A program made the translations under genes and the position numbers. Positions 1-56,240 of a stretch of 56,240 bases of DNA are shown here, in pieces; positions within the stretch are counted from its first letter, which is position 1; the number at the start of each line of letters is the position of its first letter. Source of the stretch: an uncultured Candidatus Saccharibacteria bacterium (GTDB lineage Bacteria; Patescibacteriota; Minisyncoccia; Phycocordibacterales; GWA1-40-21); assembly GCA_964567825.1 (NCBI GenBank), contig CAZMNX010000004.1, forward strand, positions 1 to 56,240, in the 5' to 3' direction. Under the pieces are notes generated by a model that was given only the letters and a program-made list of their open reading frames with translations, was not told the origin of the DNA and ran no database searches.

Positions 1-82
1 AAAGTTTTATTTACGTAAAGCAATTGCTAGTGGAAAAGTCGAAATTCCACAAGAGGTTTACGATTATATAAACAATAATTAA
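1..82 (+). CDS. 3' end of a CDS truncated by the window edge
   Basis: Open frame from nt 2 (KFYLRKAIASGKVEIPQEVYDYINNN*) ending 4 nt before the next ATG. Confidence 0.5.
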   Translation, partial: KFYLRKAIASGKVEIPQEVYDYINNN

Positions 83-86
83 TAAT

Positions 87-482
87 ATGTTTTGTGAAAA
101 ATGTGGTGAAAAATTAGATAGTAAAGATAAATTTTGTGTTGGTTGTGGTAATTCTGTAAACAAAGAGAAAGAATTAAAGAATCATACTCTAAATAAAGAA
201 AATAAGTGGTGGGTGCGTTTATTTAGAGTAATTTATATTTTGCTATATATACCATTACCCTTTACTCTATATGGAGTATGGACGTCAAATGATGTTTACA
301 CTTATTATGATTATTATTCTAAAAAGAATATTTCCTACGGTTCGTTTGCAGATGCTTTTTGGTACTCACTATTAACTTTTGTGATTTGGGTGATTGTCTT
401 ACGATTAATTAAAATTTCTGTAAAGTATATAGCAATTGGTCAAAAACCTGAATGGGAGAAGGAGCTTAAAAAAATATATTAA
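87..482 (+). CDS. Zinc-ribbon membrane protein
   Basis: N-terminal CEKCG...FCVGCG, two hydrophobic helices. Confidence 0.8.
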   Translation: MFCEKCGEKLDSKDKFCVGCGNSVNKEKELKNHTLNKENKWWVRLFRVIYILLYIPLPFTLYGVWTSNDVYTYYDYYSKKNISYGSFADAFWYSLLTFVIWVIVLRLIKISVKYIAIGQKPEWEKELKKIY

Positions 483-483
483 T

Positions 484-948
484 ATGATTATATTTGGATG
501 GGGACATCAAACAATTAAGCAAATAGGGGTAGTTTTCAAACAAATTTGTGAACACTGTCATAATGAAGACTATTGGGTTTTGACTAGAATTATGACCTGG
601 TTTACAATATTTTTTATTCCAATTTTCCCTTATTCTATTAAATATTTTCTTAGTTGTCCTGTATGCAAGTATGGCTTAACGCTGGATGACAAACAAATTA
701 ATGAGATAAAGCCTTTGGCCGAAATAAATCAATCCTTAGTTGATGGTGAAATTACACAGGAGGAATATCAATTAAGAATACAAAAATTGAATAGTGGTCC
801 CGTTGAATCAATACCGGCAGAAATAAAAGAGGTTGAAATATTAACTGTGAAAGAAGATAGCTTGGTTTATTGTAGTCATTGTGGAAAAAATATTGATAAA
901 GATATTAAATTTTGTGGTGGCTGTGGAACTAAGGTTAATTTGAAATAA
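484..948 (+). CDS. Double zinc-ribbon protein (zinc_ribbon_15-like N-terminus)
   Basis: MIIFGWG start, CEHC...WFTIFFIP...CPVC, C-terminal CSHCG...FCGGCG; start moved to ATG 484, right after upstream stop. Confidence 0.8.
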   Translation: MIIFGWGHQTIKQIGVVFKQICEHCHNEDYWVLTRIMTWFTIFFIPIFPYSIKYFLSCPVCKYGLTLDDKQINEIKPLAEINQSLVDGEITQEEYQLRIQKLNSGPVESIPAEIKEVEILTVKEDSLVYCSHCGKNIDKDIKFCGGCGTKVNLK

Positions 949-953
949 TTACT

Positions 954-2462
954 ATGTTTTGCACTAATTGTGGTAATAAAATAAAAGATAATGAAGATTT
1001 CTGCACAGAGTGTGGAATGAGTATTATAAATAAAAAAAATAACCACAAAAATACTGAGGCTGAAACTGTCTCAACACCCAAAAAAGAAAATGAAGAACAA
1101 ATAAAAGCAGGGGGTACTTTACTGAAAAAGATAAAATTAAGTAAGAGAGAATGGTTTATAATTGGTATTATGGGAATAATAGTAATAATATTATTTTTAA
1201 TATATGGTTTTGAACCAACAAAAAAAATAAGCGCTGACGTCAAATCAGTTGTAAATATATGGTGTGATAATGAAGGTGGAGGGTCTGGTACCTTATTTAC
1301 AAATGACGGATTAATACTTACTAATAACCACGTAATCGAAGGCTCGACATATTGTCTTATCACTATACCCAATCCAGAGACGGGAAAAACTGAAGAAATA
1401 TATAAGGCATTACCCACCATAACTCCCGTATTAAGTAAGAAATATGACGTGGCCACTTTGAAAATAAGTGATATCTTTATTGACGAAGAAGGAGAAGCTT
1501 GGGGAACCTTTCCATTAAATTTATCTCCATTTGTTCTTCCTAAAACATGTGACACAAACAAAGCCTCAAAACTTGGAGACTCTGTGCGGATATATGGGTA
1601 TCCAGTTACGAGCGGTGGTTTTAATCTCACTATTACAGATGGAATAATTAGTAGTTTTACAGATGAAGGAGAAATACTTACCTCTGCCCAGATTGATAGT
1701 GGTAATTCTGGGGGGTTAGCTATTGACCAAGACGGTTGTTGGCTTGGAATACCATCCGCAGTTGTCTCTGGTGATTATCAAAATTTAGGAGTAATAATAC
1801 CGGGGAGTGTAGTTGAGTATTTTATTGAAACTGCTCCAGCTAAGTTAAACCCCATTGCAGATAATATTGATTATACTAAAGAATCCATTTATTCTCCTGA
1901 GGAAGAAGATGATGACAGTGTCTGTCAACGAGGTTTTGGGAAATATAGTGAATGGAGTGGAGAATATAACGATGAAGGAAATCCAACATGTACATGTCAA
2001 ACTGGGTATTCCTGGGATGCCAGTGGTGATTATTGTGCTTTAGGCACTTCCCTTCTAAAAGAATGTAGAGATAAATATGGATATGGAAGTTATTCAACTA
2101 CTGAAAATGGTAAGGCAGTTTGTGACTGTTCATCTGGTTATGTGTGGAATTTAGCTCAGACAGCTTGTGTTGTTGAACAAGAACCAGTCCTATCAAATGA
2201 CCAAATTTGTGCAAATGATTACGTTAATTCTCATTGGAGTGAGACTAATGATGGTTGTGATTGCAATACTGGTTATTATTGGGATATTAATGAAAATGGT
2301 GATGGTGGTGGTTGTTATACAAAAGAGGCCCTTAATCAATCCTGTAATAAGAGTTTTTCGAATTCCAAATGGGATGGAACCTATAGTGAGACTGATGGAG
2401 TATTTATTTGTGGTTGTAAGTCAGGGTATGAATGGAATACAGCTAGAACAGCTTGTAATTAA
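954..2462 (+). CDS. Membrane-anchored trypsin-like serine protease with N-terminal zinc ribbon and C-terminal Cys-rich (EGF-like) repeats
   Basis: CTNCG..FCTECG; TM helix; triad motifs TNNHV, YDVA, GNSGG; repeats CxCxxGYxW. Confidence 0.85.
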   Translation: MFCTNCGNKIKDNEDFCTECGMSIINKKNNHKNTEAETVSTPKKENEEQIKAGGTLLKKIKLSKREWFIIGIMGIIVIILFLIYGFEPTKKISADVKSVVNIWCDNEGGGSGTLFTNDGLILTNNHVIEGSTYCLITIPNPETGKTEEIYKALPTITPVLSKKYDVATLKISDIFIDEEGEAWGTFPLNLSPFVLPKTCDTNKASKLGDSVRIYGYPVTSGGFNLTITDGIISSFTDEGEILTSAQIDSGNSGGLAIDQDGCWLGIPSAVVSGDYQNLGVIIPGSVVEYFIETAPAKLNPIADNIDYTKESIYSPEEEDDDSVCQRGFGKYSEWSGEYNDEGNPTCTCQTGYSWDASGDYCALGTSLLKECRDKYGYGSYSTTENGKAVCDCSSGYVWNLAQTACVVEQEPVLSNDQICANDYVNSHWSETNDGCDCNTGYYWDINENGDGGGCYTKEALNQSCNKSFSNSKWDGTYSETDGVFICGCKSGYEWNTARTACN

Positions 2463-2624
2463 TTTAATGATATGAATCTCAACGGGTTCAATTGATGTAT
2501 TAGATATAAAATTCACTACAAAAAGATGAAAGTAAAAGTGGTTTTGTCTTAGAAAAATAAAGGGTTTAAAATCTACTAAATTATGCTACACTATCAAAAT
2601 AGTGTCGTGTATTTATATAAACCT

Positions 2625-3329
2625 ATGGGAAATTTGACTTTGTTTGAACAAGAAATTTTAAAGGTGCTTGAAATGATAGAGTATCGTTGTGAAAGTACCG
2701 AAATACTAGACTCTGAGACAAAGTCTCTTGAGATTTTTTATACTGACAAGAATCGCCCACCCCTAGAGGAAGAACTCACTAAGATGGTTGTTATTGAAAA
2801 ATACCTTAAAAAAAATGGTATAAATTTTAAATTAACACATAATTTTATAGACGAACCAGAACGGTCAGATGGTTTTATAATGCTGGGAATAATTAAAGAT
2901 GAGAATATTAAAAATATTAAATCAAAAGTTTTAAAACTTATCTCCGAATTAAAAATAAAGGATAATAAGAAAAAACTAACACTTAACAAAGCCGGTAGTA
3001 ACCAAGAGATAAAACAACTCGAATTACTAGAAGATAAGACCACAAACAAGGGGGTTACTGTTTATATAAACGTTAAATACGATACACCTAGAAAATTTAG
3101 AAGAGGAAAAAACTGGGGGAAAATGTACGAACTCGCAATGGACCAGCGGGTACCATATAATAAAACTTTTTTTGATTATTTTAATTCGAATAATACAAAC
3201 CCTCTTTATACGAAAGAAGGGTTTAAAGTAACTAAAATCCTAAACAAGGAATATGATTATATTACTCCAAAAATAGAAATAAGAATTATCACACAAAAAG
3301 CTGTTACACAACGGCTTAAGTCTGCTTAA
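2625..3329 (+). CDS. Hypothetical protein, possible element-encoded DNA-binding regulator
   Basis: Long Lys-rich ORF; followed by phased GCTTAAG repeats and a terminator; function inferred only. Confidence 0.6.
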   Translation: MGNLTLFEQEILKVLEMIEYRCESTEILDSETKSLEIFYTDKNRPPLEEELTKMVVIEKYLKKNGINFKLTHNFIDEPERSDGFIMLGIIKDENIKNIKSKVLKLISELKIKDNKKKLTLNKAGSNQEIKQLELLEDKTTNKGVTVYINVKYDTPRKFRRGKNWGKMYELAMDQRVPYNKTFFDYFNSNNTNPLYTKEGFKVTKILNKEYDYITPKIEIRIITQKAVTQRLKSA

Positions 3330-3356
3330 GAAAACTTAAAATTGTGAATAACTTTT

Positions 3357-3385
3357 ATCCCCCTTTGAAAATAGGGGGATTTTTT
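3357..3385 (+). terminator. Intrinsic terminator
   Basis: ATCCCCCT-8 nt-AGGGGGAT followed by TTTTT. Confidence 0.8.
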
Positions 3386-3443
3386 ATTTAGCTTAAGAAA
3401 AATAAGCATTTTTTGAGTCATATAAAAAACATATGCTTAAACA

Positions 3444-3629
3444 ATGCAGATTGAAGATACAAAGGTCGGAGAATACCAAATCCTATACCAAAAAAAGTAT
3501 GGAAAAAGTATAGATAAAGCTCGTGCAAGAGACGAGCTTACTTCGCTCGTCTGCCTATTAGAAGCTGTTTATCAACACATTAATTCAATAAACTATGACT
3601 ATCAAAAAACAAATAAAACTAAATATTAA
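3444..3629 (+). CDS. Small hypothetical protein of the element
   Basis: 61-aa ORF first in the operon leading to the primase. Confidence 0.6.
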   Translation: MQIEDTKVGEYQILYQKKYGKSIDKARARDELTSLVCLLEAVYQHINSINYDYQKTNKTKY

Positions 3630-3930
3630 TTTTTCCCCAACGTTAGCCAGTGAAGGTTTAAAATCATTCATAGATAATACCGGTAATGTTCTTCGTACTG
3701 ATGATTTTTACCTTGCAGTGACACTTTTCCATACCGGAGCCAAGCTTTTATCAATTGAAAAAGATATCTCTGGTGTACAAATTTATACCTTTAAGAAAAT
3801 AATTAATATTGAAAGTGTAAGAGACGAATTATTCAGTGATTTATTTAAGGTTAGAGCTTTTTCTTTTCTGGAAAGTATAAAAGCTTTTGAAAAACTTATC
3901 AAGTCCGAACAAAATAACATAATAACATAA
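3595..3930 (+). CDS. Small hypothetical protein (DUF5659-like)
   Basis: TDDFYLAVTL motif resembles DUF5659 proteins that precede primases in mobile elements. Confidence 0.6.
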   Translation: MTIKKQIKLNINFSPTLASEGLKSFIDNTGNVLRTDDFYLAVTLFHTGAKLLSIEKDISGVQIYTFKKIINIESVRDELFSDLFKVRAFSFLESIKAFEKLIKSEQNNIIT

Positions 3931-3936
3931 AATTAT

Positions 3937-6042
3937 ATGACAGAAATAGAAAAATATTTAACAGAAAAAGGGATTACCTTTTATGGTGGGAATGAGGAGC
4001 TTATTACTAGATGTCTATTTTCAGACTGTGACGCTAATCACAAAGATAAAGACGGTCATCTATATTTTAGTAAAGAAACTTCGCAGTACCATTGTAAAAA
4101 ATGTGATGCCAGCGGTAATTTAAAATCTTTAAAGAAGTTTTTTGGTGATGATAAAGAAGTAAAAACATCAAAAAGCAAATTAAAATTAGAGGAAGTTGAA
4201 AGGTGTCAGAAAGCCTTAACACCAGTTATAACAGATTATTTACACGCCAGAGGGCTTACAGATGAGGTTATAAACTCACACAGGCTTGGCTATGGCTCCT
4301 ATTATGGTAATAGAATGTGGATAACAATACCCGTTAAGGATATAAACGGAAATTATAGCTTTCTAAAGCTTAGGGAGGACCCAGAACAAGGAAGTAAAAA
4401 AATGACGTGGCCAAGTGGTATAGAAGCACAGATATATGATTGGGATAGTTTATTGTTAGCTGAAAATCGTTTAGTAATTTGTGAGGGAGAAATGGATGCC
4501 TTATTATTAAAATCAAAAAATATTCCTTGTATCACAAATACTCATGGTGCAAAAACGGTTAAAGATGACTGGATGTTACACTTTAAAAAGGAAGTCGAAT
4601 ATTTTATCTGTTATGACAATGATAAAGCCGGAAAAGATGGGGCAGTAAAAATGGCAAATGCCTTGCTAAAGCATGGGTGTAATAAGATAAATATTATTAC
4701 CTTACCTGAAGTGGTCGGAGAAAAAGGTGATATTGGAGATTATATTATGAGGTTGAATTTACCAATTGATGACTTGTTTATAAAATATTCTATGCCTTTT
4801 CCAGAAAGAATTGATACATCAAAGTTCAAGGAAATTACCACCACAGAAGTAGCCCAGGTCTTAAATGCCACAATAAAAAAAGATGATGAGAATAAGATAG
4901 TCACCTTCCTATCTATGCTGACAACTTACACCGAAGACTCGCAGATGAATTTGTTCTTTAATGCCCCAAGCTCTACTGGTAAATCACATTTACCGTTATC
5001 AGTTGCTGAAATTTTTCCATTTGAAGATGTGATATCTCTCGCTTATTGCTCGCCGACTGCCTTCTTCCACGACCAAGGTCTTTATAATAAAGACAAAAAT
5101 GAAATTGTTGTAGACCTAGCAAGAAAGATAATCATTTTTACAGATATGCCGGACCAAGCATTAATATCAAGATTACGTCCACTTCTCTCTCATGACCAAA
5201 AGGAATCTAGGTTAAAGATAACTGATAAAGCACAAAGAGGTGGAAATAAGACTAAGAACGTGGTTCTACTTGGCTTCCCGAGTGTATATTTCTGTAGTGC
5301 GGAAATGAGGGTTGATGAACAAGAAAGCACAAGATTCTTAATGCTCAGTCCGTCTATTGAACACGAGAAGATATATCAGGGAGTAAAACAAGCTATACGC
5401 AAAGCCTCGGACAGTGAGAAATTTAACCAAGAGATAGATTCTGACCCCGAAAGGAATCTGCTTAAAAGTAGAATCCGTGCAATAAAACAAGAAAATATTT
5501 CTGATGTAAAAATTGAAGACATAGAATATATTGAAAAATTATTTTTAAAAGATGGAGAAGGGGTAAGGCCAAGACAACAGCGTGATATTAAAAAAGTCAT
5601 TTCAATTATCAAAGGATTAGCCCTATTAAATGTGTGGTTTAGAAAACGTGACGGTAATTATGTTTGGGCGTCAAAAGAGGACATAGATGTAGGCTTTGAT
5701 TTGTGGAATAAATTATCATACGGTCAAGATTATGGATTAGCTCCTTATTTGTTTGAGATATATTCAAAGATAATTATGTATCTTTGGAATCAGACGGACG
5801 AGACCTTTTCTGATTTTTCTAGTGTTACTAAGGATAAGAAAAAATACATAACCAGAAAAGAAATATTGAAGAGACATTTTGAGGTGTATAAAACCCCACT
5901 TGGAATGCAGAAACTAAGACAACAGATTCTTCCGCAGTTAGAGCAAGTTGGTCTTATTATGCAAGAAAGAGGTGGAGATGATATGAGGGAAATGGTTGTA
6001 ATTCCTCTTGAAACAGGAATGGAGGACGAGAATAAGATATAG
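3937..6042 (+). CDS. Primase-helicase (Zn finger + TOPRIM + P-loop NTPase)
   Basis: CLFSDC...HCKKC; ICEGEMD and CYDND TOPRIM motifs; Walker A APSSTGKS. Confidence 0.88.
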   Translation: MTEIEKYLTEKGITFYGGNEELITRCLFSDCDANHKDKDGHLYFSKETSQYHCKKCDASGNLKSLKKFFGDDKEVKTSKSKLKLEEVERCQKALTPVITDYLHARGLTDEVINSHRLGYGSYYGNRMWITIPVKDINGNYSFLKLREDPEQGSKKMTWPSGIEAQIYDWDSLLLAENRLVICEGEMDALLLKSKNIPCITNTHGAKTVKDDWMLHFKKEVEYFICYDNDKAGKDGAVKMANALLKHGCNKINIITLPEVVGEKGDIGDYIMRLNLPIDDLFIKYSMPFPERIDTSKFKEITTTEVAQVLNATIKKDDENKIVTFLSMLTTYTEDSQMNLFFNAPSSTGKSHLPLSVAEIFPFEDVISLAYCSPTAFFHDQGLYNKDKNEIVVDLARKIIIFTDMPDQALISRLRPLLSHDQKESRLKITDKAQRGGNKTKNVVLLGFPSVYFCSAEMRVDEQESTRFLMLSPSIEHEKIYQGVKQAIRKASDSEKFNQEIDSDPERNLLKSRIRAIKQENISDVKIEDIEYIEKLFLKDGEGVRPRQQRDIKKVISIIKGLALLNVWFRKRDGNYVWASKEDIDVGFDLWNKLSYGQDYGLAPYLFEIYSKIIMYLWNQTDETFSDFSSVTKDKKKYITRKEILKRHFEVYKTPLGMQKLRQQILPQLEQVGLIMQERGGDDMREMVVIPLETGMEDENKI

Positions 6043-6070
6043 TGTCAGACCCCCGGGGGTAAAAGATGAG

Positions 6071-6099
6071 TTCACTTTTAAAAGCAAAGATGATATAAT
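6071..6099 (+). promoter_or_regulatory. Sigma70 promoter of the recombinase
   Basis: TTCACT(6071-76)-17 nt-TATAAT(6094-99) with extended TG. Confidence 0.75.
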
Positions 6100-6105
6100 G
6101 TAGAA

Positions 6106-6222
6106 GCTAAACCACGAGATTAATAAAATCCTTATTTTTGTACCCAAAGATGAGGTAATAGTATCTTGTGGTTTAGCGATTACAGGATTTTAACTATTAC
6201 CTCTTCTTTGGAGGCAAAAATA
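6106..6222 (+). ncRNA. Structured 5' leader RNA of the recombinase (interleaved complementary segments covering the SD)
   Basis: 6106-20/6163-77 (15 bp, 1 GU), 6124-32/6184-92 (9 bp), 6144-62/6193-6211 (18/19), 6133-40/6215-22 (8 bp). Confidence 0.65.
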
Positions 6223-6223
6223 T

Positions 6224-7900
6224 ATGGAAAATAAAATTACATGGGCGATATATGTTCGTAAAAGTACAGAATCAAAAGATAGACAAATTCAGTCTATTGA
6301 TGACCAGATAAATTATCTAAAAAATACAGCGGAAAGAGAAGGCCTTAATGTTATCAAAATAATAAAAGAGGCAAAATCAGCAAAGAAAACGGGCCAACGT
6401 GAAGGATTTATTGAACTTTTAAATCTAATTGAGCAAGGAAAGATAAATGGTATTCTCACTTGGAAAATGGACCGGCTATCAAGAAACCCAATAGACAGTG
6501 CCTATATTCAAACATATCTTCAAGATGAGAAATTATTGTGTGTAAAGACTTCAGAAAAAGATTATCTACCAGAGGATAATGCAATTGTAGTTGGTGTTGA
6601 AAGTGGTTCAGCCAATCAATACATTCGTGATTTATCAAAAAATGTTAAGCGAGGTTTAATGTCAAAAGTTGAAAAAGGATGGTTTCCAAATATTCCTCCA
6701 GTCGGATATTTAAACTCTAAAACAAAGGAAAAAGGTAACGAGACGATAATTGTGGATGAAGAAAGGTTTAAAATTGTTAGAAAGATGTGGGACCTAATGC
6801 TCACTGGTACTTACTCTCCCCCACAAGTTCTTAGAATAGCCACAAGCGATTGGGGCTTGCGTACACCTATAAAGCGTAGGCAGGGTGGAAAACCCATCTC
6901 CCAAAGTGAAATATATAATATATTCAGTAATATTTTTTATACCGGATATTTTAATTACAGCGGTAAAACTTACCAAGGTAAGCACGTGCCCATGATAACA
7001 ATTGATGAGTACGACCGGGTACAAGTTATGCTTGGTAAAAAAGGCAAGCCTAAGATGCAAACTCACGTTTTTCCTTTTACTGGAATTATGAAGTGTGAGG
7101 AATGCGGGGCTAGTATCACCGCCTCTAGGAAGACTAAGCTTAATAAAACACTGGGAACAATTGAGACTTACACTTATTATCATTGCACCAAAAGGAGAAA
7201 ATATATTAAGTGTAATTCTAGACCAATCACTGTAGCTGAATTAGAAAAAAATATCACTGAAATTTTTCAAGATAATATGATTGACTCTGAATTTTATAAA
7301 CTAGGCTTGGAAACATTAAAAGGTATGCACAGTCTTGAGGTTGGTAAAAGACAACAAATATATGAAACCCAATTAAGAAATGTAGAGGAGACACAGAAAA
7401 AGCTAGACAGAGCATTAACATATCTCCTAGATGGAACAATTACTCAACCGCAGTATTCTTCACAAAAGAAAGAATTAGAAGAATCTTTGATAAAAGAAAA
7501 AGCTAAACTTAACGAGACTGAAGCTAGGGCAAAGAATTGGACGGAACTTACAGAAAATGTTTTACATTTTTCTTCTCTGGCAACGAAGGCCTTACAGAGC
7601 AATGACACAAAAATTCAAAGAGATATCTTTAACAGCATTGGTTGGAACCACAGGATAAACGCCAAAAAACTCTTTGTAGACCTACATTCTTGGTTCGTTG
7701 TACTTAAAAATGGTGAAAAAGAGCTTCTACCTAAAATTAAAGCGTTGGAACTGGGAAATATCCTTGACCCACAAAGAAAAAAGGAAGCTTTCGCCTCCAT
7801 TCTTCCGACTCTGTGCCGAGACCCAGGTTCGAACTGGGGACCCTTCCCTCTTCAGGGGAATGCTCTACCAACTGAGCTATCTCGGCATCGGTCTATTTAA
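6224..7900 (+). CDS. Large serine recombinase (resolvase + recombinase + Zn-ribbon)
   Basis: YVRKST catalytic Ser, DRLSRN, CEECG...YYHC; GGAGG SD at 6210; C-terminus encoded antisense to tRNA-Phe. Confidence 0.95.
   Translation: MENKITWAIYVRKSTESKDRQIQSIDDQINYLKNTAEREGLNVIKIIKEAKSAKKTGQREGFIELLNLIEQGKINGILTWKMDRLSRNPIDSAYIQTYLQDEKLLCVKTSEKDYLPEDNAIVVGVESGSANQYIRDLSKNVKRGLMSKVEKGWFPNIPPVGYLNSKTKEKGNETIIVDEERFKIVRKMWDLMLTGTYSPPQVLRIATSDWGLRTPIKRRQGGKPISQSEIYNIFSNIFYTGYFNYSGKTYQGKHVPMITIDEYDRVQVMLGKKGKPKMQTHVFPFTGIMKCEECGASITASRKTKLNKTLGTIETYTYYHCTKRRKYIKCNSRPITVAELEKNITEIFQDNMIDSEFYKLGLETLKGMHSLEVGKRQQIYETQLRNVEETQKKLDRALTYLLDGTITQPQYSSQKKELEESLIKEKAKLNETEARAKNWTELTENVLHFSSLATKALQSNDTKIQRDIFNSIGWNHRINAKKLFVDLHSWFVVLKNGEKELLPKIKALELGNILDPQRKKEAFASILPTLCRDPGSNWGPFPLQGNALPTELSRHRSI
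7814..7886 (-). tRNA. tRNA-Phe(GAA)
   Basis: GCCGAGA acceptor, TTCCC-CTGAAGA-GGGAA anticodon arm, GTTCGAAC T-loop. Confidence 0.95.
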
Positions 7901-7933
7901 TCATATTTGGGTAATTTTTTCCAGTATTTTATG

Positions 7934-8005
7934 TGCCCTCGGCAGGAATCGAACCTGCATCTAGGGTTTAGGAAACCCCCATCCTATCCATTGAACGACG
8001 AGAGC
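7934..8005 (-). tRNA. tRNA-Arg(CCT)
   Basis: GCTCTCG/CGAGGGC acceptor, GGGGT-TTCCTAA-ACCCT arm, GTTCGATTC. Confidence 0.95.
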
Positions 8006-8610
8006 TATAGTTTCGACTTCATTAAATCTATCACACTCATAATGATTTTGAAATACTTGGCACCTTTTTTGACCCTAACTCGACACATTCCGTGCTTCAG
8101 TTTTCCTGATTTTTTCCCGTGTAAAATATTCACGCCTCTAATTAAATTGACGGGGATACCGAGCGTTTTCGCCCAAAACGACTTAACTTTCAGGGGACTC
8201 AAATCTTCATAAATTCTTGCGGTAACTAATAAATCTTCAGTCTCAACACCAAGTTTTTTAAGGCAACTTACAAAGATTCTGATCAAATCTGGGTCGCTAT
8301 TTATAAGATTTAGATCGCCTTTACTTCCTTCGGCCCAGTACAAAGAAGCCAAAATTAAGATTTCTGACTGTGGCGATATTCTGCTAATAAGATTACCTGC
8401 CGTGATTTTTGATTTCTCCCAATCTTTTTCGGCCCTTCTAATACTACCAGTTTTTCTCAAATCAAAATCAACTTTAACATTCTTAATATAGCTGTAAATT
8501 GTCGTCTTGCCTCGTGGAACTAATTTACATATACCGTCTAGGCTTAGGCCACTTTTCCTTAATCTAACTATCTCGGCAACTTCCTCCTTGCTAGTTTTTG
8601 GCTTCCCCAT
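8005..8610 (-). CDS. HTH + LAGLIDADG-like endonuclease-family protein
   Basis: N-terminal HTH (IVRLRKSGLSLDGIC...GKTTIY), LASLYWAEGS LAGLIDADG-like helix, NSDP motif; TGTTATAAT 7 nt before ATG. Confidence 0.7.
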   Translation of the reverse strand: MGKPKTSKEEVAEIVRLRKSGLSLDGICKLVPRGKTTIYSYIKNVKVDFDLRKTGSIRRAEKDWEKSKITAGNLISRISPQSEILILASLYWAEGSKGDLNLINSDPDLIRIFVSCLKKLGVETEDLLVTARIYEDLSPLKVKSFWAKTLGIPVNLIRGVNILHGKKSGKLKHGMCRVRVKKGAKYFKIIMSVIDLMKSKL

Positions 8611-8673
8611 ACCGGCAATTATAACAAAACTACAATACCGTTCAAGGACAACAATCCAGTTCTAATCAAAAAA

Positions 8674-8913
8674 TTAGAGGCCAAGTAAACCAGCCACCTG
8701 CTCTTCATCAAAGCCAACCACGATATCTGTTCCAATTTGAATTACCGGCACGCCCATTTGATCGCTTTTCTCTACCATTTCTTTTCTTTTGGCCAAATCA
8801 GTGGCGACATTAAACTCTTCATACTTTACTCCTTTTTCCTTAAAAAAATCCTTCGCTAAATTACAAAAGTGGCAAGTAGGGGTTGAATAGATAGTGACTT
8901 TAGGTGTGGCCAT
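8674..8913 (-). CDS. Glutaredoxin / NrdH-redoxin
   Basis: YSTPTCHFC, GVPVI, VGFD. Confidence 0.92.
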   Translation of the reverse strand: MATPKVTIYSTPTCHFCNLAKDFFKEKGVKYEEFNVATDLAKRKEMVEKSDQMGVPVIQIGTDIVVGFDEEQVAGLLGL

Positions 8914-8976
8914 ATAATTTTTTAATTAAACTTTTATAAAGCTATTTTAGCATACTTTATTTAACCGACAAATCGG

Positions 8977-9047
8977 TGCGGGTAGCGAGAATCGAACTCG
9001 CGTCTCAACCTTGGGAAGGTCGCATTCTGCCACTGTACCATACCCGC
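8977..9047 (-). tRNA. tRNA-Gly(CCC)
   Basis: GCGGGTA acceptor, CGACC-TTCCCAA-GGTTG arm, GTTCGATTC. Confidence 0.95.
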
Positions 9048-9053
9048 ATTTAT

Positions 9054-9434
9054 CTATTTTAACCAATCCAAAACCTTTTGCCAAAAACCTTTCGAATCTG
9101 AGCCCAAACTACTGGTACTTAAACCGTCTGATTTATGAACAATGGTAATCACCTCTTCCCCCGGCTTTACCAAACCATACTTCTCTCTAATTTCTTCTTC
9201 AATTCCCGCTTCAGTTTTAAGCCGGCCAATCTCAACCGATAAATTATTTTGCCTTTGCTCGAGGCCCTCCAGGTTTAAACGAGTTTTATTTAAATTTTCC
9301 TTAGTTATTTCTCTTTTCTTATAAACACTCCAAACCGCGTTAATTAGTACCCCCGCAATAACCACTAAAATAACAAGCGTAACCTTAGAAAACATCAGTC
9401 TCTTAACCTTCTTTTTTTCTTGAAATTCCAGCAC
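9054..9434 (-). CDS. Septum formation initiator (FtsB/DivIC family)
   Basis: TM helix, coiled coil, IEEEIREKYGLVKPGE; GTG start 6 nt after TATACT. Confidence 0.85.
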   Translation of the reverse strand: MLEFQEKKKVKRLMFSKVTLVILVVIAGVLINAVWSVYKKREITKENLNKTRLNLEGLEQRQNNLSVEIGRLKTEAGIEEEIREKYGLVKPGEEVITIVHKSDGLSTSSLGSDSKGFWQKVLDWLK

Positions 9435-9440
9435 CAATAC

Positions 9441-9448
9441 AGTATAAT
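9441..9448. promoter_or_regulatory. Bidirectional overlapping -10 element (AGTATAAT)
   Basis: TATAAT on + (9443-48) and TATACT on - (9441-46), each 6 nt from a start codon. Confidence 0.6.
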
Positions 9449-9454
9449 ACAAAT

Positions 9455-9565
9455 ATGTTATTCGAACAAAAACACAAGAAAAAAGTCAGTGTTATCTGGG
9501 CGGTAGTCTGTATTCTTGTCGCTATTAGTATGATTGCCTTGTATATTCCAATACTCTGGTCTTAA
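9455..9565 (+). CDS. 36-aa single-TM small protein (not in ORF track)
   Basis: MLFEQKHKKKVSVIWAVVCILVAISMIALYIPILWS*; fills the gap exactly, stop overlaps lepA stop. Confidence 0.65.
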   Translation: MLFEQKHKKKVSVIWAVVCILVAISMIALYIPILWS

Positions 9566-11358
9566 TCGTTTCTAATCATTTTCAAAAAAACATCCTGAGG
9601 AATATTGACCGAACCACGATCGGCCATACGTTTTTTACCCTCTTTTTGGCGTTCGCGCAATTTCATTTTACGAGTAATGTCACCACCATACATATGGGCG
9701 GTAACGTTCTTTTTCATGCCCGACAAGCTACGAGATGAAATGATACGCCCCATCGCCTTACCCTGAATTTTAAAAGAAAACATTTGGCGAGGTAAAATTT
9801 TATGGAGTTTCTCCACGGCCTCCTCGGCCTCAATATCGGCTCGGCGGCGCGACACCACCCTTGAAAAGGCTTGGACAATGTCATCGGCCACAAGTACATC
9901 AAGCCTGACAACATCGGCTACCTTCATTTCACCAATTTCATAAGAAATCGAAGCATAACCAGAAGTGAGACTTTTTAATTCGTTAAAATAATTGCGCATA
10001 AGCTCACGTAAAGGCATGGTCAAGCTGACCGAGGTTCGGGTATCACCAAAAACTTCGGAGTCTCCCACCACGGCCTCGTGATCATATAAACTTTGCATTA
10101 TTTCTCCCAAATATTTTGCCGGGGTAATGATTTTTACATTCACCCATGGTTCCATGACTTTTTCCACCGTATTATCATCAGGGAAAAGTGACGGCGAATA
10201 AATCATTTCTTCCTTGCCGTTTTTATAAAAAATTTTGTAAGTGATACTGGGATTAGTTACTACTAAATCCAAATTAAATTCTCGTTTCAACCGTTCCATA
10301 ATTATTTCCAAGTGAAGCATACCCAAGAAACCGCAACGAAAACCGCGACCCAAAGTACCCGAAGCTTCTTCTTCATGAGCAAAAGAAGAATCTGAAAGTC
10401 GTAAGCGTCCGAGGGCTTGTTTTAAATTATCAAAATCATCGGCATTTTCCGGATAGACTGAAGCCCAAACCACGGGATTAGGGGTCATATAACCATGCAG
10501 GGGTGGATTGATATCCTTAAGTGAAGAAACCGTATCTCCCACTGAAGCAATACCCGGCACTTTTATTCCGGTTACAATATAACCAATTTCACCCGAAGAG
10601 ATTTTATCCGTCGCCAATTCGCCAGGTGCGAAAATTCCCACTTCGAGCGCCGAAAATTTTTCATCGGCGACCTTAAAAATGAGTGGTGTGTTTTTTGTCA
10701 CCTCGCCATTTAAAACTCGCACATAGACGATCACTCCACGGTGATTAGAATATTGAAAATCAAACACGAGCGAACGGAAAGTTGTATCACCAGCAAATTC
10801 ATCTTTCGGCGGTGGTACTCTTTTTATAACCTCGGCCAAAAGATTTTCGACGCCTTCGCCCGTCTTACCGGACACCTCTAAAATCTCATCTGGTTCCACC
10901 CCCAACAGTGTCACAATTTCCATCTTGACATCATCAATTCTGGCTAAAGGCGAGTCGATTTTACTCACCACCGGAATGATTTTAAGGCCTGAATCACGGG
11001 CCATATTTAGAGTGGTCAATGTTTGTGCTTGGACACCCTGAGTCGCGTCTACGAGCAAAATTGAGCCTTCCACGGCCTTTAGGGCTCGCGAAACCTCGTA
11101 GGAGAAGTCTATATGCCCAGGAGTATCAATTAGGTTCAAAACGTAGTCCTGACCATTGACTTTATAAGCCATCCTAACCGGTTGCATCTTAATCGTAATT
11201 CCCCGTTCGCGCTCCAGCTCCATGCTATCAAGCACTTGCTCCATCATCTTACGCTTTTCAATCGTGTGAGTAATCTCAAGCATACGGTCTGCTAAAGTGG
11301 ATTTACCATGATCAATATGGGCAATAATGCTGAAATTTCGGATGTGCTTTAAGTCCAT
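9562..11358 (-). CDS. lepA: Elongation factor 4
   Basis: IRNFSIIAHIDHGKSTLADR, DTPGHIDF, GFRCGFLGMLH, YGGDITRK. Confidence 0.98.
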   Translation of the reverse strand: MDLKHIRNFSIIAHIDHGKSTLADRMLEITHTIEKRKMMEQVLDSMELERERGITIKMQPVRMAYKVNGQDYVLNLIDTPGHIDFSYEVSRALKAVEGSILLVDATQGVQAQTLTTLNMARDSGLKIIPVVSKIDSPLARIDDVKMEIVTLLGVEPDEILEVSGKTGEGVENLLAEVIKRVPPPKDEFAGDTTFRSLVFDFQYSNHRGVIVYVRVLNGEVTKNTPLIFKVADEKFSALEVGIFAPGELATDKISSGEIGYIVTGIKVPGIASVGDTVSSLKDINPPLHGYMTPNPVVWASVYPENADDFDNLKQALGRLRLSDSSFAHEEEASGTLGRGFRCGFLGMLHLEIIMERLKREFNLDLVVTNPSITYKIFYKNGKEEMIYSPSLFPDDNTVEKVMEPWVNVKIITPAKYLGEIMQSLYDHEAVVGDSEVFGDTRTSVSLTMPLRELMRNYFNELKSLTSGYASISYEIGEMKVADVVRLDVLVADDIVQAFSRVVSRRRADIEAEEAVEKLHKILPRQMFSFKIQGKAMGRIISSRSLSGMKKNVTAHMYGGDITRKMKLRERQKEGKKRMADRGSVNIPQDVFLKMIRND

Positions 11359-11382
11359 AACAAAATCAGTCTAACACTCAGA

Positions 11383-13059
11383 CTATATCTCCGCAATATC
11401 CACCGGTAATGGTTTTGCCCTCCAAATTTTATGATGCAAGGTTTTCCAAATTTCCTTAATTTCTTGATTATTAAGCAAATTAAGAATAATGACACCGGCG
11501 ATAATCCCCAAAATTCCCGCCAGGAAGCCCTGCATGAAAATACCAAACACAGTATTTAAATTAAAAACATTATCAAACAAATTTAGGCCAAGGTAGGCCA
11601 CCGCCCCCATAATAATCGAGGCGGAAAAACTTTGAAAAATAGTCCGGCGAAGCGCCTTAGTAAAACCCGAAAATTCTTTTCCAAAATAAAACCAAAGTAA
11701 AATACAGTTTACAAAAACGGCTAAAGTATAACCAAGTGGCAACATCAAAACCGCCGTGCCGTCGATACCATTCACACGGAATAATGATTCAATAAAATAT
11801 TGGAACATCGGATACCAAGCAAAAAGTTTGATAAATAAATAAGAAAAAAGAATGATTAAGGCGCCAGAAACAGTACCGATATATAGTGGCCTTTTAGTAT
11901 TACCCATCGCATAATAACCGCGAATAAAAATTAAAATTAAACTTTGAGCGACAACAGAAACAGAAAATAGGGCCAAGCAGGCCGCGGTCAAACGCGTATT
12001 GGACCAACTAAATTCTCCCGTTCCTAAAATCGTACGGACAACTTGGGCTCGTAGAACAATAAACATCATGCTAATTGGCAACGACCAAAGGATAATGTGC
12101 CGAGCTGAGGTGACCATTTCCGTCATAAACTTTTCTCGCTCACCACTGGTAAAATATTTGGCCAAAGTGGGGAAAGCGGCAATCGAATAGCTCACTCCAA
12201 TAATCGAAAGTGGCACGGCTTGTAAATTGCTGGAAAAGTTAAAAATCGCCACGGAGCCCTCTTTCATAAAGGTAGCCATAACTAACAAGAACATCGTGGT
12301 GATTTGAGTAATGGCTAAGGTAAAAGTTCGTGGTACCGATAAAAGCATCACTCGGCGAATACTTTTAAAATCAAAATTGAAACTAAATTTGGGATACATC
12401 CCCTTCTTTGCGACAAAAGGAATCTGAATTAATAAGTGAACCAGGGCACCAAGAATGACCCCGATAACCAAGCCGTTGATACCCCAAAAGGGATATAAAA
12501 CTACTACCCCAAGAATAATACCCAGATTGTAAGCGAGCGGACTTAGAGAGTAAATCACAAACTTTTTATAAACCTGAGTAATGCTGCCAAAAAAGTTTGA
12601 TAGACCGAGGAAAATTGGCGAGAGCAGAAGAATGCGAGTAATCAATATTAATTGTGGAAAATCTTTTGGCAAAAAACCTTTGAAAACTAGCGGCACAAGA
12701 TACGGAGTGATAATAAAAGCAATGATACTGACACCAATAATCAGCAGGAAAAAGAAAGAAAAAACGTTATCAATAAATTTTTTACCTTCCTCGACGCTTA
12801 CATTTACTCTTTCAATAATAAAGGGGACCAAAACAGAAATGGCCACCAAGGACCCAACCGTTACAAAAATAAAATCTGGAATACGAAAGGCTGAATAATA
12901 AATATCCAAAACGTGATTGGCTCCAAATGTAGAGGCCAATAAGCGATCGCGCAATAAACCTAAAATATCAGCTAAAATAGCAAAAAAACCAAGCAAATAG
13001 GCGGCCTCATGTAAGCCGGTAATCTCCTTGCTAAAAAATTTGCTAATTGCCTTGACCAT
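11383..13059 (-). CDS. murJ: Lipid II flippase
   Basis: LGLLRDRLLA..FG...DIYYSAFRIPD, multi-TM MviN profile. Confidence 0.93.
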   Translation of the reverse strand: MVKAISKFFSKEITGLHEAAYLLGFFAILADILGLLRDRLLASTFGANHVLDIYYSAFRIPDFIFVTVGSLVAISVLVPFIIERVNVSVEEGKKFIDNVFSFFFLLIIGVSIIAFIITPYLVPLVFKGFLPKDFPQLILITRILLLSPIFLGLSNFFGSITQVYKKFVIYSLSPLAYNLGIILGVVVLYPFWGINGLVIGVILGALVHLLIQIPFVAKKGMYPKFSFNFDFKSIRRVMLLSVPRTFTLAITQITTMFLLVMATFMKEGSVAIFNFSSNLQAVPLSIIGVSYSIAAFPTLAKYFTSGEREKFMTEMVTSARHIILWSLPISMMFIVLRAQVVRTILGTGEFSWSNTRLTAACLALFSVSVVAQSLILIFIRGYYAMGNTKRPLYIGTVSGALIILFSYLFIKLFAWYPMFQYFIESLFRVNGIDGTAVLMLPLGYTLAVFVNCILLWFYFGKEFSGFTKALRRTIFQSFSASIIMGAVAYLGLNLFDNVFNLNTVFGIFMQGFLAGILGIIAGVIILNLLNNQEIKEIWKTLHHKIWRAKPLPVDIAEI

Positions 13060-13124
13060 TAATTTACACAATTATACAGGATTTTAAGAAATTAAAAAGT
13101 AGTTCGAGATTCACTACTTGCAGC

Positions 13125-13151
13125 AAAATCGCCCCTTTAGGGAGCGATTTT
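13125..13151 (-). terminator. Hairpin terminator downstream of rnpB
   Basis: AAAATCGCCCC-TTTA-GGGAGCGATTTT. Confidence 0.7.
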
Positions 13152-13158
13152 ACATTGC

Positions 13159-13517
13159 CTTCGTACCTATAAGCCGAATCCTGTCCTCCCGACTTTACGT
13201 CGAGATGTCTGACCATTTATCTAGGCCCACCATTACTGTTGGGCTCAAGCGGCACTTCCCTCGATTTCTCTCGGGACACGACCTTGCATTTAGGTAAGGA
13301 TTTAGCCGTTGCACTCCCTAAGTCACCTTAAGGATTCATCCCTCGTCGCTTTCGCTTCTCGGGATGCTGTCTTCTTTTCAAAAAACAGCGTCACTGTTCG
13401 CACCTCGCGTGTTACCACGGACGGGCGTTACCCGCTACCGGACTCCAAACTTGCGTTTGGAAATGTTCGGACTTTCCTCTCCGACGGTTACCGTCGGAGT
13501 AGTCAGCCGATACGGAG
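13159..13517 (-). ncRNA. rnpB: RNase P RNA
   Basis: 5' GAGGAAAGTCCGAAC and 3' ACAGGATTCGGCTTAT conserved P4 segments; CTCCGTATC/GGTACGAAG P1. Confidence 0.93.
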
Positions 13518-13565
13518 ACTTATTATTTATAACACAAAATTAGGATTATTACAAGCAAGATTATT

Positions 13566-15872
13566 TTAGGCGATCTCACAAACACCACCAACACAAGCCA
13601 ACTCCTTTTTTACATCAGTCTCATCACGCTTTTCGTAAGTGATGATTTTAGAATAATCGATATATTCAAAACTCTTAGTCATTTGCAGATAACGCTTTTC
13701 ATCAATTCTTTCATAGGGTGCCAACTGATACACATGATCCTCGCGTGGCAAGAAGGAAAGTCCACCAATCATATCCCAATTTTTGTAAAGCCACTGAGCA
13801 ACTGTAATCCATTCATTCTCCCCGATCGAAATTGTAACCGACGGATTATGATCCGTGAAATTTTGTTTAACCACCTTCCAATATTCTAGTTGCTCGATGG
13901 CAGTTTGATCATCACGGAAGACAGAGCCAGCCGGCGACTTCACTGGAAACTCAAAAACAAAAGTGTTGGCGTTTGATAGAGTCTGACCAACTTCTGGAAA
14001 ATATGGTACGCCTTGATCTTTAAGCATTTTGAAAAGAGTGTCCGTACTAGCAATACGCACGCGACGAATATAATACGGTGCATAGCGAGGATGCATACCA
14101 GAAGAGAAATCAAAAGTTTGTGAAGAATTTCCATCTGGCTTAACGCAAGTAATCGAGGTAGATTCGGCGATACCAAAACGTTTAGCATAAATTTTATTAA
14201 CCTTAAGACACTCTTCGCGCAACTTAGAAAGCATTTTAGGAGTACGGACAATATCACAGTCCCACTGACCGGCGAGGCCGACTCCGAGTAATCTTTCGCG
14301 TTCACAATTTTGCCTCCACTCCTTGGATAAATATTGGAAATTAGTTAGTGAGGCTTGATAAGTACCAATAATGGTGGCGATTCTAATTTTTCTTAGCAGT
14401 GTCGCCTCAGTATCACCGGCCCGGGCAATCACGTTCGTCAAATTACAAAATTGTTTAGATTGTAGAATAATCTCACCGCAAGGATTGGTGCCGATCATGC
14501 CGGTAATATTCTGGCCGTCGTATAGGCCGTCCTCCTTCCACAACTTTAGACGACGCTCGGGTACAGTTTTTGGCAAACTACCACGATTAAAGATTCCTCT
14601 TTCGCCCGATTTAGACTTCATTAAGGCCACCCATTCATCTAGGAAATCTTCTTCAGTTGGCTTTTGCATATAAACGGCTGAGTTATTGGCCAAGGAACGC
14701 TGCATTTCGGTCAAATAAAACTGACCCTTTTTAGCATCTCGTATTTTATCGTCCTCCAAATCAGAGAGTGAAATCATAGCACTACGGCGAACACCGCCAG
14801 AAACCACGATCTCACCAATCTTACACATAATGTCGTGCGCATCGATATTTTCTAGGCGACGACCCTGATGCTTTAACATTCTCTCTCTAGTGAAAGAAAG
14901 TAGCTGACGAAGTGGTTCTGGTCCAGAGGCTTTACCGCCCATAATTTTTAAACGAGCACCAGACGGACGGACTTGGGAAAAATCAAAATCAATATCCTTG
15001 CCATCGGCCCAGGTACTCATACCTAGGGCTAAAGAATCACACCAGCCCTCTTTACTGTCTGGCACCACATGAGTTGGTAATTTTTTACCAGTCTGTCTTT
15101 TAATTTGAGGTAATGACTGAATGTTTTGACTTTCTGCCGACCAACCCACACCCGTACCGCACATGGAAATATACATAATCTCCGCAAAATCTTGCCAACA
15201 ACTTGGAGCAATGTACGAACAATTGTAGGCACAAACATTTGTTTTTCGCGCCGCACTACCAGCGAATTGAAGTAAACGCATCGAGGGCATTGATTCCTGT
15301 TTTAAAATTGACTCTCTAATTTCTTTATACTCTGAATCCTTTAGTTTCTTGCCCAAATTTTCTTTCATAAACGAAACGTAACGATCAACTGTTTCTACCC
15401 AAGTTTCGCGACGCTGTTCGTCATCGATCCAACGCGCATAAGTTCGATAATAAACAAATTCACCGAGTGGATTTCGGAAATATTTTTTACTCTCTTCCGC
15501 TAATTTACGAACTTTTGGCGGAACGGTTATTCCCTTCTCGCGCAACTTCGCTCTTTCCTGTCGATACAAAATATATTCCTTCGAAGTTTTAACATATTCA
15601 CTTAAAATCAATTCTTTTTCCACAGAATCCTGAACGCCCTCAACGGTCGGCACAAAATTTGTATATTTTTTCGAAATTCTGACCAAATCAGCAAAAACCT
15701 TGGTGGCCACGAGCTCAGCTTCTTCCAGAGAACCCTCTCCAACGACTAACATCGCTTTGTGAATCGCCCCAACAATCTTCATTAGGTCAAAAGGAACAAT
15801 CGAACCGTCTCGTTTCTGAATACTTTTTACCAACTTTACCTCCTTTTTACCGCCGACTGTATTTTTGACCAT
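13566..15872 (-). CDS. nrdJ: Class II (B12-dependent) ribonucleotide reductase with N-terminal ATP cone
   Basis: IQKRDGSIVPFD ATP cone, YYRTYAR..RETW, TNPCGEI, TCVKP, C-terminal ACVGGVCE. Confidence 0.92.
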   Translation of the reverse strand: MVKNTVGGKKEVKLVKSIQKRDGSIVPFDLMKIVGAIHKAMLVVGEGSLEEAELVATKVFADLVRISKKYTNFVPTVEGVQDSVEKELILSEYVKTSKEYILYRQERAKLREKGITVPPKVRKLAEESKKYFRNPLGEFVYYRTYARWIDDEQRRETWVETVDRYVSFMKENLGKKLKDSEYKEIRESILKQESMPSMRLLQFAGSAARKTNVCAYNCSYIAPSCWQDFAEIMYISMCGTGVGWSAESQNIQSLPQIKRQTGKKLPTHVVPDSKEGWCDSLALGMSTWADGKDIDFDFSQVRPSGARLKIMGGKASGPEPLRQLLSFTRERMLKHQGRRLENIDAHDIMCKIGEIVVSGGVRRSAMISLSDLEDDKIRDAKKGQFYLTEMQRSLANNSAVYMQKPTEEDFLDEWVALMKSKSGERGIFNRGSLPKTVPERRLKLWKEDGLYDGQNITGMIGTNPCGEIILQSKQFCNLTNVIARAGDTEATLLRKIRIATIIGTYQASLTNFQYLSKEWRQNCERERLLGVGLAGQWDCDIVRTPKMLSKLREECLKVNKIYAKRFGIAESTSITCVKPDGNSSQTFDFSSGMHPRYAPYYIRRVRIASTDTLFKMLKDQGVPYFPEVGQTLSNANTFVFEFPVKSPAGSVFRDDQTAIEQLEYWKVVKQNFTDHNPSVTISIGENEWITVAQWLYKNWDMIGGLSFLPREDHVYQLAPYERIDEKRYLQMTKSFEYIDYSKIITYEKRDETDVKKELACVGGVCEIA

Positions 15873-16071
15873 AAACTTTATAAAAATTACTGACTTAATA
15901 AATTTCTTAACTTTTAATTTAAGATAGGCTAATTTTACACCAAGGGCAGGCACAAAAGAAGTGCATAACGTGAGAAAAGTACAGAGAAAATTAAAAACGA
16001 AGAAATGTAAAGCACCCCGCTCAAAATTACTTACTGGGTATGACTAAAAAGGCGCCCAATTTTAGAAAAAA

Positions 16072-16638
16072 TTATTTATTGAGAAAAATTGCTTGGTTAC
16101 CGACGGCTAAACCATAAGAATCCGACTCTGCGGCATTAATTTCTAGTACGTATTTTGATCTTACATTTGAACCAAAAGTTTTTGGAAAGGTTTGTGGCGA
16201 AATACTTTTTTCAATAGCAACAATTTTCCAATTTTCATCAAAAAATATCATGTCTAAAGATATTAGCATGTCTTTCATCCAAAAAGACCTGGTGGCGGAC
16301 CCATCAAACACAAAAAGCATTCCCCGACGAGGATAAAGCACTTGACGATTTGATAAACCATTCTCTTTTTGTAATGTACTGGTCGAAACTTCAACGTTCC
16401 AGGCATTTTTATCAATTATAATCTGACCAACTGAACTTTTTACAGGCTCAGATGAGGTAGCAGTAAAAAAGTTTTGGCTGGCTGGACCCAAAACTCGCAC
16501 CTGGCTAACCGTTTTCTTCACAACTGAGCTGTTATTCCAGAAAGGATAAAAAGTATTGGGCGACAAACCAGCCCAAAAAATTAAACCGGCAATGATAAAT
16601 AAAATTCCAACTGCTATAAAAGAAAAGACTTTTTTCAC
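16072..16638 (-). CDS. DUF192 family protein
   Basis: GLSNR...GMLFVF...FWMKDMLISLDMIF...YVLEINA. Confidence 0.9.
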   Translation of the reverse strand: MKKVFSFIAVGILFIIAGLIFWAGLSPNTFYPFWNNSSVVKKTVSQVRVLGPASQNFFTATSSEPVKSSVGQIIIDKNAWNVEVSTSTLQKENGLSNRQVLYPRRGMLFVFDGSATRSFWMKDMLISLDMIFFDENWKIVAIEKSISPQTFPKTFGSNVRSKYVLEINAAESDSYGLAVGNQAIFLNK

Positions 16639-16710
16639 TTTTTTATTATACCAGGAAATTAAAATTAATCCACAGGTGGGAGATTCTAAATATTTCTATT
16701 GGCGCGTGCG

Positions 16711-17733
16711 TTAGGCCGACATAAATTCACAAACAATAATCTTGGGTCGTAGGTATGCATTAACAGACGTGATGAGCCTTAAGTCTAATACCTTGATTAT
16801 TCTTAATCTCGACTTTTCTATAATCGGTATCAATAATTCGTGCTTACTGGTATAAACGACCAACTTTCCATCCGGCCTTAACTTTTCTTCGCAATATTCG
16901 ACAAAGACTCTGTAGAGAGATTCGAGGTCGTCATTTTTTGATATCACCATACCAAAAGGCAAATCTGAAACGATAACATCAAAAGTTCCGAAGTTTGGTT
17001 TTTCAAAAAGATTACCCTCCATTATTTGCACTTTTTTAATTAATCCGGCCTTTTTAATATTTTGAATAGATAAAGATAAATGCTTTTTATCAATATCAAA
17101 ACCGATCACTTTTTCTAGGTTCGGATAACATTGCCCAGCTTCAATAATTAACGTTGCACTACCAGAAAAGATATTTAAATAGGAGCGGGCATTTTCCAAT
17201 TGGCAGAAGGAATTGATAGCGTAAGCGATTGTTGGATCTATTGCTCCACTCATGTTTACCGCCCTATACTCTCTTACAGATAGTGGTCTTGGAGTAATTT
17301 GAATACCAAGCTCCCATACTTCCTCATGCTTTACTATGTGAATTTTTAAATCTGCCTCATCATTTTCTGTAAGATCATAAACATCTTCTATATATCTCGC
17401 TACACCCCTCACCGCAGAGGAGCCAGAACCAGCACAAGTAATCTTAAAACTATTAAAATCCTCTTTATGTTTTAAGACAATATCTATAAGCATACTAATT
17501 ATAGATTTGTGCCTTGAGAGATATAGCGGATGATATTTATCATTTTGCATAACAAGATAAGCCCTCGCAACACTTCTTAAATCTTTAATTTGGGCAATAA
17601 TATCCTCTGAAAATTCTAGGTATATTGAATCCGCGTCCTCGCCAAGGATATTAAAATTCGATTGTTTTTTCAGCTCATCTAAAACAACAGGTCTCAGTCC
17701 TGTTATGTACGATAATTTTATTTTAATTTCCAT
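16711..17733 (-). CDS. THUMP-like/UPF0020 RNA methyltransferase
   Basis: RPLSVREYR, FSGSATLIIEA, SDLPFG; the longer ORF-track start overlaps tRNA-Ser. Confidence 0.85.
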   Translation of the reverse strand: MEIKIKLSYITGLRPVVLDELKKQSNFNILGEDADSIYLEFSEDIIAQIKDLRSVARAYLVMQNDKYHPLYLSRHKSIISMLIDIVLKHKEDFNSFKITCAGSGSSAVRGVARYIEDVYDLTENDEADLKIHIVKHEEVWELGIQITPRPLSVREYRAVNMSGAIDPTIAYAINSFCQLENARSYLNIFSGSATLIIEAGQCYPNLEKVIGFDIDKKHLSLSIQNIKKAGLIKKVQIMEGNLFEKPNFGTFDVIVSDLPFGMVISKNDDLESLYRVFVEYCEEKLRPDGKLVVYTSKHELLIPIIEKSRLRIIKVLDLRLITSVNAYLRPKIIVCEFMSA

Positions 17734-17771
17734 ATATTTACTGAGAACACGCCGACATTTAGCTATTTGAG

Positions 17772-17856
17772 CGGAGGGTAAGAGATTCGAACTCTTGGTG
17801 GATTGCTCCACACACGCTTTCCAAGCGTGCGCACTAGACCACTATGCGAACCCTCC
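17772..17856 (-). tRNA. tRNA-Ser(GGA)
   Basis: GGAGGGT acceptor, CACGC-TTGGAAA-GCGTG, long variable arm, G73. Confidence 0.95.
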
Positions 17857-17896
17857 GTAAAAAAGATCTTAACACGAAACAAGATAATTTTACAGA

Positions 17897-18571
17897 CTAA
17901 ATTGATCGATAAACAAATAAGCTCAAGATAGAAAAAACTAGGGATAAATACAGTAAATAAGTTGCAACAATAATTAAACTCGCCCAACCGGTTACAAGAA
18001 ATAATAACAACAGGCCCACCCCAACTGACTGAAGTATCATTTTGATCTTTCCCGTCATCTTGGCTGGCATTAATTTTCCTCTAAAACGAAAATATGATGA
18101 TACAAGCAACAAAATTTCCAAATCGATAATCAGCCCAGCCAAAAGTGGGCTAATCAGTTTAGTGACCACAATCAAGCCTACCGCCCCGATTAATATTTTA
18201 TCGGCCAGTGGGTCAAAAACAATTCCCCAGTCGGTAATCTGATGTCGTGTTCTAGCAATAGCGCCATCGATAGCATCTGATAAAGCGGCTAAGGCGAACA
18301 AACACAAGCCCAGTATATAATTATCGTGTAACAAAAAGAAAATAATAAAAGGAATGGAGATGATGCGGAAAACAGTCAAAAAATTTGGCCGGACTGAAAT
18401 TGGAAATAGCCACAACAAAGTGTGCTGAAAAAAACGATCTGTGACCGTTATTTTGGCCATGTATTTTGATCGAGGCTCGTCAAAAACACTCAAGGCCAGA
18501 ACTTTCTTAAAGAACTTCTTTTCTCTTATCTTCTTAACTCTCTCTGGCTTAATTAAATCGATTTTCTTCAT
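17897..18571 (-). CDS. CDP-alcohol phosphatidyltransferase (PgsA family)
   Basis: PNFLTVFR, SDAIDGAIAR...G...DPLADK. Confidence 0.92.
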   Translation of the reverse strand: MKKIDLIKPERVKKIREKKFFKKVLALSVFDEPRSKYMAKITVTDRFFQHTLLWLFPISVRPNFLTVFRIISIPFIIFFLLHDNYILGLCLFALAALSDAIDGAIARTRHQITDWGIVFDPLADKILIGAVGLIVVTKLISPLLAGLIIDLEILLLVSSYFRFRGKLMPAKMTGKIKMILQSVGVGLLLLFLVTGWASLIIVATYLLYLSLVFSILSLFVYRSI

Positions 18572-18588
18572 TTTTTCATTATATACCA

Positions 18589-19470
18589 CTAACGACCGAG
18601 TAAGGCCTTGATTCTTTCCTCTGTTGGCGGATGGGTACTAAACAAACCTAAAGTTTTTTTGCCCAAACTACCGAATGGATTAGCAATAAAAAGATGAGCG
18701 GTTGCGGTATGTGTATGTTGCATTGGAAGACCGGCATTGCTAATTTTTTGTAAGGCCGAAGCCAAGCCCTCAGGATATCTCGTCAATAAAACACCAGAAG
18801 CATCGGCTAAAAATTCCCTTTTGCGAGAAATAGCGAGTTGAATTAATTTTGCAATTATTGGTGACAGAATTATCAAGACCACGCCGACGATCATCAAAAC
18901 ATTTCCACCTTTACTGTCACTGTTTCTCCCCCGACCCAAACTCCCACGCAAGAAAATATCGGCTAAAATAGAAACAAAGCCGACGAGAACAACGACGACG
19001 GTTGAAAGCAAAATATCCCGATTACCAATATGTGATAGTTCGTGAGCAATCACCCCCTCCAGCTCGGTCTTATTTAAAATTGCGAGCAAGCCAGTAGTCA
19101 CCGCCACCACAGCATGTTCTTTATTCCGACCAGTGGCAAAAGCATTGGGTGAAGGATCGTTTACAATGTAAACTTTGGGCATCGGTAGACCAGCAGTAAT
19201 CGAAAGATTTTCCACGATATGATAAAGATCTGGATATTCATCATGTAAAGCTTCTTTAGCGTGAGATAAACCAAGCACAATCTGGGCCGAAAACCAGTAA
19301 CTAAAAATATTCATTACAACACTAAAAATAATAGCGAAGTATAAAATACCAGGATTACTATAATAATAGCTAATGAAGTAACCGAGAGCGATGATCACGA
19401 TCAAAAACACGGTCATTAAAAACCAAGTCCGTCGAACATTCTTATCTTGCTCAGTATAAACTGTAGACAT
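18589..19470 (-). CDS. htpX: M48 zinc metalloprotease HtpX
   Basis: PNAFATGR, AHELSH, SRKREFLAD, STHPP. Confidence 0.95.
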   Translation of the reverse strand: MSTVYTEQDKNVRRTWFLMTVFLIVIIALGYFISYYYSNPGILYFAIIFSVVMNIFSYWFSAQIVLGLSHAKEALHDEYPDLYHIVENLSITAGLPMPKVYIVNDPSPNAFATGRNKEHAVVAVTTGLLAILNKTELEGVIAHELSHIGNRDILLSTVVVVLVGFVSILADIFLRGSLGRGRNSDSKGGNVLMIVGVVLIILSPIIAKLIQLAISRKREFLADASGVLLTRYPEGLASALQKISNAGLPMQHTHTATAHLFIANPFGSLGKKTLGLFSTHPPTEERIKALLGR

Positions 19471-19476
19471 AATTAA

Positions 19477-20031
19477 CTAAAACTTCACTTCAACTGGCTG
19501 CTTAGCGGCCTCTTCTTCAAGAGCAAACAGTTCCATTTTAACAAAATGAAAAAAGCCAGCGATAACATTGCCCGGGAAAGCCTCGATTGCGATGTTTAGG
19601 TCTCGAACATTACCATTATAGAAGCGTCGAGAAGCCTGGATCTTGTTTTCGGTATCAGATAGTTCGGTTTGTAATGACAGGAAATTTTGATTGGCTTTTA
19701 AGTCTGGATATGCCTCCGCTAGGGCAAAAACAGACTTTAGGGCTCCAGAAAGCATATTTTCTGCCTTGCCTTTATCAGCCACATTAGATGCCCCCATGGC
19801 GGCCGTTCTAGCTTGTGTAACTTTATCAAAAGTTAAACTCTCATGAGCGGCGTAGCCCTTAACGGTATTAACTAGATTAGGAATCAAATCATAACGACGT
19901 TTAAGCTGAACATCAATATCGGACCAGGCTTCCTTGGCACGATTAATTAAGACCACAAAGCGATTGTAAGCGACAATAGCCCAAATCACGAGCAGGACAA
20001 TTATGCCTAATAAGATATAAATTAAAGTCAT
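19477..20031 (-). CDS. lemA: LemA family protein
   Basis: WSDIDVQLKRRYDLIPNLV, EAYPDLKAN. Confidence 0.95.
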   Translation of the reverse strand: MTLIYILLGIIVLLVIWAIVAYNRFVVLINRAKEAWSDIDVQLKRRYDLIPNLVNTVKGYAAHESLTFDKVTQARTAAMGASNVADKGKAENMLSGALKSVFALAEAYPDLKANQNFLSLQTELSDTENKIQASRRFYNGNVRDLNIAIEAFPGNVIAGFFHFVKMELFALEEEAAKQPVEVKF

Positions 20032-20129
20032 GTTTTTAAATTAAAATGATATTAAAAGATAAATTCCGACTAGACAAGAGTATATCATAATAATTTGCAA
20101 TTATCTACCAACCTGCTATACTATGAGGA

Positions 20130-20366
20130 ATGAGTAGTTTGATCGGTATATTACCCTATATCCAAATAGTCCTATCAATTTTATTGGTGGTCGCTATTCT
20201 TGTACAGAAATCCGAAGCTGGTGTTGGCGGTTCCTTTGGTGGTAATGATAATTTTGCCGCTGGTTTTCATACTCGTCGTGGTTTTGAGCAAAAACTTTTC
20301 TACTTCACAATTGCTTTGGCCATTTTATTTGTTGTCTCTTCCCTTTTAATTCTAGTGTTGAAATAA
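20130..20366 (+). CDS. secG: Preprotein translocase SecG
   Basis: Two TM helices around ILVQ..GGSFGG...TRRG. Confidence 0.92.
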   Translation: MSSLIGILPYIQIVLSILLVVAILVQKSEAGVGGSFGGNDNFAAGFHTRRGFEQKLFYFTIALAILFVVSSLLILVLK

Positions 20367-20414
20367 AAAGAATAATTTTTTCTTTTTATTTTTGACCCTG
20401 TTTCTTATCTATCT

Positions 20415-22154
20415 ATGTCAAAAATTAAAGATTCATATCAGGCGAAATCAAATTATTTGAATAAAATATTTAAATCTTTTGGTCTAACCGAAAAAACAAT
20501 CCTGACCGCGCTTCTTTTGATCATGGTCTTAGCTAGTTTTTCATTATTTCGGATGGTCAGCACTCATTTTTTAACTGAGGTGCCGGCCCGTGGTGGTTCG
20601 TTAAATGAAGGAATTGTCGGTTCACCACGCTTTATTAATCCGCTACTTGAACTATCTGACGCCGATCGAGATCTGACTTATTTAATTTACTCCGGCTTAA
20701 TGAGGGCCACACCAAACGGCGATCTAATACCCGATTTAGCCTCAGACTATTCCCTATCAGCTGATGGCCTAACCTACACTTTTAAAATTAAAGACAATGC
20801 CTATTTCCATGACGGAGTGAAGGTTACCACCGATGATATTGAATACACTATCGACATGACTCAAAATAATAACTTACGTAGCCCTAAAAAAACAAACTGG
20901 GCGGGTGTCACAATCAAAAAAATTAGTCCGAGTGAAATATCTTTTGAATTGAAACAGCCCTATGCACCATTTCTTGAAAATACAACTTTAGGAATTTTAC
21001 CTAAGCATATCTGGATGAACGCCAGCGCTGAAGAACTACCATTTAGCTTATATAATACCGAGCCAATCGGTTCAGGTCCTTATGAGATTAAAAAAATCAA
21101 CCGAAATAGTTCCGGCCTACCAAACTCATATGAGTTAAGATCTTTTAATAAATATGCTCTTGGTGAACCATACATCAGCGCCATCAAATTTAACTTTTAT
21201 CCAAACGAAAAAGCTCTATTTAATGCCTTTATCGCCGGGCAAATCGAAAGCACCAGTGGCTTAATCTCTGAAGATCTAAATTTATTAAGAAAAGAGAATA
21301 ACCTTAATGAAGAATCGATTTCTCTGCCAAGAATTTTCGGGGTCTTTTTTAATCAAAATCAAGCTAAAGTATTTTTAAATAAGGAAGTTCGAACCGCTCT
21401 TGACCTGACAGTAGATAAGGACCGAATCGTGAGAGAAGTTTTAGATGGCTACGGGGAAAAAATCGACAGCCCGCTTCCTAAGATTAACGGGGCAAACGAT
21501 TCAGCTGAAACTCTTTACAATCGTGATCTTGCGATTAGCAAGGCAAAGGAAATTCTGACAAAAGCTGGCTGGAAATTCAGCACCACAACCAAAATTTGGG
21601 AGAAGAAAAAAAGTAAAACAGAAACAGAAAGATTAGCTTTCTCAATTTCAACTTCAAATACCAACGACCTTAAACAAACAGCTGAGATCCTGAAAGAAGA
21701 TTGGGAATTACTTGGTGCGAAAGTCGAGATTCAGACCTTCGATCCAAGTGATCTAAATCAGGGGGTGATCAGTCAAAGAAAATACGATGCCTTACTTTTT
21801 GGAGAAGTCGTCGGCCGAAGCCTAGACCTGTTTGCCTTTTGGCATTCTTCACAGAGAAATACCGGTTACAATGTGGCCATGTATACCAACAGCAAGGCAG
21901 ACAAATTACTAGAGGACGCCAGACAGATAACCGACAAAAGCCTGCGCCTGAAAAAGTACGCCCAATTTGAAACAGAAATTAAAAATGATATTCCAGCCAT
22001 TTTTATCTATTCACCAGAATTTATTTACATTTTACCTAAAACAGTTCGCGGCTTTCAATCTGGCTTAATTAATAATCAAAGCGAAAGATTTGAGACGGTC
22101 TATCAATGGTACATTGAAACAGACAAGGTCTGGAACTTTTTAAGTAAAAAATAA
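20415..22154 (+). CDS. ABC transporter substrate-binding protein (family 5)
   Basis: LIYSGL..PDLA..S.DGLTYTF, FHDG, PIGSGPY. Confidence 0.92.
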   Translation: MSKIKDSYQAKSNYLNKIFKSFGLTEKTILTALLLIMVLASFSLFRMVSTHFLTEVPARGGSLNEGIVGSPRFINPLLELSDADRDLTYLIYSGLMRATPNGDLIPDLASDYSLSADGLTYTFKIKDNAYFHDGVKVTTDDIEYTIDMTQNNNLRSPKKTNWAGVTIKKISPSEISFELKQPYAPFLENTTLGILPKHIWMNASAEELPFSLYNTEPIGSGPYEIKKINRNSSGLPNSYELRSFNKYALGEPYISAIKFNFYPNEKALFNAFIAGQIESTSGLISEDLNLLRKENNLNEESISLPRIFGVFFNQNQAKVFLNKEVRTALDLTVDKDRIVREVLDGYGEKIDSPLPKINGANDSAETLYNRDLAISKAKEILTKAGWKFSTTTKIWEKKKSKTETERLAFSISTSNTNDLKQTAEILKEDWELLGAKVEIQTFDPSDLNQGVISQRKYDALLFGEVVGRSLDLFAFWHSSQRNTGYNVAMYTNSKADKLLEDARQITDKSLRLKKYAQFETEIKNDIPAIFIYSPEFIYILPKTVRGFQSGLINNQSERFETVYQWYIETDKVWNFLSKK

Positions 22155-22192
22155 TTTAATAGCTACTCGAAGCATTAATTCGAGATAAAAAA

Positions 22193-24097
22193 ATGATAAC
22201 AAATAACAATAACGAACGAAAACGCTCCGCCCCTTTTCATGCCGATAGTTTAATATTACGAAACAACAGCCGACCTGAAGTCCGTAGCACTTCAGCTATG
22301 CCCGGCCTACAGCATAATGCTAAGCGTCAATTGAAAAATACCAGACGACCAGCGCCACCAAAAAAACACGGCGGGCCAAGTATGCATAAAAGGTTTGAAG
22401 ATGTGGTGCCTGCCTTAAAGGAAAAAACAGTTAGAATTATACCACTTGGTGGTGTGGAAGAAGTCGGAAAGAATATGATGGCTATCGAATACAAAAATGA
22501 CATTATTGTTATTGACGCCGGTATTCAATTTAAGACCGAGGAAACTCCTGGTATTGATTATATTTTACCTAACACCAAGTATCTCGAAGAAAGAAAAGGT
22601 AAAATTCGAGCCCTAGTCATCACCCACGGCCACCTTGATCATATCGGTGGTATTCCCTACCTGATTGAGAAGCTAGGTAATCCCCCAATCTACACTCGTG
22701 AATTTGGTGCCTTATTAATCAAAAAACGCCAAACCGAGTTTCCTCATTTGCCTGAATTAAATATTAAAATTTGTGGTAAAGACGACGGCTTTATTCCAAT
22801 CACTCCGGAATTAAAGTTAAGGTTCTTTGGTTTAACCCATTCAATCCCCGACTCAACTGGAGTCATAATCAATACTCCATTTGGAGATATCGTAAACACT
22901 GGAGACGTGCGAGTGGAAAATAACAACGGTGTAGTTACTGAGGAAGAATATGAGCAATATAAATTCTTTAAAGATCGAAACGTTATTTTATTGACCATGG
23001 ACTCAACCGGTATCGAAAAACCAGGTTGGACAATTTCTGAAGATCAAGTGGTTAAAACTGTCGATAAAATTGTAAGCGAGGTACCGGGACGAATCATCAT
23101 TGCGACTTTTGCCTCTCAGGTTGAGAGAATAATCAGATTTATTGATATTGCCAAAAAATATGGCAAGAAATTAGTTATTGAAGGACGCAGCATGAAAAAC
23201 AATGTTGAGATTATAAAATTTCTCAAATTGGCTGATGTGGCTCATATTATCGCCGTCGAAGATATTGCTGATTATCCGCCACATAAATTAATGTTTTTGG
23301 CGACTGGAGCTCAGGGTGAGGAATTCGCCGCTTTAATGAGAATGGCCAATGGTAGCCACAAACAAATTAAACTAAACAAAACTGATACGATCATTTTGTC
23401 GTCATCGGTTATTCCTGGAAATGAAAGAGCGATTACCGGCCTTAAGGACAATCTCTATCGTCATGATTCAAAAATCATCACCTATTATGAGACGGATGTG
23501 CACGCCGGTGGACACGGTAAACGCGAAGAACTAGCTTGGATTCAAAAACAGATCCCCCACCGATTCTTTATGCCAGTTCACGGCCATCACTTTATGCTTA
23601 AAATGAACGCCGAATTGGCAGTAAATCAAGGCATGAAACGTGAAGACATCATCGTACCAGATAACGGCAGTATCGTAGAAATAAGTGATACAGAAAACGG
23701 TCTTAAAATGCAGGTTATAAAAGAAAAAGCCCCATCAGGCCTAGTGATGGTGGACGGTTTCTCTATTGGAAACATTCAAGAGGTAGTTATTCGCGATCGT
23801 CAAATGCTTGCCCAAGACGGAATGTTCGTGATTATTGCCAGCATCAACACGGTTACCTGTAAATTGAAAAAATCTCCAGACATTATCTCTAGAGGCTTTG
23901 TCTATTTACGAGAATCTCAAGAGCTATTAACCGAAACACGACACATAATTAAAAAAACGATTGAACAGAGTGCCTCTGGTATGAAACCAATTGACTTTGA
24001 TTATGTTAAAAATCAAGTTACTGAATCTATTAGCAAATATCTTTTCCAAAAGACGGCTAAAAGACCGATGGTGATTCCGGTTATTATTGGAGTTTAA
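22193..24097 (+). CDS. rnj: Ribonuclease J
   Basis: PLGGVEEVGKN, THGHLDHIG, HSIPD, DST, HAGGH. Confidence 0.95.
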   Translation: MITNNNNERKRSAPFHADSLILRNNSRPEVRSTSAMPGLQHNAKRQLKNTRRPAPPKKHGGPSMHKRFEDVVPALKEKTVRIIPLGGVEEVGKNMMAIEYKNDIIVIDAGIQFKTEETPGIDYILPNTKYLEERKGKIRALVITHGHLDHIGGIPYLIEKLGNPPIYTREFGALLIKKRQTEFPHLPELNIKICGKDDGFIPITPELKLRFFGLTHSIPDSTGVIINTPFGDIVNTGDVRVENNNGVVTEEEYEQYKFFKDRNVILLTMDSTGIEKPGWTISEDQVVKTVDKIVSEVPGRIIIATFASQVERIIRFIDIAKKYGKKLVIEGRSMKNNVEIIKFLKLADVAHIIAVEDIADYPPHKLMFLATGAQGEEFAALMRMANGSHKQIKLNKTDTIILSSSVIPGNERAITGLKDNLYRHDSKIITYYETDVHAGGHGKREELAWIQKQIPHRFFMPVHGHHFMLKMNAELAVNQGMKREDIIVPDNGSIVEISDTENGLKMQVIKEKAPSGLVMVDGFSIGNIQEVVIRDRQMLAQDGMFVIIASINTVTCKLKKSPDIISRGFVYLRESQELLTETRHIIKKTIEQSASGMKPIDFDYVKNQVTESISKYLFQKTAKRPMVIPVIIGV

Positions 24098-24111
24098 GAA
24101 AACCGTCAATA

Positions 24112-25281
24112 TTATTTAGTATCTTTTAATCTTAAGCTGAATCTTAAGCCGATAAGAAGTACTAAGCCGAGAATTAAGAACAGGTATTTTAAATTACTTA
24201 AATAAAAACCGAGAATGATACTGGCGATAAGTGGGCCAAAAATATAAGCGGCCGGACTAGACATTCGGTAAAAGCTAATAATATTGGCGTTCAAACTATT
24301 TACTTTCTTGAAGAAATAAGTATCGCACATTATCTCGATTGTTGCCGCCCCAATTCTGGTCAAAAACAATATTGAGGCCCAAATTACAATATTTCGGCTA
24401 GTAATAAAAGTTATAGTCATGGTGGCCAAAGCGGCAATCACAAAACCCAAGCTCAAAATCTCTTTTTCGCCCCATTTTTTATCAGCAATACGACCCAATG
24501 GATATTGAACCAACACAAACGGCAAAAGCATTATACTGAAAATAATACCAATCTGAGTCCAAGAAAAACCAATTTCCTTATGTAAATAAAGCGGAGTGTA
24601 GATTATCATCCAGGAATAAAAAAAGAAAAGCAGAAAGTTGGCCGAAAAAATATTTCTTAGGTTACGATCCCGCCCTATTACTTTTAATGTCTGCCAAATT
24701 GGAATAATTTGGTAGGGCGAGTCACTAAAGTTTTTTAATTTTTTAAACAAAATATAGACAGTTGGTATCAAAAAAATAAATGAAATTAAATAAATTTTCC
24801 AATATTCATTATTCGTCAAAATCAAACTACTAAACACGGGAGAAATGACCCAAGCAAGATTGATAAAAGTTAAATATATTCCCCTCACCCGCCCAGTCTT
24901 TTGATTGGTCGATAAGCCTTCAATAAAAATGTCGGTTAGAAAATAAACAATTGGAATCGCAACCAAGTTAACAATAAACAAAATTATCAACCAGATCGAG
25001 CTGGGTAAAATAGCGAGTCCGAGCAAGGCAAGTAATTCAACAATAATTAAAGTTAGACAGGTGCGATAATTTCCAAAACGTCTTAAGAAAAATGGAATAA
25101 CGAGAAAACTCGCAATCGTGATAATCGAAGCAAGAATATAGATTAGACCAACAGAATCTTCTGACAAATAAACATTCAAAAAACTCGAATTAATATAGGT
25201 TGGTAGTGCAGTATGAAAGGCGAAAAAAAATCCAAGCAAATAAACGGAAAATAAAGTATTTGACTTAATTGAGCTAGTCAT
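24112..25281 (-). CDS. MFS transporter
   Basis: ~12 TM, GRIADKKWG motif. Confidence 0.88.
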   Translation of the reverse strand: MTSSIKSNTLFSVYLLGFFFAFHTALPTYINSSFLNVYLSEDSVGLIYILASIITIASFLVIPFFLRRFGNYRTCLTLIIVELLALLGLAILPSSIWLIILFIVNLVAIPIVYFLTDIFIEGLSTNQKTGRVRGIYLTFINLAWVISPVFSSLILTNNEYWKIYLISFIFLIPTVYILFKKLKNFSDSPYQIIPIWQTLKVIGRDRNLRNIFSANFLLFFFYSWMIIYTPLYLHKEIGFSWTQIGIIFSIMLLPFVLVQYPLGRIADKKWGEKEILSLGFVIAALATMTITFITSRNIVIWASILFLTRIGAATIEIMCDTYFFKKVNSLNANIISFYRMSSPAAYIFGPLIASIILGFYLSNLKYLFLILGLVLLIGLRFSLRLKDTK

Positions 25282-25284
25282 ACA

Positions 25285-26586
25285 TTAATAGTTACTCAAA
25301 AAACCCGAAGAAGCTGTGGCGTAACCATAGTTTTGAGCCTGCTGGATGAGAACAGCAAAAATTACTCCGATTAGAAGAACTAGGATTGTTAGAACAAACT
25401 TATTGTTTAAAACAGTTCTAATTGTATTGACCCGACTAAGATAACCCAGACTAAAGAGATTGAGCTTACTTACACCGTTAACCTCCGAGTTTGGCATCTT
25501 TTTAAGGAGATTCAGGTCTCTAAATTCGCCGCTAGCCCCCAACATTCCTAGACCAACAACATTAGCAAAAAGAGAAAAATCTTTTCCTTTACCAGCTAAA
25601 GTTTTAAGATTAATATTATTACCAATAGTTACAACTTGTGTTTCTTTATTCAGTCTGCTCTTAACCGCCTCAACTAAACCCGGCAACAGAGCCGAGCCGC
25701 CAAGTAGGTAAATATCGTCCAATTTTTGTTTAAATGTTTCCTCGTAATAATTTACCGCCGCTTCGGTTTCTTTCAAGATGTCTTCAATAATAGGCAAAAT
25801 AATCTCACGGACGTTATTCTCCTTAGTATCCTTCAGACCAAATTTAATCTTCAAATTCTCAGCTTCAGCCAATTCCAGATTTAACTGGTTTTTGATTGCT
25901 TCGGTCATTTCACTACCCGCAACCGGAATTGAAATAGACATATTAACCTTATCATTACTATCAAAAAAACTAAGATTCGTAGCGTGTGCGCCCATATCCA
26001 TAATCAAACTTTGCCGATCAGAGTTTCTTAGAATTGCCCGCGCTAGGCTTAATGATTCAACACAAAGTGATACCACCTCCAAACCAACGGAATTACAAAA
26101 TTTCACATAGCCACCAGCAACATCTTTTGGAACACTTATAAAAATAATCAGCTTCCTATTTTTATCAGGTAGCGGTTTTTCAATAAAGTCCCAATAGGTT
26201 TTATCGATATTAAGCGGTAATAGCAATGAAACTTTATTAATAATGTAATTTGTTAGTGCACCAGACTTTAATTTTTGGTCGACAACAAAACATTGTATAA
26301 AAACTTGTGATTCTGGCAAGGAAACAATAACCTTATTTGTCGAAACCCTTTTGGGATGAGCCTCTTTTAAAAGTTTCTTCAGCTTTTCTGCCAGGCTGTT
26401 TTGATCGACAATCTTACCGTTAACAACAATACCGTCTGGTAATTCGGTCCGTCCGTAAGTCACAACAGAAAAACGAAAGACCTTTTCCAACTCCACAACC
26501 TCGACTGACCGATCAGAAATATCTAGGCCAAAAGCCTTATCAAATTTTATCGTCAAGGCATCCCGCAAAATCTTTCTAAAATTCAT
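25285..26586 (-). CDS. pilM: Type IV pilus assembly protein PilM-like
   Basis: FGLDISDRSV, MDMGAHAT, LLGGSALLPG actin-like motifs; in pil cluster. Confidence 0.85.
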   Translation of the reverse strand: MNFRKILRDALTIKFDKAFGLDISDRSVEVVELEKVFRFSVVTYGRTELPDGIVVNGKIVDQNSLAEKLKKLLKEAHPKRVSTNKVIVSLPESQVFIQCFVVDQKLKSGALTNYIINKVSLLLPLNIDKTYWDFIEKPLPDKNRKLIIFISVPKDVAGGYVKFCNSVGLEVVSLCVESLSLARAILRNSDRQSLIMDMGAHATNLSFFDSNDKVNMSISIPVAGSEMTEAIKNQLNLELAEAENLKIKFGLKDTKENNVREIILPIIEDILKETEAAVNYYEETFKQKLDDIYLLGGSALLPGLVEAVKSRLNKETQVVTIGNNINLKTLAGKGKDFSLFANVVGLGMLGASGEFRDLNLLKKMPNSEVNGVSKLNLFSLGYLSRVNTIRTVLNNKFVLTILVLLIGVIFAVLIQQAQNYGYATASSGFLSNY

Positions 26587-26597
26587 TTTTTTAATAA

Positions 26598-27032
26598 TTA
26601 AAAATCGGCTACTAAATTCCAATAATTTACAACTAAAGATGGTGTGTTGGTAGCCACCTCAATCCTAACCTTCCTAGTGAAACCAGACACCGTACTTGAG
26701 GCCAGTATAACTTTTGCACTTCCATTGCTACCAATACTATAAATATAACATGTTTCCGATGAGACTGCTAAAGATTGAGCCCCGGTATATAACTGCCAGC
26801 CGGGTAAGCCACCAGTGGTTGTAGAAATTTGTAATAAAGCATATTCCCCGCAAGCATTAACGGCCCCCCAAGCTTTTAAAGATTTTTCTGAATCAGAACT
26901 GGCATTCACCTCACTAATTGAGCGAAGCATCACACCGGTCGCCACGGCAAGAACCACCGCACTAACCAAAAGAACCATGGTTAAAACAAGAAAACCATCT
27001 TTATTTTTTTTAAGCGAAAAAACTTTAGACAT
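26598..27032 (-). CDS. Minor pilin, PilX-like
   Basis: GFLVLTMVL prepilin lacking E5. Confidence 0.75.
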   Translation of the reverse strand: MSKVFSLKKNKDGFLVLTMVLLVSAVVLAVATGVMLRSISEVNASSDSEKSLKAWGAVNACGEYALLQISTTTGGLPGWQLYTGAQSLAVSSETCYIYSIGSNGSAKVILASSTVSGFTRKVRIEVATNTPSLVVNYWNLVADF

Positions 27033-27244
27033 TATTGCGTCACACCATTAATACCAACAGCATCGCCCACCGTTATACTAATTTCGTCTAGAACCGCTCG
27101 ACTATTTTGATTGATATCTTGAATGGAATCAATCTTGGCCTTACCAAAGATAGAATTAAAGGCGAAACCACTAATGAAATACAAGACCGTGCCGGCAATT
27201 GCTAGATATAAAATAGCCTCAATTAGAGTAAATCCTCTTTTCAT
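27032..27244 (-). CDS. Short prepilin-like protein
   Basis: KRGFTLIEAILY N-methylation motif; only 70 aa. Confidence 0.75.
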   Translation of the reverse strand: MKRGFTLIEAILYLAIAGTVLYFISGFAFNSIFGKAKIDSIQDINQNSRAVLDEISITVGDAVGINGVTQ

Positions 27245-27269
27245 ACCAATAATTATATCATATGACCAG

Positions 27270-27713
27270 CTAAAGGCGCCAATTGGTCAAAATAGTGTCC
27301 AAAACGACACTGGCTGGCCGACCAGAAACTAGGTCCCAACTAACTGTAACACTGACATTTTTAATAGTACTTGTCGCCGATACCACGTCTACCTCTCTGG
27401 TATATTTACCGCTGATCAAGTCTGGGGACCCATCAAAGACCCAGGCACCAGAATTGGAAACTAAACCGTGCACACCAACCGAAACCGAATCCCAATTACT
27501 GTCCCTGATCGATTTAACAGCATCAATACCTTCTTTAGCATATAACAAAGCCTCCGTTCTTTCCCCTGCTAATTTTGTACTAAGATTTGAATCAATTAAA
27601 AGAGTAGCCATTCCGACTGAACCGAGTGAGAAAATAGCAATTGCCAAAGTGAGTTCGAGTAAACTAAAACCCGCTTGTCTAAGTATATTCTTTTTTGTTT
27701 TTAACAATTCCAT
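27270..27713 (-). CDS. Minor pilin, PilV-like
   Basis: AGFSLLEL motif, AKEGIDAVKSIRD. Confidence 0.85.
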   Translation of the reverse strand: MELLKTKKNILRQAGFSLLELTLAIAIFSLGSVGMATLLIDSNLSTKLAGERTEALLYAKEGIDAVKSIRDSNWDSVSVGVHGLVSNSGAWVFDGSPDLISGKYTREVDVVSATSTIKNVSVTVSWDLVSGRPASVVLDTILTNWRL

Positions 27714-27714
27714 T

Positions 27715-28824
27715 TTATGGTTTTTCGGCATTATATATATCCTCCACCTCCTGTGCCGTCAGCGCCCGATTATATAATCGAACTTCATCGATAAAACCGT
27801 CAAAATAACCTTCCGTTCCGTGATAAAAAGCACCTACGAACCAAGAAGAGTCTGTTGTGTCAGTTAATGACGTTGAACTAACATTATTTCCAACACCATT
27901 TAAGTATAATTTTGCATTAGAGCCATCATAAACATAAGCAAAATTATACCATTCACTAAAATTTATGCCTGGTCTTAAATCACCATCGGCTTCAGCTCCA
28001 CCGACGCAATAAAGGCCATAATCACAATCATACGGTGAGAGGAAAACCTCAAAACCGGTAGTGGAACCATCTTCTGGATTGGCAGGCTCGTTTTCAGAAG
28101 AAACAATCCCCACATCACTGCCATAATACGGGCCCTGGAAAAACCACCCAACCACCGTGTATTCATCTCCTGAGCCGAAAACTGGAAGCCCGGGTATTTC
28201 GATAAAATCATTGAGGCCGTCAAATGTATATGCTTGCCCCACAACACCAACAGCAAGGGCTGGGCAAGCCTCACCACTACATGTTCCATCATAATTACCA
28301 ATATCATCATTCATGTTGCCGTCAAAAGTCCAATAGGCAATCGGACCATCGGAGACCTCGGGGTCGCCACCACCCGCGGCCTCAGTAACGCTGATCACGC
28401 CATTATCATCAATCAAAATATTTCTGACTAAATTTCCAGAGGTTAAGGTAATGGTGCCCGTCGCATTAGGGGTTCCAACTATCTTATTAAAGACTATAGA
28501 ATTAAGAGCGCTGGTGAGAGTCACGCCGCCGGTATAGGCATAAACTTCGTCCTGGGCCGGAACCTGTCCATAACTATTACCCTGAAATAAAACATAGCTG
28601 CCCGCAACCGAATTAAGATCAACACCAAACTTACTATCATTTTTTTGCAAAACAGCATAATGCCTAGCCCGCTGTAGAGTATTGATCAAATTATTCTGCT
28701 CCTCGTTTATAAGCTGGGAATAATAAAAATTTAAAGCAAAAGGGGCGGACAATAAAAAAATACCAGCCATCATCGCTACCACAATTAACAACTCAATCAT
28801 TGAAAAACCCTTGTTTAATTTCAC
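27715..28824 (-). CDS. Pilin fused to LamG/concanavalin-like domain
   Basis: KGFSMIELL; AYWTFD...FDGFIDEVRLYNRALT. Confidence 0.88.
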   Translation of the reverse strand: MKLNKGFSMIELLIVVAMMAGIFLLSAPFALNFYYSQLINEEQNNLINTLQRARHYAVLQKNDSKFGVDLNSVAGSYVLFQGNSYGQVPAQDEVYAYTGGVTLTSALNSIVFNKIVGTPNATGTITLTSGNLVRNILIDDNGVISVTEAAGGGDPEVSDGPIAYWTFDGNMNDDIGNYDGTCSGEACPALAVGVVGQAYTFDGLNDFIEIPGLPVFGSGDEYTVVGWFFQGPYYGSDVGIVSSENEPANPEDGSTTGFEVFLSPYDCDYGLYCVGGAEADGDLRPGINFSEWYNFAYVYDGSNAKLYLNGVGNNVSSTSLTDTTDSSWFVGAFYHGTEGYFDGFIDEVRLYNRALTAQEVEDIYNAEKP

Positions 28825-28854
28825 AAAATAATTATAACACACAGCGAAAAGTTT

Positions 28855-29925
28855 CTACACTCCCAAATTTCCGGTTAGTTTATAGATTGGCAAAATAATA
28901 GACAGGGCAATCATACCAACGGCCAGGGCAATAAACACCAGGAGTACCGGCTCGATAATGGTTGGCAGTAACTTCGTCTTGTCAATAATTTCTTTAGTCC
29001 AAAAGTCAGAAATTTTAAAGAAAGAGTCTTCCAAGGTACCACTATTTTCACCGACCGACAGCACACTCATGGAATTTGCTGGATAAAGCTCTGGATATTC
29101 CTGCATTGTCGTAACCAAAGAAATACCCTTATCAACCCTGTCAATAATTTCTCGTAAGGCTTTTTTGTAGTAAAGATTGGAGGTACCAATATAGGCAATT
29201 TCTAAGGCCTCATCAATCGAAATACCAGAACGCAACAAAGTGCCCATTAATTGAGCAAAAAGTGCCAACTGATAACCGACCACAAATTCTCTAACATACG
29301 GGGTGTGAATTAAGGTTTTATGATAAAGATAGTGCATTCTCTGAATCTTAAACAGTAAAAAGATACCGAGCCAGATAAAGAAAATGGCAGCGATAACCAT
29401 CAGCCAATATTTTTGACTAAAAAGTGAAATCGCCAAGACCACTTTAGTGATTAACGGTAACTGAACGTGTAAGCTGGTGAACATCGGCACCAACTTTGGT
29501 AAAATAAAAATAGTTAAACCTCCACCCAATAAAACCACGGCCGCCAAAACAATTTTTGGATAAAGCATCACGCCATTTATCTCTCGACGTAAATGACTAT
29601 CACGCTCCAGCCAAACAGACAAAAATTCTAGGTTATCAGAAAGTGAGCCAGACAACTCCCCCGCTTTGACCAAGCTGATAAAAACCTTACCAAAAATATC
29701 TTCTCCCTCTTCACTAATGGCTGAATTTAAGGAAACTCCATTTTCCAAACGACTCTTTAGGCGATATAGAACCTTCTTCATTACTCCCGGCTTAGCTTGA
29801 TTAGCTAAAGACTCGACTGCTTCGTTAATAGTCACACCGCCACGCAATAGAACAGCTAAGTTTTTTGCAAAGCTGATTTGATCATCGAGTGGAATTTTTG
29901 TTTTAAAAAAGGCCTTTATTTGCAT
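28855..29925 (-). CDS. pilC: Type II secretion F / PilC platform protein
   Basis: Two T2SSF repeats (AGELSGSL, VGENSGTL, IIEP). Confidence 0.92.
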   Translation of the reverse strand: MQIKAFFKTKIPLDDQISFAKNLAVLLRGGVTINEAVESLANQAKPGVMKKVLYRLKSRLENGVSLNSAISEEGEDIFGKVFISLVKAGELSGSLSDNLEFLSVWLERDSHLRREINGVMLYPKIVLAAVVLLGGGLTIFILPKLVPMFTSLHVQLPLITKVVLAISLFSQKYWLMVIAAIFFIWLGIFLLFKIQRMHYLYHKTLIHTPYVREFVVGYQLALFAQLMGTLLRSGISIDEALEIAYIGTSNLYYKKALREIIDRVDKGISLVTTMQEYPELYPANSMSVLSVGENSGTLEDSFFKISDFWTKEIIDKTKLLPTIIEPVLLVFIALAVGMIALSIILPIYKLTGNLGV

Positions 29926-29927
29926 AC

Positions 29928-31622
29928 TTAATCAACATTAGATAGACCCTCTAATTCGTCAAAAGTAGTGATGCCATTAAATAGGTGGACCAAACCATTA
30001 TAGTACATTAGGGTCATACCATTCTCTTCGGCCTTGTTTTCTATTGACGAAGATGAAGCCTTGGCGCTAATCAAGGCTCGAACATCATCGTCAACTTCCA
30101 TCACCTCGAATACCGCTAATCGGCCCAAATATCCAGTGTGTTTACAAGCCTTACAACCAGTACCACGATAAAGTTTTATATCTTTTATATCTTTACCTGG
30201 GAAAAAGTCCTTCATCATTTTCTTAAATTTAGGATCATCTTCCATGGCCACAATTTCTGGTATGGCTGCGGCGTTTTTTGGATAATTAGTCTTACAATGC
30301 GGACAAATTTTCCTGACTAGTCTCTGGGCGACAACAACGTTAACAGAAGAAGCGACTAGGAATGGCTCAATTCCCATTTCAAGCAAACGCGGAAAAATAG
30401 TGGCGGCATCATTGGAGTGCAGAGTTGAGAAAAGCAAGTGACCAGTCATGGCCGCGTTAACCGCAATACTTGAGGTCTCATTATCACGAATTTCTCCCAC
30501 CATAATTATATCGGGGTCCTGACGCACAATAGAACGGAGACCGTTAGCAAAAGTAATATTTTTCTTTACATTCACCTGAATTTGCTGGACACGATCAATA
30601 CTGTATTCAACAGGATCTTCAACTGTCACAATGTTAATCGGTAAACTAGCTAGAATTTGAATCAAAGCATACAACGTCGTTGTTTTACCCGCACCAGTTG
30701 GACCAACCACCAAAATCATACCGTACGGCTGAGTAATTGCTCTCTTAACCTTTAATAAATCCTTGTCATTAAAACCTAGGTCCTCAAGAACCACTTTCTT
30801 AGTTCTCTCAGAGAGAACACGAAACACAACATTTTCACCATTTGTTACGGGTAAAATCGAAACACGGACATCAAATTCCATGCCGGGAGTTTTGTACTCG
30901 AAACGACCGTCCTGAGTGGCGTCTCTTTCATCGGTTCTCAAGTGAGACATAATTTTCACTCGAAAAACAATCTTCTCGTGCATCTCAATTGGATAACGAA
31001 CGACCTCATTCAGGATTCCGTCAATACGGAAACGTACTGAAACGGTACTGTCTGACAGGGGTTCAATGTGGACGTCAGACGCATTATTATCATAGGCATA
31101 CTCCAAAAACTGATTGACCAAAAGTACAACGCTATTTTCATTATTGTGAACTTTATAGTCTTCAATTAAATCAACAACATTTTTGAAAATGTTGTTCTTA
31201 TAAGCCTTAAAGACTTCAGACATGCCGAGCGGAGTCGTATAATAAACAGAAATACGGCCATCAGTTATTTGATCGACGTGCTTGATAAATTCAAAATTTT
31301 TGGGATCAGAAGTAGCTAAATTATAGCCCTCTAAAGTCTTTGCAAAAATAACGGCATTCTGAGCCCGAGCCACAACTTCTGGTAGCATTTCCAACAAATC
31401 ATTCTGGATATTTTCTTCTTTAAGATCAATAAACGGAACACCGTAGTATTTAGCCAAAGCCTCGCCCAACTTTTCATCTTTAATTACATCAGCTTTGACT
31501 AAAGCGATCTCAATACTCTCCCCCTTTTTTATTGCCGCCGAAGAAACACGGTCAAATGCCTCGGCACTCAAGTAATCACCAGAAACTAGTATTTCCTTTA
31601 ATTTTTCTATGGTCAAAGACAT
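29928..31622 (-). CDS. pilB: GspE/PilB assembly ATPase
   Basis: ASDVHIEP, GPTGAGKTTT, EDPVE, RQDPD, TGHL, CxxC pairs. Confidence 0.93.
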   Translation of the reverse strand: MSLTIEKLKEILVSGDYLSAEAFDRVSSAAIKKGESIEIALVKADVIKDEKLGEALAKYYGVPFIDLKEENIQNDLLEMLPEVVARAQNAVIFAKTLEGYNLATSDPKNFEFIKHVDQITDGRISVYYTTPLGMSEVFKAYKNNIFKNVVDLIEDYKVHNNENSVVLLVNQFLEYAYDNNASDVHIEPLSDSTVSVRFRIDGILNEVVRYPIEMHEKIVFRVKIMSHLRTDERDATQDGRFEYKTPGMEFDVRVSILPVTNGENVVFRVLSERTKKVVLEDLGFNDKDLLKVKRAITQPYGMILVVGPTGAGKTTTLYALIQILASLPINIVTVEDPVEYSIDRVQQIQVNVKKNITFANGLRSIVRQDPDIIMVGEIRDNETSSIAVNAAMTGHLLFSTLHSNDAATIFPRLLEMGIEPFLVASSVNVVVAQRLVRKICPHCKTNYPKNAAAIPEIVAMEDDPKFKKMMKDFFPGKDIKDIKLYRGTGCKACKHTGYLGRLAVFEVMEVDDDVRALISAKASSSSIENKAEENGMTLMYYNGLVHLFNGITTFDELEGLSNVD

Positions 31623-31680
31623 TTATTGCTTAATTAACGCGGAGAGAAACAAACCTTGAAAAGTAAGTTTTGAGATAAAA

Positions 31681-32154
31681 CTATCTGGTGACCTCAATAT
31701 CAGCTATGCCATTCTCAGTGCTTGGAGCACAAACCGTAATACGTCCGTTTGTATTTTTGTTTATGTAGTACTCTGAACCATCAGGATCTAATGGTGTATC
31801 AGTAATATAGTCTGGAACTAAAAAAGCAGCTAAGTCAGAACCAGGGGTGTCAGTACCGTCACCAACACAAAGGTCGTCAGGTGAACCAGAGAAACCCTTA
31901 GCGTCATCAAAATCAGCAATTGCGTGTGGAACAGCAATAGTTGAATCAATAGTATATTGATAGATAGCATTTAAAATAGTCAAAACGTCAGATCGTCTCT
32001 GGGCGTTTCGTGTATCCCCCAACTGCTTGGTAGGATTAATAGCCAAAATAACAATTCCGGCTAAAATTGAAATGATACCAACAACCAACAAGATTTCCAA
32101 AAGGGTAAAACCACTTTTGACATTTGGGGACTTTGTACTTTTTGATAAGGACAT
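31681..32154 (-). CDS. Type IV pilin (probable major pilin)
   Basis: GFTLLEILLVVGII..AINP. Confidence 0.9.
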   Translation of the reverse strand: MSLSKSTKSPNVKSGFTLLEILLVVGIISILAGIVILAINPTKQLGDTRNAQRRSDVLTILNAIYQYTIDSTIAVPHAIADFDDAKGFSGSPDDLCVGDGTDTPGSDLAAFLVPDYITDTPLDPDGSEYYINKNTNGRITVCAPSTENGIADIEVTR

Positions 32155-32275
32155 ATTAAATTATTAAATTATTAAAAGCTTTTATGCTCGATTAATTATA
32201 TCAGGTTAACCTAAATAAGCAAAGCTACTACTTATCCACAATCAATAAATGACCGTTATCTGTTAATATATACTA

Positions 32276-33004
32276 ATGGAAAAAAGAGCTGACGTACTCG
32301 TGTTTGAAAAAGGCCTAGCTAAAAGTCGAAACTCGGCTACCGCCCTTATTAAAGCTGGAAGAATTATGGCGAATAAAGAAATAGTCTTAAAAAATGCTGA
32401 GTTAGTCGACGAAACGGCTGTTATCGAGATTCTCGGTGATGATGTTCCATACGTTGGTCGAGGGGGCTTAAAACTTGAAAAAGCCCTGGCTGAATTCAAA
32501 ATCGATCCTGCCAACATAATTGCCATTGATGTCGGCTCGTCCACGGGTGGTTTTACTGAATGCCTACTTAGACAAGGAGCCAAAAAGGTCTATGCGATTG
32601 ATGTGGGGACAGACCAGCTTGATTTGATGCTAAAAAAAGATAGTCGAGTGATTTCAATGGAAAAGACTGACATTCGTAATATTAAAACCCTACCAGACAA
32701 AATTGACCTTGCGGTTATCGATGTTTCTTTTATCTCGTTGGAACAAATATTAGACGGGGTTAAAAAATTACTAAAGAAAAAGGCTAAAATTATTGCCTTA
32801 GTTAAGCCCCAATTCGAAACATCGCCGAAGGCCAAAAATAAATCTGGCGTAGTAACAGATCCAGAGATTCGAAAACTTGCACTAGAGAAAATTAAAAAAG
32901 TGGCCCTAGATATTGGTTTAGAAACGGTATTAGAAATCGATTCCCCTATCTCTGGTGGTAATGGGAATAAAGAGTACCTCCTACTTTTACAAAGTAATAC
33001 TTAG
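32276..33004 (+). CDS. tlyA: TlyA family rRNA 2'-O-methyltransferase
   Basis: S4 domain, YVGRGGLKL, DVGSSTGGFT, DVSFISL, LVKPQFE, GNKEY. Confidence 0.95.
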   Translation: MEKRADVLVFEKGLAKSRNSATALIKAGRIMANKEIVLKNAELVDETAVIEILGDDVPYVGRGGLKLEKALAEFKIDPANIIAIDVGSSTGGFTECLLRQGAKKVYAIDVGTDQLDLMLKKDSRVISMEKTDIRNIKTLPDKIDLAVIDVSFISLEQILDGVKKLLKKKAKIIALVKPQFETSPKAKNKSGVVTDPEIRKLALEKIKKVALDIGLETVLEIDSPISGGNGNKEYLLLLQSNT

Positions 33005-33051
33005 GTGATATAATTTACCCAATATCTTATTAATAAATTGTGCTTTTAAAA

Positions 33052-35733
33052 ATGAAAAATCATTTCAAAAATTATCTATCTAGTCTTTTGTTGTTCCTAG
33101 CTTTGATAATGATTTCTAGCTCCTTTAATTATTTTCTGACCCGTTACCAAGTAAATCTTACGGCAACCGCCTTTAACCCCGTGGACCTATCGAGTGACAC
33201 TTATAAGGTTGCTTCAGGTTTTGCCTGGAATGATAGTGTTGGCTGGCTAAACTTTGGCACCTCAACCAATAGGGTGGCGGGTCGAGTCTATGTTTCAAAT
33301 ACTGATTTACGTGGCTATGCTTGGGGAGAAAATATTGGTTGGGTATCCCTTAATTGTCTAAATGATGGATCGTGTGGTAATTCGTCTTATGCGGTAGCAA
33401 ATAATGATGGAACCGGTGAACTATCCGGCTATGCTTGGGGAGAAAATATTGGTTGGATCGATTTTGCCCCAGCGGGCGGTGGAGTAACTATTGACCGAAC
33501 AAGCGGAGCTTTTTCTGGCTATGCTTGGGGAGAAAATATTGGTTGGATTTCTTTCTCTGGTACTAGTCCAGATTATGGAGTTACAACAGGATGGAATAAT
33601 CCGCCAGGAGGTATTTCCCCTCAGGCCTGTACGTACACCTACACCGACTGGTCAGCTTGTATAAACGGCAATAGATCAAGGACGGTTCTCTCTCAAAATT
33701 ACACAAGCTGCTCAAACCAAGGTGTCCTAAACGAAAGCTGTACTGCTACCACAACACCGATTGTGGTTAGTATTTCCCCTACTACTTTGACAGCTTTCAT
33801 TAACAGCACATCAACCTTTAGTGCCACAGTCACTGGCACAACCACAACTAGTAAAACCTGGAGTATTCTTGAGGGTCAAGCCGGTGGAACAATCAGCACT
33901 AGCGGTTTATACACCGCCACAGGAACTCCCGGAACCTACCACATAGTTGCCAAATCTACGGCCAGCACAACAGCCAGTGCCAGCGCAACTGTGACTGTTG
34001 TAAGTACTCCAATAGTGAATGTCAGCCCCGCCTCATCGACAATATTTGTCGGCGAACAAAAGCAACTTTCAGCTACCGTCACGGGTGTAGAAAATAAATC
34101 GGTTGACTGGATATTAACACCAATAGACGAGAGCAACTTCTATGGAACGCTCACCAATGATGGACTCTATACGGCGCCAAAACAAGCAGTAAACGTCACC
34201 ATAATTGCCCGCTCAATTGCTGATGCAAATCAATCTGATACGGCAAATATAATTGTCAAACTTAGACCGGCAACAACTACGCCGACAGTAGTAGACGCAA
34301 CTTCAACTGCCAGCCTCTCAAAATCAGATTTACAACCGGGCGAAGCCTTTACAATTAATATTGAAGGCTGGAAGGCAAATAATGAAGTGGAGGTTACTTT
34401 GCACTCAACTATCGTTGTCTTGGGTAAAATTACGACAGATTCAAACGGTAATGCCAGAGGCTCATTTAATATACCGGCCAACACTGAACCCGGTACTCAC
34501 GCTATTCAAGTCGAGGGTACTGATTCTGATAACCTCAATCGAATTGTAACCCTAAACATAAACATCCTACCGTTGGATAACAATGACGATAATGATGACG
34601 TAACTACTGGGACAGTAAACACCAATACTAACAACGGTTCTGAAAATGGCAGTTCTTCAAATAATTCCGCTGTTGAAAAAATAACCAAAGCTTTAGATGT
34701 AAGCACCTTCGTGGCTAACAATATTACAATACTGGGCACAACTACCGAAAAGGTTTTGCTCCAAGCCAAGAAAATAATTGAGAGCAAGCCGGGTGATGTC
34801 GCGGTTAAAACCTTTACCACCGCCGGTGTGGTTGGTGGCGGTATTGCCGCCTCATCGGTGTTTATCCTGAATCCAGCCGTAGCCGCCGATTTGCTCTTTA
34901 TGCCATTTAGACTTTGGGGTCTCTTGCTTAGTGCTCTTGGTTTAAAAAAGCGTCGCCGACCTTGGGGAACAGTATATGACAGCGTTACCAAACAGCCGAT
35001 CGATCCAGCCTACGTCACCCTGACCAATCTTGAGTCGAAAAAGGACGACACCTCAATCACTGACCTAGATGGCCGCTATGGCTTCCTTGTTCCAACTGGC
35101 AAATATACTCTAGCTGCCAACAAAACAAATTACACCTTCCCTTCCAAGAAACTTGCCGGCAAAAAGTCTGACGAACTATACGGTGATTTGTATTTTGGTG
35201 AAGAAATTAATGTTCAAAGTGGAGCCGTAATTAGCCGAAACATTCCGCTTGATCCAGTCAATTTCGATTGGAATGAATTCGTTAAAGGTAAGAAAAAATT
35301 AATGAAATTCTATTCAAGACGCGAAAAAATCACTAGAATTATCACTAACTGGATTTTCCGAATCGGCTTCGTGATTTCCCTTATTTCACTAATTCTTGTA
35401 GCAGCACCATATAACTTAATTATCTTTGGTCTTTATATCATCTTAAGTATTCTTAGAAAATTCGGCCTCCGCCAGAAAGCTTTTGGTTCTTTAACTGATA
35501 GTAATAATAACCCTCTGTCCTTTGCAATTATTCGAATAATTTCACCTGATCTTAATATTGAAATAACCAGCAAGGTCGCTGACAAAATTGGTCGTTACTA
35601 CTGCTTGGTCCCTAAAGGAAAATATTACGTCAAAATCGAGAAGAAAAATGATGATGAAAGTTATTCCCTAGTTCACACTTCTCCCGTCTTTGAGGCGGCC
35701 GATGGCATAATAAATAAAAGCTTTGTTAGCTAA
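33052..35733 (+). CDS. Large surface/membrane protein: GYAWGENIGW repeats, TSP1-like motif, Ig-like domains, carboxypeptidase-regulatory-like C-terminal domains
   Basis: Signal/TM; 4 GxAW repeats; CTY..WSAC..G.RSR; Thr-rich Ig-like repeats; WGTVYDSVTKQPID...TDLDGRYGF. Confidence 0.8.
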   Translation: MKNHFKNYLSSLLLFLALIMISSSFNYFLTRYQVNLTATAFNPVDLSSDTYKVASGFAWNDSVGWLNFGTSTNRVAGRVYVSNTDLRGYAWGENIGWVSLNCLNDGSCGNSSYAVANNDGTGELSGYAWGENIGWIDFAPAGGGVTIDRTSGAFSGYAWGENIGWISFSGTSPDYGVTTGWNNPPGGISPQACTYTYTDWSACINGNRSRTVLSQNYTSCSNQGVLNESCTATTTPIVVSISPTTLTAFINSTSTFSATVTGTTTTSKTWSILEGQAGGTISTSGLYTATGTPGTYHIVAKSTASTTASASATVTVVSTPIVNVSPASSTIFVGEQKQLSATVTGVENKSVDWILTPIDESNFYGTLTNDGLYTAPKQAVNVTIIARSIADANQSDTANIIVKLRPATTTPTVVDATSTASLSKSDLQPGEAFTINIEGWKANNEVEVTLHSTIVVLGKITTDSNGNARGSFNIPANTEPGTHAIQVEGTDSDNLNRIVTLNINILPLDNNDDNDDVTTGTVNTNTNNGSENGSSSNNSAVEKITKALDVSTFVANNITILGTTTEKVLLQAKKIIESKPGDVAVKTFTTAGVVGGGIAASSVFILNPAVAADLLFMPFRLWGLLLSALGLKKRRRPWGTVYDSVTKQPIDPAYVTLTNLESKKDDTSITDLDGRYGFLVPTGKYTLAANKTNYTFPSKKLAGKKSDELYGDLYFGEEINVQSGAVISRNIPLDPVNFDWNEFVKGKKKLMKFYSRREKITRIITNWIFRIGFVISLISLILVAAPYNLIIFGLYIILSILRKFGLRQKAFGSLTDSNNNPLSFAIIRIISPDLNIEITSKVADKIGRYYCLVPKGKYYVKIEKKNDDESYSLVHTSPVFEAADGIINKSFVS
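33313..33546 (+). repeat. Three identical 30-nt in-frame repeats (GGCTATGCTTGGGGAGAAAATATTGGTTGG)
   Basis: Copies at 33313, 33427, 33517. Confidence 0.9.
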
Positions 35734-35776
35734 AGTCTAACAAAAAAGTACTAAAAGAAAAAAGTAACCTGGTTGG

Positions 35777-36187
35777 TTACTTTTTTCTTGCTCGGAGGAT
35801 TCTTGAAGCCTCGGCAATGATACTATCTACCGTCATTGAAGCTTTAATTAGGAAACTAGTGGCCCCCAAATCCAGTCCTCTTCTAATATCATCTCGCTCA
35901 CCAAGGTTTGATAACAAAATTATCGGAATATTTTTGGTTTTATCGTTCTTTTTTAAACTAGCCAAGACATCAAAACCACTAACGCCGGGCAAGAGTAAGT
36001 CTAAAAAGACCAAATCCGGCAAATTGGATTCGATTCCAGCAAAAGCCGTCTCACCAGTTTCAATATGATGAACTTTACAACCACTCTCTATTAATTTTTT
36101 AGAAACCAAACCACCAAGGAACTTGTCGTCTTCAACGATCACAATCGTAGTTCCACCTGAAAATAGTTCGTTGGTTAAATTTGTCAT
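35777..36187 (-). CDS. Single-domain response regulator
   Basis: IVEDD, LDLLLPG, LSN, FLIK. Confidence 0.92.
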   Translation of the reverse strand: MTNLTNELFSGGTTIVIVEDDKFLGGLVSKKLIESGCKVHHIETGETAFAGIESNLPDLVFLDLLLPGVSGFDVLASLKKNDKTKNIPIILLSNLGERDDIRRGLDLGATSFLIKASMTVDSIIAEASRILRARKK

Positions 36188-36226
36188 GTGTCTATTTTAT
36201 AACATCCCCTATTTCAAAGCAAGAGA

Positions 36227-37681
36227 CTAGTAGGCTTTAGCAAAAATAACCCGCTTGTTAGAAGGTTTACCAGATTTAATACAAACACCAATCTCTTCTT
36301 TTTGATCAAAAGGAATACAGCGGATAGTCGCCCCGGTTTCTTTTTTAATTTGAGCCTCGACTTCGGCTTCACCAGACCAATGCGCCAAAACATAGTTTCC
36401 ACCGTCAATCGACTTAACAAAATCATCCCAAGTATCTACCGTTTTTGTCTTCGCTTTATTATACTCCAGTGCGCGGTTATAAAGATTTGTTTGAATTTCA
36501 ATCAATAAAGTCGCAATCGCCTTTTCGATCGTAGCCAATGTTGTCTTGATCTTTTCACCCGTATCCCGTCGCACCAAGACAGCGGAATCATTAGCAATAT
36601 CCTTGGGACCCAATTCTACCCGAACTGGCACACCTTTCTTTTCCCATTCAAAATATTTCTCACCGGGGCGCAAATCTCGACTATCAACTTGTGATCTAAT
36701 ACCGACTGATTTTAATTTATTATTTATTTCCTGAGCCTTACCGATTACTGCTTCTTTATCTTTTTCAGCTGGCACGATAGTGGTAATAATAGCCTGAATT
36801 GAGGCAATTTTCGGTGGCAAAACTAAACCCTTATCATCACTGTGGGCCATAATTAAACCACCAATGGTTCTAGTGCTTAAACCCCAGCTGGTTTGCCAAC
36901 CAAACTGCTCAGTATTATTTTGGTCAAGAAATTTAACACCAAAAACCTTAGAAAAATTCTGACCTAAATTATGTGAAGTGGCGTATTGCAATGCCTTGCC
37001 ATCCTGCATCATTGCTTCAACAGCATAAGTTCTTAGGGCGCCCGCAAATTTCTCTGATTCAGTTTTAGCTCCCAAAATTACTGGTAAGGCAATGTACTCG
37101 ACTGCAAAGTCACGATAAATGCTGAGCATCATTCTGGCGCGCTCATCGGCCTCCTTTTCAGTCTCGTGCACAGTATGGCCTTCTTGCCACAAAAACTCCG
37201 TGGTGCGCAAGAACAGACGTGTCCGAAGCTCCCAACGAACCACATTCGCCCACTGGTTTATCAAAAGTGGCAAATCACGATATGACCGAATCCACTTAGA
37301 AAAAACGTCATAAATGATTGTCTCTGAAGTTGGTCTGATCACCAATGGTTCATCGAGTTTTTTGCCGCCAGCATGAGTTACCACCGCCACCTCGGGAGCA
37401 AAACCCTCAACGTGCTTTTCTTCTTTTTTCAGTAACCGCTCTGGAATGAGTAGCGGGAAATAAGCATTTTGTACTCCAGTTTCTTTAAACTTTTCGTCTA
37501 AAATCTTTTGAGTTGCTTCCCATAAAGCATAGCCATATGGCTTGATCACCATGGTACCAGAAACTGGACCGTAGTCAGCTAAATCAGCCGCCGAAATAAC
37601 GTCCAAATACCACTGGGAATAATCCTCCGCTCGTGGCGTAATCTTTTTTTCTACCACCTTATTGCTTGGTTCAGTTGACAT
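36227..37681 (-). CDS. proS: Proline-tRNA ligase (archaeal/eukaryal type)
   Basis: EGFAPE, RPTSET, QWANVVRWE, EFLWQEGHT, C-terminal FAKAY. Confidence 0.97.
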   Translation of the reverse strand: MSTEPSNKVVEKKITPRAEDYSQWYLDVISAADLADYGPVSGTMVIKPYGYALWEATQKILDEKFKETGVQNAYFPLLIPERLLKKEEKHVEGFAPEVAVVTHAGGKKLDEPLVIRPTSETIIYDVFSKWIRSYRDLPLLINQWANVVRWELRTRLFLRTTEFLWQEGHTVHETEKEADERARMMLSIYRDFAVEYIALPVILGAKTESEKFAGALRTYAVEAMMQDGKALQYATSHNLGQNFSKVFGVKFLDQNNTEQFGWQTSWGLSTRTIGGLIMAHSDDKGLVLPPKIASIQAIITTIVPAEKDKEAVIGKAQEINNKLKSVGIRSQVDSRDLRPGEKYFEWEKKGVPVRVELGPKDIANDSAVLVRRDTGEKIKTTLATIEKAIATLLIEIQTNLYNRALEYNKAKTKTVDTWDDFVKSIDGGNYVLAHWSGEAEVEAQIKKETGATIRCIPFDQKEEIGVCIKSGKPSNKRVIFAKAY

Positions 37682-37716
37682 TGCTTTATATTAGTATAAA
37701 TAAACAAATACTTCAA

Positions 37717-38706
37717 TTAGCTAGTAAAATAACTCATGGCCTCTCTTAGTCCGTTAAAAACTTGGTCGAGTTTAGTTGATTTTCCCAAAATGCGATAATT
37801 TAAAATGGCTAGACTACGATATATTTTCCAAAAATTTAATCTCTTTCCAAAATCAACCAGTATCTCTTCCTGATTATCATATCCCTCCAATAAATATCTA
37901 GTTGGGTACTCCTGACCAAACTTAAGATCCCAAAGGGCAAAATCCAAAACTGGATCAGCTCCGTTTGCGCTCTCGAAATCAATTAAACCAGTAACCTCAC
38001 CATCGGCAACAAAAAAATGTTCCGGCTGAAGATCATTATGAATAAGTTGAGCCGAGGGAACAACTAGATCGGCTACCAACCCAAGTAAGAGCTCGTAAGC
38101 CTCCTGCACCAACTGCAAATCCTCCGGATAATCACTAAGTGCGGGTAAAATCACATCATCAAGTGCTGGCTTAAGTCCCGCAATCAATTCCTGAGGTGAA
38201 GAATATTGACCCCTTCCTTCCTTATCAATAATACCAAAGCCGTCAGTTTTAACAGAGTGAACTTTAGATAATATCGACCCAATCTGATGTAATAAATTAA
38301 TTAAGTCTTCCTGTTTTTCGGACGAAGTAATACCTGGCAAATTATTTAAGGCCGTGCCGGGAAGCTTAGTTTCAATACAAATAGGTAATAATTCCTCGCC
38401 AATCTGAATTCGATCAACCAATAAAACTTCTGGAGCGGGAACTCCAACTGCCCTACTTTGTTCGATCGCCCATCTCTCTTTCTCGAAACGAGATCTTTCG
38501 CCGTGAAAAATACGGATAATATACTCCGTTCCATTCTCGGTTCTGGCTCCGAAAACTTCATTAGTTTCGCCTTTACTATCAATTTTAGACACTTCAGAAA
38601 TTACTTCGTCGGTAACTTTTTTAAGTGCCTCTTCGATAATTGCAACCGGCGTGTTCCAGGACTCACGCTTAATTTGTCCAGGCGTTAGAACTTCATTTGG
38701 ATTCAT
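37717..38706 (-). CDS. Aminoglycoside phosphotransferase/kinase family protein
   Basis: GVPAPEVL, LIHNDLQPEH, GLIDFE. Confidence 0.88.
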   Translation of the reverse strand: MNPNEVLTPGQIKRESWNTPVAIIEEALKKVTDEVISEVSKIDSKGETNEVFGARTENGTEYIIRIFHGERSRFEKERWAIEQSRAVGVPAPEVLLVDRIQIGEELLPICIETKLPGTALNNLPGITSSEKQEDLINLLHQIGSILSKVHSVKTDGFGIIDKEGRGQYSSPQELIAGLKPALDDVILPALSDYPEDLQLVQEAYELLLGLVADLVVPSAQLIHNDLQPEHFFVADGEVTGLIDFESANGADPVLDFALWDLKFGQEYPTRYLLEGYDNQEEILVDFGKRLNFWKIYRSLAILNYRILGKSTKLDQVFNGLREAMSYFTS

Positions 38707-38735
38707 ATAAAGTATCTTACCACAAAAAATAGTGA

Positions 38736-40876
38736 CTATACCTTAACCTTAACAACAACCCTTTTAACAGTGATGTCTTTATCAATTCCGCCAGGCGCAT
38801 GTGGGGTGAGTGGTAAAATTATAACAATTTCTCCCGGTTCGATCTTTCGCCACTGATCAGATTTAGTTGTTAAATGTAATCCCTCGCGTTTGGGATCTGG
38901 AGTCGAACCATCTAATGAGGCCGTTCCTCTGGAATTCAGACCGATTAGATCACCCGCTTCTGAGACGACCGTTTGAATATCTATGTGATCAAAATGAATT
39001 TCTGATGTTGCGCCGTCCAGGCCCTTTCCCGGTTTTTCTAAGACTTCAGCATAAACATTCTCACCGTCAATTTCCTGCTCGCCCTTACTCAATCGAGCCA
39101 AATTACTGGTCATTAAGAAGTCAAAGGCGGCAGCAAATTTCTCACTTAAATCAGGTGGTAAACTATTTAAAATTTCGGGGCGAGCAATCGCCAACTCCTT
39201 TGGACTTAAATAAACAGCCCGACTGGCATCGAGAGGAAAAACATTTAATTTCTCTAAACCTTTTTGTCTAGTAAACTCCGCAACTCCACCCCTTATCCTT
39301 GAAGATATCTCCTTAGCAATACCACGATAAAATTCTTCTTTTTCGGGAAAGTTACTATCTTCAACAATTTCGATCATCTCCCGTGGTGAAACATCATAAT
39401 GACCGAGCCTGATCAGACGATACAAATCAACTAATTGATCAGCCGTGATGTTGGGAGCCTGAAGATATTCACTAACGATAGAAAAAGTTGATTTATTATA
39501 ATTTTCAATCAAATCGGCCTGTGACATGACTACTAACTGTTTAACTTTTGCCGGCCAAGATTCAACCGTCTCAGCTGGGACACGACCCTCTTTAATATAA
39601 TCTTGAATAACTCGGATTGATAGATATAGACGAGTTTTTGATTCTTCTAAGACAACTCGTGAATAAAAATCTCTGAGGTTCATTGCCTTAGCCCTAGCCA
39701 CAGCCTGAGGATTAACTTCGGCAATAATTTGATCGCGGTAATCGTTTCCTTTTTCCAAGAAGGACAAGCCGATCACATCATCAAAAATCTGTTGCATTAC
39801 CTCGGCATAAGTGTGAGTATAAATTGACGGTTCATTATCTGGTGCCGTCGCTCCCCAATTCAAAATTGTTCCATCGTAATGAATCAAGAAATCGGCCCCT
39901 CTCTCTTCTCCCTCTTTATTAAAGACAACAGACATGTTACCACCATGCTCAGTATTAATATCCTCATCATAAACGCCAGCATTCCTATCTACGACTGGTG
40001 TATCATGCATGTCAACCGTTGTATCCGAATAAAACAGTCTCTTCCAACGAACCTCGAAAGTGAACCCATCATCCAGGGTGATAATCTCTGTTTTTGCATC
40101 CTTGGTTTTGCGTTCAGCCACTGGCAACATGTCTAAAAGCTTTTCCATAGTTTTTCGATCCTCCCACATTGAATGGAAACCTAGCTTAAAATCAGGAGAA
40201 TCCTTATATTTTCGACGGTAGACAGCCAATAAATTCATCACGTACTCGAAGTCACCCTTAGGGGCAATCTTCTCTGCATGAAAACGATCGAAGCTAAGTC
40301 GAAGATCTAACTCTGCATCATTTGGATTTTCTTGATGAGCGGCATATAAATCATCAATCATGGCCTCTGCCGGTTTAGCGCCCCTAGCCCAAACACCGCT
40401 AGAAGAAAAAAAAGTTTCTCGGCGTCGACATGGGCGGCAATTTGTTTCATTAATTCACGCTCCAAGAACGGCTCGCCGCCGCCAGCAATTACGAATTCAC
40501 GAACATTTGCATCATTAATAAATCGAATTAATTTTTCTCGTCCCTCCGGGGTTATTGTATTATCGGCAGCATGTTCAGTACCCGCGCATTTTGGCGATTT
40601 AAAGAAACAGCAATCGCAACCGACTGGGCAAAATTTTGTTGGCCAAACACAAGCAAAACTTTTGCCATGAAAGGTCTCGATATTTTCAACTCGAACGTTT
40701 TCCAAGATACTCTGACGAAAAATATCGGGGTGACCAAAAGCATATTCGGCCAATTCGCCGTCCTCTAGTTCATTTTCAGGCAGCTCAAGCGTCTCAACTG
40801 GCTCAGATTCTGGGTTTAATCTGGGGTGACGTTTATTTTCAATTGGCCAAATATTCGGTGATTCTAATCTAGACAT
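38736..40876 (-). pseudogene. Radical SAM protein with C-terminal YhcH/YiaL-like domain, split by a frameshift at a T8 run (40406-40413)
   Basis: CPVGCDCC and GGGEPFL in 40358-40876; -1 frame continues SSSGVWA...LRLSFDRFH into 38736-40361; C-term EIHFDHIDIQ...PHAP. Confidence 0.8.
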
Positions 40877-40957
40877 TAATTTTATAATAAGTTTTTAAAA
40901 CTACTATAATAATAACAAATCATTAAAAACCGACAATATCCAGCAGTGGAAAAGTCA

Positions 40958-41263
40958 TCATTCCCCCATCACATCCTTTTCAATCCGATGGGCATCCTCA
41001 ATTATTAATTTCATTATCTTTTCTACCAAATCTGGGTTAATTGCCAATTGTTCAGCGATCGCCCTTCGGCTTTCGATCACCACTTTTTCTCTTTCCGGCT
41101 GAAATCGGGCTATACCCTTGGCTCTTTTGTACTCAGCCACCTGAGGAATCAATTCCATTCTTTTGGCCAAGACGGTAAGTAATTCTCTATCAAGAGAGTC
41201 TATTTGCTCTCTTAAAACATCAATATTCGGTAATTTTCCTTCGGTACTTTCTGGTGTCTGCAT
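40958..41263 (-). CDS. Chorismate mutase (AroQ type)
   Basis: LREQIDSLDRELL..LAKR...K...RE. Confidence 0.9.
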   Translation of the reverse strand: MQTPESTEGKLPNIDVLREQIDSLDRELLTVLAKRMELIPQVAEYKRAKGIARFQPEREKVVIESRRAIAEQLAINPDLVEKIMKLIIEDAHRIEKDVMGE

Positions 41264-41328
41264 AAAAAATATGATTTAGCCTTTCTAATCTAATCTGATT
41301 ATTCTAACATAGTGAGTATTTAAAACAA

Positions 41329-43983
41329 TTAACCAGCCTTGATAGTAACTATTCTGGATTTCATTTTTCGGCGAAAAAACATCTTCCTGATTTCTTCCAC
41401 CCAAAGAATAGACGAACCGACCAGAACGACGATTCCCCATTCAGAAAGACTCAAGGCCGTAGTCTTAAATAATCTTTGCATCATCGGATTATAGATCATA
41501 AAAAATTGTAGAGAAATGACGATGAGAGTAGCACCGCATAAAAATTTATTGGTGAAGGGATTCATTTGGAAGATCGATTTTGATTCATGTCTACAATTCC
41601 AAGCATTAAACCATTGAAAGACCGCAAGTGTGGTGAGAGTAATGGTCCAACCCTTAATCAGGCTATTTTCAAAATAAAAACTAAATAAAATTAGAGTGCC
41701 CAAAGTCATTGGAATAGCCATGAAAAACATTCGCCGGGCCATCATTTTGTCTACGATATATTTTTTCGGCCGCTCAAATTTACGCTGGAGCAAACCCTCC
41801 TCTTTTGGCTCCATGGCTAAAGATACATCAAGAAAGCCGTCGGTTACAAAGTTCAACCAAATGATTTGAGCCGGTAAAAGTGGTAAAGGAAAACCGAGCA
41901 AAAGCGCACCTGCAATAGTCATTACCTCACCCCAGCTAGTTGAAAACAAATAGAGAATAACTTTTTTTAGAGTATTGTAAATATTTCTACCCTCTTCCAC
42001 CGCTCCGATAATACTGCCGAAATTATCATCAGTGAGTACTATATCCGAAGCCTCTTTGGCCACTTCGGTTCCAATCCTGCCCATTGCTACTCCCAAATCC
42101 GCGGCGACCAACGAAGGAGCGTCGTTTACACCATCACCGGTCATCGCCACTATCTCTCCCCGAGCTCGGTAAGCCTTTATTATTCTTAATTTATGTTCCG
42201 GCGTCACCCTAGCAAATATCGACGTCTTGGCTAATTTTACGGAAAGCTCTGATTCAGAAAAATTATCAATATCTTCACCGGTTAATACAAGATCGCCAAC
42301 GTGAAAAATTCCCGCCTCTCTCGCGATCGCCTCCGCGGTCACCCGATGATCGCCGGTAATCATTACCACCCTGATGCCGGCCGAGATGGCACTTTTCATT
42401 GCTTCTGCTACTTCGGTTCGCAAGGCATCTTTTAAACCAACAAAACCAATAAAGGCTAGGTCATTTATGGCCGTCGTATTCAAAACTTGAGAAAATTTAG
42501 GCTTCACGGCCAGAGCAATAACTCGCAAACCGTCCGAAGACATTCTTTGAAAAACTTTTTCTAATTTGTTTTTTTCGGTCGTGGTCAAATTAGAAAGCTT
42601 AATGATTTCTTCTGGTGCGCCAGCCACGGTGAGTAAATTTTGCCCTTCCACTTTATGAACTGTGGCATGATATTTAAATCGATAATCAAAAGGAATTTCG
42701 GCCACTAGTGGTGACTCGCGCTCCAAATTATCTTTATGAAAACCGAGCTTCTGACCAAGCACGAGCATTGCCGCTTCGGTTGGATCTCCCGCCACTCGCC
42801 AAGCCACTTCCTCTTCCGAAAAAAAGACCCGAGCGTTGGCACAAAAAACTCCTACCTTCCCCGCAAAAACAAGATCCTGATGATTGGCCACATCAACCAC
42901 CTGCCCGTTTAATTTAATTTCTCCTTTCGGCTCATAGCCTAATCCGCCAACTTCAAAAAAATCTGGTTTTCTCTCGTGATCTTTGTGTAAATATACCCTC
43001 TGTACAACCATCTCATTTCTAGTAATTGTACCTGTCTTATCCACAGCAATAACCTGGGCCTGACCCAAGGCTTCTACCGCCTGTAATTTCTTAACCAGGG
43101 CGTGGCGTTTGGACATACGCCAAACACCAGTTGCCAGGACTAGGGTCATCACAATCGGTAAGCCTTCGGGAATAACAGAAACGGCAAGGGAAATAACCGT
43201 GCCAAACATTTCCTTAGCTGAATTTCCAACCAAGAGACCAATAATAAAAAGAATCACACTTAGACTAAACACAATAATAATAATCAGGCGCGACAAATAG
43301 CGGATATTCGTCTTAAGTGGCATTTCCGTATCAATCGTAGCAATCTCCTTGGAAATCTGTCCGATCACGGTATCAACTCCGGTTGAAGTTACGACGGCCC
43401 AGCCACTGCCCGTTAAAATATTGGTGCCTTTATAAAGTAGGCTTCCGGGGGTCTCGAAAGTTTTTTGAATTGGCTCGGATTCGCCAGTCAAAGCCGCTTC
43501 ATTTACTTTTAGATTAGTGGCCCTAATAATTCGAGCATCGGCCGACACTTTTTCCCCCTCTCGTAAAATCAAAACATCGCCTGGTACCACTTCATTATCA
43601 GGAATGACCAATTCTCTTTCCTCGCGAAGCACGGTTGCTTTGGTGTCCGTAAAATTTTTTAGAGCTAATAATGTATTCTGTGCTTTGCCTTCCTGAGCAG
43701 TACCAACGATGGCATTAAAGACAAGAACGGCTAAAATAATAACGGCATCAAGCGTTTCGCCAATAATCAAGACCACAATACAGGCGAGCAATAAAATATA
43801 AATCAATGGGCTCTGAAATTGTCTAAAAAAGATGGTCGGGTAGCCGTCGATCTTACCGGCCGGTAACCTGTTTGGGCCATAGTCCTTTAATCTTTTGGCC
43901 GCTTCTTCTCCAGTCAAGCCGCCTTGACCAGAATGAACAGCTTCAAAAGTTTCCTCTAATGTAGACTGATGAAAATCCTTCAT
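41329..43983 (-). CDS. Cation-transporting P-type ATPase (P2A-like)
   Basis: LTGES, IPEGL, DKTGT, TGD, MTGDGVNDAP. Confidence 0.95.
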   Translation of the reverse strand: MKDFHQSTLEETFEAVHSGQGGLTGEEAAKRLKDYGPNRLPAGKIDGYPTIFFRQFQSPLIYILLLACIVVLIIGETLDAVIILAVLVFNAIVGTAQEGKAQNTLLALKNFTDTKATVLREERELVIPDNEVVPGDVLILREGEKVSADARIIRATNLKVNEAALTGESEPIQKTFETPGSLLYKGTNILTGSGWAVVTSTGVDTVIGQISKEIATIDTEMPLKTNIRYLSRLIIIIVFSLSVILFIIGLLVGNSAKEMFGTVISLAVSVIPEGLPIVMTLVLATGVWRMSKRHALVKKLQAVEALGQAQVIAVDKTGTITRNEMVVQRVYLHKDHERKPDFFEVGGLGYEPKGEIKLNGQVVDVANHQDLVFAGKVGVFCANARVFFSEEEVAWRVAGDPTEAAMLVLGQKLGFHKDNLERESPLVAEIPFDYRFKYHATVHKVEGQNLLTVAGAPEEIIKLSNLTTTEKNKLEKVFQRMSSDGLRVIALAVKPKFSQVLNTTAINDLAFIGFVGLKDALRTEVAEAMKSAISAGIRVVMITGDHRVTAEAIAREAGIFHVGDLVLTGEDIDNFSESELSVKLAKTSIFARVTPEHKLRIIKAYRARGEIVAMTGDGVNDAPSLVAADLGVAMGRIGTEVAKEASDIVLTDDNFGSIIGAVEEGRNIYNTLKKVILYLFSTSWGEVMTIAGALLLGFPLPLLPAQIIWLNFVTDGFLDVSLAMEPKEEGLLQRKFERPKKYIVDKMMARRMFFMAIPMTLGTLILFSFYFENSLIKGWTITLTTLAVFQWFNAWNCRHESKSIFQMNPFTNKFLCGATLIVISLQFFMIYNPMMQRLFKTTALSLSEWGIVVLVGSSILWVEEIRKMFFRRKMKSRIVTIKAG

Positions 43984-45005
43984 TCTTCTTTTTTATAGGT
44001 CGCAATTTCGATTAAAGCCAAACAAAGACTCATCACCAATGGTCCCAACAGAAAACCTAACGGTCCAAACAAAGCCAAACCACCCAAAACTGAAAGAAAA
44101 ACCATCAAGGGGTGCATCTTCATGCCTCGACCAACCAATCTTGGTCCCAAAAGATTATCGATCAAACCAACAGCAGTCACACCCCAAATAAGCAACCCTA
44201 GACTACCAAAAGTATTACCCATAATATATAAAAAGATGACGGCCGGGATAACTACAAGCGCTGTACCAACGCCGGGAATTAAGGCGGTAATCGCCGCCAT
44301 CGTTCCCCACAAAACCGGATTCGGCACACCAAAAATAGTGCAACCAATACCGGTTAAGACACCCTGGATCAAACCGATAGATAGATTCCCTTTAACCACC
44401 GAAGATACTGCCGTACTCAATCGAGATACCACCATTTGATCGTCAACGTCTGACAAGGGGCTAAGTAAGATAAAATAATCTTTAAGCCGACTGCCGTCTT
44501 TCAATAAGAAATAGAAGGCGATCAAAAAAACAAAAAAGTTTAATATTATACCTGCCACACTTGAAAAAATTGAGCCAATATTACCGATTAAAGCTTCTAG
44601 GCCCCGTTGTAAATATTGACTAAGATTTATTTGGAAATCGCTTGAGATCGGAAAAAGTAATTGAACCTGATTAATCAGGTTTTGAATTATCGCTAAAAAG
44701 CCATTTTGGCCGCCCGCCGCCAACGTCGAATAAAGCTGACTTGATTCCTTAAAAATTTGTACCCCAAGGAAACTTAAAGGAATCATCACGATCACGGTCG
44801 TAATGATCATGGTCGCGAGAGCCGCCAAGCTAGGCCGATTACGAAATTTTTTTAATAGTCGCTTGTACCAAGGCTGAAACAAAAAAGCAAATACGGCCGC
44901 CAAAATCAACGGACTCAAAAAAGGCTTTATCACGAAATAGGCCAGCACGAGCGCCACCGCAAGAAAAATATACAAAAAATAAAGGCTGTTTTTGGTGTAT
45001 GGCAT
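43980..45005 (-). CDS. AI-2E family transporter
   Basis: IDNLLGPRLVG, GGL..FG..G.LLGP. Confidence 0.9.
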   Translation of the reverse strand: MPYTKNSLYFLYIFLAVALVLAYFVIKPFLSPLILAAVFAFLFQPWYKRLLKKFRNRPSLAALATMIITTVIVMIPLSFLGVQIFKESSQLYSTLAAGGQNGFLAIIQNLINQVQLLFPISSDFQINLSQYLQRGLEALIGNIGSIFSSVAGIILNFFVFLIAFYFLLKDGSRLKDYFILLSPLSDVDDQMVVSRLSTAVSSVVKGNLSIGLIQGVLTGIGCTIFGVPNPVLWGTMAAITALIPGVGTALVVIPAVIFLYIMGNTFGSLGLLIWGVTAVGLIDNLLGPRLVGRGMKMHPLMVFLSVLGGLALFGPLGFLLGPLVMSLCLALIEIATYKKEE

Positions 45006-45041
45006 TGCCTCAAAATTATAACATAAAATATGTTAATCTTA

Positions 45042-46220
45042 TTAAATTAATTCAATAAAACTTATCTTGCCCTTTTGTAAAACAGAGCCTGGGGTGGTCG
45101 TATACTTAACGTCAGCAATCACTACACCATTTATCTTTACCCCGCCCTGCTCAATGGTTCTTCTTGCCTCCGACTTTGAGGGAACAAGTTTACTGTCAAC
45201 TAACACAGAAATGATATCGTATTTTTCTGGCTTAAACCTTGACATCTCAGTCGGTATCTCTTTTTTACTAAAAGTACTGACGAAATATTCTTCAGCTTTT
45301 TTAGCCTCTACTTCAGAATGATAGAACTTAGCTAATTCAAAGGCCAGTTTCATTTTTATGTCCTTTGGATTGACGCCGTCATCTAACATCTTTTGATACT
45401 GCTTTATCGTATCCAAATCAACCCTAGTGGTGAGGGTAAAATATTTTATAATAAATTCATCCTTTAGGGACATTATTTTTCCATACATATCAGTTGGAGT
45501 ATCAAAGAGATTAACGACATTACCCCAACTTGAACTCATTTTCCTGCCATCTAAGCCTTCAACCAGAGGGTTTGTTATGATGTCTTGAGGTGTTTGATTA
45601 TAGTGTCTTTGCAATTCCCTGCCAGCTAAGAGATTAAACTTTTGATCAGTTCCGCCCACTTCAATATCAGCTTTTACAGCAACAGAATCATAACCCTGCA
45701 TTAACGGATATAGCAATTCCCTCAAAGAGATTCTCTTTCCGGCAGATAATCTTTTTGAAATATTTTCTCGAGAGATAAAATCGCTTAAAGAAAAAACATC
45801 GGCCTGCTTACAGAGTTCATTATAACCAAGTTTGCCGAGCCACTCACTATTGTAATGTATTTCACATTTATCAATATCGATAATCTTACTTGCCTGCTTA
45901 ATGTAACCCTCCATATTTTTTCTAACCTGATCTTCTTGTAACATGGGTCTTTCACTCTCTTTATCAGAGGTATCACCAATAACACCGGTAAAATCACCGA
46001 TAATCAAAACTATTTTATGTCCCAGTTCTTGAAAATCACGCAACTTCAACAAAGGGATACTTCTACCGATATGTATATTGGGGCTAGTTGGGTCAATACC
46101 GAGCTTCACACGAAGCTGTTTACCACCCTTCAACTTTTCGATGAGTTTTTCCTTTTCAATAACCTCTTCAACACCCCTTGTTAATAGGTCGTCGATCTGC
46201 TGCTTATCATTTTTGATCAT
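45042..46220 (-). CDS. tyrS: Tyrosine-tRNA ligase
   Basis: GIDPT..HIG, YPLMQGYD, GGTDQ, KMSSS, S4 domain. Confidence 0.97.
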   Translation of the reverse strand: MIKNDKQQIDDLLTRGVEEVIEKEKLIEKLKGGKQLRVKLGIDPTSPNIHIGRSIPLLKLRDFQELGHKIVLIIGDFTGVIGDTSDKESERPMLQEDQVRKNMEGYIKQASKIIDIDKCEIHYNSEWLGKLGYNELCKQADVFSLSDFISRENISKRLSAGKRISLRELLYPLMQGYDSVAVKADIEVGGTDQKFNLLAGRELQRHYNQTPQDIITNPLVEGLDGRKMSSSWGNVVNLFDTPTDMYGKIMSLKDEFIIKYFTLTTRVDLDTIKQYQKMLDDGVNPKDIKMKLAFELAKFYHSEVEAKKAEEYFVSTFSKKEIPTEMSRFKPEKYDIISVLVDSKLVPSKSEARRTIEQGGVKINGVVIADVKYTTTPGSVLQKGKISFIELI

Positions 46221-46286
46221 ACTATTATATTAAAGCTTTTTCACAAAAAAAGCCACAGATTGGGCAACCTGCCGCTTCCGGACCTT

Positions 46287-46302
46287 GGTATGGAGTTGGA
46301 AC
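46287..46302 (+). repeat. Junction motif copy 1 (GGTATGGAGTTGGAAC)
   Basis: Matches copies at 47190 and 48311. Confidence 0.6.
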
Positions 46303-46307
46303 TTTTC

Positions 46308-46667
46308 TTAAGGTAAAGGTTTAACCTCTATGCCGTAAATACCGTACTTCGGTATATTTTCTTTATACTCTTCAAAAGCCGTATTATAATTTTCAACCGC
46401 CTCATTAATGCTCATGCCAGACGATAAAGTATTCCTAGTTCCCTCTGCCTCAAGCATAGATCGGACATCTGGATAATGTCTTACCCCCAGAATCTCTGCT
46501 TTCATAACCTCGTAAGTAACATTATTTGTAAAAGTAAAAGTGTCGCCAGCTTTTAATTCAGCAAATGGAATATCATAGTGACTGGTTGGTACCCGTGTCT
46601 CTATTTTCTTTGTTCCAGCCTTTATTGCTTTAAACGGCCGGTCATTTAAATCTAAATTGTAATTCAT
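46308..46667 (-). CDS. ASCH domain protein
   Basis: F.AIKAGTKKIETR, GD, GIYGIEV. Confidence 0.88.
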   Translation of the reverse strand: MNYNLDLNDRPFKAIKAGTKKIETRVPTSHYDIPFAELKAGDTFTFTNNVTYEVMKAEILGVRHYPDVRSMLEAEGTRNTLSSGMSINEAVENYNTAFEEYKENIPKYGIYGIEVKPLP

Positions 46668-46721
46668 TGTATATATTTGAACCATTTTAGCATAAAATAC
46701 ATAAACCCCATAAACAAGAAT

Positions 46722-46752
46722 GCTCACGGGGAGCGTGAGCAATCCCGTGAGC
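46722..46752 (-). terminator. GC-rich hairpin after 46784 ORF
   Basis: GCTCACGGG...CCCGTGAGC. Confidence 0.55.
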
Positions 46753-46783
46753 TATTAACCCCTAACTCAGCCGCGAGCGACCA

Positions 46784-47116
46784 TCAGGTCATCCCCGGCA
46801 GATTACGGTAGCACCACTCCATGTTACGGAGCACGTCGATATGATCGAACTTGACGAGCGTTCCGGTCGGCAAGCGTGAGCCGCGCGCCGACTTGTTGCC
46901 CTTGGTTCGCAGATGGGCGAGAACCGCCCCGCCCTTGAACACTCGGACTACGTAGAGCCTGGAGCCCCGCGCCACCGTCCCCTTTTCATACCGCGTAAAG
47001 GTTCGGCTACCACTGTGAACCGGCGCCCGATTCTCCACGTAGAGCCACATGCAGCGCCGACTTACCCGCGCCACATAGCCGACTCCAGCGTCACTGCGTC
47101 TCAGACTACTTTTCAT
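46784..47116 (-). CDS. Hypothetical basic protein, GC-rich
   Basis: 110-aa ORF with upstream purine-rich RBS-like stretch and downstream hairpin. Confidence 0.5.
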   Translation of the reverse strand: MKSSLRRSDAGVGYVARVSRRCMWLYVENRAPVHSGSRTFTRYEKGTVARGSRLYVVRVFKGGAVLAHLRTKGNKSARGSRLPTGTLVKFDHIDVLRNMEWCYRNLPGMT

Positions 47117-47189
47117 CTCATGTTCCCTTCTACTTTTTTCTTACAACAAGGTATAATAATTAAAGCGTGATGTCAACTACGAGAAACCG

Positions 47190-47205
47190 GGTGTGAGGTT
47201 GGAAC
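47190..47205 (+). repeat. Junction motif copy 2 (GGTGTGAGGTTGGAAC)
   Basis: Preceded by AACTACGAG...ACCG as in copy 3. Confidence 0.6.
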
Positions 47206-47229
47206 GGCTTTGGTTCGTAATGTACAGGT

Positions 47230-48264
47230 TTAAGAGGCTTTTTTGAGATCAACCAAAAACTCTTCGACGGCTGACTCTTTAGTCGCCCATGATGTGACTA
47301 ACCTGATCACAGAATTGGCTGTATCAAATTTCGACCAGACGTAAAATCCATAATTTTCTTTCAACTTTTCAATGATGTGGTTTGGCAAAATGGGAAAAAT
47401 TTGATTTGTACTTGATTCAGTCAGAAATTTACAGCCGAAAGATTTAATGCCGTCAGTCAGTTTTTTGGCCATATCATTAGCGTGTTTGGCGTTCTCGGTG
47501 TAAAGGTCTTGCTCAAACAGTGCAACGAACTGTGTTGCAATTAATGTGCCCTTAGCGAGTAAAGCCCCTCTTTGTTTTAAGTGATATCTAAAATCTTTTT
47601 GTAGGTCTGGGTTACAAATGACAATTGCTTCACCCAGCAATGCTCCATTTTTAGTTCCACCAATGTAGAAAATATCTACCAGTGATGCAATGTCTGATAA
47701 TTCTAAATCATTCCCACTTGAAGCGATAGCTGAACCTAAACGTGCACCATCCAAGTAAAGATATAAATTATTCTCTCGACAAAAATTAGAGATATCTTTT
47801 AGCTCTAATTTTGAATAAAGTGTGCCAACTTCAGTTGATTGAGATATAAATACTACTTTAGGTTTGACCATATGTTCATCTGTATGAGCATCTAATACAA
47901 TTTTTATATCCCCACTTGTTATCTTACCGCCTTCGGTCTTAATCGTATTTATCTTGTGGCCAGTAGCTTCAATTGCCCCAGCTTCATGGACACTTATATG
48001 AGCTGTGCCGGCGGCAATCACTGATTCATAAGGCTTAAGAATCGCTCCTAAAACTACAAGATTGGCTTGTGTACCTCCGGAGACAAAGTGAACCTGGACT
48101 TTTTGATTATTTAATTTCTTTTTAATTAGATTAGAAGCCTTAAGTGAAAGTGTATCTTCACCATATCCCACTTCTTGATTAAGATTCACCTCACTCATCA
48201 ACTTTAAAATGTTTGGATGTGCACCCTCCGAATAATCGTTAAAAAATAAATATTTGTGTGGCAT
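47230..48264 (-). CDS. Low-specificity L-threonine aldolase (PLP)
   Basis: FNDYSEG, GYGED, SGGTQAN, LDGARL, GGTKNG. Confidence 0.93.
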   Translation of the reverse strand: MPHKYLFFNDYSEGAHPNILKLMSEVNLNQEVGYGEDTLSLKASNLIKKKLNNQKVQVHFVSGGTQANLVVLGAILKPYESVIAAGTAHISVHEAGAIEATGHKINTIKTEGGKITSGDIKIVLDAHTDEHMVKPKVVFISQSTEVGTLYSKLELKDISNFCRENNLYLYLDGARLGSAIASSGNDLELSDIASLVDIFYIGGTKNGALLGEAIVICNPDLQKDFRYHLKQRGALLAKGTLIATQFVALFEQDLYTENAKHANDMAKKLTDGIKSFGCKFLTESSTNQIFPILPNHIIEKLKENYGFYVWSKFDTANSVIRLVTSWATKESAVEEFLVDLKKAS

Positions 48265-48310
48265 AGAAAAAGTATAGCCTAATATGCTAAAAACTGCGAG
48301 CTGACCGTCC

Positions 48311-48326
48311 GGTATGAAGTTGGGAC
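48311..48326 (+). repeat. Junction motif copy 3 (GGTATGAAGTTGGGAC)
   Basis: Preceded by AACTGCGAG...ACCG. Confidence 0.6.
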
Positions 48327-48328
48327 TG

Positions 48329-48964
48329 TTACGACACTACGGGAACAAGCAGGTCATGATATTTTTCTACCATGAATTTAACATCCTCCGTGAACTTCCC
48401 GGGATTATCCTTTATATCTCGAGTCAGTTCACCAATAGAAAATGTTTCAACTCCAGAACTCTCTCCGTCAGCAAATCTAATCGCACCGTCGAAATAGCCA
48501 ACGTAAATATCCGTAATGTACACTTGCTCAAACTGCTTCCCATTTTTTAAAACCCGAATAGATTTGAAGTTGGGAATGTGATCAACCCTGCTAAGAACTC
48601 CGATTATCTTTAGGTCGATAGATTTGACTGCTTGTTTAAAGTCCTCCTTTGATAAAACCGAAACAGGAAAACCCAACTCTTCCGCACACTCCTTAACTAC
48701 TGTCAGCTCAGATGTGTCCCCCGCTGAGACGTGGCCTCCGACCGTCTTGTCATAAAGTCCAGAGTTTTCATCCTTCAACAAGCTTCTTTTTTGTAAATAG
48801 ATTCTCCCAGCAGAAGTCATCAAAAATACTCTTATCGTCTTCACCTTTTTAGAGACCTCTCCGGTGGTTTCGAACTCTCTTTTGGATTCAAGATAAAAAT
48901 CTTTTCTTTCCTGAGTTCCAATGAATGTTCCATCAGATTTATATACTTCTAATAATTCGCTCAT
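48329..48964 (-). CDS. NUDIX hydrolase (IDI-like)
   Basis: LQKRS..K, GGHVSAGD...KECAEELG. Confidence 0.88.
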   Translation of the reverse strand: MSELLEVYKSDGTFIGTQERKDFYLESKREFETTGEVSKKVKTIRVFLMTSAGRIYLQKRSLLKDENSGLYDKTVGGHVSAGDTSELTVVKECAEELGFPVSVLSKEDFKQAVKSIDLKIIGVLSRVDHIPNFKSIRVLKNGKQFEQVYITDIYVGYFDGAIRFADGESSGVETFSIGELTRDIKDNPGKFTEDVKFMVEKYHDLLVPVVS

Positions 48965-49000
48965 GATTTTATAGTATCATAAAAAAAGAAAAGCTGTTTG

Positions 49001-49071
49001 CTGCGGGACCTGGATTCGAACCAAGATAACCGCCTCCAGAGGGCGATGTCCTACCATTAGACGATCCCGCA
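49001..49071 (-). tRNA. tRNA-Gln(CTG)
   Basis: U1-A72 acceptor TGCGGGA, TCGCC-CTCTGGA-GGCGG, GTTCGAATC. Confidence 0.95.
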
Positions 49072-49131
49072 ATAATAGTAACAGGGTCACTATTTCAATC
49101 TAGAATACGTTAAAATAGGTTATTTTTCAAG

Positions 49132-50058
49132 CTAAATTTTCAGATAGCGGTGCACAGCTAAATAACTAGAAATGGCACCAAGAGCGATTCCCGAACCAAA
49201 AACAATTAGGAAAATCTGACCAAAGTTTTTTAGGTAAAAGTCGAAAAGATCGAGACCAACGAAAAAGTTTTTTGATAGGCTGCCAACCCAGTAAGTTAGA
49301 CCGAAGAAAATAGCCACAACAATAGCTGCCGAGACGATACCATAAAGGATACCGGAAACCACAAATGGTCCTTTAACATAGCGCCCAGAAGCGCCAACCA
49401 AACGCATAACAGAAATCTCATCTTTAGAAATAAAAATGGCCAAACGAATAGTGTTGAAGGTGATGACAATTGAAATGATCAGGAATAAAATCGCCACCCA
49501 GAAACCAACAGCATTAGCCGCCTCAATTATTTTATTTAGCTTATCAATTACTACTTTATTTTGATAATAGTTAACTTTCTCAATTATTGGATTGCTATTA
49601 CCCGACATCGAATCCCCGTTATCTAGGAACTTAGCGATACCCTCGTACTGAGAAGGTTCATTGGCCTTTATACTCAACGAAGCGGTCAAAGGGTTGTCCC
49701 CCAGCTCATTTAGGGCCTCGAGAGTTAAAGCATCATCTTTATGCCGTTCTTTAAAATTAGCTAAAGCTTGATCTTTCGAAACATAAGTAACCGACGCCAC
49801 TTCAGATATTGTTTCGATTGATTTCTTTAAACTAAGAATATCGGCTTCTTTAGCATTACTGGTGAAATAAACGTTAATATCAACTTTATCTTTTATCTCC
49901 TGTAATGAGAAATGTAAAATAGCACTCATAAAAATAAGCGAAGCAATCATAAATAAAGTAATGGTCATCACAACCAATGAGGATAAAGAAACAAAACCGT
50001 TACGCCAAAAATTGGTGAGCCCGGCGCGAAAAACTCTTTTTACTTTGGTGAAAAACAT
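49132..50058 (-). CDS. ftsX: Cell division permease FtsX
   Basis: NPL, FNTIRLAI...EISVMRLVGAS...PF. Confidence 0.95.
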   Translation of the reverse strand: MFFTKVKRVFRAGLTNFWRNGFVSLSSLVVMTITLFMIASLIFMSAILHFSLQEIKDKVDINVYFTSNAKEADILSLKKSIETISEVASVTYVSKDQALANFKERHKDDALTLEALNELGDNPLTASLSIKANEPSQYEGIAKFLDNGDSMSGNSNPIIEKVNYYQNKVVIDKLNKIIEAANAVGFWVAILFLIISIVITFNTIRLAIFISKDEISVMRLVGASGRYVKGPFVVSGILYGIVSAAIVVAIFFGLTYWVGSLSKNFFVGLDLFDFYLKNFGQIFLIVFGSGIALGAISSYLAVHRYLKI

Positions 50059-50068
50059 ATTTTATTTA

Positions 50069-50749
50069 TTATAGCACGTATCCTCCACTCTTATCATCTC
50101 GAATAATCTTACCGTTTTGCATACTAATGACCCTTTTACCCAAAGAATCTACCACGCCCCGATTGTGCGTCGTGATGATAACCGTTGTACCTAAATCATT
50201 AATTTTCTTAAGGATCTGAATAATTTCGTGAGTATTGGCCGGATCAAGATTACCCGTTGGTTCATCGGCCACAATCACTTCTGGTTGATTCACAATCGCG
50301 CGAGCAATCGCCACGCGTTGTTTTTCACCGCCAGATAGCTCGTGAGGGAAACTATAAATTTTTTGACTAATATCAACTAGTTCTAATACGTGTGGCACAT
50401 CGGCTTCGATCTCCTCATCGGTTCGGCCGGCCGCCTCCATGGCAAAAGCAATATTTTCGTAAACAGTTTTATTTGGCAATAATCTAAAATCCTGAAAAAC
50501 GGTACCGATTTTCCGTCTTAGCTCCGTCATATCCTTCCCTTTTAGCTTATGAACATCCACTGACTCATAAAAAACCTTGCCGTCGGTGGGTTTCTCTTCG
50601 GCCAAAATCATCTTGATCAAGGTAGTTTTACCCGCCCCAGAATGGCCGACGATAGAAATAAACTCCTTTGGGCCAATGGTTAAACTAATGTCTGATAGGG
50701 CAACCGAGTTATCAGAGTAAATTTTTGTGACTTTATCAAAATAAATCAT
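50069..50749 (-). CDS. ftsE: Cell division ATP-binding protein FtsE
   Basis: GHSGAGKTT, VFQDFRLL, LSGGE, ADEPTGNLD; adjacent ftsX. Confidence 0.95.
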   Translation of the reverse strand: MIYFDKVTKIYSDNSVALSDISLTIGPKEFISIVGHSGAGKTTLIKMILAEEKPTDGKVFYESVDVHKLKGKDMTELRRKIGTVFQDFRLLPNKTVYENIAFAMEAAGRTDEEIEADVPHVLELVDISQKIYSFPHELSGGEKQRVAIARAIVNQPEVIVADEPTGNLDPANTHEIIQILKKINDLGTTVIITTHNRGVVDSLGKRVISMQNGKIIRDDKSGGYVL

Positions 50750-50764
50750 TACCTGGATATTATA

Positions 50765-51643
50765 CTATAGATTCGCCTCCGCTTCCACGAAAGAATCAAG
50801 TTCGCCGGCGAGCACTTCGTCCACCTTAGCTGTTTCCACCTCAGTCCGATGATCTTTAACCATTTTATAGGGATGCAAAACGTAAGACCGAATCTGATTT
50901 CCCCACTCAATTGCCGTTGTTTTAGAAACATACAAGCCTTTTTCTTTGGCCGCCTTTTCTTCCTCTAATTTAGCGTAAAGTTTACCCTTCAAAATAACCA
51001 ATGCCTTATCTTTGTTTTGGGCCTGAGAACGCTCGCTGGTAGAACGCACAGCTAAACCCGTCGGGGTGTGGATGATACGAACAGCCGTTTCGCGTTTGTT
51101 CACGTTTTGACCACCTGGGCCACCAGCCCGAGAGAGTTCCACTCGTAAATCAGTTTCGGGAATTGGCAAATCTGAACTTTTTTCAAGCTTCGGCACAAAT
51201 TCAATTAATGAAAAAGAAGTTTGTCGCAAACTTTTGGCATTAAACGGTGAAAGACGAACCAAGCGATGGACACCGCTTTCATTTTTCATTTTTCCATAAA
51301 CTCCTTTACCAGAAACTTCAACAGTAATATTTCGATAGCCACCATGATCATTTTCATTCTCGTCTAAAACTTTATAGCCCCAACCTTGTTTGTCAAAATA
51401 GTGACAGTACATTAAAAACAACATCTTGGAAAAGTCTTCAGCATCATCGCCTCCCGCACCAGATAGAATCGTTAAAATCGCCTCACCAGCATCGTATTTT
51501 CCCACACCAGCAATTTCGGCTTTTAATTCGGCAATTTCTTTAATTATCGCCTGCGCTTTATTTTTGTCACCCCAAAAATCAGCCGAGTTCATCAAGGCTT
51601 CAAGTTCCGCTAGCTTCTTAGTTTTATCTATATTATCTGACAT
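50765..51643 (-). CDS. prfB: Peptide chain release factor 2 (N-terminally short)
   Basis: SPF motif (RLSPFN), GGQ, EWGNQIRSYV. Confidence 0.92.
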   Translation of the reverse strand: MSDNIDKTKKLAELEALMNSADFWGDKNKAQAIIKEIAELKAEIAGVGKYDAGEAILTILSGAGGDDAEDFSKMLFLMYCHYFDKQGWGYKVLDENENDHGGYRNITVEVSGKGVYGKMKNESGVHRLVRLSPFNAKSLRQTSFSLIEFVPKLEKSSDLPIPETDLRVELSRAGGPGGQNVNKRETAVRIIHTPTGLAVRSTSERSQAQNKDKALVILKGKLYAKLEEEKAAKEKGLYVSKTTAIEWGNQIRSYVLHPYKMVKDHRTEVETAKVDEVLAGELDSFVEAEANL

Positions 51644-51646
51644 ACT

Positions 51647-51720
51647 TGGAGCCAAAGGTGAGAATCGGACTCACGTCTCTACTTTACGAAAGTAGTGTTC
51701 TGCCACTGAACTAATTTGGC
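51647..51720 (-). tRNA. tRNA-Thr(CGT), CCA encoded
   Basis: CTACT-TTCGTAA-AGTAG arm; T-loop reads TCCGATT. Confidence 0.9.
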
Positions 51721-51736
51721 CTGCCTTGATAATATT

Positions 51737-52786
51737 TCATTTCCCCTCTTTTTGCAAAGCAATTCCTTGGCAGATTTTTTTGATCAAACCGGGACCTTCG
51801 TAAATCATACCCGTGATCATATGAATCAAATCGGCACCGAGATCAAATTTAACTTTCGCATCTTCGTAGGAAAAAACGCCGCCACAGCCAATCACGGTAA
51901 AACGATCCTTGTATTCTTGTTTAGTTAAGGTAATCAGTTCATTTGAACGTTCAAAGCAGGGTTTTCCAGAAAGCCCACCACTGTACTTTGTAGGAACAAA
52001 ATCTCTTTTATCTATATAACTGTAATCTTTTTGTAAGTTACCAACAATCACCCCTTGAGCGTTGTGACGATCCAAGACCCCAAGTAATTGCACAAAAACA
52101 TTATCAGAAACATTTAAAGGCATCTTCACATATAAAGGTTTTAAGCGCGGCACCTTATCAATCTCAATAAAAAGTTTTTCCAATAATTCGGCGGTAGTAA
52201 AAGGCTCACCATTAAAAGTATTTGGGCAAGAAATATTGATTGTATAATAATCGCCAAGACCACTTTCCACTACTTTTTTTAAACTATAAACGTAATCGGC
52301 AATTCCCGCTTCGACCGTCGAAGCTTCTTTTTCATTAGTGCGAGCAATACTTAAACCCAGCACAAAATCTTTTATTTTTTTCTTCATGGCCAAACGTGCG
52401 AGTACAATATCCACCCCGTCATTTCGTAAGCCTTTATTTACTAAAATACTTTTAGAAAATGGCAAACGAGTTAAACGAGGCTTGGAATTACCCCCGCAAG
52501 GCTTCGCGGTGACCGAACCAATTTCTTCTCCACCAAACGATAAGGATGATAAAACCTGAGTGAGATGCGCATTATAGTCAAAGCCAGCGGAAAGTAGTAT
52601 CGGGGTTTTATAATGAACACCATCAACTGTTTTAGAAATATCTGGGCCACGATAACCATATACCCAGCTCAATAAAAAACGGCCCAAAGAAAATGAACCA
52701 AAAAATTCACCGGTCGCCACCATAAAATTATGCACGCCTTCGGGGCCAAATTTGAAGAGAATTGGTTTAATAACTTTTTTATACAT
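51737..52786 (-). CDS. pyrD: Dihydroorotate dehydrogenase (quinone, class 2)
   Basis: AGFD, GNSKPRL.RL, NISCPNT, GGLSGKP, IGCGG. Confidence 0.93.
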   Translation of the reverse strand: MYKKVIKPILFKFGPEGVHNFMVATGEFFGSFSLGRFLLSWVYGYRGPDISKTVDGVHYKTPILLSAGFDYNAHLTQVLSSLSFGGEEIGSVTAKPCGGNSKPRLTRLPFSKSILVNKGLRNDGVDIVLARLAMKKKIKDFVLGLSIARTNEKEASTVEAGIADYVYSLKKVVESGLGDYYTINISCPNTFNGEPFTTAELLEKLFIEIDKVPRLKPLYVKMPLNVSDNVFVQLLGVLDRHNAQGVIVGNLQKDYSYIDKRDFVPTKYSGGLSGKPCFERSNELITLTKQEYKDRFTVIGCGGVFSYEDAKVKFDLGADLIHMITGMIYEGPGLIKKICQGIALQKEGK

Positions 52787-52787
52787 C

Positions 52788-52863
52788 TGGAGCCATTGAT
52801 CGGGATTGAACCGATGACCTCGTCATTACCAATGACGTGCTCTACCAACTGAGCTACAATGGC
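52788..52863 (-). tRNA. tRNA-Thr(GGT), CCA encoded
   Basis: GCCATTG acceptor, CGTCA-TTGGTAA-TGACG. Confidence 0.95.
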
Positions 52864-52924
52864 CTCTGTACCTTTTAGTACTCAGACAGAATAGCTTATT
52901 TTCTGTATTTTTTCAATTGAGGTG

Positions 52925-52958
52925 CAAAAACCGCGGCCGATGGGCAACGCGGTTTTTG
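52925..52958 (-). terminator. Hairpin terminator after small ORF
   Basis: CAAAAACCGCG...CGCGGTTTTTG. Confidence 0.7.
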
Positions 52959-52969
52959 GGATGCTTGAT

Positions 52970-53152
52970 CTACCTCGGTAGAAGTTGGATCAAGCTGGCA
53001 CTATTCGAAACAGTTTGGCTTTTGACCAGAACAGTCGAAATAGTATCAAGGAACAAGAGGAAAGTGTCTTCTAGTGCGTGGAAAATTTCTGGCACTAGGA
53101 ACCGAATCATGATGATTGCTAAGCCTATCGACAAAATCTTAAATATCCCCAT
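52970..53152 (-). CDS. 60-aa small hydrophobic protein
   Basis: Own promoter, long leader and terminator; N-terminal TM. Confidence 0.65.
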   Translation of the reverse strand: MGIFKILSIGLAIIMIRFLVPEIFHALEDTFLLFLDTISTVLVKSQTVSNSASLIQLLPR

Positions 53153-53319
53153 AATAAATTAAGTTTGAAGGTAGGATTTCTGTGGTTCGACAACCACATA
53201 CGCATGATACATCACGCACTCCCCTCGCCGATTTTCCAAACTTACTCGGTTTAGAAACTCAACGAGTGGCGGTTCACATTTTTTATTTTCAAAGATCAAT
53301 CTAATCTCCCCACACTGGT

Positions 53320-53348
53320 AGTATAGCATATGTGCTATATTTTTGCAA
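53320..53348 (-). promoter_or_regulatory. Sigma70 promoter with overlapping palindrome
   Basis: TTGCAA-17 nt-TATACT; TATAGCA-TATG-TGCTATA at 53322-53339. Confidence 0.75.
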
Positions 53349-53417
53349 GCTAATTAGGGTAAACAAAGGGGCAAGTTGCAAATTTGCCCCTTGCCCCACT
53401 TTCGTGTCTTCCTCCTG

Positions 53418-54068
53418 TTACAACCCGAGAGCCTGAATGGCGAGCGTCGCCACGCCCTCTCTGGTTTGACTGCCGTCGATACGGTAGACTGGCACCCCCA
53501 TGGTGTTCAACCGCTGAACGGCCGGAATCTCCACCGAATCGTACAGTTCCTGCCGCCGGGCCATCGCCCCATCGGTGTCGTCGATGCGATTTTCACGCTT
53601 CGCCCGTTCCCGCATCCGATCGAGCCGCGTCTGTGCTGGCGTATCGACAAAAAGGCAGACGAGTTCGTACGGATAAGGAAAGTCCCGCATCAGCCGTGTG
53701 AATTCCTCGGCCTGCACCGGCATCCGAATGACTCCGTCGACGATGATGTCGGAAATGCCGTGCACCAATTTCTGGCATTCGCCGCCGAAAACCTCTCGGC
53801 AAACTGCCTGTTCGGCGTGATTGCCACTCTTGATCTGCTCAGCAACCATCGCTCCAACCACCGGATCATCGCGCTTCGCCAGAAGGCCGGCACTCATCGA
53901 GATCACTTGCGGTTCCAGGGGCCGATCCGGAACATGACCAGCGGCCAATTCCCGCTGGAGATACGCCCCAGACAAGTGGCCCTTAAGCCGGCTCACGACA
54001 TTGCCCTTGCCCGAGCAAGGACCACCGGCAATGATGATCACCTTAAAGACTCTTGGTTCCAAGTTCAA
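53418..54068 (-). CDS. Adenylate/nucleoside monophosphate kinase family protein (GC-rich)
   Basis: GGPCSGKG, IIVDG..R..QA, R.DD. Confidence 0.85.
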   Translation of the reverse strand: MNLEPRVFKVIIIAGGPCSGKGNVVSRLKGHLSGAYLQRELAAGHVPDRPLEPQVISMSAGLLAKRDDPVVGAMVAEQIKSGNHAEQAVCREVFGGECQKLVHGISDIIVDGVIRMPVQAEEFTRLMRDFPYPYELVCLFVDTPAQTRLDRMRERAKRENRIDDTDGAMARRQELYDSVEIPAVQRLNTMGVPVYRIDGSQTREGVATLAIQALGL

Positions 54069-54162
54069 ACTGACCTACCCTTCTTTTTTTCTCCCGTGAC
54101 ACAGCCAAACACTGCACCAACCATCCTTTATTAAACTAACAGCTTTTATATATTGAGTCAAA

Positions 54163-54188
54163 CAAAAAATCCCCGAAGGGACTTTTTG
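54163..54188 (-). terminator. Terminator after tRNA-Asp
   Basis: CAAAAAGTCCC-TTCG-GGGATTTTTTG. Confidence 0.85.
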
Positions 54189-54191
54189 ATT

Positions 54192-54498
54192 TGGCGCGGG
54201 CGATGGGTGCTGACCCCACGGCCTCTCCCGTGCACTAATTCACTATTTTCATAGTGGCATGGACTATATCTTTATCCTTCCCTTTCGGGTGAGGATACTC
54301 CGGTATCTAGTCTCTACGGCGCTCCTTCGCTTCGCTCAGGACCTACGGTCCAGGCTACTTTAAAGGTTCCCACGGTGTTCGCATATCTGCCTCATCGGCT
54401 GACTTAGCCTTCACCGTTATCCCAGAGAGTTTCAATCCGCATCTCGGCGGAAAGCTGCACGTCTACAGGGGAGTGCTCTACCGTTGAGCTACGCCCGC
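54192..54498 (-). tRNA. tRNA-Asp(GTC), intron-containing (exons 54498-54465 and 54232-54192)
   Basis: GCGGGCG/CGCCCGC-G-CCA; spliced arm CTCCC-CTGT^CAC-GGGAG; atypical T-loop GTCAGCA. Confidence 0.92.
54233..54464 (-). ncRNA. Group I intron (232 nt, no ORF) at tRNA position 35/36
   Basis: P1 CUGU/GCAG with U.G at the 5' splice site, P10 GUG/CAC, P7 elements GTAGAGACTA and AAGATATAGTCC, terminal omega-G. Confidence 0.92.
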
Positions 54499-55166
54499 GT
54501 GGCGATAAATTTCTCAAAAACTATGGCCTTTCTTTTTAAGAATAAACCATCTCCTTTGAGATCTATACTATTATACATAAAATCATATAATTTCAAAGCA
54601 TCTTTGGTACTATAAGATAAACGACAATAATTCTTCTTATTTTTTATTATTGAGCCCCCAACTAATCCAATGATTCTTAATTTATCTTTTAAAGTAAGTA
54701 AAAAATCTAAAGAACAAGAGGTGAAAGCACAAAGAATCGCTAAATCTGGCCTTGCTCTGGTTTTGTGTGTGTACCCCATCCAAACATTACCGTCGCCATC
54801 AAAATAACCACGAACAAAATCAGCAAAATATTTCTTAGGGATATTTGGTACAAAAAGACTTTTAGTTTTATTCTCTCTGTAACCAAGCCTGTTTAAATCT
54901 TCGCACATTTCCTTGCTTCCTATCTGCAAACGATATAAATTTCTATCATTCCCCTTTCCAATTCTCTCACCTATTTTATGTTCTGCACCGACACACTGTC
55001 TAATCTTATAAATCAAATCTTTATCGGTAATCTGAATGCTCCAAAAACTAGCTCCGCGTTTATTTACAGTAATATACCCATCCGCTGCGAAAAATCCCAA
55101 GACATAAGCCATCTCTGGCGTCCATTTTTTAAAAAAATCTTTATTTACTTTCCTGTAAATTGGCAC
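54489..55166 (-). CDS. Free-standing double-motif LAGLIDADG homing endonuclease
   Basis: AYVLGFFAADG and FVRGYFDGDG motifs; stop codon within tRNA-Asp 5' exon. Confidence 0.9.
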   Translation of the reverse strand: MPIYRKVNKDFFKKWTPEMAYVLGFFAADGYITVNKRGASFWSIQITDKDLIYKIRQCVGAEHKIGERIGKGNDRNLYRLQIGSKEMCEDLNRLGYRENKTKSLFVPNIPKKYFADFVRGYFDGDGNVWMGYTHKTRARPDLAILCAFTSCSLDFLLTLKDKLRIIGLVGGSIIKNKKNYCRLSYSTKDALKLYDFMYNSIDLKGDGLFLKRKAIVFEKFIATRA

Positions 55167-55172
55167 CCATTC

Positions 55173-55193
55173 ATTATATCACGTGACAGGAGA
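55173..55193 (-). promoter_or_regulatory. Extended -10 promoter (TGATATAAT) of the endonuclease overlapped by a tRNA-Asp anticodon-site mimic
   Basis: TCTCCTGTCACGTGA vs spliced tRNA TCCCCTGTCACGGGA (13/15); TATAAT 6 nt before GTG. Confidence 0.7.
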
Positions 55194-55207
55194 TTATACT
55201 AGACAAT

Positions 55208-56167
55208 TCAAATGCCTGCTTTCTTATTCCTTAAAATAAAACCTCCGACACCACCAGCCCCAAAAGGCATAACGAGTATATCCTTATCTGTATTTGGCCC
55301 AATACCCTTTTTTCTATCGTCTAAGACTTTTTCTAAGGCAATAAAAGCCCCAGAACAGGTAGGATTACCGTGTTCTTGTGCAACTTTTTTATGTAGATGA
55401 ATACCATAAATACCCTCCATTGTCTCTAGAAGTTTAGCATTTGGTTGGTGAGGAACAACATCATAATCTTTTAAATCAATCTGAAGTTTTTCTGCTACAA
55501 GAGCCGGAACAGCTGAAGCGGATTTGCTTACTTCTCTTCCATCCATCTCCCAGAAACCGCCAACAATCCCCAAGGCTTCGTCCGCGATAGTCGAGTTTAC
55601 AGAAAAAACATCCGTTATTTCGACAATACCTTCTGAATCATTTGACCACAAGGAAACACTCACTGCATCAGAAAAAAGGGCTTCCACATTACGATCCTTA
55701 ACCATTTTAGTTGGCCAGTCTTGGGTTACATATAAAGCATAAGTTCCGACCGGTTGATTCTGCAACCAGGTATTCATCGAATCGATTCCAACCGCCGAAC
55801 CACCACAACCCCAACCTTCATCACATACTTTTGTCTCTTCAGAAAAACCCGCCCTATGAGCAAAAGTTACCGTTAACGATTCATCCCTCGTCTTGCCATC
55901 TATAGTTATTGGATTAGTTGTTCCAAATATAGCCTTAATTTGCGACTGATCAATATTTGTCTCTTTAAGTAAAAGACGAAAACACTCCAAAGAAGCCTCA
56001 GTTGGAGATTCAGGGCCATTATCCCAAGAGTGTCCCTTTTCTTTTCCAGTCTTTTCTAAGACCCACCCTTTCGGTAGTCCATATTTATCCTCAATTTCAG
56101 CATTATCAATAGTTCTCTCTCCAAAGGAGTGTTTCAAACCAACCAATGACACTGGTAGCCTTTCCAT
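55208..56167 (-). CDS. FabH-like / thiolase-fold condensing enzyme
   Basis: Cys-His-Asn motifs GCGG, PHQPN, HGNPT; FGAG. Confidence 0.8.
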   Translation of the reverse strand: MERLPVSLVGLKHSFGERTIDNAEIEDKYGLPKGWVLEKTGKEKGHSWDNGPESPTEASLECFRLLLKETNIDQSQIKAIFGTTNPITIDGKTRDESLTVTFAHRAGFSEETKVCDEGWGCGGSAVGIDSMNTWLQNQPVGTYALYVTQDWPTKMVKDRNVEALFSDAVSVSLWSNDSEGIVEITDVFSVNSTIADEALGIVGGFWEMDGREVSKSASAVPALVAEKLQIDLKDYDVVPHQPNAKLLETMEGIYGIHLHKKVAQEHGNPTCSGAFIALEKVLDDRKKGIGPNTDKDILVMPFGAGGVGGFILRNKKAGI

Positions 56168-56214
56168 ATTTTAGATTATAACAAAGCGTAAACTAAAAGT
56201 CATTTTATACTTCC

Positions 56215-56240
56215 TGGTGCCGATGAATGGAATTGAACCA
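56215..56240 (-). tRNA. 3' end of a tRNA truncated by the window edge (identity unknown)
   Basis: TGGTTCAATTCCATTCATCGGCACCA: T-arm + acceptor 3' strand + CCA. Confidence 0.85.

What the first reader, a model, noticed from the sequence alone, without database searches (positions are those of the whole stretch)
6071..6226. Recombinase leader RNA with three mutually crossing helices hiding the Shine-Dalgarno
Seen: a good sigma70 promoter puts +1 near 6106. The ~118-nt leader has order A-B-D-C-A'-B'-C'-D': A/A' 15 bp, B/B' 9 bp, C/C' 18 of 19 bp, D/D' 8 bp. DC/C'D' forms a long hairpin enclosing GGAGG (6210-14), and its loop consists of A' and B', the complements of the transcript 5' end. Almost every base has a partner, which is unlikely by chance. 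Inference: a conformational or kinetic switch, or a pseudoknotted RNA, controlling recombinase translation; it may also act in trans. Loosely reminiscent of P1 C4 / P4 CI antisense logic, but I recognise no family.
Basis: partly seen in the sequence, partly recalled or inferred. Interest (0 to 1): 0.8.

Follow-up and report, generated by a model that had tools for sequence, protein, structure and literature searches.

The report
Two-state leader RNA before recombinase gene
The 118 bases in front of a mobile element's DNA-integrating enzyme gene encode a conserved, uncatalogued RNA leader that can fold in two competing ways, most likely to limit how much enzyme is made.

Summary
A conserved extended -10 promoter (6091-6099) puts the transcript start on the first base of helix A (6106). 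Helices A/A', B/B', C/C' and D/D' are present as described. The leader folds far better than shuffles (z -6.8).

I found 12 distinct homologous leaders, all upstream of large serine recombinase genes of Patescibacteria-type genomes and metagenome contigs.
- A:A' and C:C' are kept through many two-sided changes.
- B:B' is supported in 8 of 12.
- D:D' is not supported beyond U-rich/A-rich composition.
It excludes A:A', so this is a two-state RNA.
- G·U pairs outnumber A·C mismatches 63 to 9, so this is + strand RNA, not a DNA palindrome.

The "hidden Shine-Dalgarno" part is doubtful. The genome shows no SD enrichment, and 16S genes of two congeners lack CCUCC. What the long hairpin buries is the A-rich start region and the AUG.

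Best reading: a cis-acting bistable or kinetic leader that gates recombinase expression. An attenuator reading remains open. There is no Rfam match and I found no paper on it; it is a new RNA family of a known regulatory kind.

The parts
6071..6099 (+). Promoter: weak -35 (6071-6076), TG-extended -10 (TG 6091-6092, TATAAT 6094-6099)
   Evidence: 10 of 12 consensus matches, TG present. A -10 box with 5-6 of 6 matches ends exactly 6 nt before helix A in 12 of 12 homologues, and TGn is present in 11 of 12.
6106..6120 (+). Helix strand A, the predicted 5' terminus of the transcript; pairs with A'
   Evidence: On alignment A4, 15 pairs are 95.5% paired and 9 show changes on both sides.
6124..6132 (+). 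Helix strand B; pairs with B'. In the long-hairpin fold its 3' end (6129-6131) instead pairs with 6226-6228, the G of the AUG plus 2 nt.
   Evidence: repeat I8, 9 of 9. Duplex against 300 shuffles gives p<=0.023 in 8 of 12 sequences. MFE.
6133..6141 (+). U-rich strand D. It pairs with D' in the long hairpin, or (as 6130-6140) with the 5' half of C (6145-6155) in the A:A' fold.
   Evidence: D:D' is not significant in relatives.
6144..6162 (+). Helix strand C (A-tract plus a G-rich core); pairs with C'
   Evidence: 19 pairs, 96.5% paired, 12 with changes on both sides.
6163..6177 (+). Strand A', the contested segment. It pairs either with A (15 bp) or, through 6163-6173, with A* (6178-6188).
6178..6188 (+). 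Strand A*, a G.U-rich mimic of A; forms the apex of the long hairpin with A' and overlaps B'
   Evidence: 11 pairs, 93% paired across 12 sequences, 5 with changes on both sides; slid controls give 35-60%.
6184..6192 (+). Strand B'
6193..6211 (+). Strand C': a C-rich core followed by a U-rich run (6204-6209)
   Evidence: A U-rich run after the G/C core is present in all 12 sequences (sequences).
6210..6214 (+). GGAGG, SD-like but probably not a working Shine-Dalgarno in this host
6214..6222 (+). A-rich strand D', directly before the start codon
6224..7900 (+). Large serine recombinase gene (558 aa)
   Evidence: Pfam Resolvase, Recombinase and Zn_ribbon_recom. PHROG integrase, E 3.5e-74.

Best explanation
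The region encodes the 118-nt 5' leader of the recombinase mRNA, transcribed from its own extended -10 promoter so that the RNA begins exactly with helix strand A. The leader has two competing folds.

Fold 1 forms first during synthesis. The 5'-terminal strand A pairs with A' (15 bp). B can pair with B', and the U-rich D holds the 5' half of C. The A-rich stretch and the AUG stay open, and the 5' end is base-paired.

Fold 2 becomes the more stable fold once C', D' and the start codon are transcribed. A' switches to the weaker partner A*, and C pairs with C'. The helix then extends through D:D' to the AUG, giving one hairpin of about 45 bp that buries the start region and leaves A-B as a single-stranded 5' tail.

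My reading is that each transcript is translatable for a short time and then closes, or that transcripts partition between the two states, keeping recombinase output low.

Shown: the helices, their conservation and covariation, the mutual exclusivity of A:A' and A':A*, and the promoter register.
Inferred: that the output is translation initiation and/or mRNA stability, which fold is ON, and the kinetic order.
For: (1) Twelve distinct homologous leaders, all upstream of serine recombinase genes.
(2) Covariation on A4. A:A' is 95.5% paired with 9 of 15 pairs changed on both sides. C:C' is 96.5% paired with 12 of 19. For the submitted structure (A:A', C:C' and a mis-registered D:D' together) 0 of 500 shuffles reach the observed paired fraction or covariation score, and slid controls give 41-52% paired.
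(3) The alternative helix A':A* is 93% paired with 5 of 11 pairs changed on both sides. At one position A, A' and A* change together in L048 (sequences).
(4) B:B' beats shuffles at p<=0.023 in 8 of 12, using at least six different sequences.
(5) G.U outnumbers A.C 63 to 9 in these helices. The covariance model scores 140 bits on the + strand and 48 on the - strand.
(6) The -10 box ends 6 nt before A in 12 of 12.
(7) Growing-chain MFE: the A:A' fold is optimal until C' emerges and the long hairpin afterwards, in 12 of 12.
(8) In the window the two folds differ by only 5 kcal/mol before counting B:B' (-45.9 against -40.9).
(9) Enforcing A:A' raises the mean unpaired probability of -13..+3 in 10 of 11 sequences. 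A nested model forbids C:C' in that state, so this is an upper bound.
Against: - There are no expression data; no RNA run holds this sequence.
- Burying the start region cannot be universal. L123 has about 86 nt between the leader and the recombinase ATG, L051 has a 14-nt insert that leaves its start open in both folds, and L119 shows no gain.
- D:D' is not supported beyond composition: p<=0.053 in only 2 of 12.
- A:A' (-22.1 kcal/mol) is much stronger than A':A* (-9.6). A:A' and C:C' could coexist as an H-type pseudoknot with loops of 23 and 15 nt, so the start region might be partly hidden in both states. The pseudoknot-free programs used here cannot weigh this.
- The A-on-5'-side, U-on-3'-side orientation of the C:C' tract never flips, which suggests a sequence-specific role for the U run (see the first rival).
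- The 12 sequences are related, so shuffle controls overstate significance.
Confidence: 0.5

Rival explanations
1. Transcription attenuator. The long hairpin (apex plus the G/C-rich C:C' core) followed directly by the U run is an intrinsic terminator. It would end most transcripts near 6209 as a small RNA of about 105 nt. The 5' strand A (with D holding C) would be the anti-terminator that lets some polymerases read into the recombinase gene.
For: - A G/C-rich 4-bp clamp followed by a U-rich run is present in all 12 leaders in an approximately 31% G+C context (sequences). This includes the five sequences where start-codon occlusion is unlikely.
- In the A/U tract of C:C' the 3' side stays U even opposite G (5 G.U against 2 G-C cells), and the orientation never flips.
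- This genome does use classical G/C-stem plus U-run terminators, for example at 3357-3385.
Against: - The simple terminator scan finds none here, and the window's own U run is interrupted (UUCUUU).
- A does not compete for the stem strands next to the U run, so A:A' need not prevent closure of the C:C' core.
- In 8 of 12 sequences the A:A' fold is still the MFE when the C' core has just emerged, so own-promoter transcripts would mostly read through.
- The pairing continues past the U run to the AUG in the window and in several relatives.
Confidence: 0.2
2. A static pseudoknotted three-way junction, not a switch. A:A', B:B' and the C:C' core meet at one junction: the strands A-B, B'-C' and C-A' are joined by 3, 0 and 0 nt. 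This compact fold would be a binding platform for a protein such as the recombinase or another element protein (autoregulation), or a 5' stabiliser of the mRNA.
For: - The junction linkers are short in most sequences: C to A' is 0-3 nt in 12 of 12, and B' to C' is 0-2 nt (read).
- All three helices covary.
- The transcript starts flush with helix A, as 5'-terminal protective stem-loops do (recalled knowledge).
Against: - It does not explain why A* covaries with A'.
- The 11-nt D linker would have to span the B helix plus the full C helix, which looks too far by my geometric estimate (not computed by a tool).
- There are no conserved unpaired nucleotides that would mark a protein or ligand pocket.
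Confidence: 0.12
3. A trans-acting immunity-like RNA, the first reader's P1 c4 / P4 CI analogy. The hairpin would be released and pair with A-B on other transcripts.
For: - The order A-B ... A'-B' resembles the a/b ... a'/b' layout of the P1 c4 system (recalled).
- The long hairpin would be a stable RNA species.
Against: - No second copy of A, A', C or A-B (2 to 5 mismatches allowed) exists anywhere else in the 20 contigs, and one search gives only self matches.
- No match to any Rfam family at E up to 10, so none to c4 or isrK.
- The cis partner is always made first and is tethered.
- A' is paired, not displayed in a loop, in the long hairpin.
Confidence: 0.06
4. A DNA-level element: a recombinase or repressor operator, an attP-like site, or a cruciform made of inverted repeats.
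For: - In the window the 9-mer at the 5' end of C (6146-6154) recurs at 6062-6070, a one-mismatch copy lies at 6086-6094, and its imperfect complement lies in C'. The promoter (6076-6099) is 75% identical to 6136-6159.
Against: - G.U outnumbers A.C 63 to 9, and the apex helix alone has 38 G.U. Such helices are not palindromes in DNA.
- The helix boundary coincides with the transcript start in 12 of 12.
- By eye, the promoter/C similarity is absent in L035 and only generic in the relatives I looked at.
- There is no similarity to the att-side region 7701-8050 beyond chance.
- The element is integrated, so an intact attP is not expected here.
Confidence: 0.03

Closest known systems
Kinetically controlled leaders that mask a start site: the maturation-protein gene of phage MS2 and hok mRNA of plasmid R1 (recalled; papers not read here)
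   Same: A 5' leader whose equilibrium fold buries the translation start. An early, metastable fold involving the 5' end leaves the start open for a short time. The purpose is to keep output of a potentially harmful protein low.
   Different: - The sequence and architecture are unrelated.
- Here the contested strand A' has two covarying partners, and a third helix (B:B') crosses both.
- The host apparently lacks SD-dependent initiation.
- The gene is a serine recombinase.
- Kinetics are inferred only from growing-chain MFEs.
tisB mRNA of E. coli: sequestered start site, 5' single-stranded standby site and a 5' pseudoknot (PMC7708055; search listing and start of abstract only)
   Same: A highly structured leader with a buried start site, a functional single-stranded 5' segment about 100 nt upstream, and a pseudoknot near the 5' end.
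   Different: - tisB needs processing and is countered by an sRNA; neither is seen here.
- There is no sequence similarity.
- The role of the free A-B tail here is unknown.
Terminator/anti-terminator leaders (attenuators and riboswitch expression platforms; recalled)
   Same: Two mutually exclusive helices share one strand, and a G/C-rich stem is followed by a U run.
   Different: - The competing 5' strand targets the top of the hairpin, not the strand next to the U run.
- There is no conserved unpaired pocket for a ligand.
- No leader peptide is conserved: the TTG in A' is followed by a stop in L045 and is absent in L048.
P1/P7 c4 antisense RNA (Rfam C4) and P4 CI RNA / isrK (recalled)
   Same: Two short blocks upstream are complementary, in the same order, to two blocks inside a structured RNA of the same transcript, in a mobile element.
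   Different: - No Rfam match.
- No downstream second target set and no trans target in the genome.
- Here the complementary blocks are themselves paired within a hairpin stem.
A second leader type ('type II') before related recombinase genes in the same group of elements, seen here in L004, L038, L040, L042, L053, L060 and L062
   Same: - Same gene and same promoter register, with the RNA starting flush with a 5'-terminal helix.
- An A-tract/G-rich segment C pairs with a C-rich/U-rich segment C' just before the ATG, and this pairing crosses the 5'-terminal helix.
   Different: Type II is one long 5' hairpin whose apical loop is C (order A-B-X-C-X'-B'-A'-C'). It has no A* mimic and no D/D'. 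The covariance model of type I scores type II at only 25-33 bits.

Membership tests
Any Rfam 15 family (including C4 antisense RNA and isrK/P4 CI-like) | Match to the family covariance model at or above its gathering score | tested here: not met
   permissive E-value mode on 5500-7000. The best matches are miRNA-precursor models (27 bits against gathering scores of 53-84), which reflect only the long hairpin.
Intrinsic terminator / attenuator | A G/C-rich stem directly followed by a U run | tested here: inconclusive
   The G/C clamp plus U-rich run is present in 12 of 12. The simple scan finds none, and the window's run is interrupted.
Intrinsic terminator / attenuator | The alternative (anti-terminator) helix competes for a strand of the terminator stem | tested here: met
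   A competes with A* for A', the upper 5' strand of the hairpin. Both helices covary.
Intrinsic terminator / attenuator | Transcripts end at the U run | not testable with these tools
   No RNA run holds the sequence.
Start-site-masking leader with kinetic control (MS2 / hok type) | The equilibrium fold pairs the start region | tested here: met
   In the window's MFE, 6214-6222 and 6226-6228 are paired. Mean unpaired probability of -13..+3 is 0.30 in the window. It is 0.18-0.44 in 9 of 11 sequences; the other two are 0.55 and 0.75.
Start-site-masking leader with kinetic control (MS2 / hok type) | An earlier-forming alternative fold leaves the start open | tested here: inconclusive
   Growing-chain MFEs show the A:A' fold first in 12 of 12. 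These are equilibrium calculations without pseudoknots, not kinetics.
SD-sequestering leader | The host uses Shine-Dalgarno pairing, and the paired motif is a functional SD at working distance from the AUG | tested here: not met
   SD-like 4-mers occur in 33 of 437 ORFs at -20..-4, against 38, 44 and 54 of 437 in control windows. Two same-genus 16S genes lack CCUCC; the genome's own 16S is not assembled. The motif is absent or misplaced in 5 of 12 relatives.
attP / recombinase binding site of a large serine recombinase | An imperfect DNA palindrome of about 40-50 bp resembling the element's other att sites, located at the element boundary in the integrated state | tested here: not met
   The region lies inside the element, between the primase-like gene and the recombinase gene. 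It shows no similarity to the tRNA-Phe-side junction region. G.U-rich helices are not palindromic as DNA.
Upstream ORF / leader peptide control | A conserved short ORF in the leader | tested here: not met
   The window has a 22-codon TTG frame (6166-6234). In L045 the TTG is followed by TAG, L048 has no TTG, and the frame relative to the ATG differs in L033 (read).

The most novel reading that the evidence does not exclude
The leader is a new class of pseudoknotted three-way-junction RNA switch in which integrity of the mRNA's own 5' end is the signal. While the triphosphorylated 5' strand A is intact, it holds A' and keeps the start region open. Once the 5' end is attacked or captured (by a 5'-dependent RNase, or by a factor made after integration or excision), A* takes over and the mRNA locks irreversibly into a silent hairpin. 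Together with the type II leaders, this would be a general 'one-shot' expression timer for recombinases of mobile elements in bacteria that lack Shine-Dalgarno initiation.
Probability: 0.12. Interest if true: 0.8.

Novelty: new variant of a known kind. Interest (0 to 1): 0.62.

Why it matters
- Large serine recombinases decide when a mobile element enters or leaves a chromosome. How their synthesis is controlled is poorly known, and nothing is described for Patescibacteria, which cannot yet be grown alone.
- This is a compact, well-conserved RNA with clear compensatory changes for two mutually exclusive helices. It offers a directly testable model of RNA-based control in a host that seems to initiate translation without Shine-Dalgarno pairing.
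- A second, differently wired leader (type II) sits before sister recombinase genes. That suggests strong and repeated selection for this kind of control.
- Practically, the leader is a marker for these elements, and it matters for anyone who wants to express these recombinases as genome-engineering tools.

Tried and rejected
- Rfam: no family.
- Phage collection, blastn of 5900-6400: no match.
- Viral contigs, protein patterns: no relative. A 19-nt A'-linker pattern gave one hit, inside a long open reading frame with no leader features around it, so chance.
- Class-level sample with the covariance model: the window's own genome only, 1 of 151.
- Sequencing runs: no RNA holder listed.
- Contigs of four DNA runs laid on 5900-6500: no variant inside the leader.
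- uORF or leader-peptide idea: rejected, the frame is not conserved.
- Second promoter inside D-C (TAATAG as a -10): rejected by eye, because the last base is G and the spacing to any -35 is poor.
- Ribozyme or ligand riboswitch: rejected, because almost no conserved unpaired nucleotides exist.
- tRNA mimicry or T-box idea (ACCA in A, UGGU in A'): rejected, not conserved in L045 or L048.
- Leader/att similarity: none beyond chance.
- A partial second copy of tRNA-Phe that would mark the other element end: only D-arm matches to other tRNAs. The contig starts inside the element.
- Promoter/C direct repeat as operator sites: by eye, absent in L035 and only generic in the relatives looked at.
- Literature: three full-text searches found nothing on such a leader. 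Supplementary files could not be consulted.
- No pseudoknot-capable folding program and no R-scape were available.
Full report
**Context**

The window is contig 4 of a 710-kb, 92.65%-complete genome. Relatives found by protein search are uncultured bacteria, one labelled Candidatus Nomurabacteria, that is Patescibacteria / CPR.

The flagged stretch is the 181-nt gap between a primase-like gene and a large serine recombinase gene.
- Primase-like gene: 3937-6042, Toprim_2 and PHROG DNA primase.
- Recombinase gene: 6224-7900, with Resolvase, Recombinase and Zn_ribbon_recom domains and PHROG integrase at E 3.5e-74.
- Upstream genes: zinc-ribbon membrane-type proteins, a trypsin-like peptidase and small unknown proteins.
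- Downstream: tRNA-Phe, tRNA-Arg and lepA.

The recombinase therefore sits at the right end of an integrated mobile element.

**Checking the observation**

- Promoter: TTCACT-17-TATAAT with a TG extension, 6071-6099.
- A/A': 15 bp, one G.U.
- B/B': 9 bp.
- C/C': 18 of 19.
- D/D': 9 bp.
- GGAGG at 6210-6214; ATG at 6224.

The RNA from 6100 to 6240 folds at -45.9 kcal/mol against -21.7 +/- 3.6 for shuffles (z -6.76).

The MFE is not a hairpin with an open A'B' loop. A' (6163-6173) pairs with the next segment (6178-6188, here called A*) through 11 pairs, four of them G.U. The result is one long hairpin running from about 6129 to 6228.

**Relatives**

Protein searches gave recombinase relatives in three collections:
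- 51 of 61 related genomes;
- 4 loci from the species-genome collection;
- 120 metagenome stretches, of which 80 were kept.

I read the upstream regions of 26 of the metagenome loci, L037-L062.
- 8 of 26 carry the window's leader ("type I"). These are 6 distinct sequences; one of them, L044, is identical to the genome-collection locus L035.
- 7 of 26 carry a differently wired leader ("type II").
- 11 of 26 have neither.

I built a covariance model from 8 type I sequences and searched with it.
- It found type I leaders in 4 of 53 genomes of the family, 3 of 151 of the order and 1 of 151 (own genome only) of a class-level sample.
- This added four divergent members. For L119 and L120 the recombinases are 37-38% identical to the window's. 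The genes behind L123 and L124 were identified only by their N-terminal sequence.
- Over 99 held loci, no further type I member appeared.

In total there are 12 distinct leaders. All lie upstream of serine recombinase genes, and 121-131 nt were extracted from A to the first ATG after C'. In L123 that ATG is not the gene's start, which lies about 86 nt beyond C'.

**Covariation**

All counts are on alignment A4.
- A:A' is 95.5% paired, with 9 of 15 pairs changed on both sides.
- C:C' is 96.5% paired, with 12 of 19 changed on both sides.
- For the whole submitted structure (A:A', C:C' and a mis-registered D:D' together), 0 of 500 shuffles reach the observed paired fraction or covariation score. 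Sliding the partner by 1-3 columns drops pairing to 41-52%.
- A':A* is 93% paired in all 12, with 5 of 11 pairs changed on both sides. Slid controls give 35-60%.
- B:B' had to be scored per sequence. The best duplex between the A-to-C interval and the A'-to-C' interval beats 300 shuffles at p<=0.023 in 8 of 12. It is weak in L035 (0.09), L045 (0.08) and L124 (0.18) and absent in L119. At least six different B sequences are used.
- D:D' is no better than U-rich/A-rich composition predicts: p<=0.053 in only 2 of 12.
- In helices A, C and the apex, G.U cells number 63 and A.C cells 9.
- The model scores 140 bits on the + strand and 48 on the - strand.

These are RNA helices on the + strand, not DNA palindromes. 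The sequences are related, so these controls overstate independence. No phylogeny-aware test was available.

**Transcript start**

In 12 of 12 leaders a -10 box with 5-6 of 6 matches ends exactly 6 nt before the first G of A. In 11 of 12 it carries the TGn extension, and -35 boxes are weak. The RNA therefore most likely begins flush with helix A. The type II leaders show the same register (by eye).

**Two states**

A' cannot pair with A and A* at once, yet both helices covary.

In the window the duplex energies are:
- A:A' -22.1 kcal/mol
- A':A* -9.6
- B:B' -7.8
- C:C' -25.2
- D:D' -5.5

The best nested fold with A:A' enforced is -40.9 kcal/mol. It contains a D:C-5' hairpin (6130-6140 with 6145-6155). 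The long hairpin is -45.9. Across the 12 sequences this gap ranges from 3 to 19 kcal/mol before any credit for B:B'.

MFEs of growing chains show the A:A' fold as optimal from completion of A' until C' has emerged, and the long hairpin afterwards, in 12 of 12.

Enforcing A:A' raises the mean unpaired probability of positions -13 to +3 in 10 of 11 sequences, for example from 0.30 to 0.59 in the window. A nested model forbids C:C' in that state, so this is an upper bound.

A geometric argument of mine, not a computation, bears on which helices can coexist.
- A:A' plus C:C' could coexist as an H-type pseudoknot with loops of 23 and 15 nt.
- A:A', B:B' and the C:C' core meet at one junction with linkers of 3, 0 and 0 nt.
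- B:B' together with the full C:C' and D:D' looks sterically impossible, because B runs straight into D.

**The Shine-Dalgarno question**

- SD-like 4-mers occur at -20..-4 in 33 of 437 long ORFs of this genome. Control windows give 38, 44 and 54 of 437.
- The genome's own 16S gene is not assembled.
- Only 2 of 15 same-genus genomes have a 16S gene assembled. In both, the gene continues after helix 45 without any CCUCC.
- Among the 12 leaders, four have no SD-like motif, L051 has it 20 nt from the AUG, and L123 has about 86 nt between leader and ATG.

GGAGG at 6210-6214 is therefore probably not a working SD. Its two first G's pair with the CC at the base of C. What the long hairpin buries is the A-rich stretch and the AUG, which is what matters for SD-independent initiation (established knowledge, recalled).

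**Mechanism**

I favour a cis-acting bistable or kinetic leader (confidence 0.5). Early folding through the 5'-terminal strand A keeps the start open. The complete transcript then relaxes, or partitions, into the long hairpin, which is silent and exposes a 27-nt 5' tail. That limits recombinase synthesis.

The main rival is attenuation (0.2). Every one of the 12 leaders has a G/C clamp followed by a U-rich run, with a never-flipped A/U orientation. However, A does not compete for the strands next to the U run, and the A:A' fold is still optimal when the C' core emerges in 8 of 12.

The remaining readings are less likely.
- A static pseudoknotted junction (0.12) does not explain the covariation of A*.
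- A trans-acting RNA (0.06) has no target in the assembly.
- A DNA-level element (0.03) is contradicted by the G.U asymmetry.

**Comparison with known systems and novelty**

- No Rfam family matches.
- Three full-text searches found no paper on a structured leader of serine recombinase genes or on such RNAs in CPR bacteria.
- The logic is closest to the MS2 maturation gene and hok mRNA (recalled), and to tisB, for which I saw only the search listing and start of the abstract (PMC7708055).
- Earlier notes of this scan describe similar two-state or pseudoknotted leaders before Patescibacteria serine recombinase genes in other genomes. They agree in kind, but I could not see their sequences, so they are not independent support.

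I rate this a new RNA family and a new variant of a known regulatory kind.

Noticed in passing
window 7813-7900 (with 6224-7900): The complete tRNA-Phe gene (7813-7886, minus strand) lies inside the last 88 nt of the recombinase ORF. Recombinase residues about 529-556 are therefore encoded antisense to the tRNA. tBLASTn 'hits' to these residues in about 40 other genomes are simply their tRNA-Phe genes. Close homologues diverge from the window's protein at about residue 531-538. This suggests that the element integrates at tRNA-Phe and that the recombinase C-terminus is read across the junction.
   Followed up: partly
L004, L038, L040, L042, L053, L060, L062 (upstream of the recombinase start): A second leader architecture ('type II') sits before recombinases 43-77% identical to the window's. 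It is a long 5'-terminal hairpin (A-B-X) whose apical loop C forms an 11-21 bp helix with C', directly before the ATG, in 7 of 7. C and C' resemble those of type I (A-tract plus G-rich; C-rich plus U-rich). The -10 box is again about 6 nt before the first paired base.
   Followed up: partly
window 6036-6066 and the same place in L033, L038, L041, L042, L045, L048, L052, L053: A conserved G-rich DNA motif (TATAGTGT, 2-4 nt, GGGGGTRTRGGGTAAA) lies at or just after the stop codon of the primase-like gene, 40-60 nt before the recombinase promoter. It is shared by loci with type I, type II and no leader. In the window it is altered to a C5G5 palindrome. Its function is unknown; a regulator site, an origin or an RNA 3' element are possibilities.
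   Followed up: no
whole genome G000; L129, L130: This genome shows no enrichment of Shine-Dalgarno-like motifs before long ORFs (33 of 437, against 38-54 of 437 in control windows). 16S genes of two same-genus genomes lack the CCUCC tail. This lineage probably initiates translation without SD pairing.
   Followed up: partly
window 3357-3385: A classical intrinsic terminator (G/C stem plus U run) follows the 248-aa ORF 2583-3329. It separates the cargo genes from the operon of small genes, primase and recombinase.
   Followed up: no
window 6062-6099 versus 6136-6159: In the window only, the promoter region is a 75% direct repeat of the D-C segment, and the 9-mer at 6146-6154 recurs at 6062-6070. 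By eye this is absent in L035 and only generic in the relatives I looked at, so it is probably chance or recent duplication.
   Followed up: partly
window 8005-8610 (minus strand): A 201-aa ORF next to tRNA-Arg has a weak match (E 5.8e-4) to the C-terminal part of a DNA-invertase PHROG. It may be a remnant of another recombinase.
   Followed up: no

Follow-up and report, generated by a model that had tools for sequence, protein, structure and literature searches.

An uncultured Candidatus Saccharibacteria bacterium carries two genes of the LAGLIDADG type whose stop codons lie inside the tRNA gene that follows, and this arrangement raises the question of whether a stop shared with a tRNA is a device that limits nuclease synthesis or a consequence of where such genes settle. 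The window analyzed here is the whole stretch of 56,240 nucleotides that forms positions 1 to 56,240 of contig CAZMNX010000004.1 (assembly GCA_964567825.1), and both genes lie on its minus strand.

Two nuclease genes and their downstream tRNAs

Gene 1 (8610..8005, minus strand) encodes 201 aa from an ATG start and ends with a TAG at 8007..8005. Read directly from the sequence, the final G (8005) is nt 1 of tRNA-Arg(CCT), a tRNA delimited on the minus strand at 7933-8005 by ARAGORN and 7934-8005 by Rfam and present as a single copy in the genome of the window (G000). The promoter (8618..8645, minus) consists of TTGAAC, 16 nt, and TATAAT preceded by TG, with 10/12 matches; TGTTATAAT plus 7 nt stands directly 5′ of the ATG, and the same layout occurs in four orthologues. 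With 7 nt between the -10 and the ATG, a leaderless mRNA is expected. Next in the apparent transcription unit with tRNA-Arg(CCT) is tRNA-Phe(GAA) (7813..7886, minus), followed by a terminator-like hairpin and T run (7783..7798, minus; consensus scan only), the likely end of a unit running from the promoter through gene 1 and tRNA-Arg to tRNA-Phe. The scan also returned a weak hairpin (8695..8679) at the end of the glutaredoxin gene upstream of gene 1, given which tRNA-Arg in this genome could depend on the promoter of gene 1.

Gene 2 (55166..54489, minus) encodes 225 aa from a GTG start and ends with a TAG at 54491..54489. The tRNA-Asp(GTC) that follows escaped both ARAGORN and the Rfam tRNA model because it is interrupted by a 232-nt group I intron, which the preliminary description of this DNA had overlooked. 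Its 5′ exon (54465..54498, minus; nt 1-34) matches the intronless tRNA-Asp(GTC) of a genome from the same genus at 100%, as does the 3′ exon (54192..54232, minus) over 54232..54194 (nt 35-73), with an encoded CCA recognized by eye; this places nt 1 at 54498 and the TAG of gene 2 at nt 8-10. The placement of both stops inside the downstream tRNA, reported in the preliminary description, is thus confirmed. A hairpin and T run after tRNA-Asp (~54184..54163, minus) was seen by eye and not called by the scan, and a second tRNA-Asp was not found among the 35 tRNAs of the genome.

The intron (54233..54464, minus) lies in the anticodon loop between the second and third anticodon bases and lacks any same-strand ORF that reaches 40 aa. 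It scored 37.9 bits (E 1.7e-7) against Rfam RF00028, under the gathering score of 50, and homologous introns in three relatives scored 51.3, 50.8, and 50.3 bits, at or above it. Full-length homologues occur in 13 of 61 related genomes, and 12 of the 14 genomes with a tRNA-Asp intron have a gene 2-type gene or its remnant; in two others, G020 and G054, an intact Asp-type gene is followed by a tRNA-Asp that has no intron. Metatranscriptome contigs identical to the window (three runs of one study, compared over 52700-56200) covered only 54196-54503, a span of unspliced tRNA-Asp that begins 5 nt ahead of nt 1 and runs to nt 72, all three source runs having small sequence shares. Gene 2 was neither covered nor bridged by these contigs, which cannot reveal RNA ends.

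The promoter block of gene 2 (55167..55203, minus) comprises a -10 box at 55198..55193, CCTGTCACG at 55190..55182, TGATATAAT at 55181..55173, 6 nt, and the GTG, and it is kept in 10/10 orthologues. The leaderless look of both genes, noted earlier from a -10 box 6-7 nt before the start, stands. A stretch of 24 nt in this block resembles the spliced tRNA-Asp from the D-loop to the anticodon loop, in register and at 16/24 positions, and includes the uninterrupted intron insertion site. A second promoter-like block (54567..54596, minus; TTGAAA ... TATAAT, by scan) lies within the last ~35 codons of gene 2, its -10 ~72 nt before nt 1 of tRNA-Asp. The earlier statement that there is no space for a tRNA promoter holds for the intergenic space only. 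The -10 part of the internal block is present at 15/15 loci, decayed ones included, and at least this part persists in genomes without the ORF; codon identity is 1.0 in 5/5 block columns versus 0.64 in 104 others. Judged by this conservation of synonymous sites, the block is under nucleotide-level constraint.

The two proteins belong, by their homologues, to two large families. The gene 2 protein matches Pfam LAGLIDADG_3 over two stretches (E 9.2e-13, 48.7 bits, cut-off 22.5) and scores 22.6 bits with LAGLIDADG_1, slightly below the cut-off of that model, and D29, G30, D123, D125, and G126 are invariant among 28 aligned sequences; by these features it is a LAGLIDADG endonuclease of the two-domain type that has retained both of its acidic motifs. 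In the gene 1 protein, an N-terminal helix-turn-helix (HTH) precedes one LAGLIDADG-fold domain (residues ~77-201) with a conserved LYWxEG motif that includes E94; across the family, Y91 and G95 are invariant, and E94 and K97 are found in at least 90% of members. Pfam returned only a weak HTH_7 match (E 0.0035), and 0/47 family members matched a LAGLIDADG model at E ≤ 0.01. The LAGLIDADG identity of gene 1 rests on the predicted fold and not on Pfam.

The AF2 model of gene 1 (pLDDT 91.5) shows an alpha-beta-beta-alpha-beta-beta-alpha order in residues 80-200, and the family profile matches I-DmoI at E 3.5e-4. In VIA-align, LAGLIDADG-fold proteins made up 9 of the top 12 chains, and I-DmoI aligned with Z 7.5 (rmsd 2.8, 83 aligned), although Z-scores of 7.5 or lower are middling by the program's own note and chains of WhiA, a non-nuclease, scored nearly the same (7.4, 6.6, and 6.5). 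Foldseek against the PDB gave no LAGLIDADG match, its top matches being IspF (E ~0.01). A homodimer modeled through the LAGLIDADG helix scored 0.66, versus 0.00 for the best of three controls, a mark reached by 20/30 proteins solved as pairs of one chain and 1/23 proteins solved as single chains, and one that may stem from likeness to solved LAGLIDADG dimers. Contact agreement between runs was 100%, partner pLDDT was at least 87, and the interface comprised residues 77-94, with E94 opposite E94. Gene 1, an HTH-bearing single-domain type, would thus probably work as a dimer. Comparison of the two families by hhalign gave no relation (probability 1.7), and a tblastn search with both proteins turned up no paralogue elsewhere in the genome, the remaining matches having E ≥ 0.79.

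Docking and overlap among relatives

Across 61 related genomes, 101 homologues were collected, with gene 1-like genes in 37 genomes and gene 2-like genes in 26. A same-strand tRNA lies directly 3′ of 84 homologues, with its start -41 to +53 nt from the stop: 47 genes overlap the tRNA, 24 stop 3-12 nt before it, and 13 stop farther away, although these raw counts are inflated because related genomes are not independent. A further 12 homologues adjoin a tRNA in another orientation, which brings the total to 96 of 101. Counted by clade, at least one case of overlap occurs in 12 of 23 tRNA-specific clades, and a phylum-wide sample showed docking at 30/30 loci and overlap at 15. The arrangement was described from two genes as a recurring design, and its recurrence is borne out by these numbers. 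So is its excess over ordinary genes, for which a comparison of stop-to-tRNA distances had been proposed: the stop overlaps the tRNA in 35/74 nuclease genes versus 4/76 other tRNA-adjacent ORFs, about ten times more commonly, and the four are mostly spurious.

Within the genome of the window, no real gene other than gene 1 and gene 2 has a stop that overlaps a tRNA; for the 22 remaining same-strand ORFs (at least 100 aa), the median distance from stop to tRNA is 43 nt. A third candidate, a 117-aa ORF before tRNA-Ile(GAT), lies in the 16S-tRNA-Ile spacer and was discarded as non-coding. Ordinary ORFs end 9-24 nt before several tRNAs of this genome, so short spacers are normal there. A leaderless layout was rejected as a specialty of the nuclease genes: a TG-extended -10 box 6-7 nt before the start occurs in 24/90 nuclease genes and 64/485 ordinary ORFs (3/485 with a shifted window), and it is a common mode genome-wide.

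The association with tRNAs is highly specific. In the protein tree, 23 tRNA labels require 22 changes, the minimum possible, versus 57-62 in five shuffles; as the tree groups them, there is one nuclease clade for each of 23 tRNA species. Single genomes hold up to five such genes, each at a different tRNA, and most tRNAs with a docked gene have no intron. The overlap itself is labile, with at least 17 switches of state among 75 genes and both states within 6 of the 23 clades; in the tRNA-Gln clade, close relatives stand at -12 versus +24/+25. Offsets cluster at -7, -12, and +2, and among the 35 tRNAs of the genome, stop triplets occur at nt 8-10 in 16 and at nt 13-15 in 8.

The genes are also readily absent or decayed. 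Two genomes, G038 and G020, have empty tRNA-Arg sites, with the glutaredoxin gene directly adjoining the tRNA, and in G038 this gene overlaps tRNA-Arg(CCT) by the identical single G. Pieces with internal stops or fragments precede tRNA-Arg in three genomes, and nuclease remnants precede a retained tRNA-Asp in at least nine. Both genes lie outside any intron or intein, beside a conserved gene, and are variably present at one site in relatives, the placement and distribution expected of free-standing homing endonuclease genes.

Origin of the shared stop codons

On balance, gene 1 and gene 2 appear to be free-standing LAGLIDADG-type homing endonuclease genes housed in the 5′ leaders of single-copy tRNA genes, a reading of cleavage, target, and homing that draws on placement and family. 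The nuclease would cut the tRNA gene region in a genome without the nuclease gene, and repair would copy the gene in beside the tRNA. The 5′ leader would be a harmless spot because RNase P removes everything 5′ of tRNA nt 1 from the precursor; processing would therefore stand in for the splicing of endonuclease genes borne by introns. Zero distance would be favored because the gene then stays linked to its target. Once the spacer is lost, the frame would enter the tRNA and stop at triplets that already exist there (TA|G1, T8-A9-G10, or N13-A14-R15), and a stop in the tRNA would thus be a frequent, unstable by-product. The borrowed stop looks less like an inherent brake on the nuclease than like something that follows from tight docking.

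At tRNA-Asp, the tail of the gene 2 ORF may double as the tRNA promoter. The gene 2 nuclease most likely recognizes the intron insertion site and moves the intron along with itself by collaborative homing, a possibility hinted at by the uninterrupted site copied in its conserved promoter block. The homing reading does not explain how the resident tRNA gene avoids cutting at intronless loci, such as those of G020 and G054.

The preliminary description proposed that the stop sits in the tRNA for RNase P to remove, which would pass non-stop mRNA to trans-translation and keep nuclease levels low, with the tRNA dependent on the nuclease promoter and the gene kept for that reason. Overlap in more than half of the docked homologues and its excess over other ORFs agree with this proposal, as do the apparent unit that joins gene 1 to two tRNAs and a terminator and the weak hairpin at the end of the glutaredoxin gene. 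The genome encodes RNase P RNA, tmRNA, and SmpB, so the non-stop route is available; that RNase P would leave overlapping mRNAs without a stop and pass them to tmRNA and SmpB is a logical consequence of the layout, and even most of the non-overlapping genes (24 of the 84 docked) stop so close to the cut site that their mRNAs would end near the stop. This route probably reduces nuclease yield, yet it is not the conserved feature. As a selected device the shared stop fares poorly, given the many switches of state, the mixed clades, the 37 of 84 docked genes that end at a stop of their own 3-53 nt short of the tRNA, and a glutaredoxin gene with the same one-base overlap. Retention through the nuclease promoter is not supported at tRNA-Asp, where the ORF has decayed repeatedly with the tRNA kept and at least the -10 part of the internal block surviving, and an internal tRNA promoter had been named in advance as evidence against the proposal; the promoter-like block in the tail of gene 2 is a candidate for one. 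The proposal as a whole is accordingly unlikely, although an overlap about ten times commoner than elsewhere leaves room for a degree of selection on the overlap as such.

For the Asp gene alone, a cassette may have landed within a tRNA-Asp gene together with a replacement for that tRNA or for its 5′ part, in which case the 24-nt block would be the stump of the old gene and not a binding site. The in-register likeness, the identical 8-nt spacing of its two best parts, and its conservation in all ten orthologues fit such an origin, and the I-TevII ORF is flanked by sequence resembling the enzyme's target, according to a passage in a review. It is nevertheless improbable, since the sequence preceding the block is unconserved and bears no resemblance to tRNA nt 1-16, and since at tRNA-Arg the insertion is simply between the stop of the upstream gene and tRNA nt 1. 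Across 69 loci, moreover, the region upstream of the gene showed no excess likeness to its own tRNA (median rank fraction 0.53, cognate tRNA top at 1/69).

There is less still to recommend a view of the proteins as domesticated DNA- or RNA-binding factors, whether regulators of tRNA transcription resembling WhiA or, in the case of gene 2, a maturase of the tRNA-Asp intron. WhiA scores near I-DmoI, the HTH domain of gene 1, the target-like block in the gene 2 promoter, and the association of gene 2 with an intron would suit such roles; patchy presence with frequent decay at one same site, up to five genes per genome at different tRNAs, conserved acidic motif residues, and a majority of served tRNAs without introns make them very unlikely. 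That gene ends lie near tRNAs as a matter of course in a compact genome, as short spacers, genome-wide leaderless promoters, and the overlapping glutaredoxin gene of G038 might suggest, can be dismissed in view of the 96 of 101 homologues that touch a tRNA, the 43-nt median gap and lack of real overlap among ordinary ORFs of the window's genome, and the perfect match of clades to tRNA species.

Beyond the homing endonuclease reading itself, it is conceivable, if rather doubtful, that tRNA 5′ leaders form a third self-removing safe harbor besides introns and inteins, with RNase P as the excising enzyme, and that docked genes become entangled with their tRNA. Stop-less mRNAs would then set the nuclease dose through a race among ribosome, RNase P, and tmRNA, the ORF tail would become the tRNA promoter, and the nuclease gene at tRNA-Asp would also mobilize an ORF-less intron and sense its target through the promoter copy. 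If so, a piece of the element could not be lost even once the nuclease is dead.

Relation to known systems

A literature search found no description of nuclease genes docked on tRNA genes. The closest parallel is SegB of phage T4, a free-standing homing endonuclease in the T4 tRNA gene cluster, whose recognition site contains a conserved tRNA motif and which spreads itself and neighboring tRNA genes by intronless homing (PMC2330249). SegB likewise is a free-standing endonuclease gene among tRNA genes, but it belongs to another nuclease family (GIY-YIG), is phage-borne, and is not presented in the abstract of that source as fused to the 5′ end of a single tRNA; in the present case dozens of clades are each tied to one cellular single-copy tRNA, many of them sharing bases with it.

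LAGLIDADG endonucleases of CPR rRNA insertion sequences, mostly single-domain and forming site-specific clades with signs of homing (PMC11270868), share the phylum and enzyme superfamily of the docked genes. As described in that article, whose main text has 0 occurrences of the word tRNA, these enzymes lie inside rRNA gene introns, unlike the docked genes, and the gene 1 family differs from them in an extra N-terminal HTH and in being missed by Pfam LAGLIDADG models. Many "hypothetical HTH proteins" beside tRNAs in these bacteria might accordingly be explained as a divergent LAGLIDADG family, and the evolution of specificity could be studied in the roughly two dozen nuclease clades, a natural set in which each clade appears to be dedicated to a single tRNA gene sequence.

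As in collaborative homing, the suspected target is an uninterrupted intron insertion site, and the intron would protect the carrier's copy. Here, by contrast, the host gene is a tRNA, the endonuclease gene occupies the 5′ leader of that tRNA at a distance of 34 nt from the intron, and the promoter of the endonuclease gene contains a copy of the insertion site, at which cleavage is presumed. The arrangement suggests a route of mobility for tRNA introns without an endonuclease of their own. If the homing reading is correct, selfish nuclease genes persist in tiny, streamlined genomes by riding essential single-copy tRNA genes, where RNA processing clears the site they occupy.

The endonuclease I-TevI represses its own synthesis through an operator that resembles its homing site. 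The target-like sequence that overlaps the promoter of gene 2 may act similarly, or may alternatively be a relic of insertion.

In mitochondria, tRNAs punctuate transcripts, their excision making the 3′ ends of mRNAs, and stop codons are completed after cleavage. The loci described here would likewise obtain an mRNA 3′ end from tRNA excision, with a stop codon shared with or cut by the boundary, but they lie on a bacterial chromosome, would be processed by an RNA-based RNase P, are confined to one class of mobile gene, and show no sign of stop completion by tailing. They provide a specific bacterial example of how excision of a tRNA might set the 3′ end of an mRNA and pass it to trans-translation.

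Two genes that run into tRNAs

The source genome comprises 710 kb in 20 contigs with a G+C content of ~40%, and the window, 56,240 bases, is its complete contig C4. Gene 1 (8610..8005, minus strand), which encodes 201 aa from an ATG start, closes with a TAG at 8007..8005, and tRNA-Arg(CCT), called by both ARAGORN and Rfam at 7933/7934..8005 on the same strand, also reaches 8005, so the G of the stop codon is nt 1 of the tRNA. Together with a 63-nt promoter region, gene 1 fills exactly the space between the glutaredoxin stop (8676..8674) and tRNA-Arg nt 1, and a terminator-like hairpin (7798..7783) lies 3′ of tRNA-Arg and tRNA-Phe. Gene 2 (55166..54489, minus strand; 225 aa, GTG start) closes with a TAG at 54491..54489, in a sequence that ARAGORN and the Rfam tRNA model both leave uncalled. 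This sequence is tRNA-Asp(GTC) interrupted by a group I intron: 54498..54465 and 54232..54194 match nt 1-34 and 35-73 of an intronless tRNA-Asp from the same genus with 100% identity, which puts the intron at 54464..54233 and makes the TAG tRNA nt 8-10. This intron scores 37.9 bits against Rfam Intron_gpI (E 1.7e-7), below the gathering score, and its homologs in relatives score 51.3, 50.8, and 50.3 bits. The preliminary description had placed both stops inside the downstream tRNA, and the open reading frames, tRNA calls, and exon match bear out its coordinates; at gene 2 it named the right tRNA and the right nucleotides and overlooked the intron. Among the 35 tRNAs of the source genome, no second copy of tRNA-Asp or tRNA-Arg(CCT) was found. 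The 3′ part of tRNA-Asp (54192-54232) has the T-loop GTCAGCA, not the usual TTC-type loop, and an encoded CCA end; run with intron search, ARAGORN finds variants with a standard loop and fails to call this tRNA in the source genome and three relatives (G009, G013, and G036).

For gene 2, the Pfam match to LAGLIDADG_3 (E 9.2e-13) identifies a LAGLIDADG protein with two domains, whose acidic motifs are both invariant across 28 relatives. For gene 1, a weak HTH match is the sole Pfam result, and none of 47 relatives in its family matches a LAGLIDADG model. The family profile matches I-DmoI (E 3.5e-4), and the AF2 model (pLDDT 91.5) has the order alpha-beta-beta-alpha-beta-beta-alpha over residues 80-200. 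Foldseek returned no LAGLIDADG match with this model; the best match in an all-against-all structural search was I-DmoI (Z 7.5, a value that counts as middling below 8; rmsd 2.8, 83 residues aligned), followed by WhiA, intein endonuclease domains, I-Vdi141I, E-DreI, and I-CeuI, with LAGLIDADG folds making up nine of the 12 top chains. In the motif LYWxEG, Y91 and G95 are invariant, and E94 and K97 occur in at least 90% of family members. A dimer modeled through the LYWxEG helix scored 0.66 versus 0.00 for the best of three controls, with 100% contact agreement between runs and a partner pLDDT of at least 87. Of proteins solved as same-chain pairs, 20 of 30 attained this mark, as did one of 23 solved as single chains; the result for gene 1 may stem from resemblance to solved LAGLIDADG dimers. 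Gene 1 is taken to encode an HTH protein with a single LAGLIDADG fold, which would act as a nuclease.

Placement beside tRNAs and the overlap of stop codons

Both proteins were searched in 60 related genomes and the source genome, and all 101 hits were fetched, fragments included. Genes like gene 2 occur in 26 of the 61 genomes and genes like gene 1 in 37, with at most five per genome. In 84 of the 101 hits, nt 1 of a same-strand tRNA lies at -41 to +53 nt relative to where the stop codon begins; the stop overlaps the tRNA in 47 of these, precedes it by 3-12 nt in 24, and lies at a larger distance in 13. Five other hits face a convergent tRNA-Ile(TAT), ending 5-191 nt from its 3′ end; seven start directly 3′ of a tRNA, three lie at a contig end, and two are placed otherwise, one being the front half of a split gene. 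At four loci (L001, L003, L007, and L050) tRNA-Asp was missed by ARAGORN and positioned by eye. The gene 1 family profile also finds matches in 70 of 301 genomes sampled evenly across the phylum, and in each of the 30 loci returned a same-strand tRNA lies at -12 to +43 nt from the stop, with overlap in 15. The recurring design, first suggested by two instances in one window, is real and phylum-wide.

On a tree of 90 full-length proteins, the 78 labeled rows, which include three convergent tRNA-Ile(TAT) cases, carry 23 tRNA labels with 22 changes, the minimum possible (57-62 in the five printed shuffles), and therefore each clade keeps to one tRNA species. Docking deviates inside single clades at several loci (L057, L072, L086, L055, and L056; L043, L046, and L049). 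Some genes of the tRNA-Ile(TAT) clade stop 5-9 nt short of the 3′ end of a convergent tRNA, and those of the tRNA-Leu(CAA)-linked clade begin right 3′ of the tRNA rather than ending 5′ of it.

As a control, tRNAs were collected from the whole source genome and all fetched loci wherever a same-strand ORF of 100 aa or more ended no more than 150 nt before the tRNA or no more than 45 nt within it, and the ORFs were sorted by profiles of both families. Among nuclease-like pairs, some of which involve a second tRNA farther downstream, 35 of 74 overlap and 22 of 74 are spaced by 3-12 nt, versus overlap in four of 76 other pairs; overlap is therefore commoner than for ordinary genes, and the occurrence of the stop inside the tRNA is confirmed as far from chance. 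The four exceptions comprise a 16S-tRNA-Ile spacer, masked N, an apparently non-protein-like composition, and a 125-aa ORF before tRNA-Cys, and the median gap of ordinary pairs in the source genome is 43 nt (n=22).

The overlap itself is not the conserved trait. It occurs in 42 of 75 full-length genes with a same-strand tRNA, with at least 17 state changes on the tree (mean of 24.8 in shuffles), and in 12 of 23 clades, six of the 23 showing both states; very close tRNA-Gln genes have their stop at tRNA nt 13-15 versus 24-25 nt upstream. Stop offsets cluster at +2, -7, and -12, corresponding to TA joined to G1, nt 8-10, and nt 13-15, and tRNAs of the source genome have a stop triplet at nt 8-10 in 16/35, at nt 13-15 in 8/35, and an early third-frame stop in 2/35. 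The glutaredoxin gene of G038, a relative with no nuclease gene, likewise has a TAG sharing its G with tRNA-Arg(CCT), and in relative G020 the glutaredoxin stop lies 29 nt upstream of tRNA-Arg. On the simplest reading, selection keeps the gene flush with the tRNA and the frame closes on whichever tRNA stop is available.

Promoters, gene decay, and the predicted fate of the transcript

The gene 1 promoter (minus strand) consists of TTGAAC, 16 nt, and TATAAT preceded by TG, its -10 box ending 7 nt before the ATG, as in Arg-type orthologs (n=4); the gene 2 promoter, TGATATAAT, lies 6 nt before the GTG, and nine of ten Asp-type genes have the box 6 nt ahead of GTG, ATG, or TTG. That this leaderless layout is peculiar to nuclease genes is ruled out: a -10 box extended by TG lies 6-7 nt ahead of a candidate start in 24 of 90 nuclease genes and also in 64 of 485 source-genome ORFs of at least 200 codons (3/485 when the search window was shifted by 11 nt). 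Leaderless-type promoters seem to be common across this genome.

The Asp-type gene is found at every stage of decay. Beside an intron-bearing tRNA-Asp it is intact in the source genome, G014, G017, G026, G034, G036, G057, and, at a contig end, G027, truncated in G023, and a short remnant in G009, G013, and G050; beside an intronless tRNA-Asp it is intact in G020 and G054 and a remnant in G003, G004, G005, G006, G012, and G025. In G018 the intron is present and no trace of the gene was seen upstream, and G052 is a further genome with the intron; the 12 of 14 intron genomes with a gene or remnant is a figure inflated by relatedness. The tRNA-Asp exons are identical over 73 nt in the source genome, G003, G004, G005, and G012. 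A promoter-like TTGAAA ... TATAAT upstream of tRNA-Asp keeps its -10 part in 15/15 loci, with the TTGAAA part missing in some remnants; a separate allele comparison found the -10 part in 7/9, not in G042 or G039. Within gene 2 this block is at 54596..54567 (minus strand), its -10 part ~72 nt before tRNA-Asp, and in intact genes its five codons for conserved residues are identical in all ten orthologs (mean of 0.64 for the 104 other conserved columns). The retained -10 part and the codon constraint thus suggest that tRNA-Asp is apparently transcribed from a promoter within the tail of the nuclease ORF. In Arg-type genes, a -10-like stretch preceded by TG is conserved ~20 nt ahead of the tRNA; DNA and protein constraint are inseparable at this stretch because the protein sequence is conserved there too. 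The proposal that a tRNA's dependence on the nuclease promoter holds the nuclease gene in place is not supported at tRNA-Asp, where the ORF decays and is not protected from loss and the candidate tRNA promoter lies inside the ORF tail.

A promoter block before gene 2 (55203..55167, minus strand) is conserved in 10/10 orthologs, and the DNA farther upstream is not. Within it, 24 nt are in register with tRNA-Asp from the D-loop to the anticodon loop, with 16/24 positions matching, including nine contiguous bases across the uninterrupted intron insertion site. Two readings of this likeness remain: a putative operator by which the enzyme would sense its own target, in keeping with a review passage on collaborative homing that describes free-standing enzymes targeting an intron insertion site, or a relic of the insertion event. 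A tRNA-like stretch upstream was not borne out as a general family feature in a test across loci. Group I introns are found by ARAGORN intron mode in the anticodon loop of many tRNAs of related genomes, namely Thr(GGT), Thr(TGT), His, Phe, Met, Trp, and Ile(GAT), at loci L037, L068, L089 (56.1 bits in Rfam), L137 (69.5 bits), L143, L158, L163, L169, L175, and others, several with a nuclease gene 14-37 nt upstream.

Placement, fidelity of clades to tRNAs, the pattern of gain, decay, and loss, and the protein folds and motifs form the established part of this picture. As homing endonucleases, the enzymes would cut tRNA-gene DNA of genomes that do not carry them and be copied in beside the tRNA. 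RNase P would strip the entire upstream mRNA from the pre-tRNA, and the docking position would be harmless because of this removal. Where the stop lies inside the tRNA, the cleaved mRNA would be stop-less and directed to trans-translation, and the first ribosomes behind the polymerase may still complete normal termination ahead of tRNA folding and cleavage. The machinery is present: RNase P RNA of bacterial type A (13154-13518, minus strand; 107 bits) lies on the same contig as both genes, and tmRNA and SmpB are adjacent on contig C10. The preliminary description combined a throttle on nuclease levels through the stop in the tRNA with promoter-based retention; this would be at best a side consequence, and it is partly contradicted by the unstable overlap, the loss of the ORF, and the internal promoter-like block. 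Metatranscriptome contigs identical to the window, from one freshwater study (100% over 308 and 293 bases), cover 54196-54503 only, the unspliced tRNA-Asp, with none in the neighboring 3 kb. A stable RNA, either the precursor before splicing or the excised intron together with its exons, is the apparent source of these contigs, and DNA carry-over is a less likely one.

Related systems and other features of the window

T4 SegB, a free-standing endonuclease that belongs to a tRNA cluster and has a site containing a tRNA motif, is the nearest known parallel (PMC2330249). Next come collaborative homing and the LAGLIDADG genes that CPR bacteria carry in rRNA insertions, described in a main text that does not mention tRNA (PMC11270868). 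Full-text literature searches turned up neither an account of endonuclease genes docking at the 5′ ends of tRNAs in these bacteria nor one of tRNA excision giving rise to non-stop mRNAs in any bacterium.

A large serine recombinase of 558 aa (6224-7900, plus strand) with Resolvase, Recombinase, and zinc-ribbon domains has its last ~25 codons antisense through tRNA-Phe (7813-7886, minus strand), and the DNA on its left side, 1-6200, is lower in G+C content (0.28-0.38); the recombinase region looks like an element integrated at tRNA-Phe. Spikes in G+C of 0.49-0.56 at 46801-47200, 28001-28400, 33601-34000, and 42001-42400 are without a gathering-level Rfam match. The stretch 53000-54170 reaches a G+C of 0.60 within a contig of 0.39 and contains a P-loop kinase-like ORF (54068..53418, minus strand) with weak AAA_17 and ADK matches. 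It sits between tRNA-Asp and tRNA-Thr(GGT), which are spaced by 69 nt in G020 (locus L009), and is probably foreign DNA inserted 3′ of tRNA-Asp.

What the first reader, a model, noticed from the sequence alone, without database searches (positions are those of the whole stretch)
54192..55193. tRNA-Asp intron + free-standing LAGLIDADG nuclease whose promoter carries a copy of the intron-less target site
Seen: an ORF-less group I intron splits the tRNA-Asp anticodon (GU^C). A two-motif LAGLIDADG gene sits immediately upstream, outside the intron. Overlapping its extended -10 is TCTCCTGTCACGTGA (55193-55179), 13/15 identical to the exon junction TCCCCTGT^CACGGGA, which exists in DNA only in an intron-less allele. 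Established: free-standing endonucleases can mobilise ORF-less introns (collaborative homing), and I-TevI autorepresses via an operator resembling its homing site. Inference: a three-part module in which the nuclease cuts intron-less tRNA-Asp genes, the intron confers immunity, and a degenerate target acts as an autorepression operator. I do not know of this being described for a chromosomal tRNA locus.
Basis: partly seen in the sequence, partly recalled or inferred. Interest (0 to 1): 0.92.

Follow-up and report, generated by a model that had tools for sequence, protein, structure and literature searches.

The report
Homing nuclease, intron and tRNA-Asp decoy
A selfish DNA-cutting enzyme gene sits against the only tRNA-Asp gene of a tiny bacterium, its promoter is built on a leftover half copy of that tRNA gene, and a self-splicing intron in the tRNA probably hides the enzyme's cutting site.

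Summary
Confirmed and extended. On the minus strand a 232-nt ORF-less group I intron (54464-54233) splits the only tRNA-Asp(GTC) found in this 0.71-Mb Patescibacteria genome after anticodon base 35. A 225-aa two-motif LAGLIDADG gene (55166-54489) ends inside the tRNA (its stop is tRNA bases 8-10).

The promoter look-alike is real and larger than reported. It is a 24-nt element (55205-55182) in the D-loop-to-anticodon-loop register of tRNA-Asp genes. It is present in 64 of 81 related loci and is by descent a relic of a tRNA-Asp 5' half.

In 79 of 81 loci the nuclease gene abuts tRNA-Asp, but only 39 carry the intron. Both elements come and go independently, even within the genus.

Where the neighbouring tRNA keeps the exact element sequence, it has the intron in 24 of 25 cases, against 9 of 34 otherwise. 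Uninterrupted copies are depleted beside such nucleases (1 of 59 versus 86 of 379).

Cleavage, binding and repression remain untested.

The parts
54465..54498 (-). tRNA-Asp(GTC) 5' exon (tRNA bases 1-35). Bases 8-10 (TAG) are the stop codon of the nuclease gene.
   Evidence: In-silico splicing plus ARAGORN. ORF end. In 65 of 74 related loci the ORF ends inside the tRNA, and 45 of these have the same 7-nt offset.
54233..54464 (-). ORF-less group I intron, 232 nt, inserted between anticodon bases 35 and 36 (GU^C).
   Evidence: RF00028 at 38.2 bits, E 3.7e-8, full model. Homologous introns sit at the same site in 34 other loci, aligned with a conserved core. RNA contigs of 3 metatranscriptome runs cover 54196-54503 without differences.
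54192..54232 (-). tRNA-Asp 3' exon with encoded CCA.
   Evidence: No other tRNA-Asp among the 35 tRNAs of the 20 contigs.
54489..55166 (-). Free-standing two-motif LAGLIDADG homing-endonuclease gene, 225 aa, GTG start.
   Evidence: Pfam. Both motif aspartates (D29, D125) are invariant in 26 aligned relatives. AlphaFold model pLDDT 84.8, with best PDB folds I-Tsp061I, I-AniI and bI3 maturase. 3161 relatives found. One copy in this genome.
54570..54578 (-). ATGTATAAT inside the nuclease gene (codons Met-Tyr-Asn). Inferred -10 box for tRNA-Asp, 71 nt before the tRNA.
   Evidence: Tyr-Asn at this position is written TATAAT in 60 of 60 loci, where codon usage of the same ORFs predicts 0.605. It is kept in 7 of 7 relatives whose nuclease gene is deleted down to a 3' stub. 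Promoter function itself is inferred.
55173..55181 (-). Extended -10 box (TG-n-TATAAT) of the nuclease gene, 6 nt before the GTG. This implies a leaderless or near-leaderless mRNA.
   Evidence: Read from the sequence. The same spacing appears in the consensus of 35 loci. The simple promoter scan did not call it because it has no good -35.
55182..55205 (-). tRNA-Asp look-alike element: TGTCTAG, 8 nt (holding a second TATAAT), then CCTGTCACG. The family consensus is TGGTTAG-N8-CCTGTCACG. It is a relic of tRNA-Asp bases 17-39 and a probable nuclease-binding site.
   Evidence: 64 of 81 loci; highest information content at these blocks. It has the same register as the tRNA. In genomes without the nuclease the pattern hits only the tRNA gene itself. 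L122 keeps a 20-nt exact tRNA-Asp fragment at this place.

Best explanation
Two separate selfish elements share the single tRNA-Asp locus.

(a) The nuclease gene. It is a mobile, free-standing, monomeric two-domain LAGLIDADG homing-endonuclease gene. It lives directly 5' of tRNA-Asp(GTC) in Paceibacteria-type Patescibacteria.
- It ends inside the tRNA.
- It carries a -10 box for the tRNA in its own last codons.
- It is driven by a leaderless extended -10 promoter laid over a relic of the 5' half of a tRNA-Asp gene.

(b) The intron. [quoted passage not shown]

Inferred mechanism:
- The nuclease recognises the D-loop-to-anticodon-loop stretch of intact tRNA-Asp genes (GGTTAG-N8-CCTGTCAC and its near variants).
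- A break there makes the recipient copy both the nuclease gene (about 30 nt to one side) and the intron (about 8 nt to the other).
- The resident gene escapes cutting either because the intron splits the site or because its D-loop or anticodon loop differs from the site.
- The relic in the promoter keeps the two outer blocks of the site but has an AT-rich middle. It is probably bound but not cut, which would throttle nuclease expression.

Shown: anatomy, family-wide linkage to tRNA-Asp, independent gain and loss of both elements, the relic's descent, and the statistical links.

Inferred: the cleavage site, immunity, and operator function.
For: Anatomy.

Linkage to tRNA-Asp: all 79 of 81 loci with a readable tRNA have tRNA-Asp(GTC) at the ORF end.

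Mobility:
- Full-length Asp-type copies occur in about 22 of 401 genomes of the class.
- In the family, all four states (nuclease with or without intron, neither, intron only) occur beside near-identical tRNA exons. Nuclease-less genomes keep 3' stubs of the gene.
- One metagenome holds an intron-less joint of the same exons at depth 46.8, beside the nuclease-bearing contig at depth 7.3.

The element:
- It is in 64 of 81 loci, 35 of them at exactly 23 nt from the start codon. Information content peaks at TGGTTAG, CCTGTCAC(G) and TATAAT.
- It is kept in two promoter geometries with the same TAG-N9-CTGTCA spacing as the tRNA.
- It is absent upstream of tRNA-Asp in nuclease-less genomes.
- Descent is shown by a 20-nt exact tRNA-Asp fragment in L122 (score 40, shuffle maximum 26).

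Target and immunity:
- Among element-bearing loci, tRNAs with the exact site carry the intron in 24 of 25 cases, and other tRNA types in 9 of 34 (Fisher 3.6e-8).
- On branch-disjoint pairs of the FastTree nuclease tree, 12 go this way, 0 the other, and 8 are tied.
- Uninterrupted exact sites occur in 1 of 59 element-bearing loci against 86 of 379 class genomes without the nuclease (p 2.9e-5).
- One of the four uninterrupted-site cases among the 81 loci (L048) has lost the second catalytic motif.

Intron enrichment beside the nuclease: 4 of 22 against 3 of 379 (odds ratio 28, p 2e-4).

Known precedents: collaborative homing (passages of PMC3984707) and I-TevI autorepression (passages of PMC2988022).
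Against: - 40 of 79 nuclease loci have an intron-less tRNA-Asp. Motif 2 is intact in 78 of 80 ORFs, so many apparently active nucleases live beside an unsplit tRNA.
- L069 (element-bearing), L080, L082 and G160 (element-less) have an uninterrupted exact site and intact motifs.
- In the window itself, the left block of the element matches its own tRNA only in TAG (3 of 7), and 8 intron-bearing loci have this non-matching D-loop type.
- Kin are not independent. treekit's conservative test finds only 3 independent pairs and is inconclusive, and the pair count rests on unsupported branches.
- Co-conversion of exon sequence together with the intron could by itself link the intron to one tRNA type.
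- The element is missing in 17 of 81 loci, and in about 15 of 20 class-sample orthologues read by eye.
- Part of the right flank of the look-alike (TG-n) is explained by the extended -10 box.
- Paralogues beside tRNA-Cys show no clear mimic of tRNA-Cys.
- LAGLIDADG genes usually sit at their cut site, and this one would not.
Confidence: 0.5

Rival explanations
1. The nuclease cuts somewhere else, and its own insertion destroys that site (for example the stretch just upstream of, and into, the 5' end of a nuclease-less tRNA-Asp). The intron is then an unrelated passenger that travels by co-conversion because it lies about 35 nt from the gene. The promoter element would be only a fossil of a duplicated tRNA 5' half that was recycled as a promoter, with no binding role.
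For: - The nuclease gene is always at the tRNA 5' end, with or without the intron.
- Intron state changes about 21 times on the nuclease tree, close to the shuffled mean of 25.6.
- The element is a relic by descent.
- Six loci repeat the first 12 tRNA bases at the ORF end with a second degenerate cassette before the real tRNA.
- Related introns live in tRNA-Asn and tRNA-Tyr with no such nuclease beside them.
- Intron-plus tRNA-Asp occurs without any nuclease trace in G235.
Against: - It does not explain why CCTGTCAC and TGGTTAG stay nearly invariant while the 8 nt between them are replaced. This holds across proteins down to about 50% identity and in two promoter geometries.
- It does not explain the depletion of uninterrupted exact sites beside element-bearing nucleases: 1 of 26 intron-less loci where 5.9 are expected, P 0.011.
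- Sequence upstream of tRNA-Asp is not conserved among nuclease-less genomes, which makes it a poor homing target.
Confidence: 0.3
2. The protein is a domesticated LAGLIDADG protein. It would work as a splicing helper (maturase) for the intron, or as a DNA-binding regulator of tRNA-Asp transcription, rather than as an active homing nuclease.
For: - Strong conservation: mean column identity 69% over 26 relatives from many lineages.
- bI3 maturase and the bifunctional I-AniI are among the best sequence and fold matches.
- The tRNA -10 box is embedded in the gene.
Against: - Distribution is patchy: about 22 of 401 genomes in the class, with loss leaving stubs inside one genus. This is the life cycle of a selfish gene, not of a host factor.
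- Half of the loci have no intron to help.
- Both catalytic aspartates are kept.
- The intron family thrives in other tRNAs without the protein.
Confidence: 0.08
3. The promoter look-alike is a chance resemblance with no history and no function.
For: Within this window alone, a 13-of-15 match is expected 0.05 times, and 5 of 100 shuffles give one.
Against: The element is conserved in 64 of 81 loci in a fixed register. There is a 20-nt exact tRNA fragment at the same place in L122.
Confidence: 0.01

Closest known systems
Collaborative or trans homing in phages: a free-standing endonuclease plus an ORF-less or defunct intron (cyanophage S-PM2 F-CphI with the psbA intron; T4 mobE with I-TevIII)
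   Same: [quoted passage not shown] The nuclease's inferred target overlaps the intron insertion site, so one cut can move both elements and the intron protects the resident gene. Sources: passages of PMC3984707; search listing and abstract of PMC2790892 and PMC6083498.
   Different: This case is chromosomal and in Patescibacteria, not in a phage. The nuclease is a LAGLIDADG enzyme rather than HNH or Endo VII-like. The host gene is a tRNA. The partnership is facultative (39 of 79 loci). The target here is only inferred, whereas in the phage cases it was mapped.
I-TevI autorepression (phage T4 td intron)
   Same: A site that resembles the homing site overlaps the nuclease's own promoter and lacks what is needed for cutting. 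Source: passages of PMC2988022.
   Different: I-TevI is an intron-encoded GIY-YIG enzyme with separate binding and cutting domains, and its binding and repression were measured. Here the enzyme is a LAGLIDADG protein, nothing has been measured, and the operator-like site is by descent a piece of the target gene itself.
[quoted passage not shown]
   Same: A homing nuclease aimed at the anticodon region of a bacterial tRNA gene that carries a group I intron.
   Different: That nuclease is encoded inside the intron. I saw this paper only as a reference entry in PMC3984707, and further details would be recalled, not checked.
T4 SegB, and promoters embedded in T4 endonuclease genes
   Same: SegB is a free-standing nuclease gene placed in a tRNA gene cluster and targeting it (Table 1 of PMC2988022). 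Host promoters embedded in endonuclease genes favour their retention (section 9 passage). The ATGTATAAT box here is the same idea.
   Different: SegB is a phage GIY-YIG enzyme and targets an intergenic tRNA region. There is no overlap of the ORF with a tRNA and no intron partner.
LAGLIDADG genes inside rRNA introns of CPR bacteria
   Same: The same phylum and enzyme family, with homing into highly conserved RNA genes. Source: PMC11270868, abstract and one passage.
   Different: Those genes lie inside the rRNA insertions. That paper has 0 occurrences of 'tRNA', 'free-standing' or 'promoter' in its main text.
[quoted passage not shown] 2025 preprint)
   Same: [quoted passage not shown]
   Different: I saw only the title, as a reference entry in PMC12641178. 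The preprint is not held. I cannot tell whether it reports the 35/36 site, tRNA-Asp or the neighbouring nuclease.

Membership tests
LAGLIDADG homing endonuclease, two-motif monomer | Two LAGLIDADG motifs in one chain, each ending in a catalytic acidic residue | tested here: met
   Motif 1 ends in D29 and motif 2 in D125, both invariant in 26 relatives. Motif 2 is matched in 78 of 80 family ORFs. Pfam gives LAGLIDADG_3 above its cut-off and LAGLIDADG_1 0.5 bit below.
LAGLIDADG homing endonuclease, two-motif monomer | Pseudo-symmetric double alpha-beta-beta-alpha-beta-beta-alpha fold | tested here: met
   AlphaFold2 model with pLDDT 84.8 and pTM 0.83. Foldseek top hits are I-Tsp061I, I-AniI, E-DreI, bI3 maturase and I-SmaMI, at E 7e-10 to 1e-8 and TM 0.5-0.63.
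LAGLIDADG homing endonuclease, two-motif monomer | Site-specific double-strand cleavage of a long (about 20 bp) target | not testable with these tools
   Only indirect evidence: depletion of the candidate site beside the gene.
LAGLIDADG homing endonuclease, two-motif monomer | Selfish, patchy distribution with decay and loss | tested here: met
   About 22 of 401 class genomes hold a full-length Asp-type copy. 3' stubs remain in 7 relatives. Two ORFs have internal stops, one has lost a motif and one is truncated, out of 80.
Group I intron | Match to the family covariance model | tested here: inconclusive
   38.2 bits is below the gathering score of 50, but the match covers the full model at E 3.7e-8 with the conserved core blocks. 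The same score class is seen for the 23S intron of this genome.
Group I intron | U at the end of the 5' exon paired in P1 with the guide sequence, G at the intron's 3' end, and removal restoring the host RNA | tested here: met
   The exon ends in CUGU opposite GCAG in the intron, and the intron ends in G. The spliced product is a canonical tRNA-Asp. The same holds in 34 other loci.
Group I intron | Self-splicing | not testable with these tools
   RNA contigs show the unspliced form only. No spliced joint was seen in RNA contigs, which is not informative for mature tRNA.
Collaborative homing pair (free-standing nuclease plus ORF-less intron) | The nuclease's target overlaps the intron insertion site, and the intron makes the allele immune | tested here: inconclusive
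   For: 24 of 25 exact-site tRNAs beside element-bearing nucleases are intron-split, and 12 to 0 among tree pairs. Against: the conservative test is inconclusive, there are exceptions (L069, L080, L082, G160), and there is no cleavage data.
Collaborative homing pair (free-standing nuclease plus ORF-less intron) | Nuclease and intron co-occur at one locus | tested here: met
   The intron is enriched beside the nuclease, 4 of 22 against 3 of 379. The pairing is not obligate: 39 of 79 loci.
I-TevI-type autorepression | A target-like site overlaps the nuclease's own promoter | tested here: met
   The element occupies about -16 to -39 relative to the inferred start, between and over the promoter boxes, in 64 of 81 loci.
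I-TevI-type autorepression | The protein binds the site, does not cut it, and lowers its own transcription | not testable with these tools
   Not tested.

The most novel reading that the evidence does not exclude
A three-way arrangement on an essential single-copy gene.
- The free-standing LAGLIDADG nuclease entered a tRNA-Asp gene by duplicating the gene's 5' half.
- It now uses the dead upstream half as a non-cleavable decoy and operator over its own leaderless promoter.
- It holds the live tRNA hostage, with the tRNA's -10 box written in its Met-Tyr-Asn codons and its stop codon in tRNA bases 8-10. RNase P processing of a read-through transcript would therefore remove the stop codon.
- It relies on an independent ORF-less intron, or on tRNA sequence drift, to mask the regenerated target.

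Paralogues beside tRNA-Cys and tRNA-Leu would make this a general tRNA-gene homing strategy in Patescibacteria.
Probability: 0.35. Interest if true: 0.85.

Novelty: new variant of a known kind. Interest (0 to 1): 0.74.

Why it matters
Collaborative homing and nuclease autorepression are known from a few phage cases. Here the same logic appears to run in the chromosomes of a large uncultivated bacterial phylum, on a single-copy tRNA gene, with hundreds of natural replicates. At least 491 loci were confirmed in species-representative genomes.

The replicates already show every stage of the cycle: invasion, partnership with the intron, escape by tRNA change, decay to stubs, and loss.

- This gives a natural data set for studying how homing nucleases, introns and their targets co-evolve.
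- It offers a set of compact (about 225 aa) LAGLIDADG enzymes with a predictable 22-24 bp target.
- It is a warning for annotation: tRNA-Asp is missed by standard tRNA finders in such genomes, so they look as if they lack it.

Tried and rejected
- ARAGORN in intron mode found nothing at the locus, and Rfam at gathering score did not call the intron. Both were replaced by a local scan and in-silico splicing.
- Brute-force splicing of related introns in other tRNAs gave ambiguous anticodons. I read those exons by eye instead, so the tRNA-Asn and tRNA-Tyr calls are readings, not program calls.
- The simple promoter and terminator scan called neither the nuclease promoter nor the hairpin after the tRNA.
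- Co-variation test on paralogues: nine tRNA-Cys-linked paralogues share TTGCAGT and TTACCAC-TATAAT upstream. I found no convincing likeness to tRNA-Cys in either register. The sample is small and I did not enlarge it.
- RNA contigs of three runs (one study, two samples) do not cover the nuclease ORF and show no spliced joint.
- treekit's careful tree did not finish in 288 s, so a quick tree was used. Its independent_pairs test had only 3 pairs on starred branches. My own pairing uses unsupported FastTree branches.
- The first codon counts used faulty patterns. One search is the one to trust, together with the codon usage.
- Rows dropped before counts:
  - L006 (run of N) and L040 (contig end) were left out of the tRNA-state counts.
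  - L028, L057 and L070 were left out of the tree.
  - Those three, plus loci without a program-derived tRNA sequence, were left out of the trees.
  - Four intron calls (L016, L047, L061, L064) and one intron-less call (L015) are by eye.
- 'Element present' allows one-base variants of CTGTCA within 120 nt of the start.
- The background of 86 uninterrupted sites is my reading of 90 places in 89 genomes, after removing the G341 element, the odd G083 hit, the second G286 place and nuclease-bearing G160.
Supplementary files were not requested. Complex prediction was not used because it takes no DNA.
- Literature: I found no paper on a LAGLIDADG gene beside tRNA-Asp in these bacteria in searches. 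The one clearly relevant preprint could not be read.
Full report
**What is there**

The window is contig C4 of a 710,096-bp, 20-contig genome with about 40% G+C. Related loci carry Paceibacteria/Parcubacteria titles.

- **tRNA and intron.** On the minus strand, 54498-54192 is a tRNA-Asp(GTC) gene interrupted by 232 nt (54464-54233) between anticodon bases 35 and 36.
  - Standard finders miss it.
  - A local Rfam scan matches the whole group I intron model at 38.2 bits, E 3.7e-8, below the curated 50 bits.
  - Removing the 232 nt in silico gives a 75-nt tRNA-Asp that ARAGORN accepts.
  - The 5' exon ends CUGU opposite GCAG in the intron, and the intron ends in G.
  - No other tRNA-Asp is among the 35 tRNAs of the assembly, which is 92.65% complete.
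- **RNA and DNA reads.**
  - RNA contigs from three metatranscriptome runs (one study, two samples) cover 54196-54503 with no differences. This is the tRNA with its intron.
  - A DNA run from a freshwater sample holds the same two exons joined without the intron at depth 46.8. The nuclease-bearing contig there has depth 7.3. Intron-less alleles of the same exons therefore exist in the same community.
- **Nuclease gene.** The ORF 55166-54489 (225 aa, GTG start) is a two-motif LAGLIDADG protein.
  - Pfam gives LAGLIDADG_3 at E 9.2e-13, and LAGLIDADG_1 just under its cut-off.
  - D29 and D125 are invariant in 26 relatives.
  - The AlphaFold model has pLDDT 84.8, and its best PDB folds are I-Tsp061I, I-AniI, E-DreI, bI3 maturase and I-SmaMI.
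  - Its stop codon is tRNA bases 8-10, so the gene and the tRNA overlap by 10 nt.
  - The genome has one copy.

**The family**

- The protein has 3161 relatives at E 1e-3 or better among 3365 candidates.
- At least 491 loci were confirmed in species-representative genomes. The best 80 were kept.
- With the window that makes 81 loci. All 79 with a readable tRNA have tRNA-Asp(GTC) at the ORF end.
  - 39 are intron-split at the same GU^C site: 35 by splicing plus ARAGORN and 4 by eye.
  - 40 are intron-less: 39 by ARAGORN and 1 by eye.
  - 2 could not be read.
- In 65 of 74 loci the ORF ends inside the tRNA.
- The 35 introns align with a strongly conserved core. Three belong to a second lineage at the same site.

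**Both elements are mobile and independent**

- In an even sample of 401 genomes of the class, 82 have any hit at E 1e-10 or better. By inspecting fetched loci, about 22 hold a full-length copy beside tRNA-Asp: 21 were read as Asp, and one ORF runs through its tRNA.
- On a quick tree of 77 nuclease proteins (38 with intron, 38 without), intron state needs 21 changes. The shuffled mean is 25.6, and 17 of 500 shuffles are as low.
- Among 40 relatives of the window's genome, all four states occur beside near-identical tRNA exons.
- Nuclease-less relatives keep 3' stubs of the gene. These are 38-45 codons in G404 and G413, and shorter in G409, G411, G412, G405 and G403. In this family, absence is therefore loss.
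- G227 has the intron and a stub. G235 has the intron and no trace of the gene.
- Related introns at the same 35/36 position sit in tRNA-Asn(GTT) (12 loci) and tRNA-Tyr(GTA) (3 loci) of other genomes, read by eye. All these exons end in CUGU.

**The promoter look-alike**

The expectation is 0.05 per window.
- Comparison shows a larger element. In 64 of 81 loci, allowing one-base variants, a motif with consensus TGGTTAG-N8-CCTGTCACG lies upstream of the start.
- In 35 loci it lies exactly 23 nt before the start codon. It is followed by TG-n-TATAAT and 6 nt. This is an extended -10 promoter whose transcript would begin at the start codon.
- Information content peaks at the two outer blocks and at TATAAT. 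The 8 nt between the blocks are AT-rich and hold a second TATAAT.
- A second group of loci has the start codon directly after CTGTCA(C/T), with the first TATAAT serving as the -10 box. The spacing TAG-N9-CTGTCA is the same.
- That spacing and both blocks are those of tRNA-Asp genes from the D-loop to the anticodon loop.
- The pattern GGTTAG-N8-CCTGTCAC hits 89 of 401 class genomes exactly. By my reading, all but two places are the tRNA-Asp gene itself, so the element is not the ordinary tRNA-Asp promoter.
- In L122, the place of the element holds a 20-nt exact fragment of a tRNA-Asp gene. The fragment is of a different type from the tRNA downstream (score 40, shuffle maximum 26).
- Six loci repeat the first 12 tRNA bases at the ORF end and then show a second, degenerate cassette before the real tRNA.

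I conclude that the nuclease ORF lies between a truncated 5' copy of tRNA-Asp (bases about 1-39, now mostly eroded) and the full gene. The look-alike is similar by descent. Its two blocks have nevertheless been kept selectively while the rest was overwritten.

**Evidence on the target**

- Among element-bearing loci with a program-derived tRNA sequence, tRNAs with the exact GGTTAG-N8-CCTGTCAC (after splicing) carry the intron in 24 of 25 cases. tRNAs of other types (shorter or shifted D-loop, A22, T31 or T32) carry it in 9 of 34 (Fisher 3.6e-8).
- In element-less loci the figures are 1 of 4 and 1 of 11.
- On branch-disjoint pairs of a FastTree nuclease tree that differ in site state, the exact-site member alone has the intron in 12 pairs, the reverse holds in 0, and 8 are tied (p 0.0005). 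treekit's stricter test has only 3 usable pairs and decides nothing.
- An uninterrupted exact site stands beside an element-bearing nuclease in 1 of 59 loci. It occurs in 86 of 379 class genomes without the nuclease (p 2.9e-5). Among the 26 intron-less element-bearing loci, 5.9 were expected and 1 was seen (P 0.011).
- Of the four uninterrupted-site cases among the 81 loci, L048 has lost the second catalytic motif.
- In the class sample, BLAST finds the tRNA-Asp intron in 4 of 22 nuclease-bearing genomes and 3 of 379 others (odds ratio 28, p 2e-4).

All these tests overstate significance because relatives are not independent. Co-conversion of exon sequence with the intron could produce part of the intron-to-tRNA-type link, but it would not produce the depletion.

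**How it most likely works**

- *Shown:* the anatomy, the linkage to tRNA-Asp, independent gain and loss of both elements, the relic's descent, and the statistical links.
- *Inferred:*
  - The nuclease recognises the D-loop-to-anticodon-loop stretch of intact tRNA-Asp genes.
  - A break there lies between the nuclease gene and the intron site, so repair from a donor copies both.
  - The resident gene is safe when the intron splits the right-hand block, or when the tRNA differs in the blocks.
  - The relic binds the protein without being cut, because its middle is different. It would damp expression as the I-TevI operator does (passages of PMC2988022).
  - The pairing with an ORF-less intron is of the collaborative-homing kind (passages of PMC3984707).

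I put this at 0.5. The window itself is not the cleanest example. Its tRNA has the short D-loop type, and the left block of its element matches the tRNA only in TAG.

**A second layer**

- The conserved Met-Tyr-Asn near the C-terminus is written ATGTATAAT.
- Tyr-Asn at this position is TATAAT in 60 of 60 loci, where codon usage in the same ORFs predicts 0.605.
- The box lies 59-86 nt before the tRNA, most often 71 nt.
- It survives in 7 of 7 stub-only relatives.

I read it as the tRNA's -10 box embedded in the nuclease gene. That would penalise clean deletion of the gene, as described for T4 endonuclease genes (PMC2988022, section 9 passage). The stop codon lies inside the tRNA, so RNase P processing of a read-through transcript would leave a stop-less message. 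This last point is speculation.

**Comparison and novelty**

- The closest systems are collaborative or trans homing in phages, I-TevI autorepression, the intron-encoded nuclease aimed at the tRNA-fMet anticodon region, T4 SegB, and the rRNA-intron LAGLIDADG genes of CPR bacteria.
- This case differs in several ways: it is chromosomal, it involves a tRNA, the nuclease is a free-standing LAGLIDADG enzyme, the operator-like site is a fossil of the target gene, and the intron partnership is facultative.
- My searches found no description of it.
[quoted passage not shown] The intron part may therefore already be described.
- I rate the finding as a new variant of a known kind, with interest 0.74.

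Noticed in passing
G000 contig C16, about 60-400 (locus L001): The 23S rRNA gene of the same genome holds a second ORF-less group I intron: RF00028 at 38.5 bits, with a 337-nt insertion in the 23S model alignment near model position 2600.
   Followed up: partly
window 53418-54068 (-): The gene right after tRNA-Asp has about 60% G+C in a 40% G+C genome. It gives only weak P-loop kinase hits (AAA_17, AAA_33, adenylate kinase, zeta toxin, all below their cut-offs). It looks like foreign DNA placed next to the tRNA.
   Followed up: no
loci L086, L088-L096, L098, L099, L101-L103 (other genomes of the class): Related group I introns sit at the same 35/36 position in tRNA-Asn(GTT) and tRNA-Tyr(GTA). 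All of these 5' exons end in CUGU, opposite a GCAG guide. The intron family appears to live in tRNAs with GUN anticodons (read by eye).
   Followed up: partly
loci L104, L105, L108, L111-L114, L116, L118; L106, L107, L110, L115, L117, L119, L120, L142, L143: Paralogous LAGLIDADG genes (31-40% identity) end in or just before tRNA-Cys(GCA), or lie next to tRNA-Leu genes. The tRNA-Cys group shares a conserved TTACCAC directly before its TATAAT box. tRNA-linked free-standing LAGLIDADG genes may be a general feature of these bacteria.
   Followed up: partly
window 54570-54578 (-), and relatives L147, L148, L152, L156-L158, L160: ATGTATAAT is written in the Met-Tyr-Asn codons of the nuclease gene. 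It is kept even where the gene is deleted down to a stub, so it is probably the tRNA-Asp promoter.
   Followed up: yes
window 54201-54219 (-): The T-loop of this tRNA-Asp reads GTCAGCA, not the usual TTCGAAT-like loop. The same loop is seen in several relatives (L023, L028, L034, L049). ARAGORN still accepts the tRNA.
   Followed up: no
window 55208-56167 (-) and 56215-56240 (-): A KAS III-like ORF (only a weak ACP_syn_III_C hit) sits between the 3' end of a tRNA cut by the window's end and the nuclease promoter. In many relatives that tRNA, which has a CAT anticodon, lies directly upstream of the element. The ORF's stop codon is 3 nt from the element.
   Followed up: no
loci L032, L071, L075 (also L125): A second, clearly different group I intron lineage occupies the same GU^C site of tRNA-Asp. 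The DNA search did not detect it.
   Followed up: no
window 54510-54557, in DNA run X1: A contig in the same metagenome skips 46 nt of the nuclease 3' end, with 8 other letters in their place (depth 14.7). Other contigs leave the window's sequence at 54498-54500 or at 54583. Stub-only and nuclease-less alleles therefore co-exist with the full one.
   Followed up: partly
G092:C1:163348-163369 and G308:C2:190169-190190 (loci L140, L141): Element-like sequences with one mismatch occur in genomes that have no nuclease hit. They may be orphan relics.
   Followed up: no
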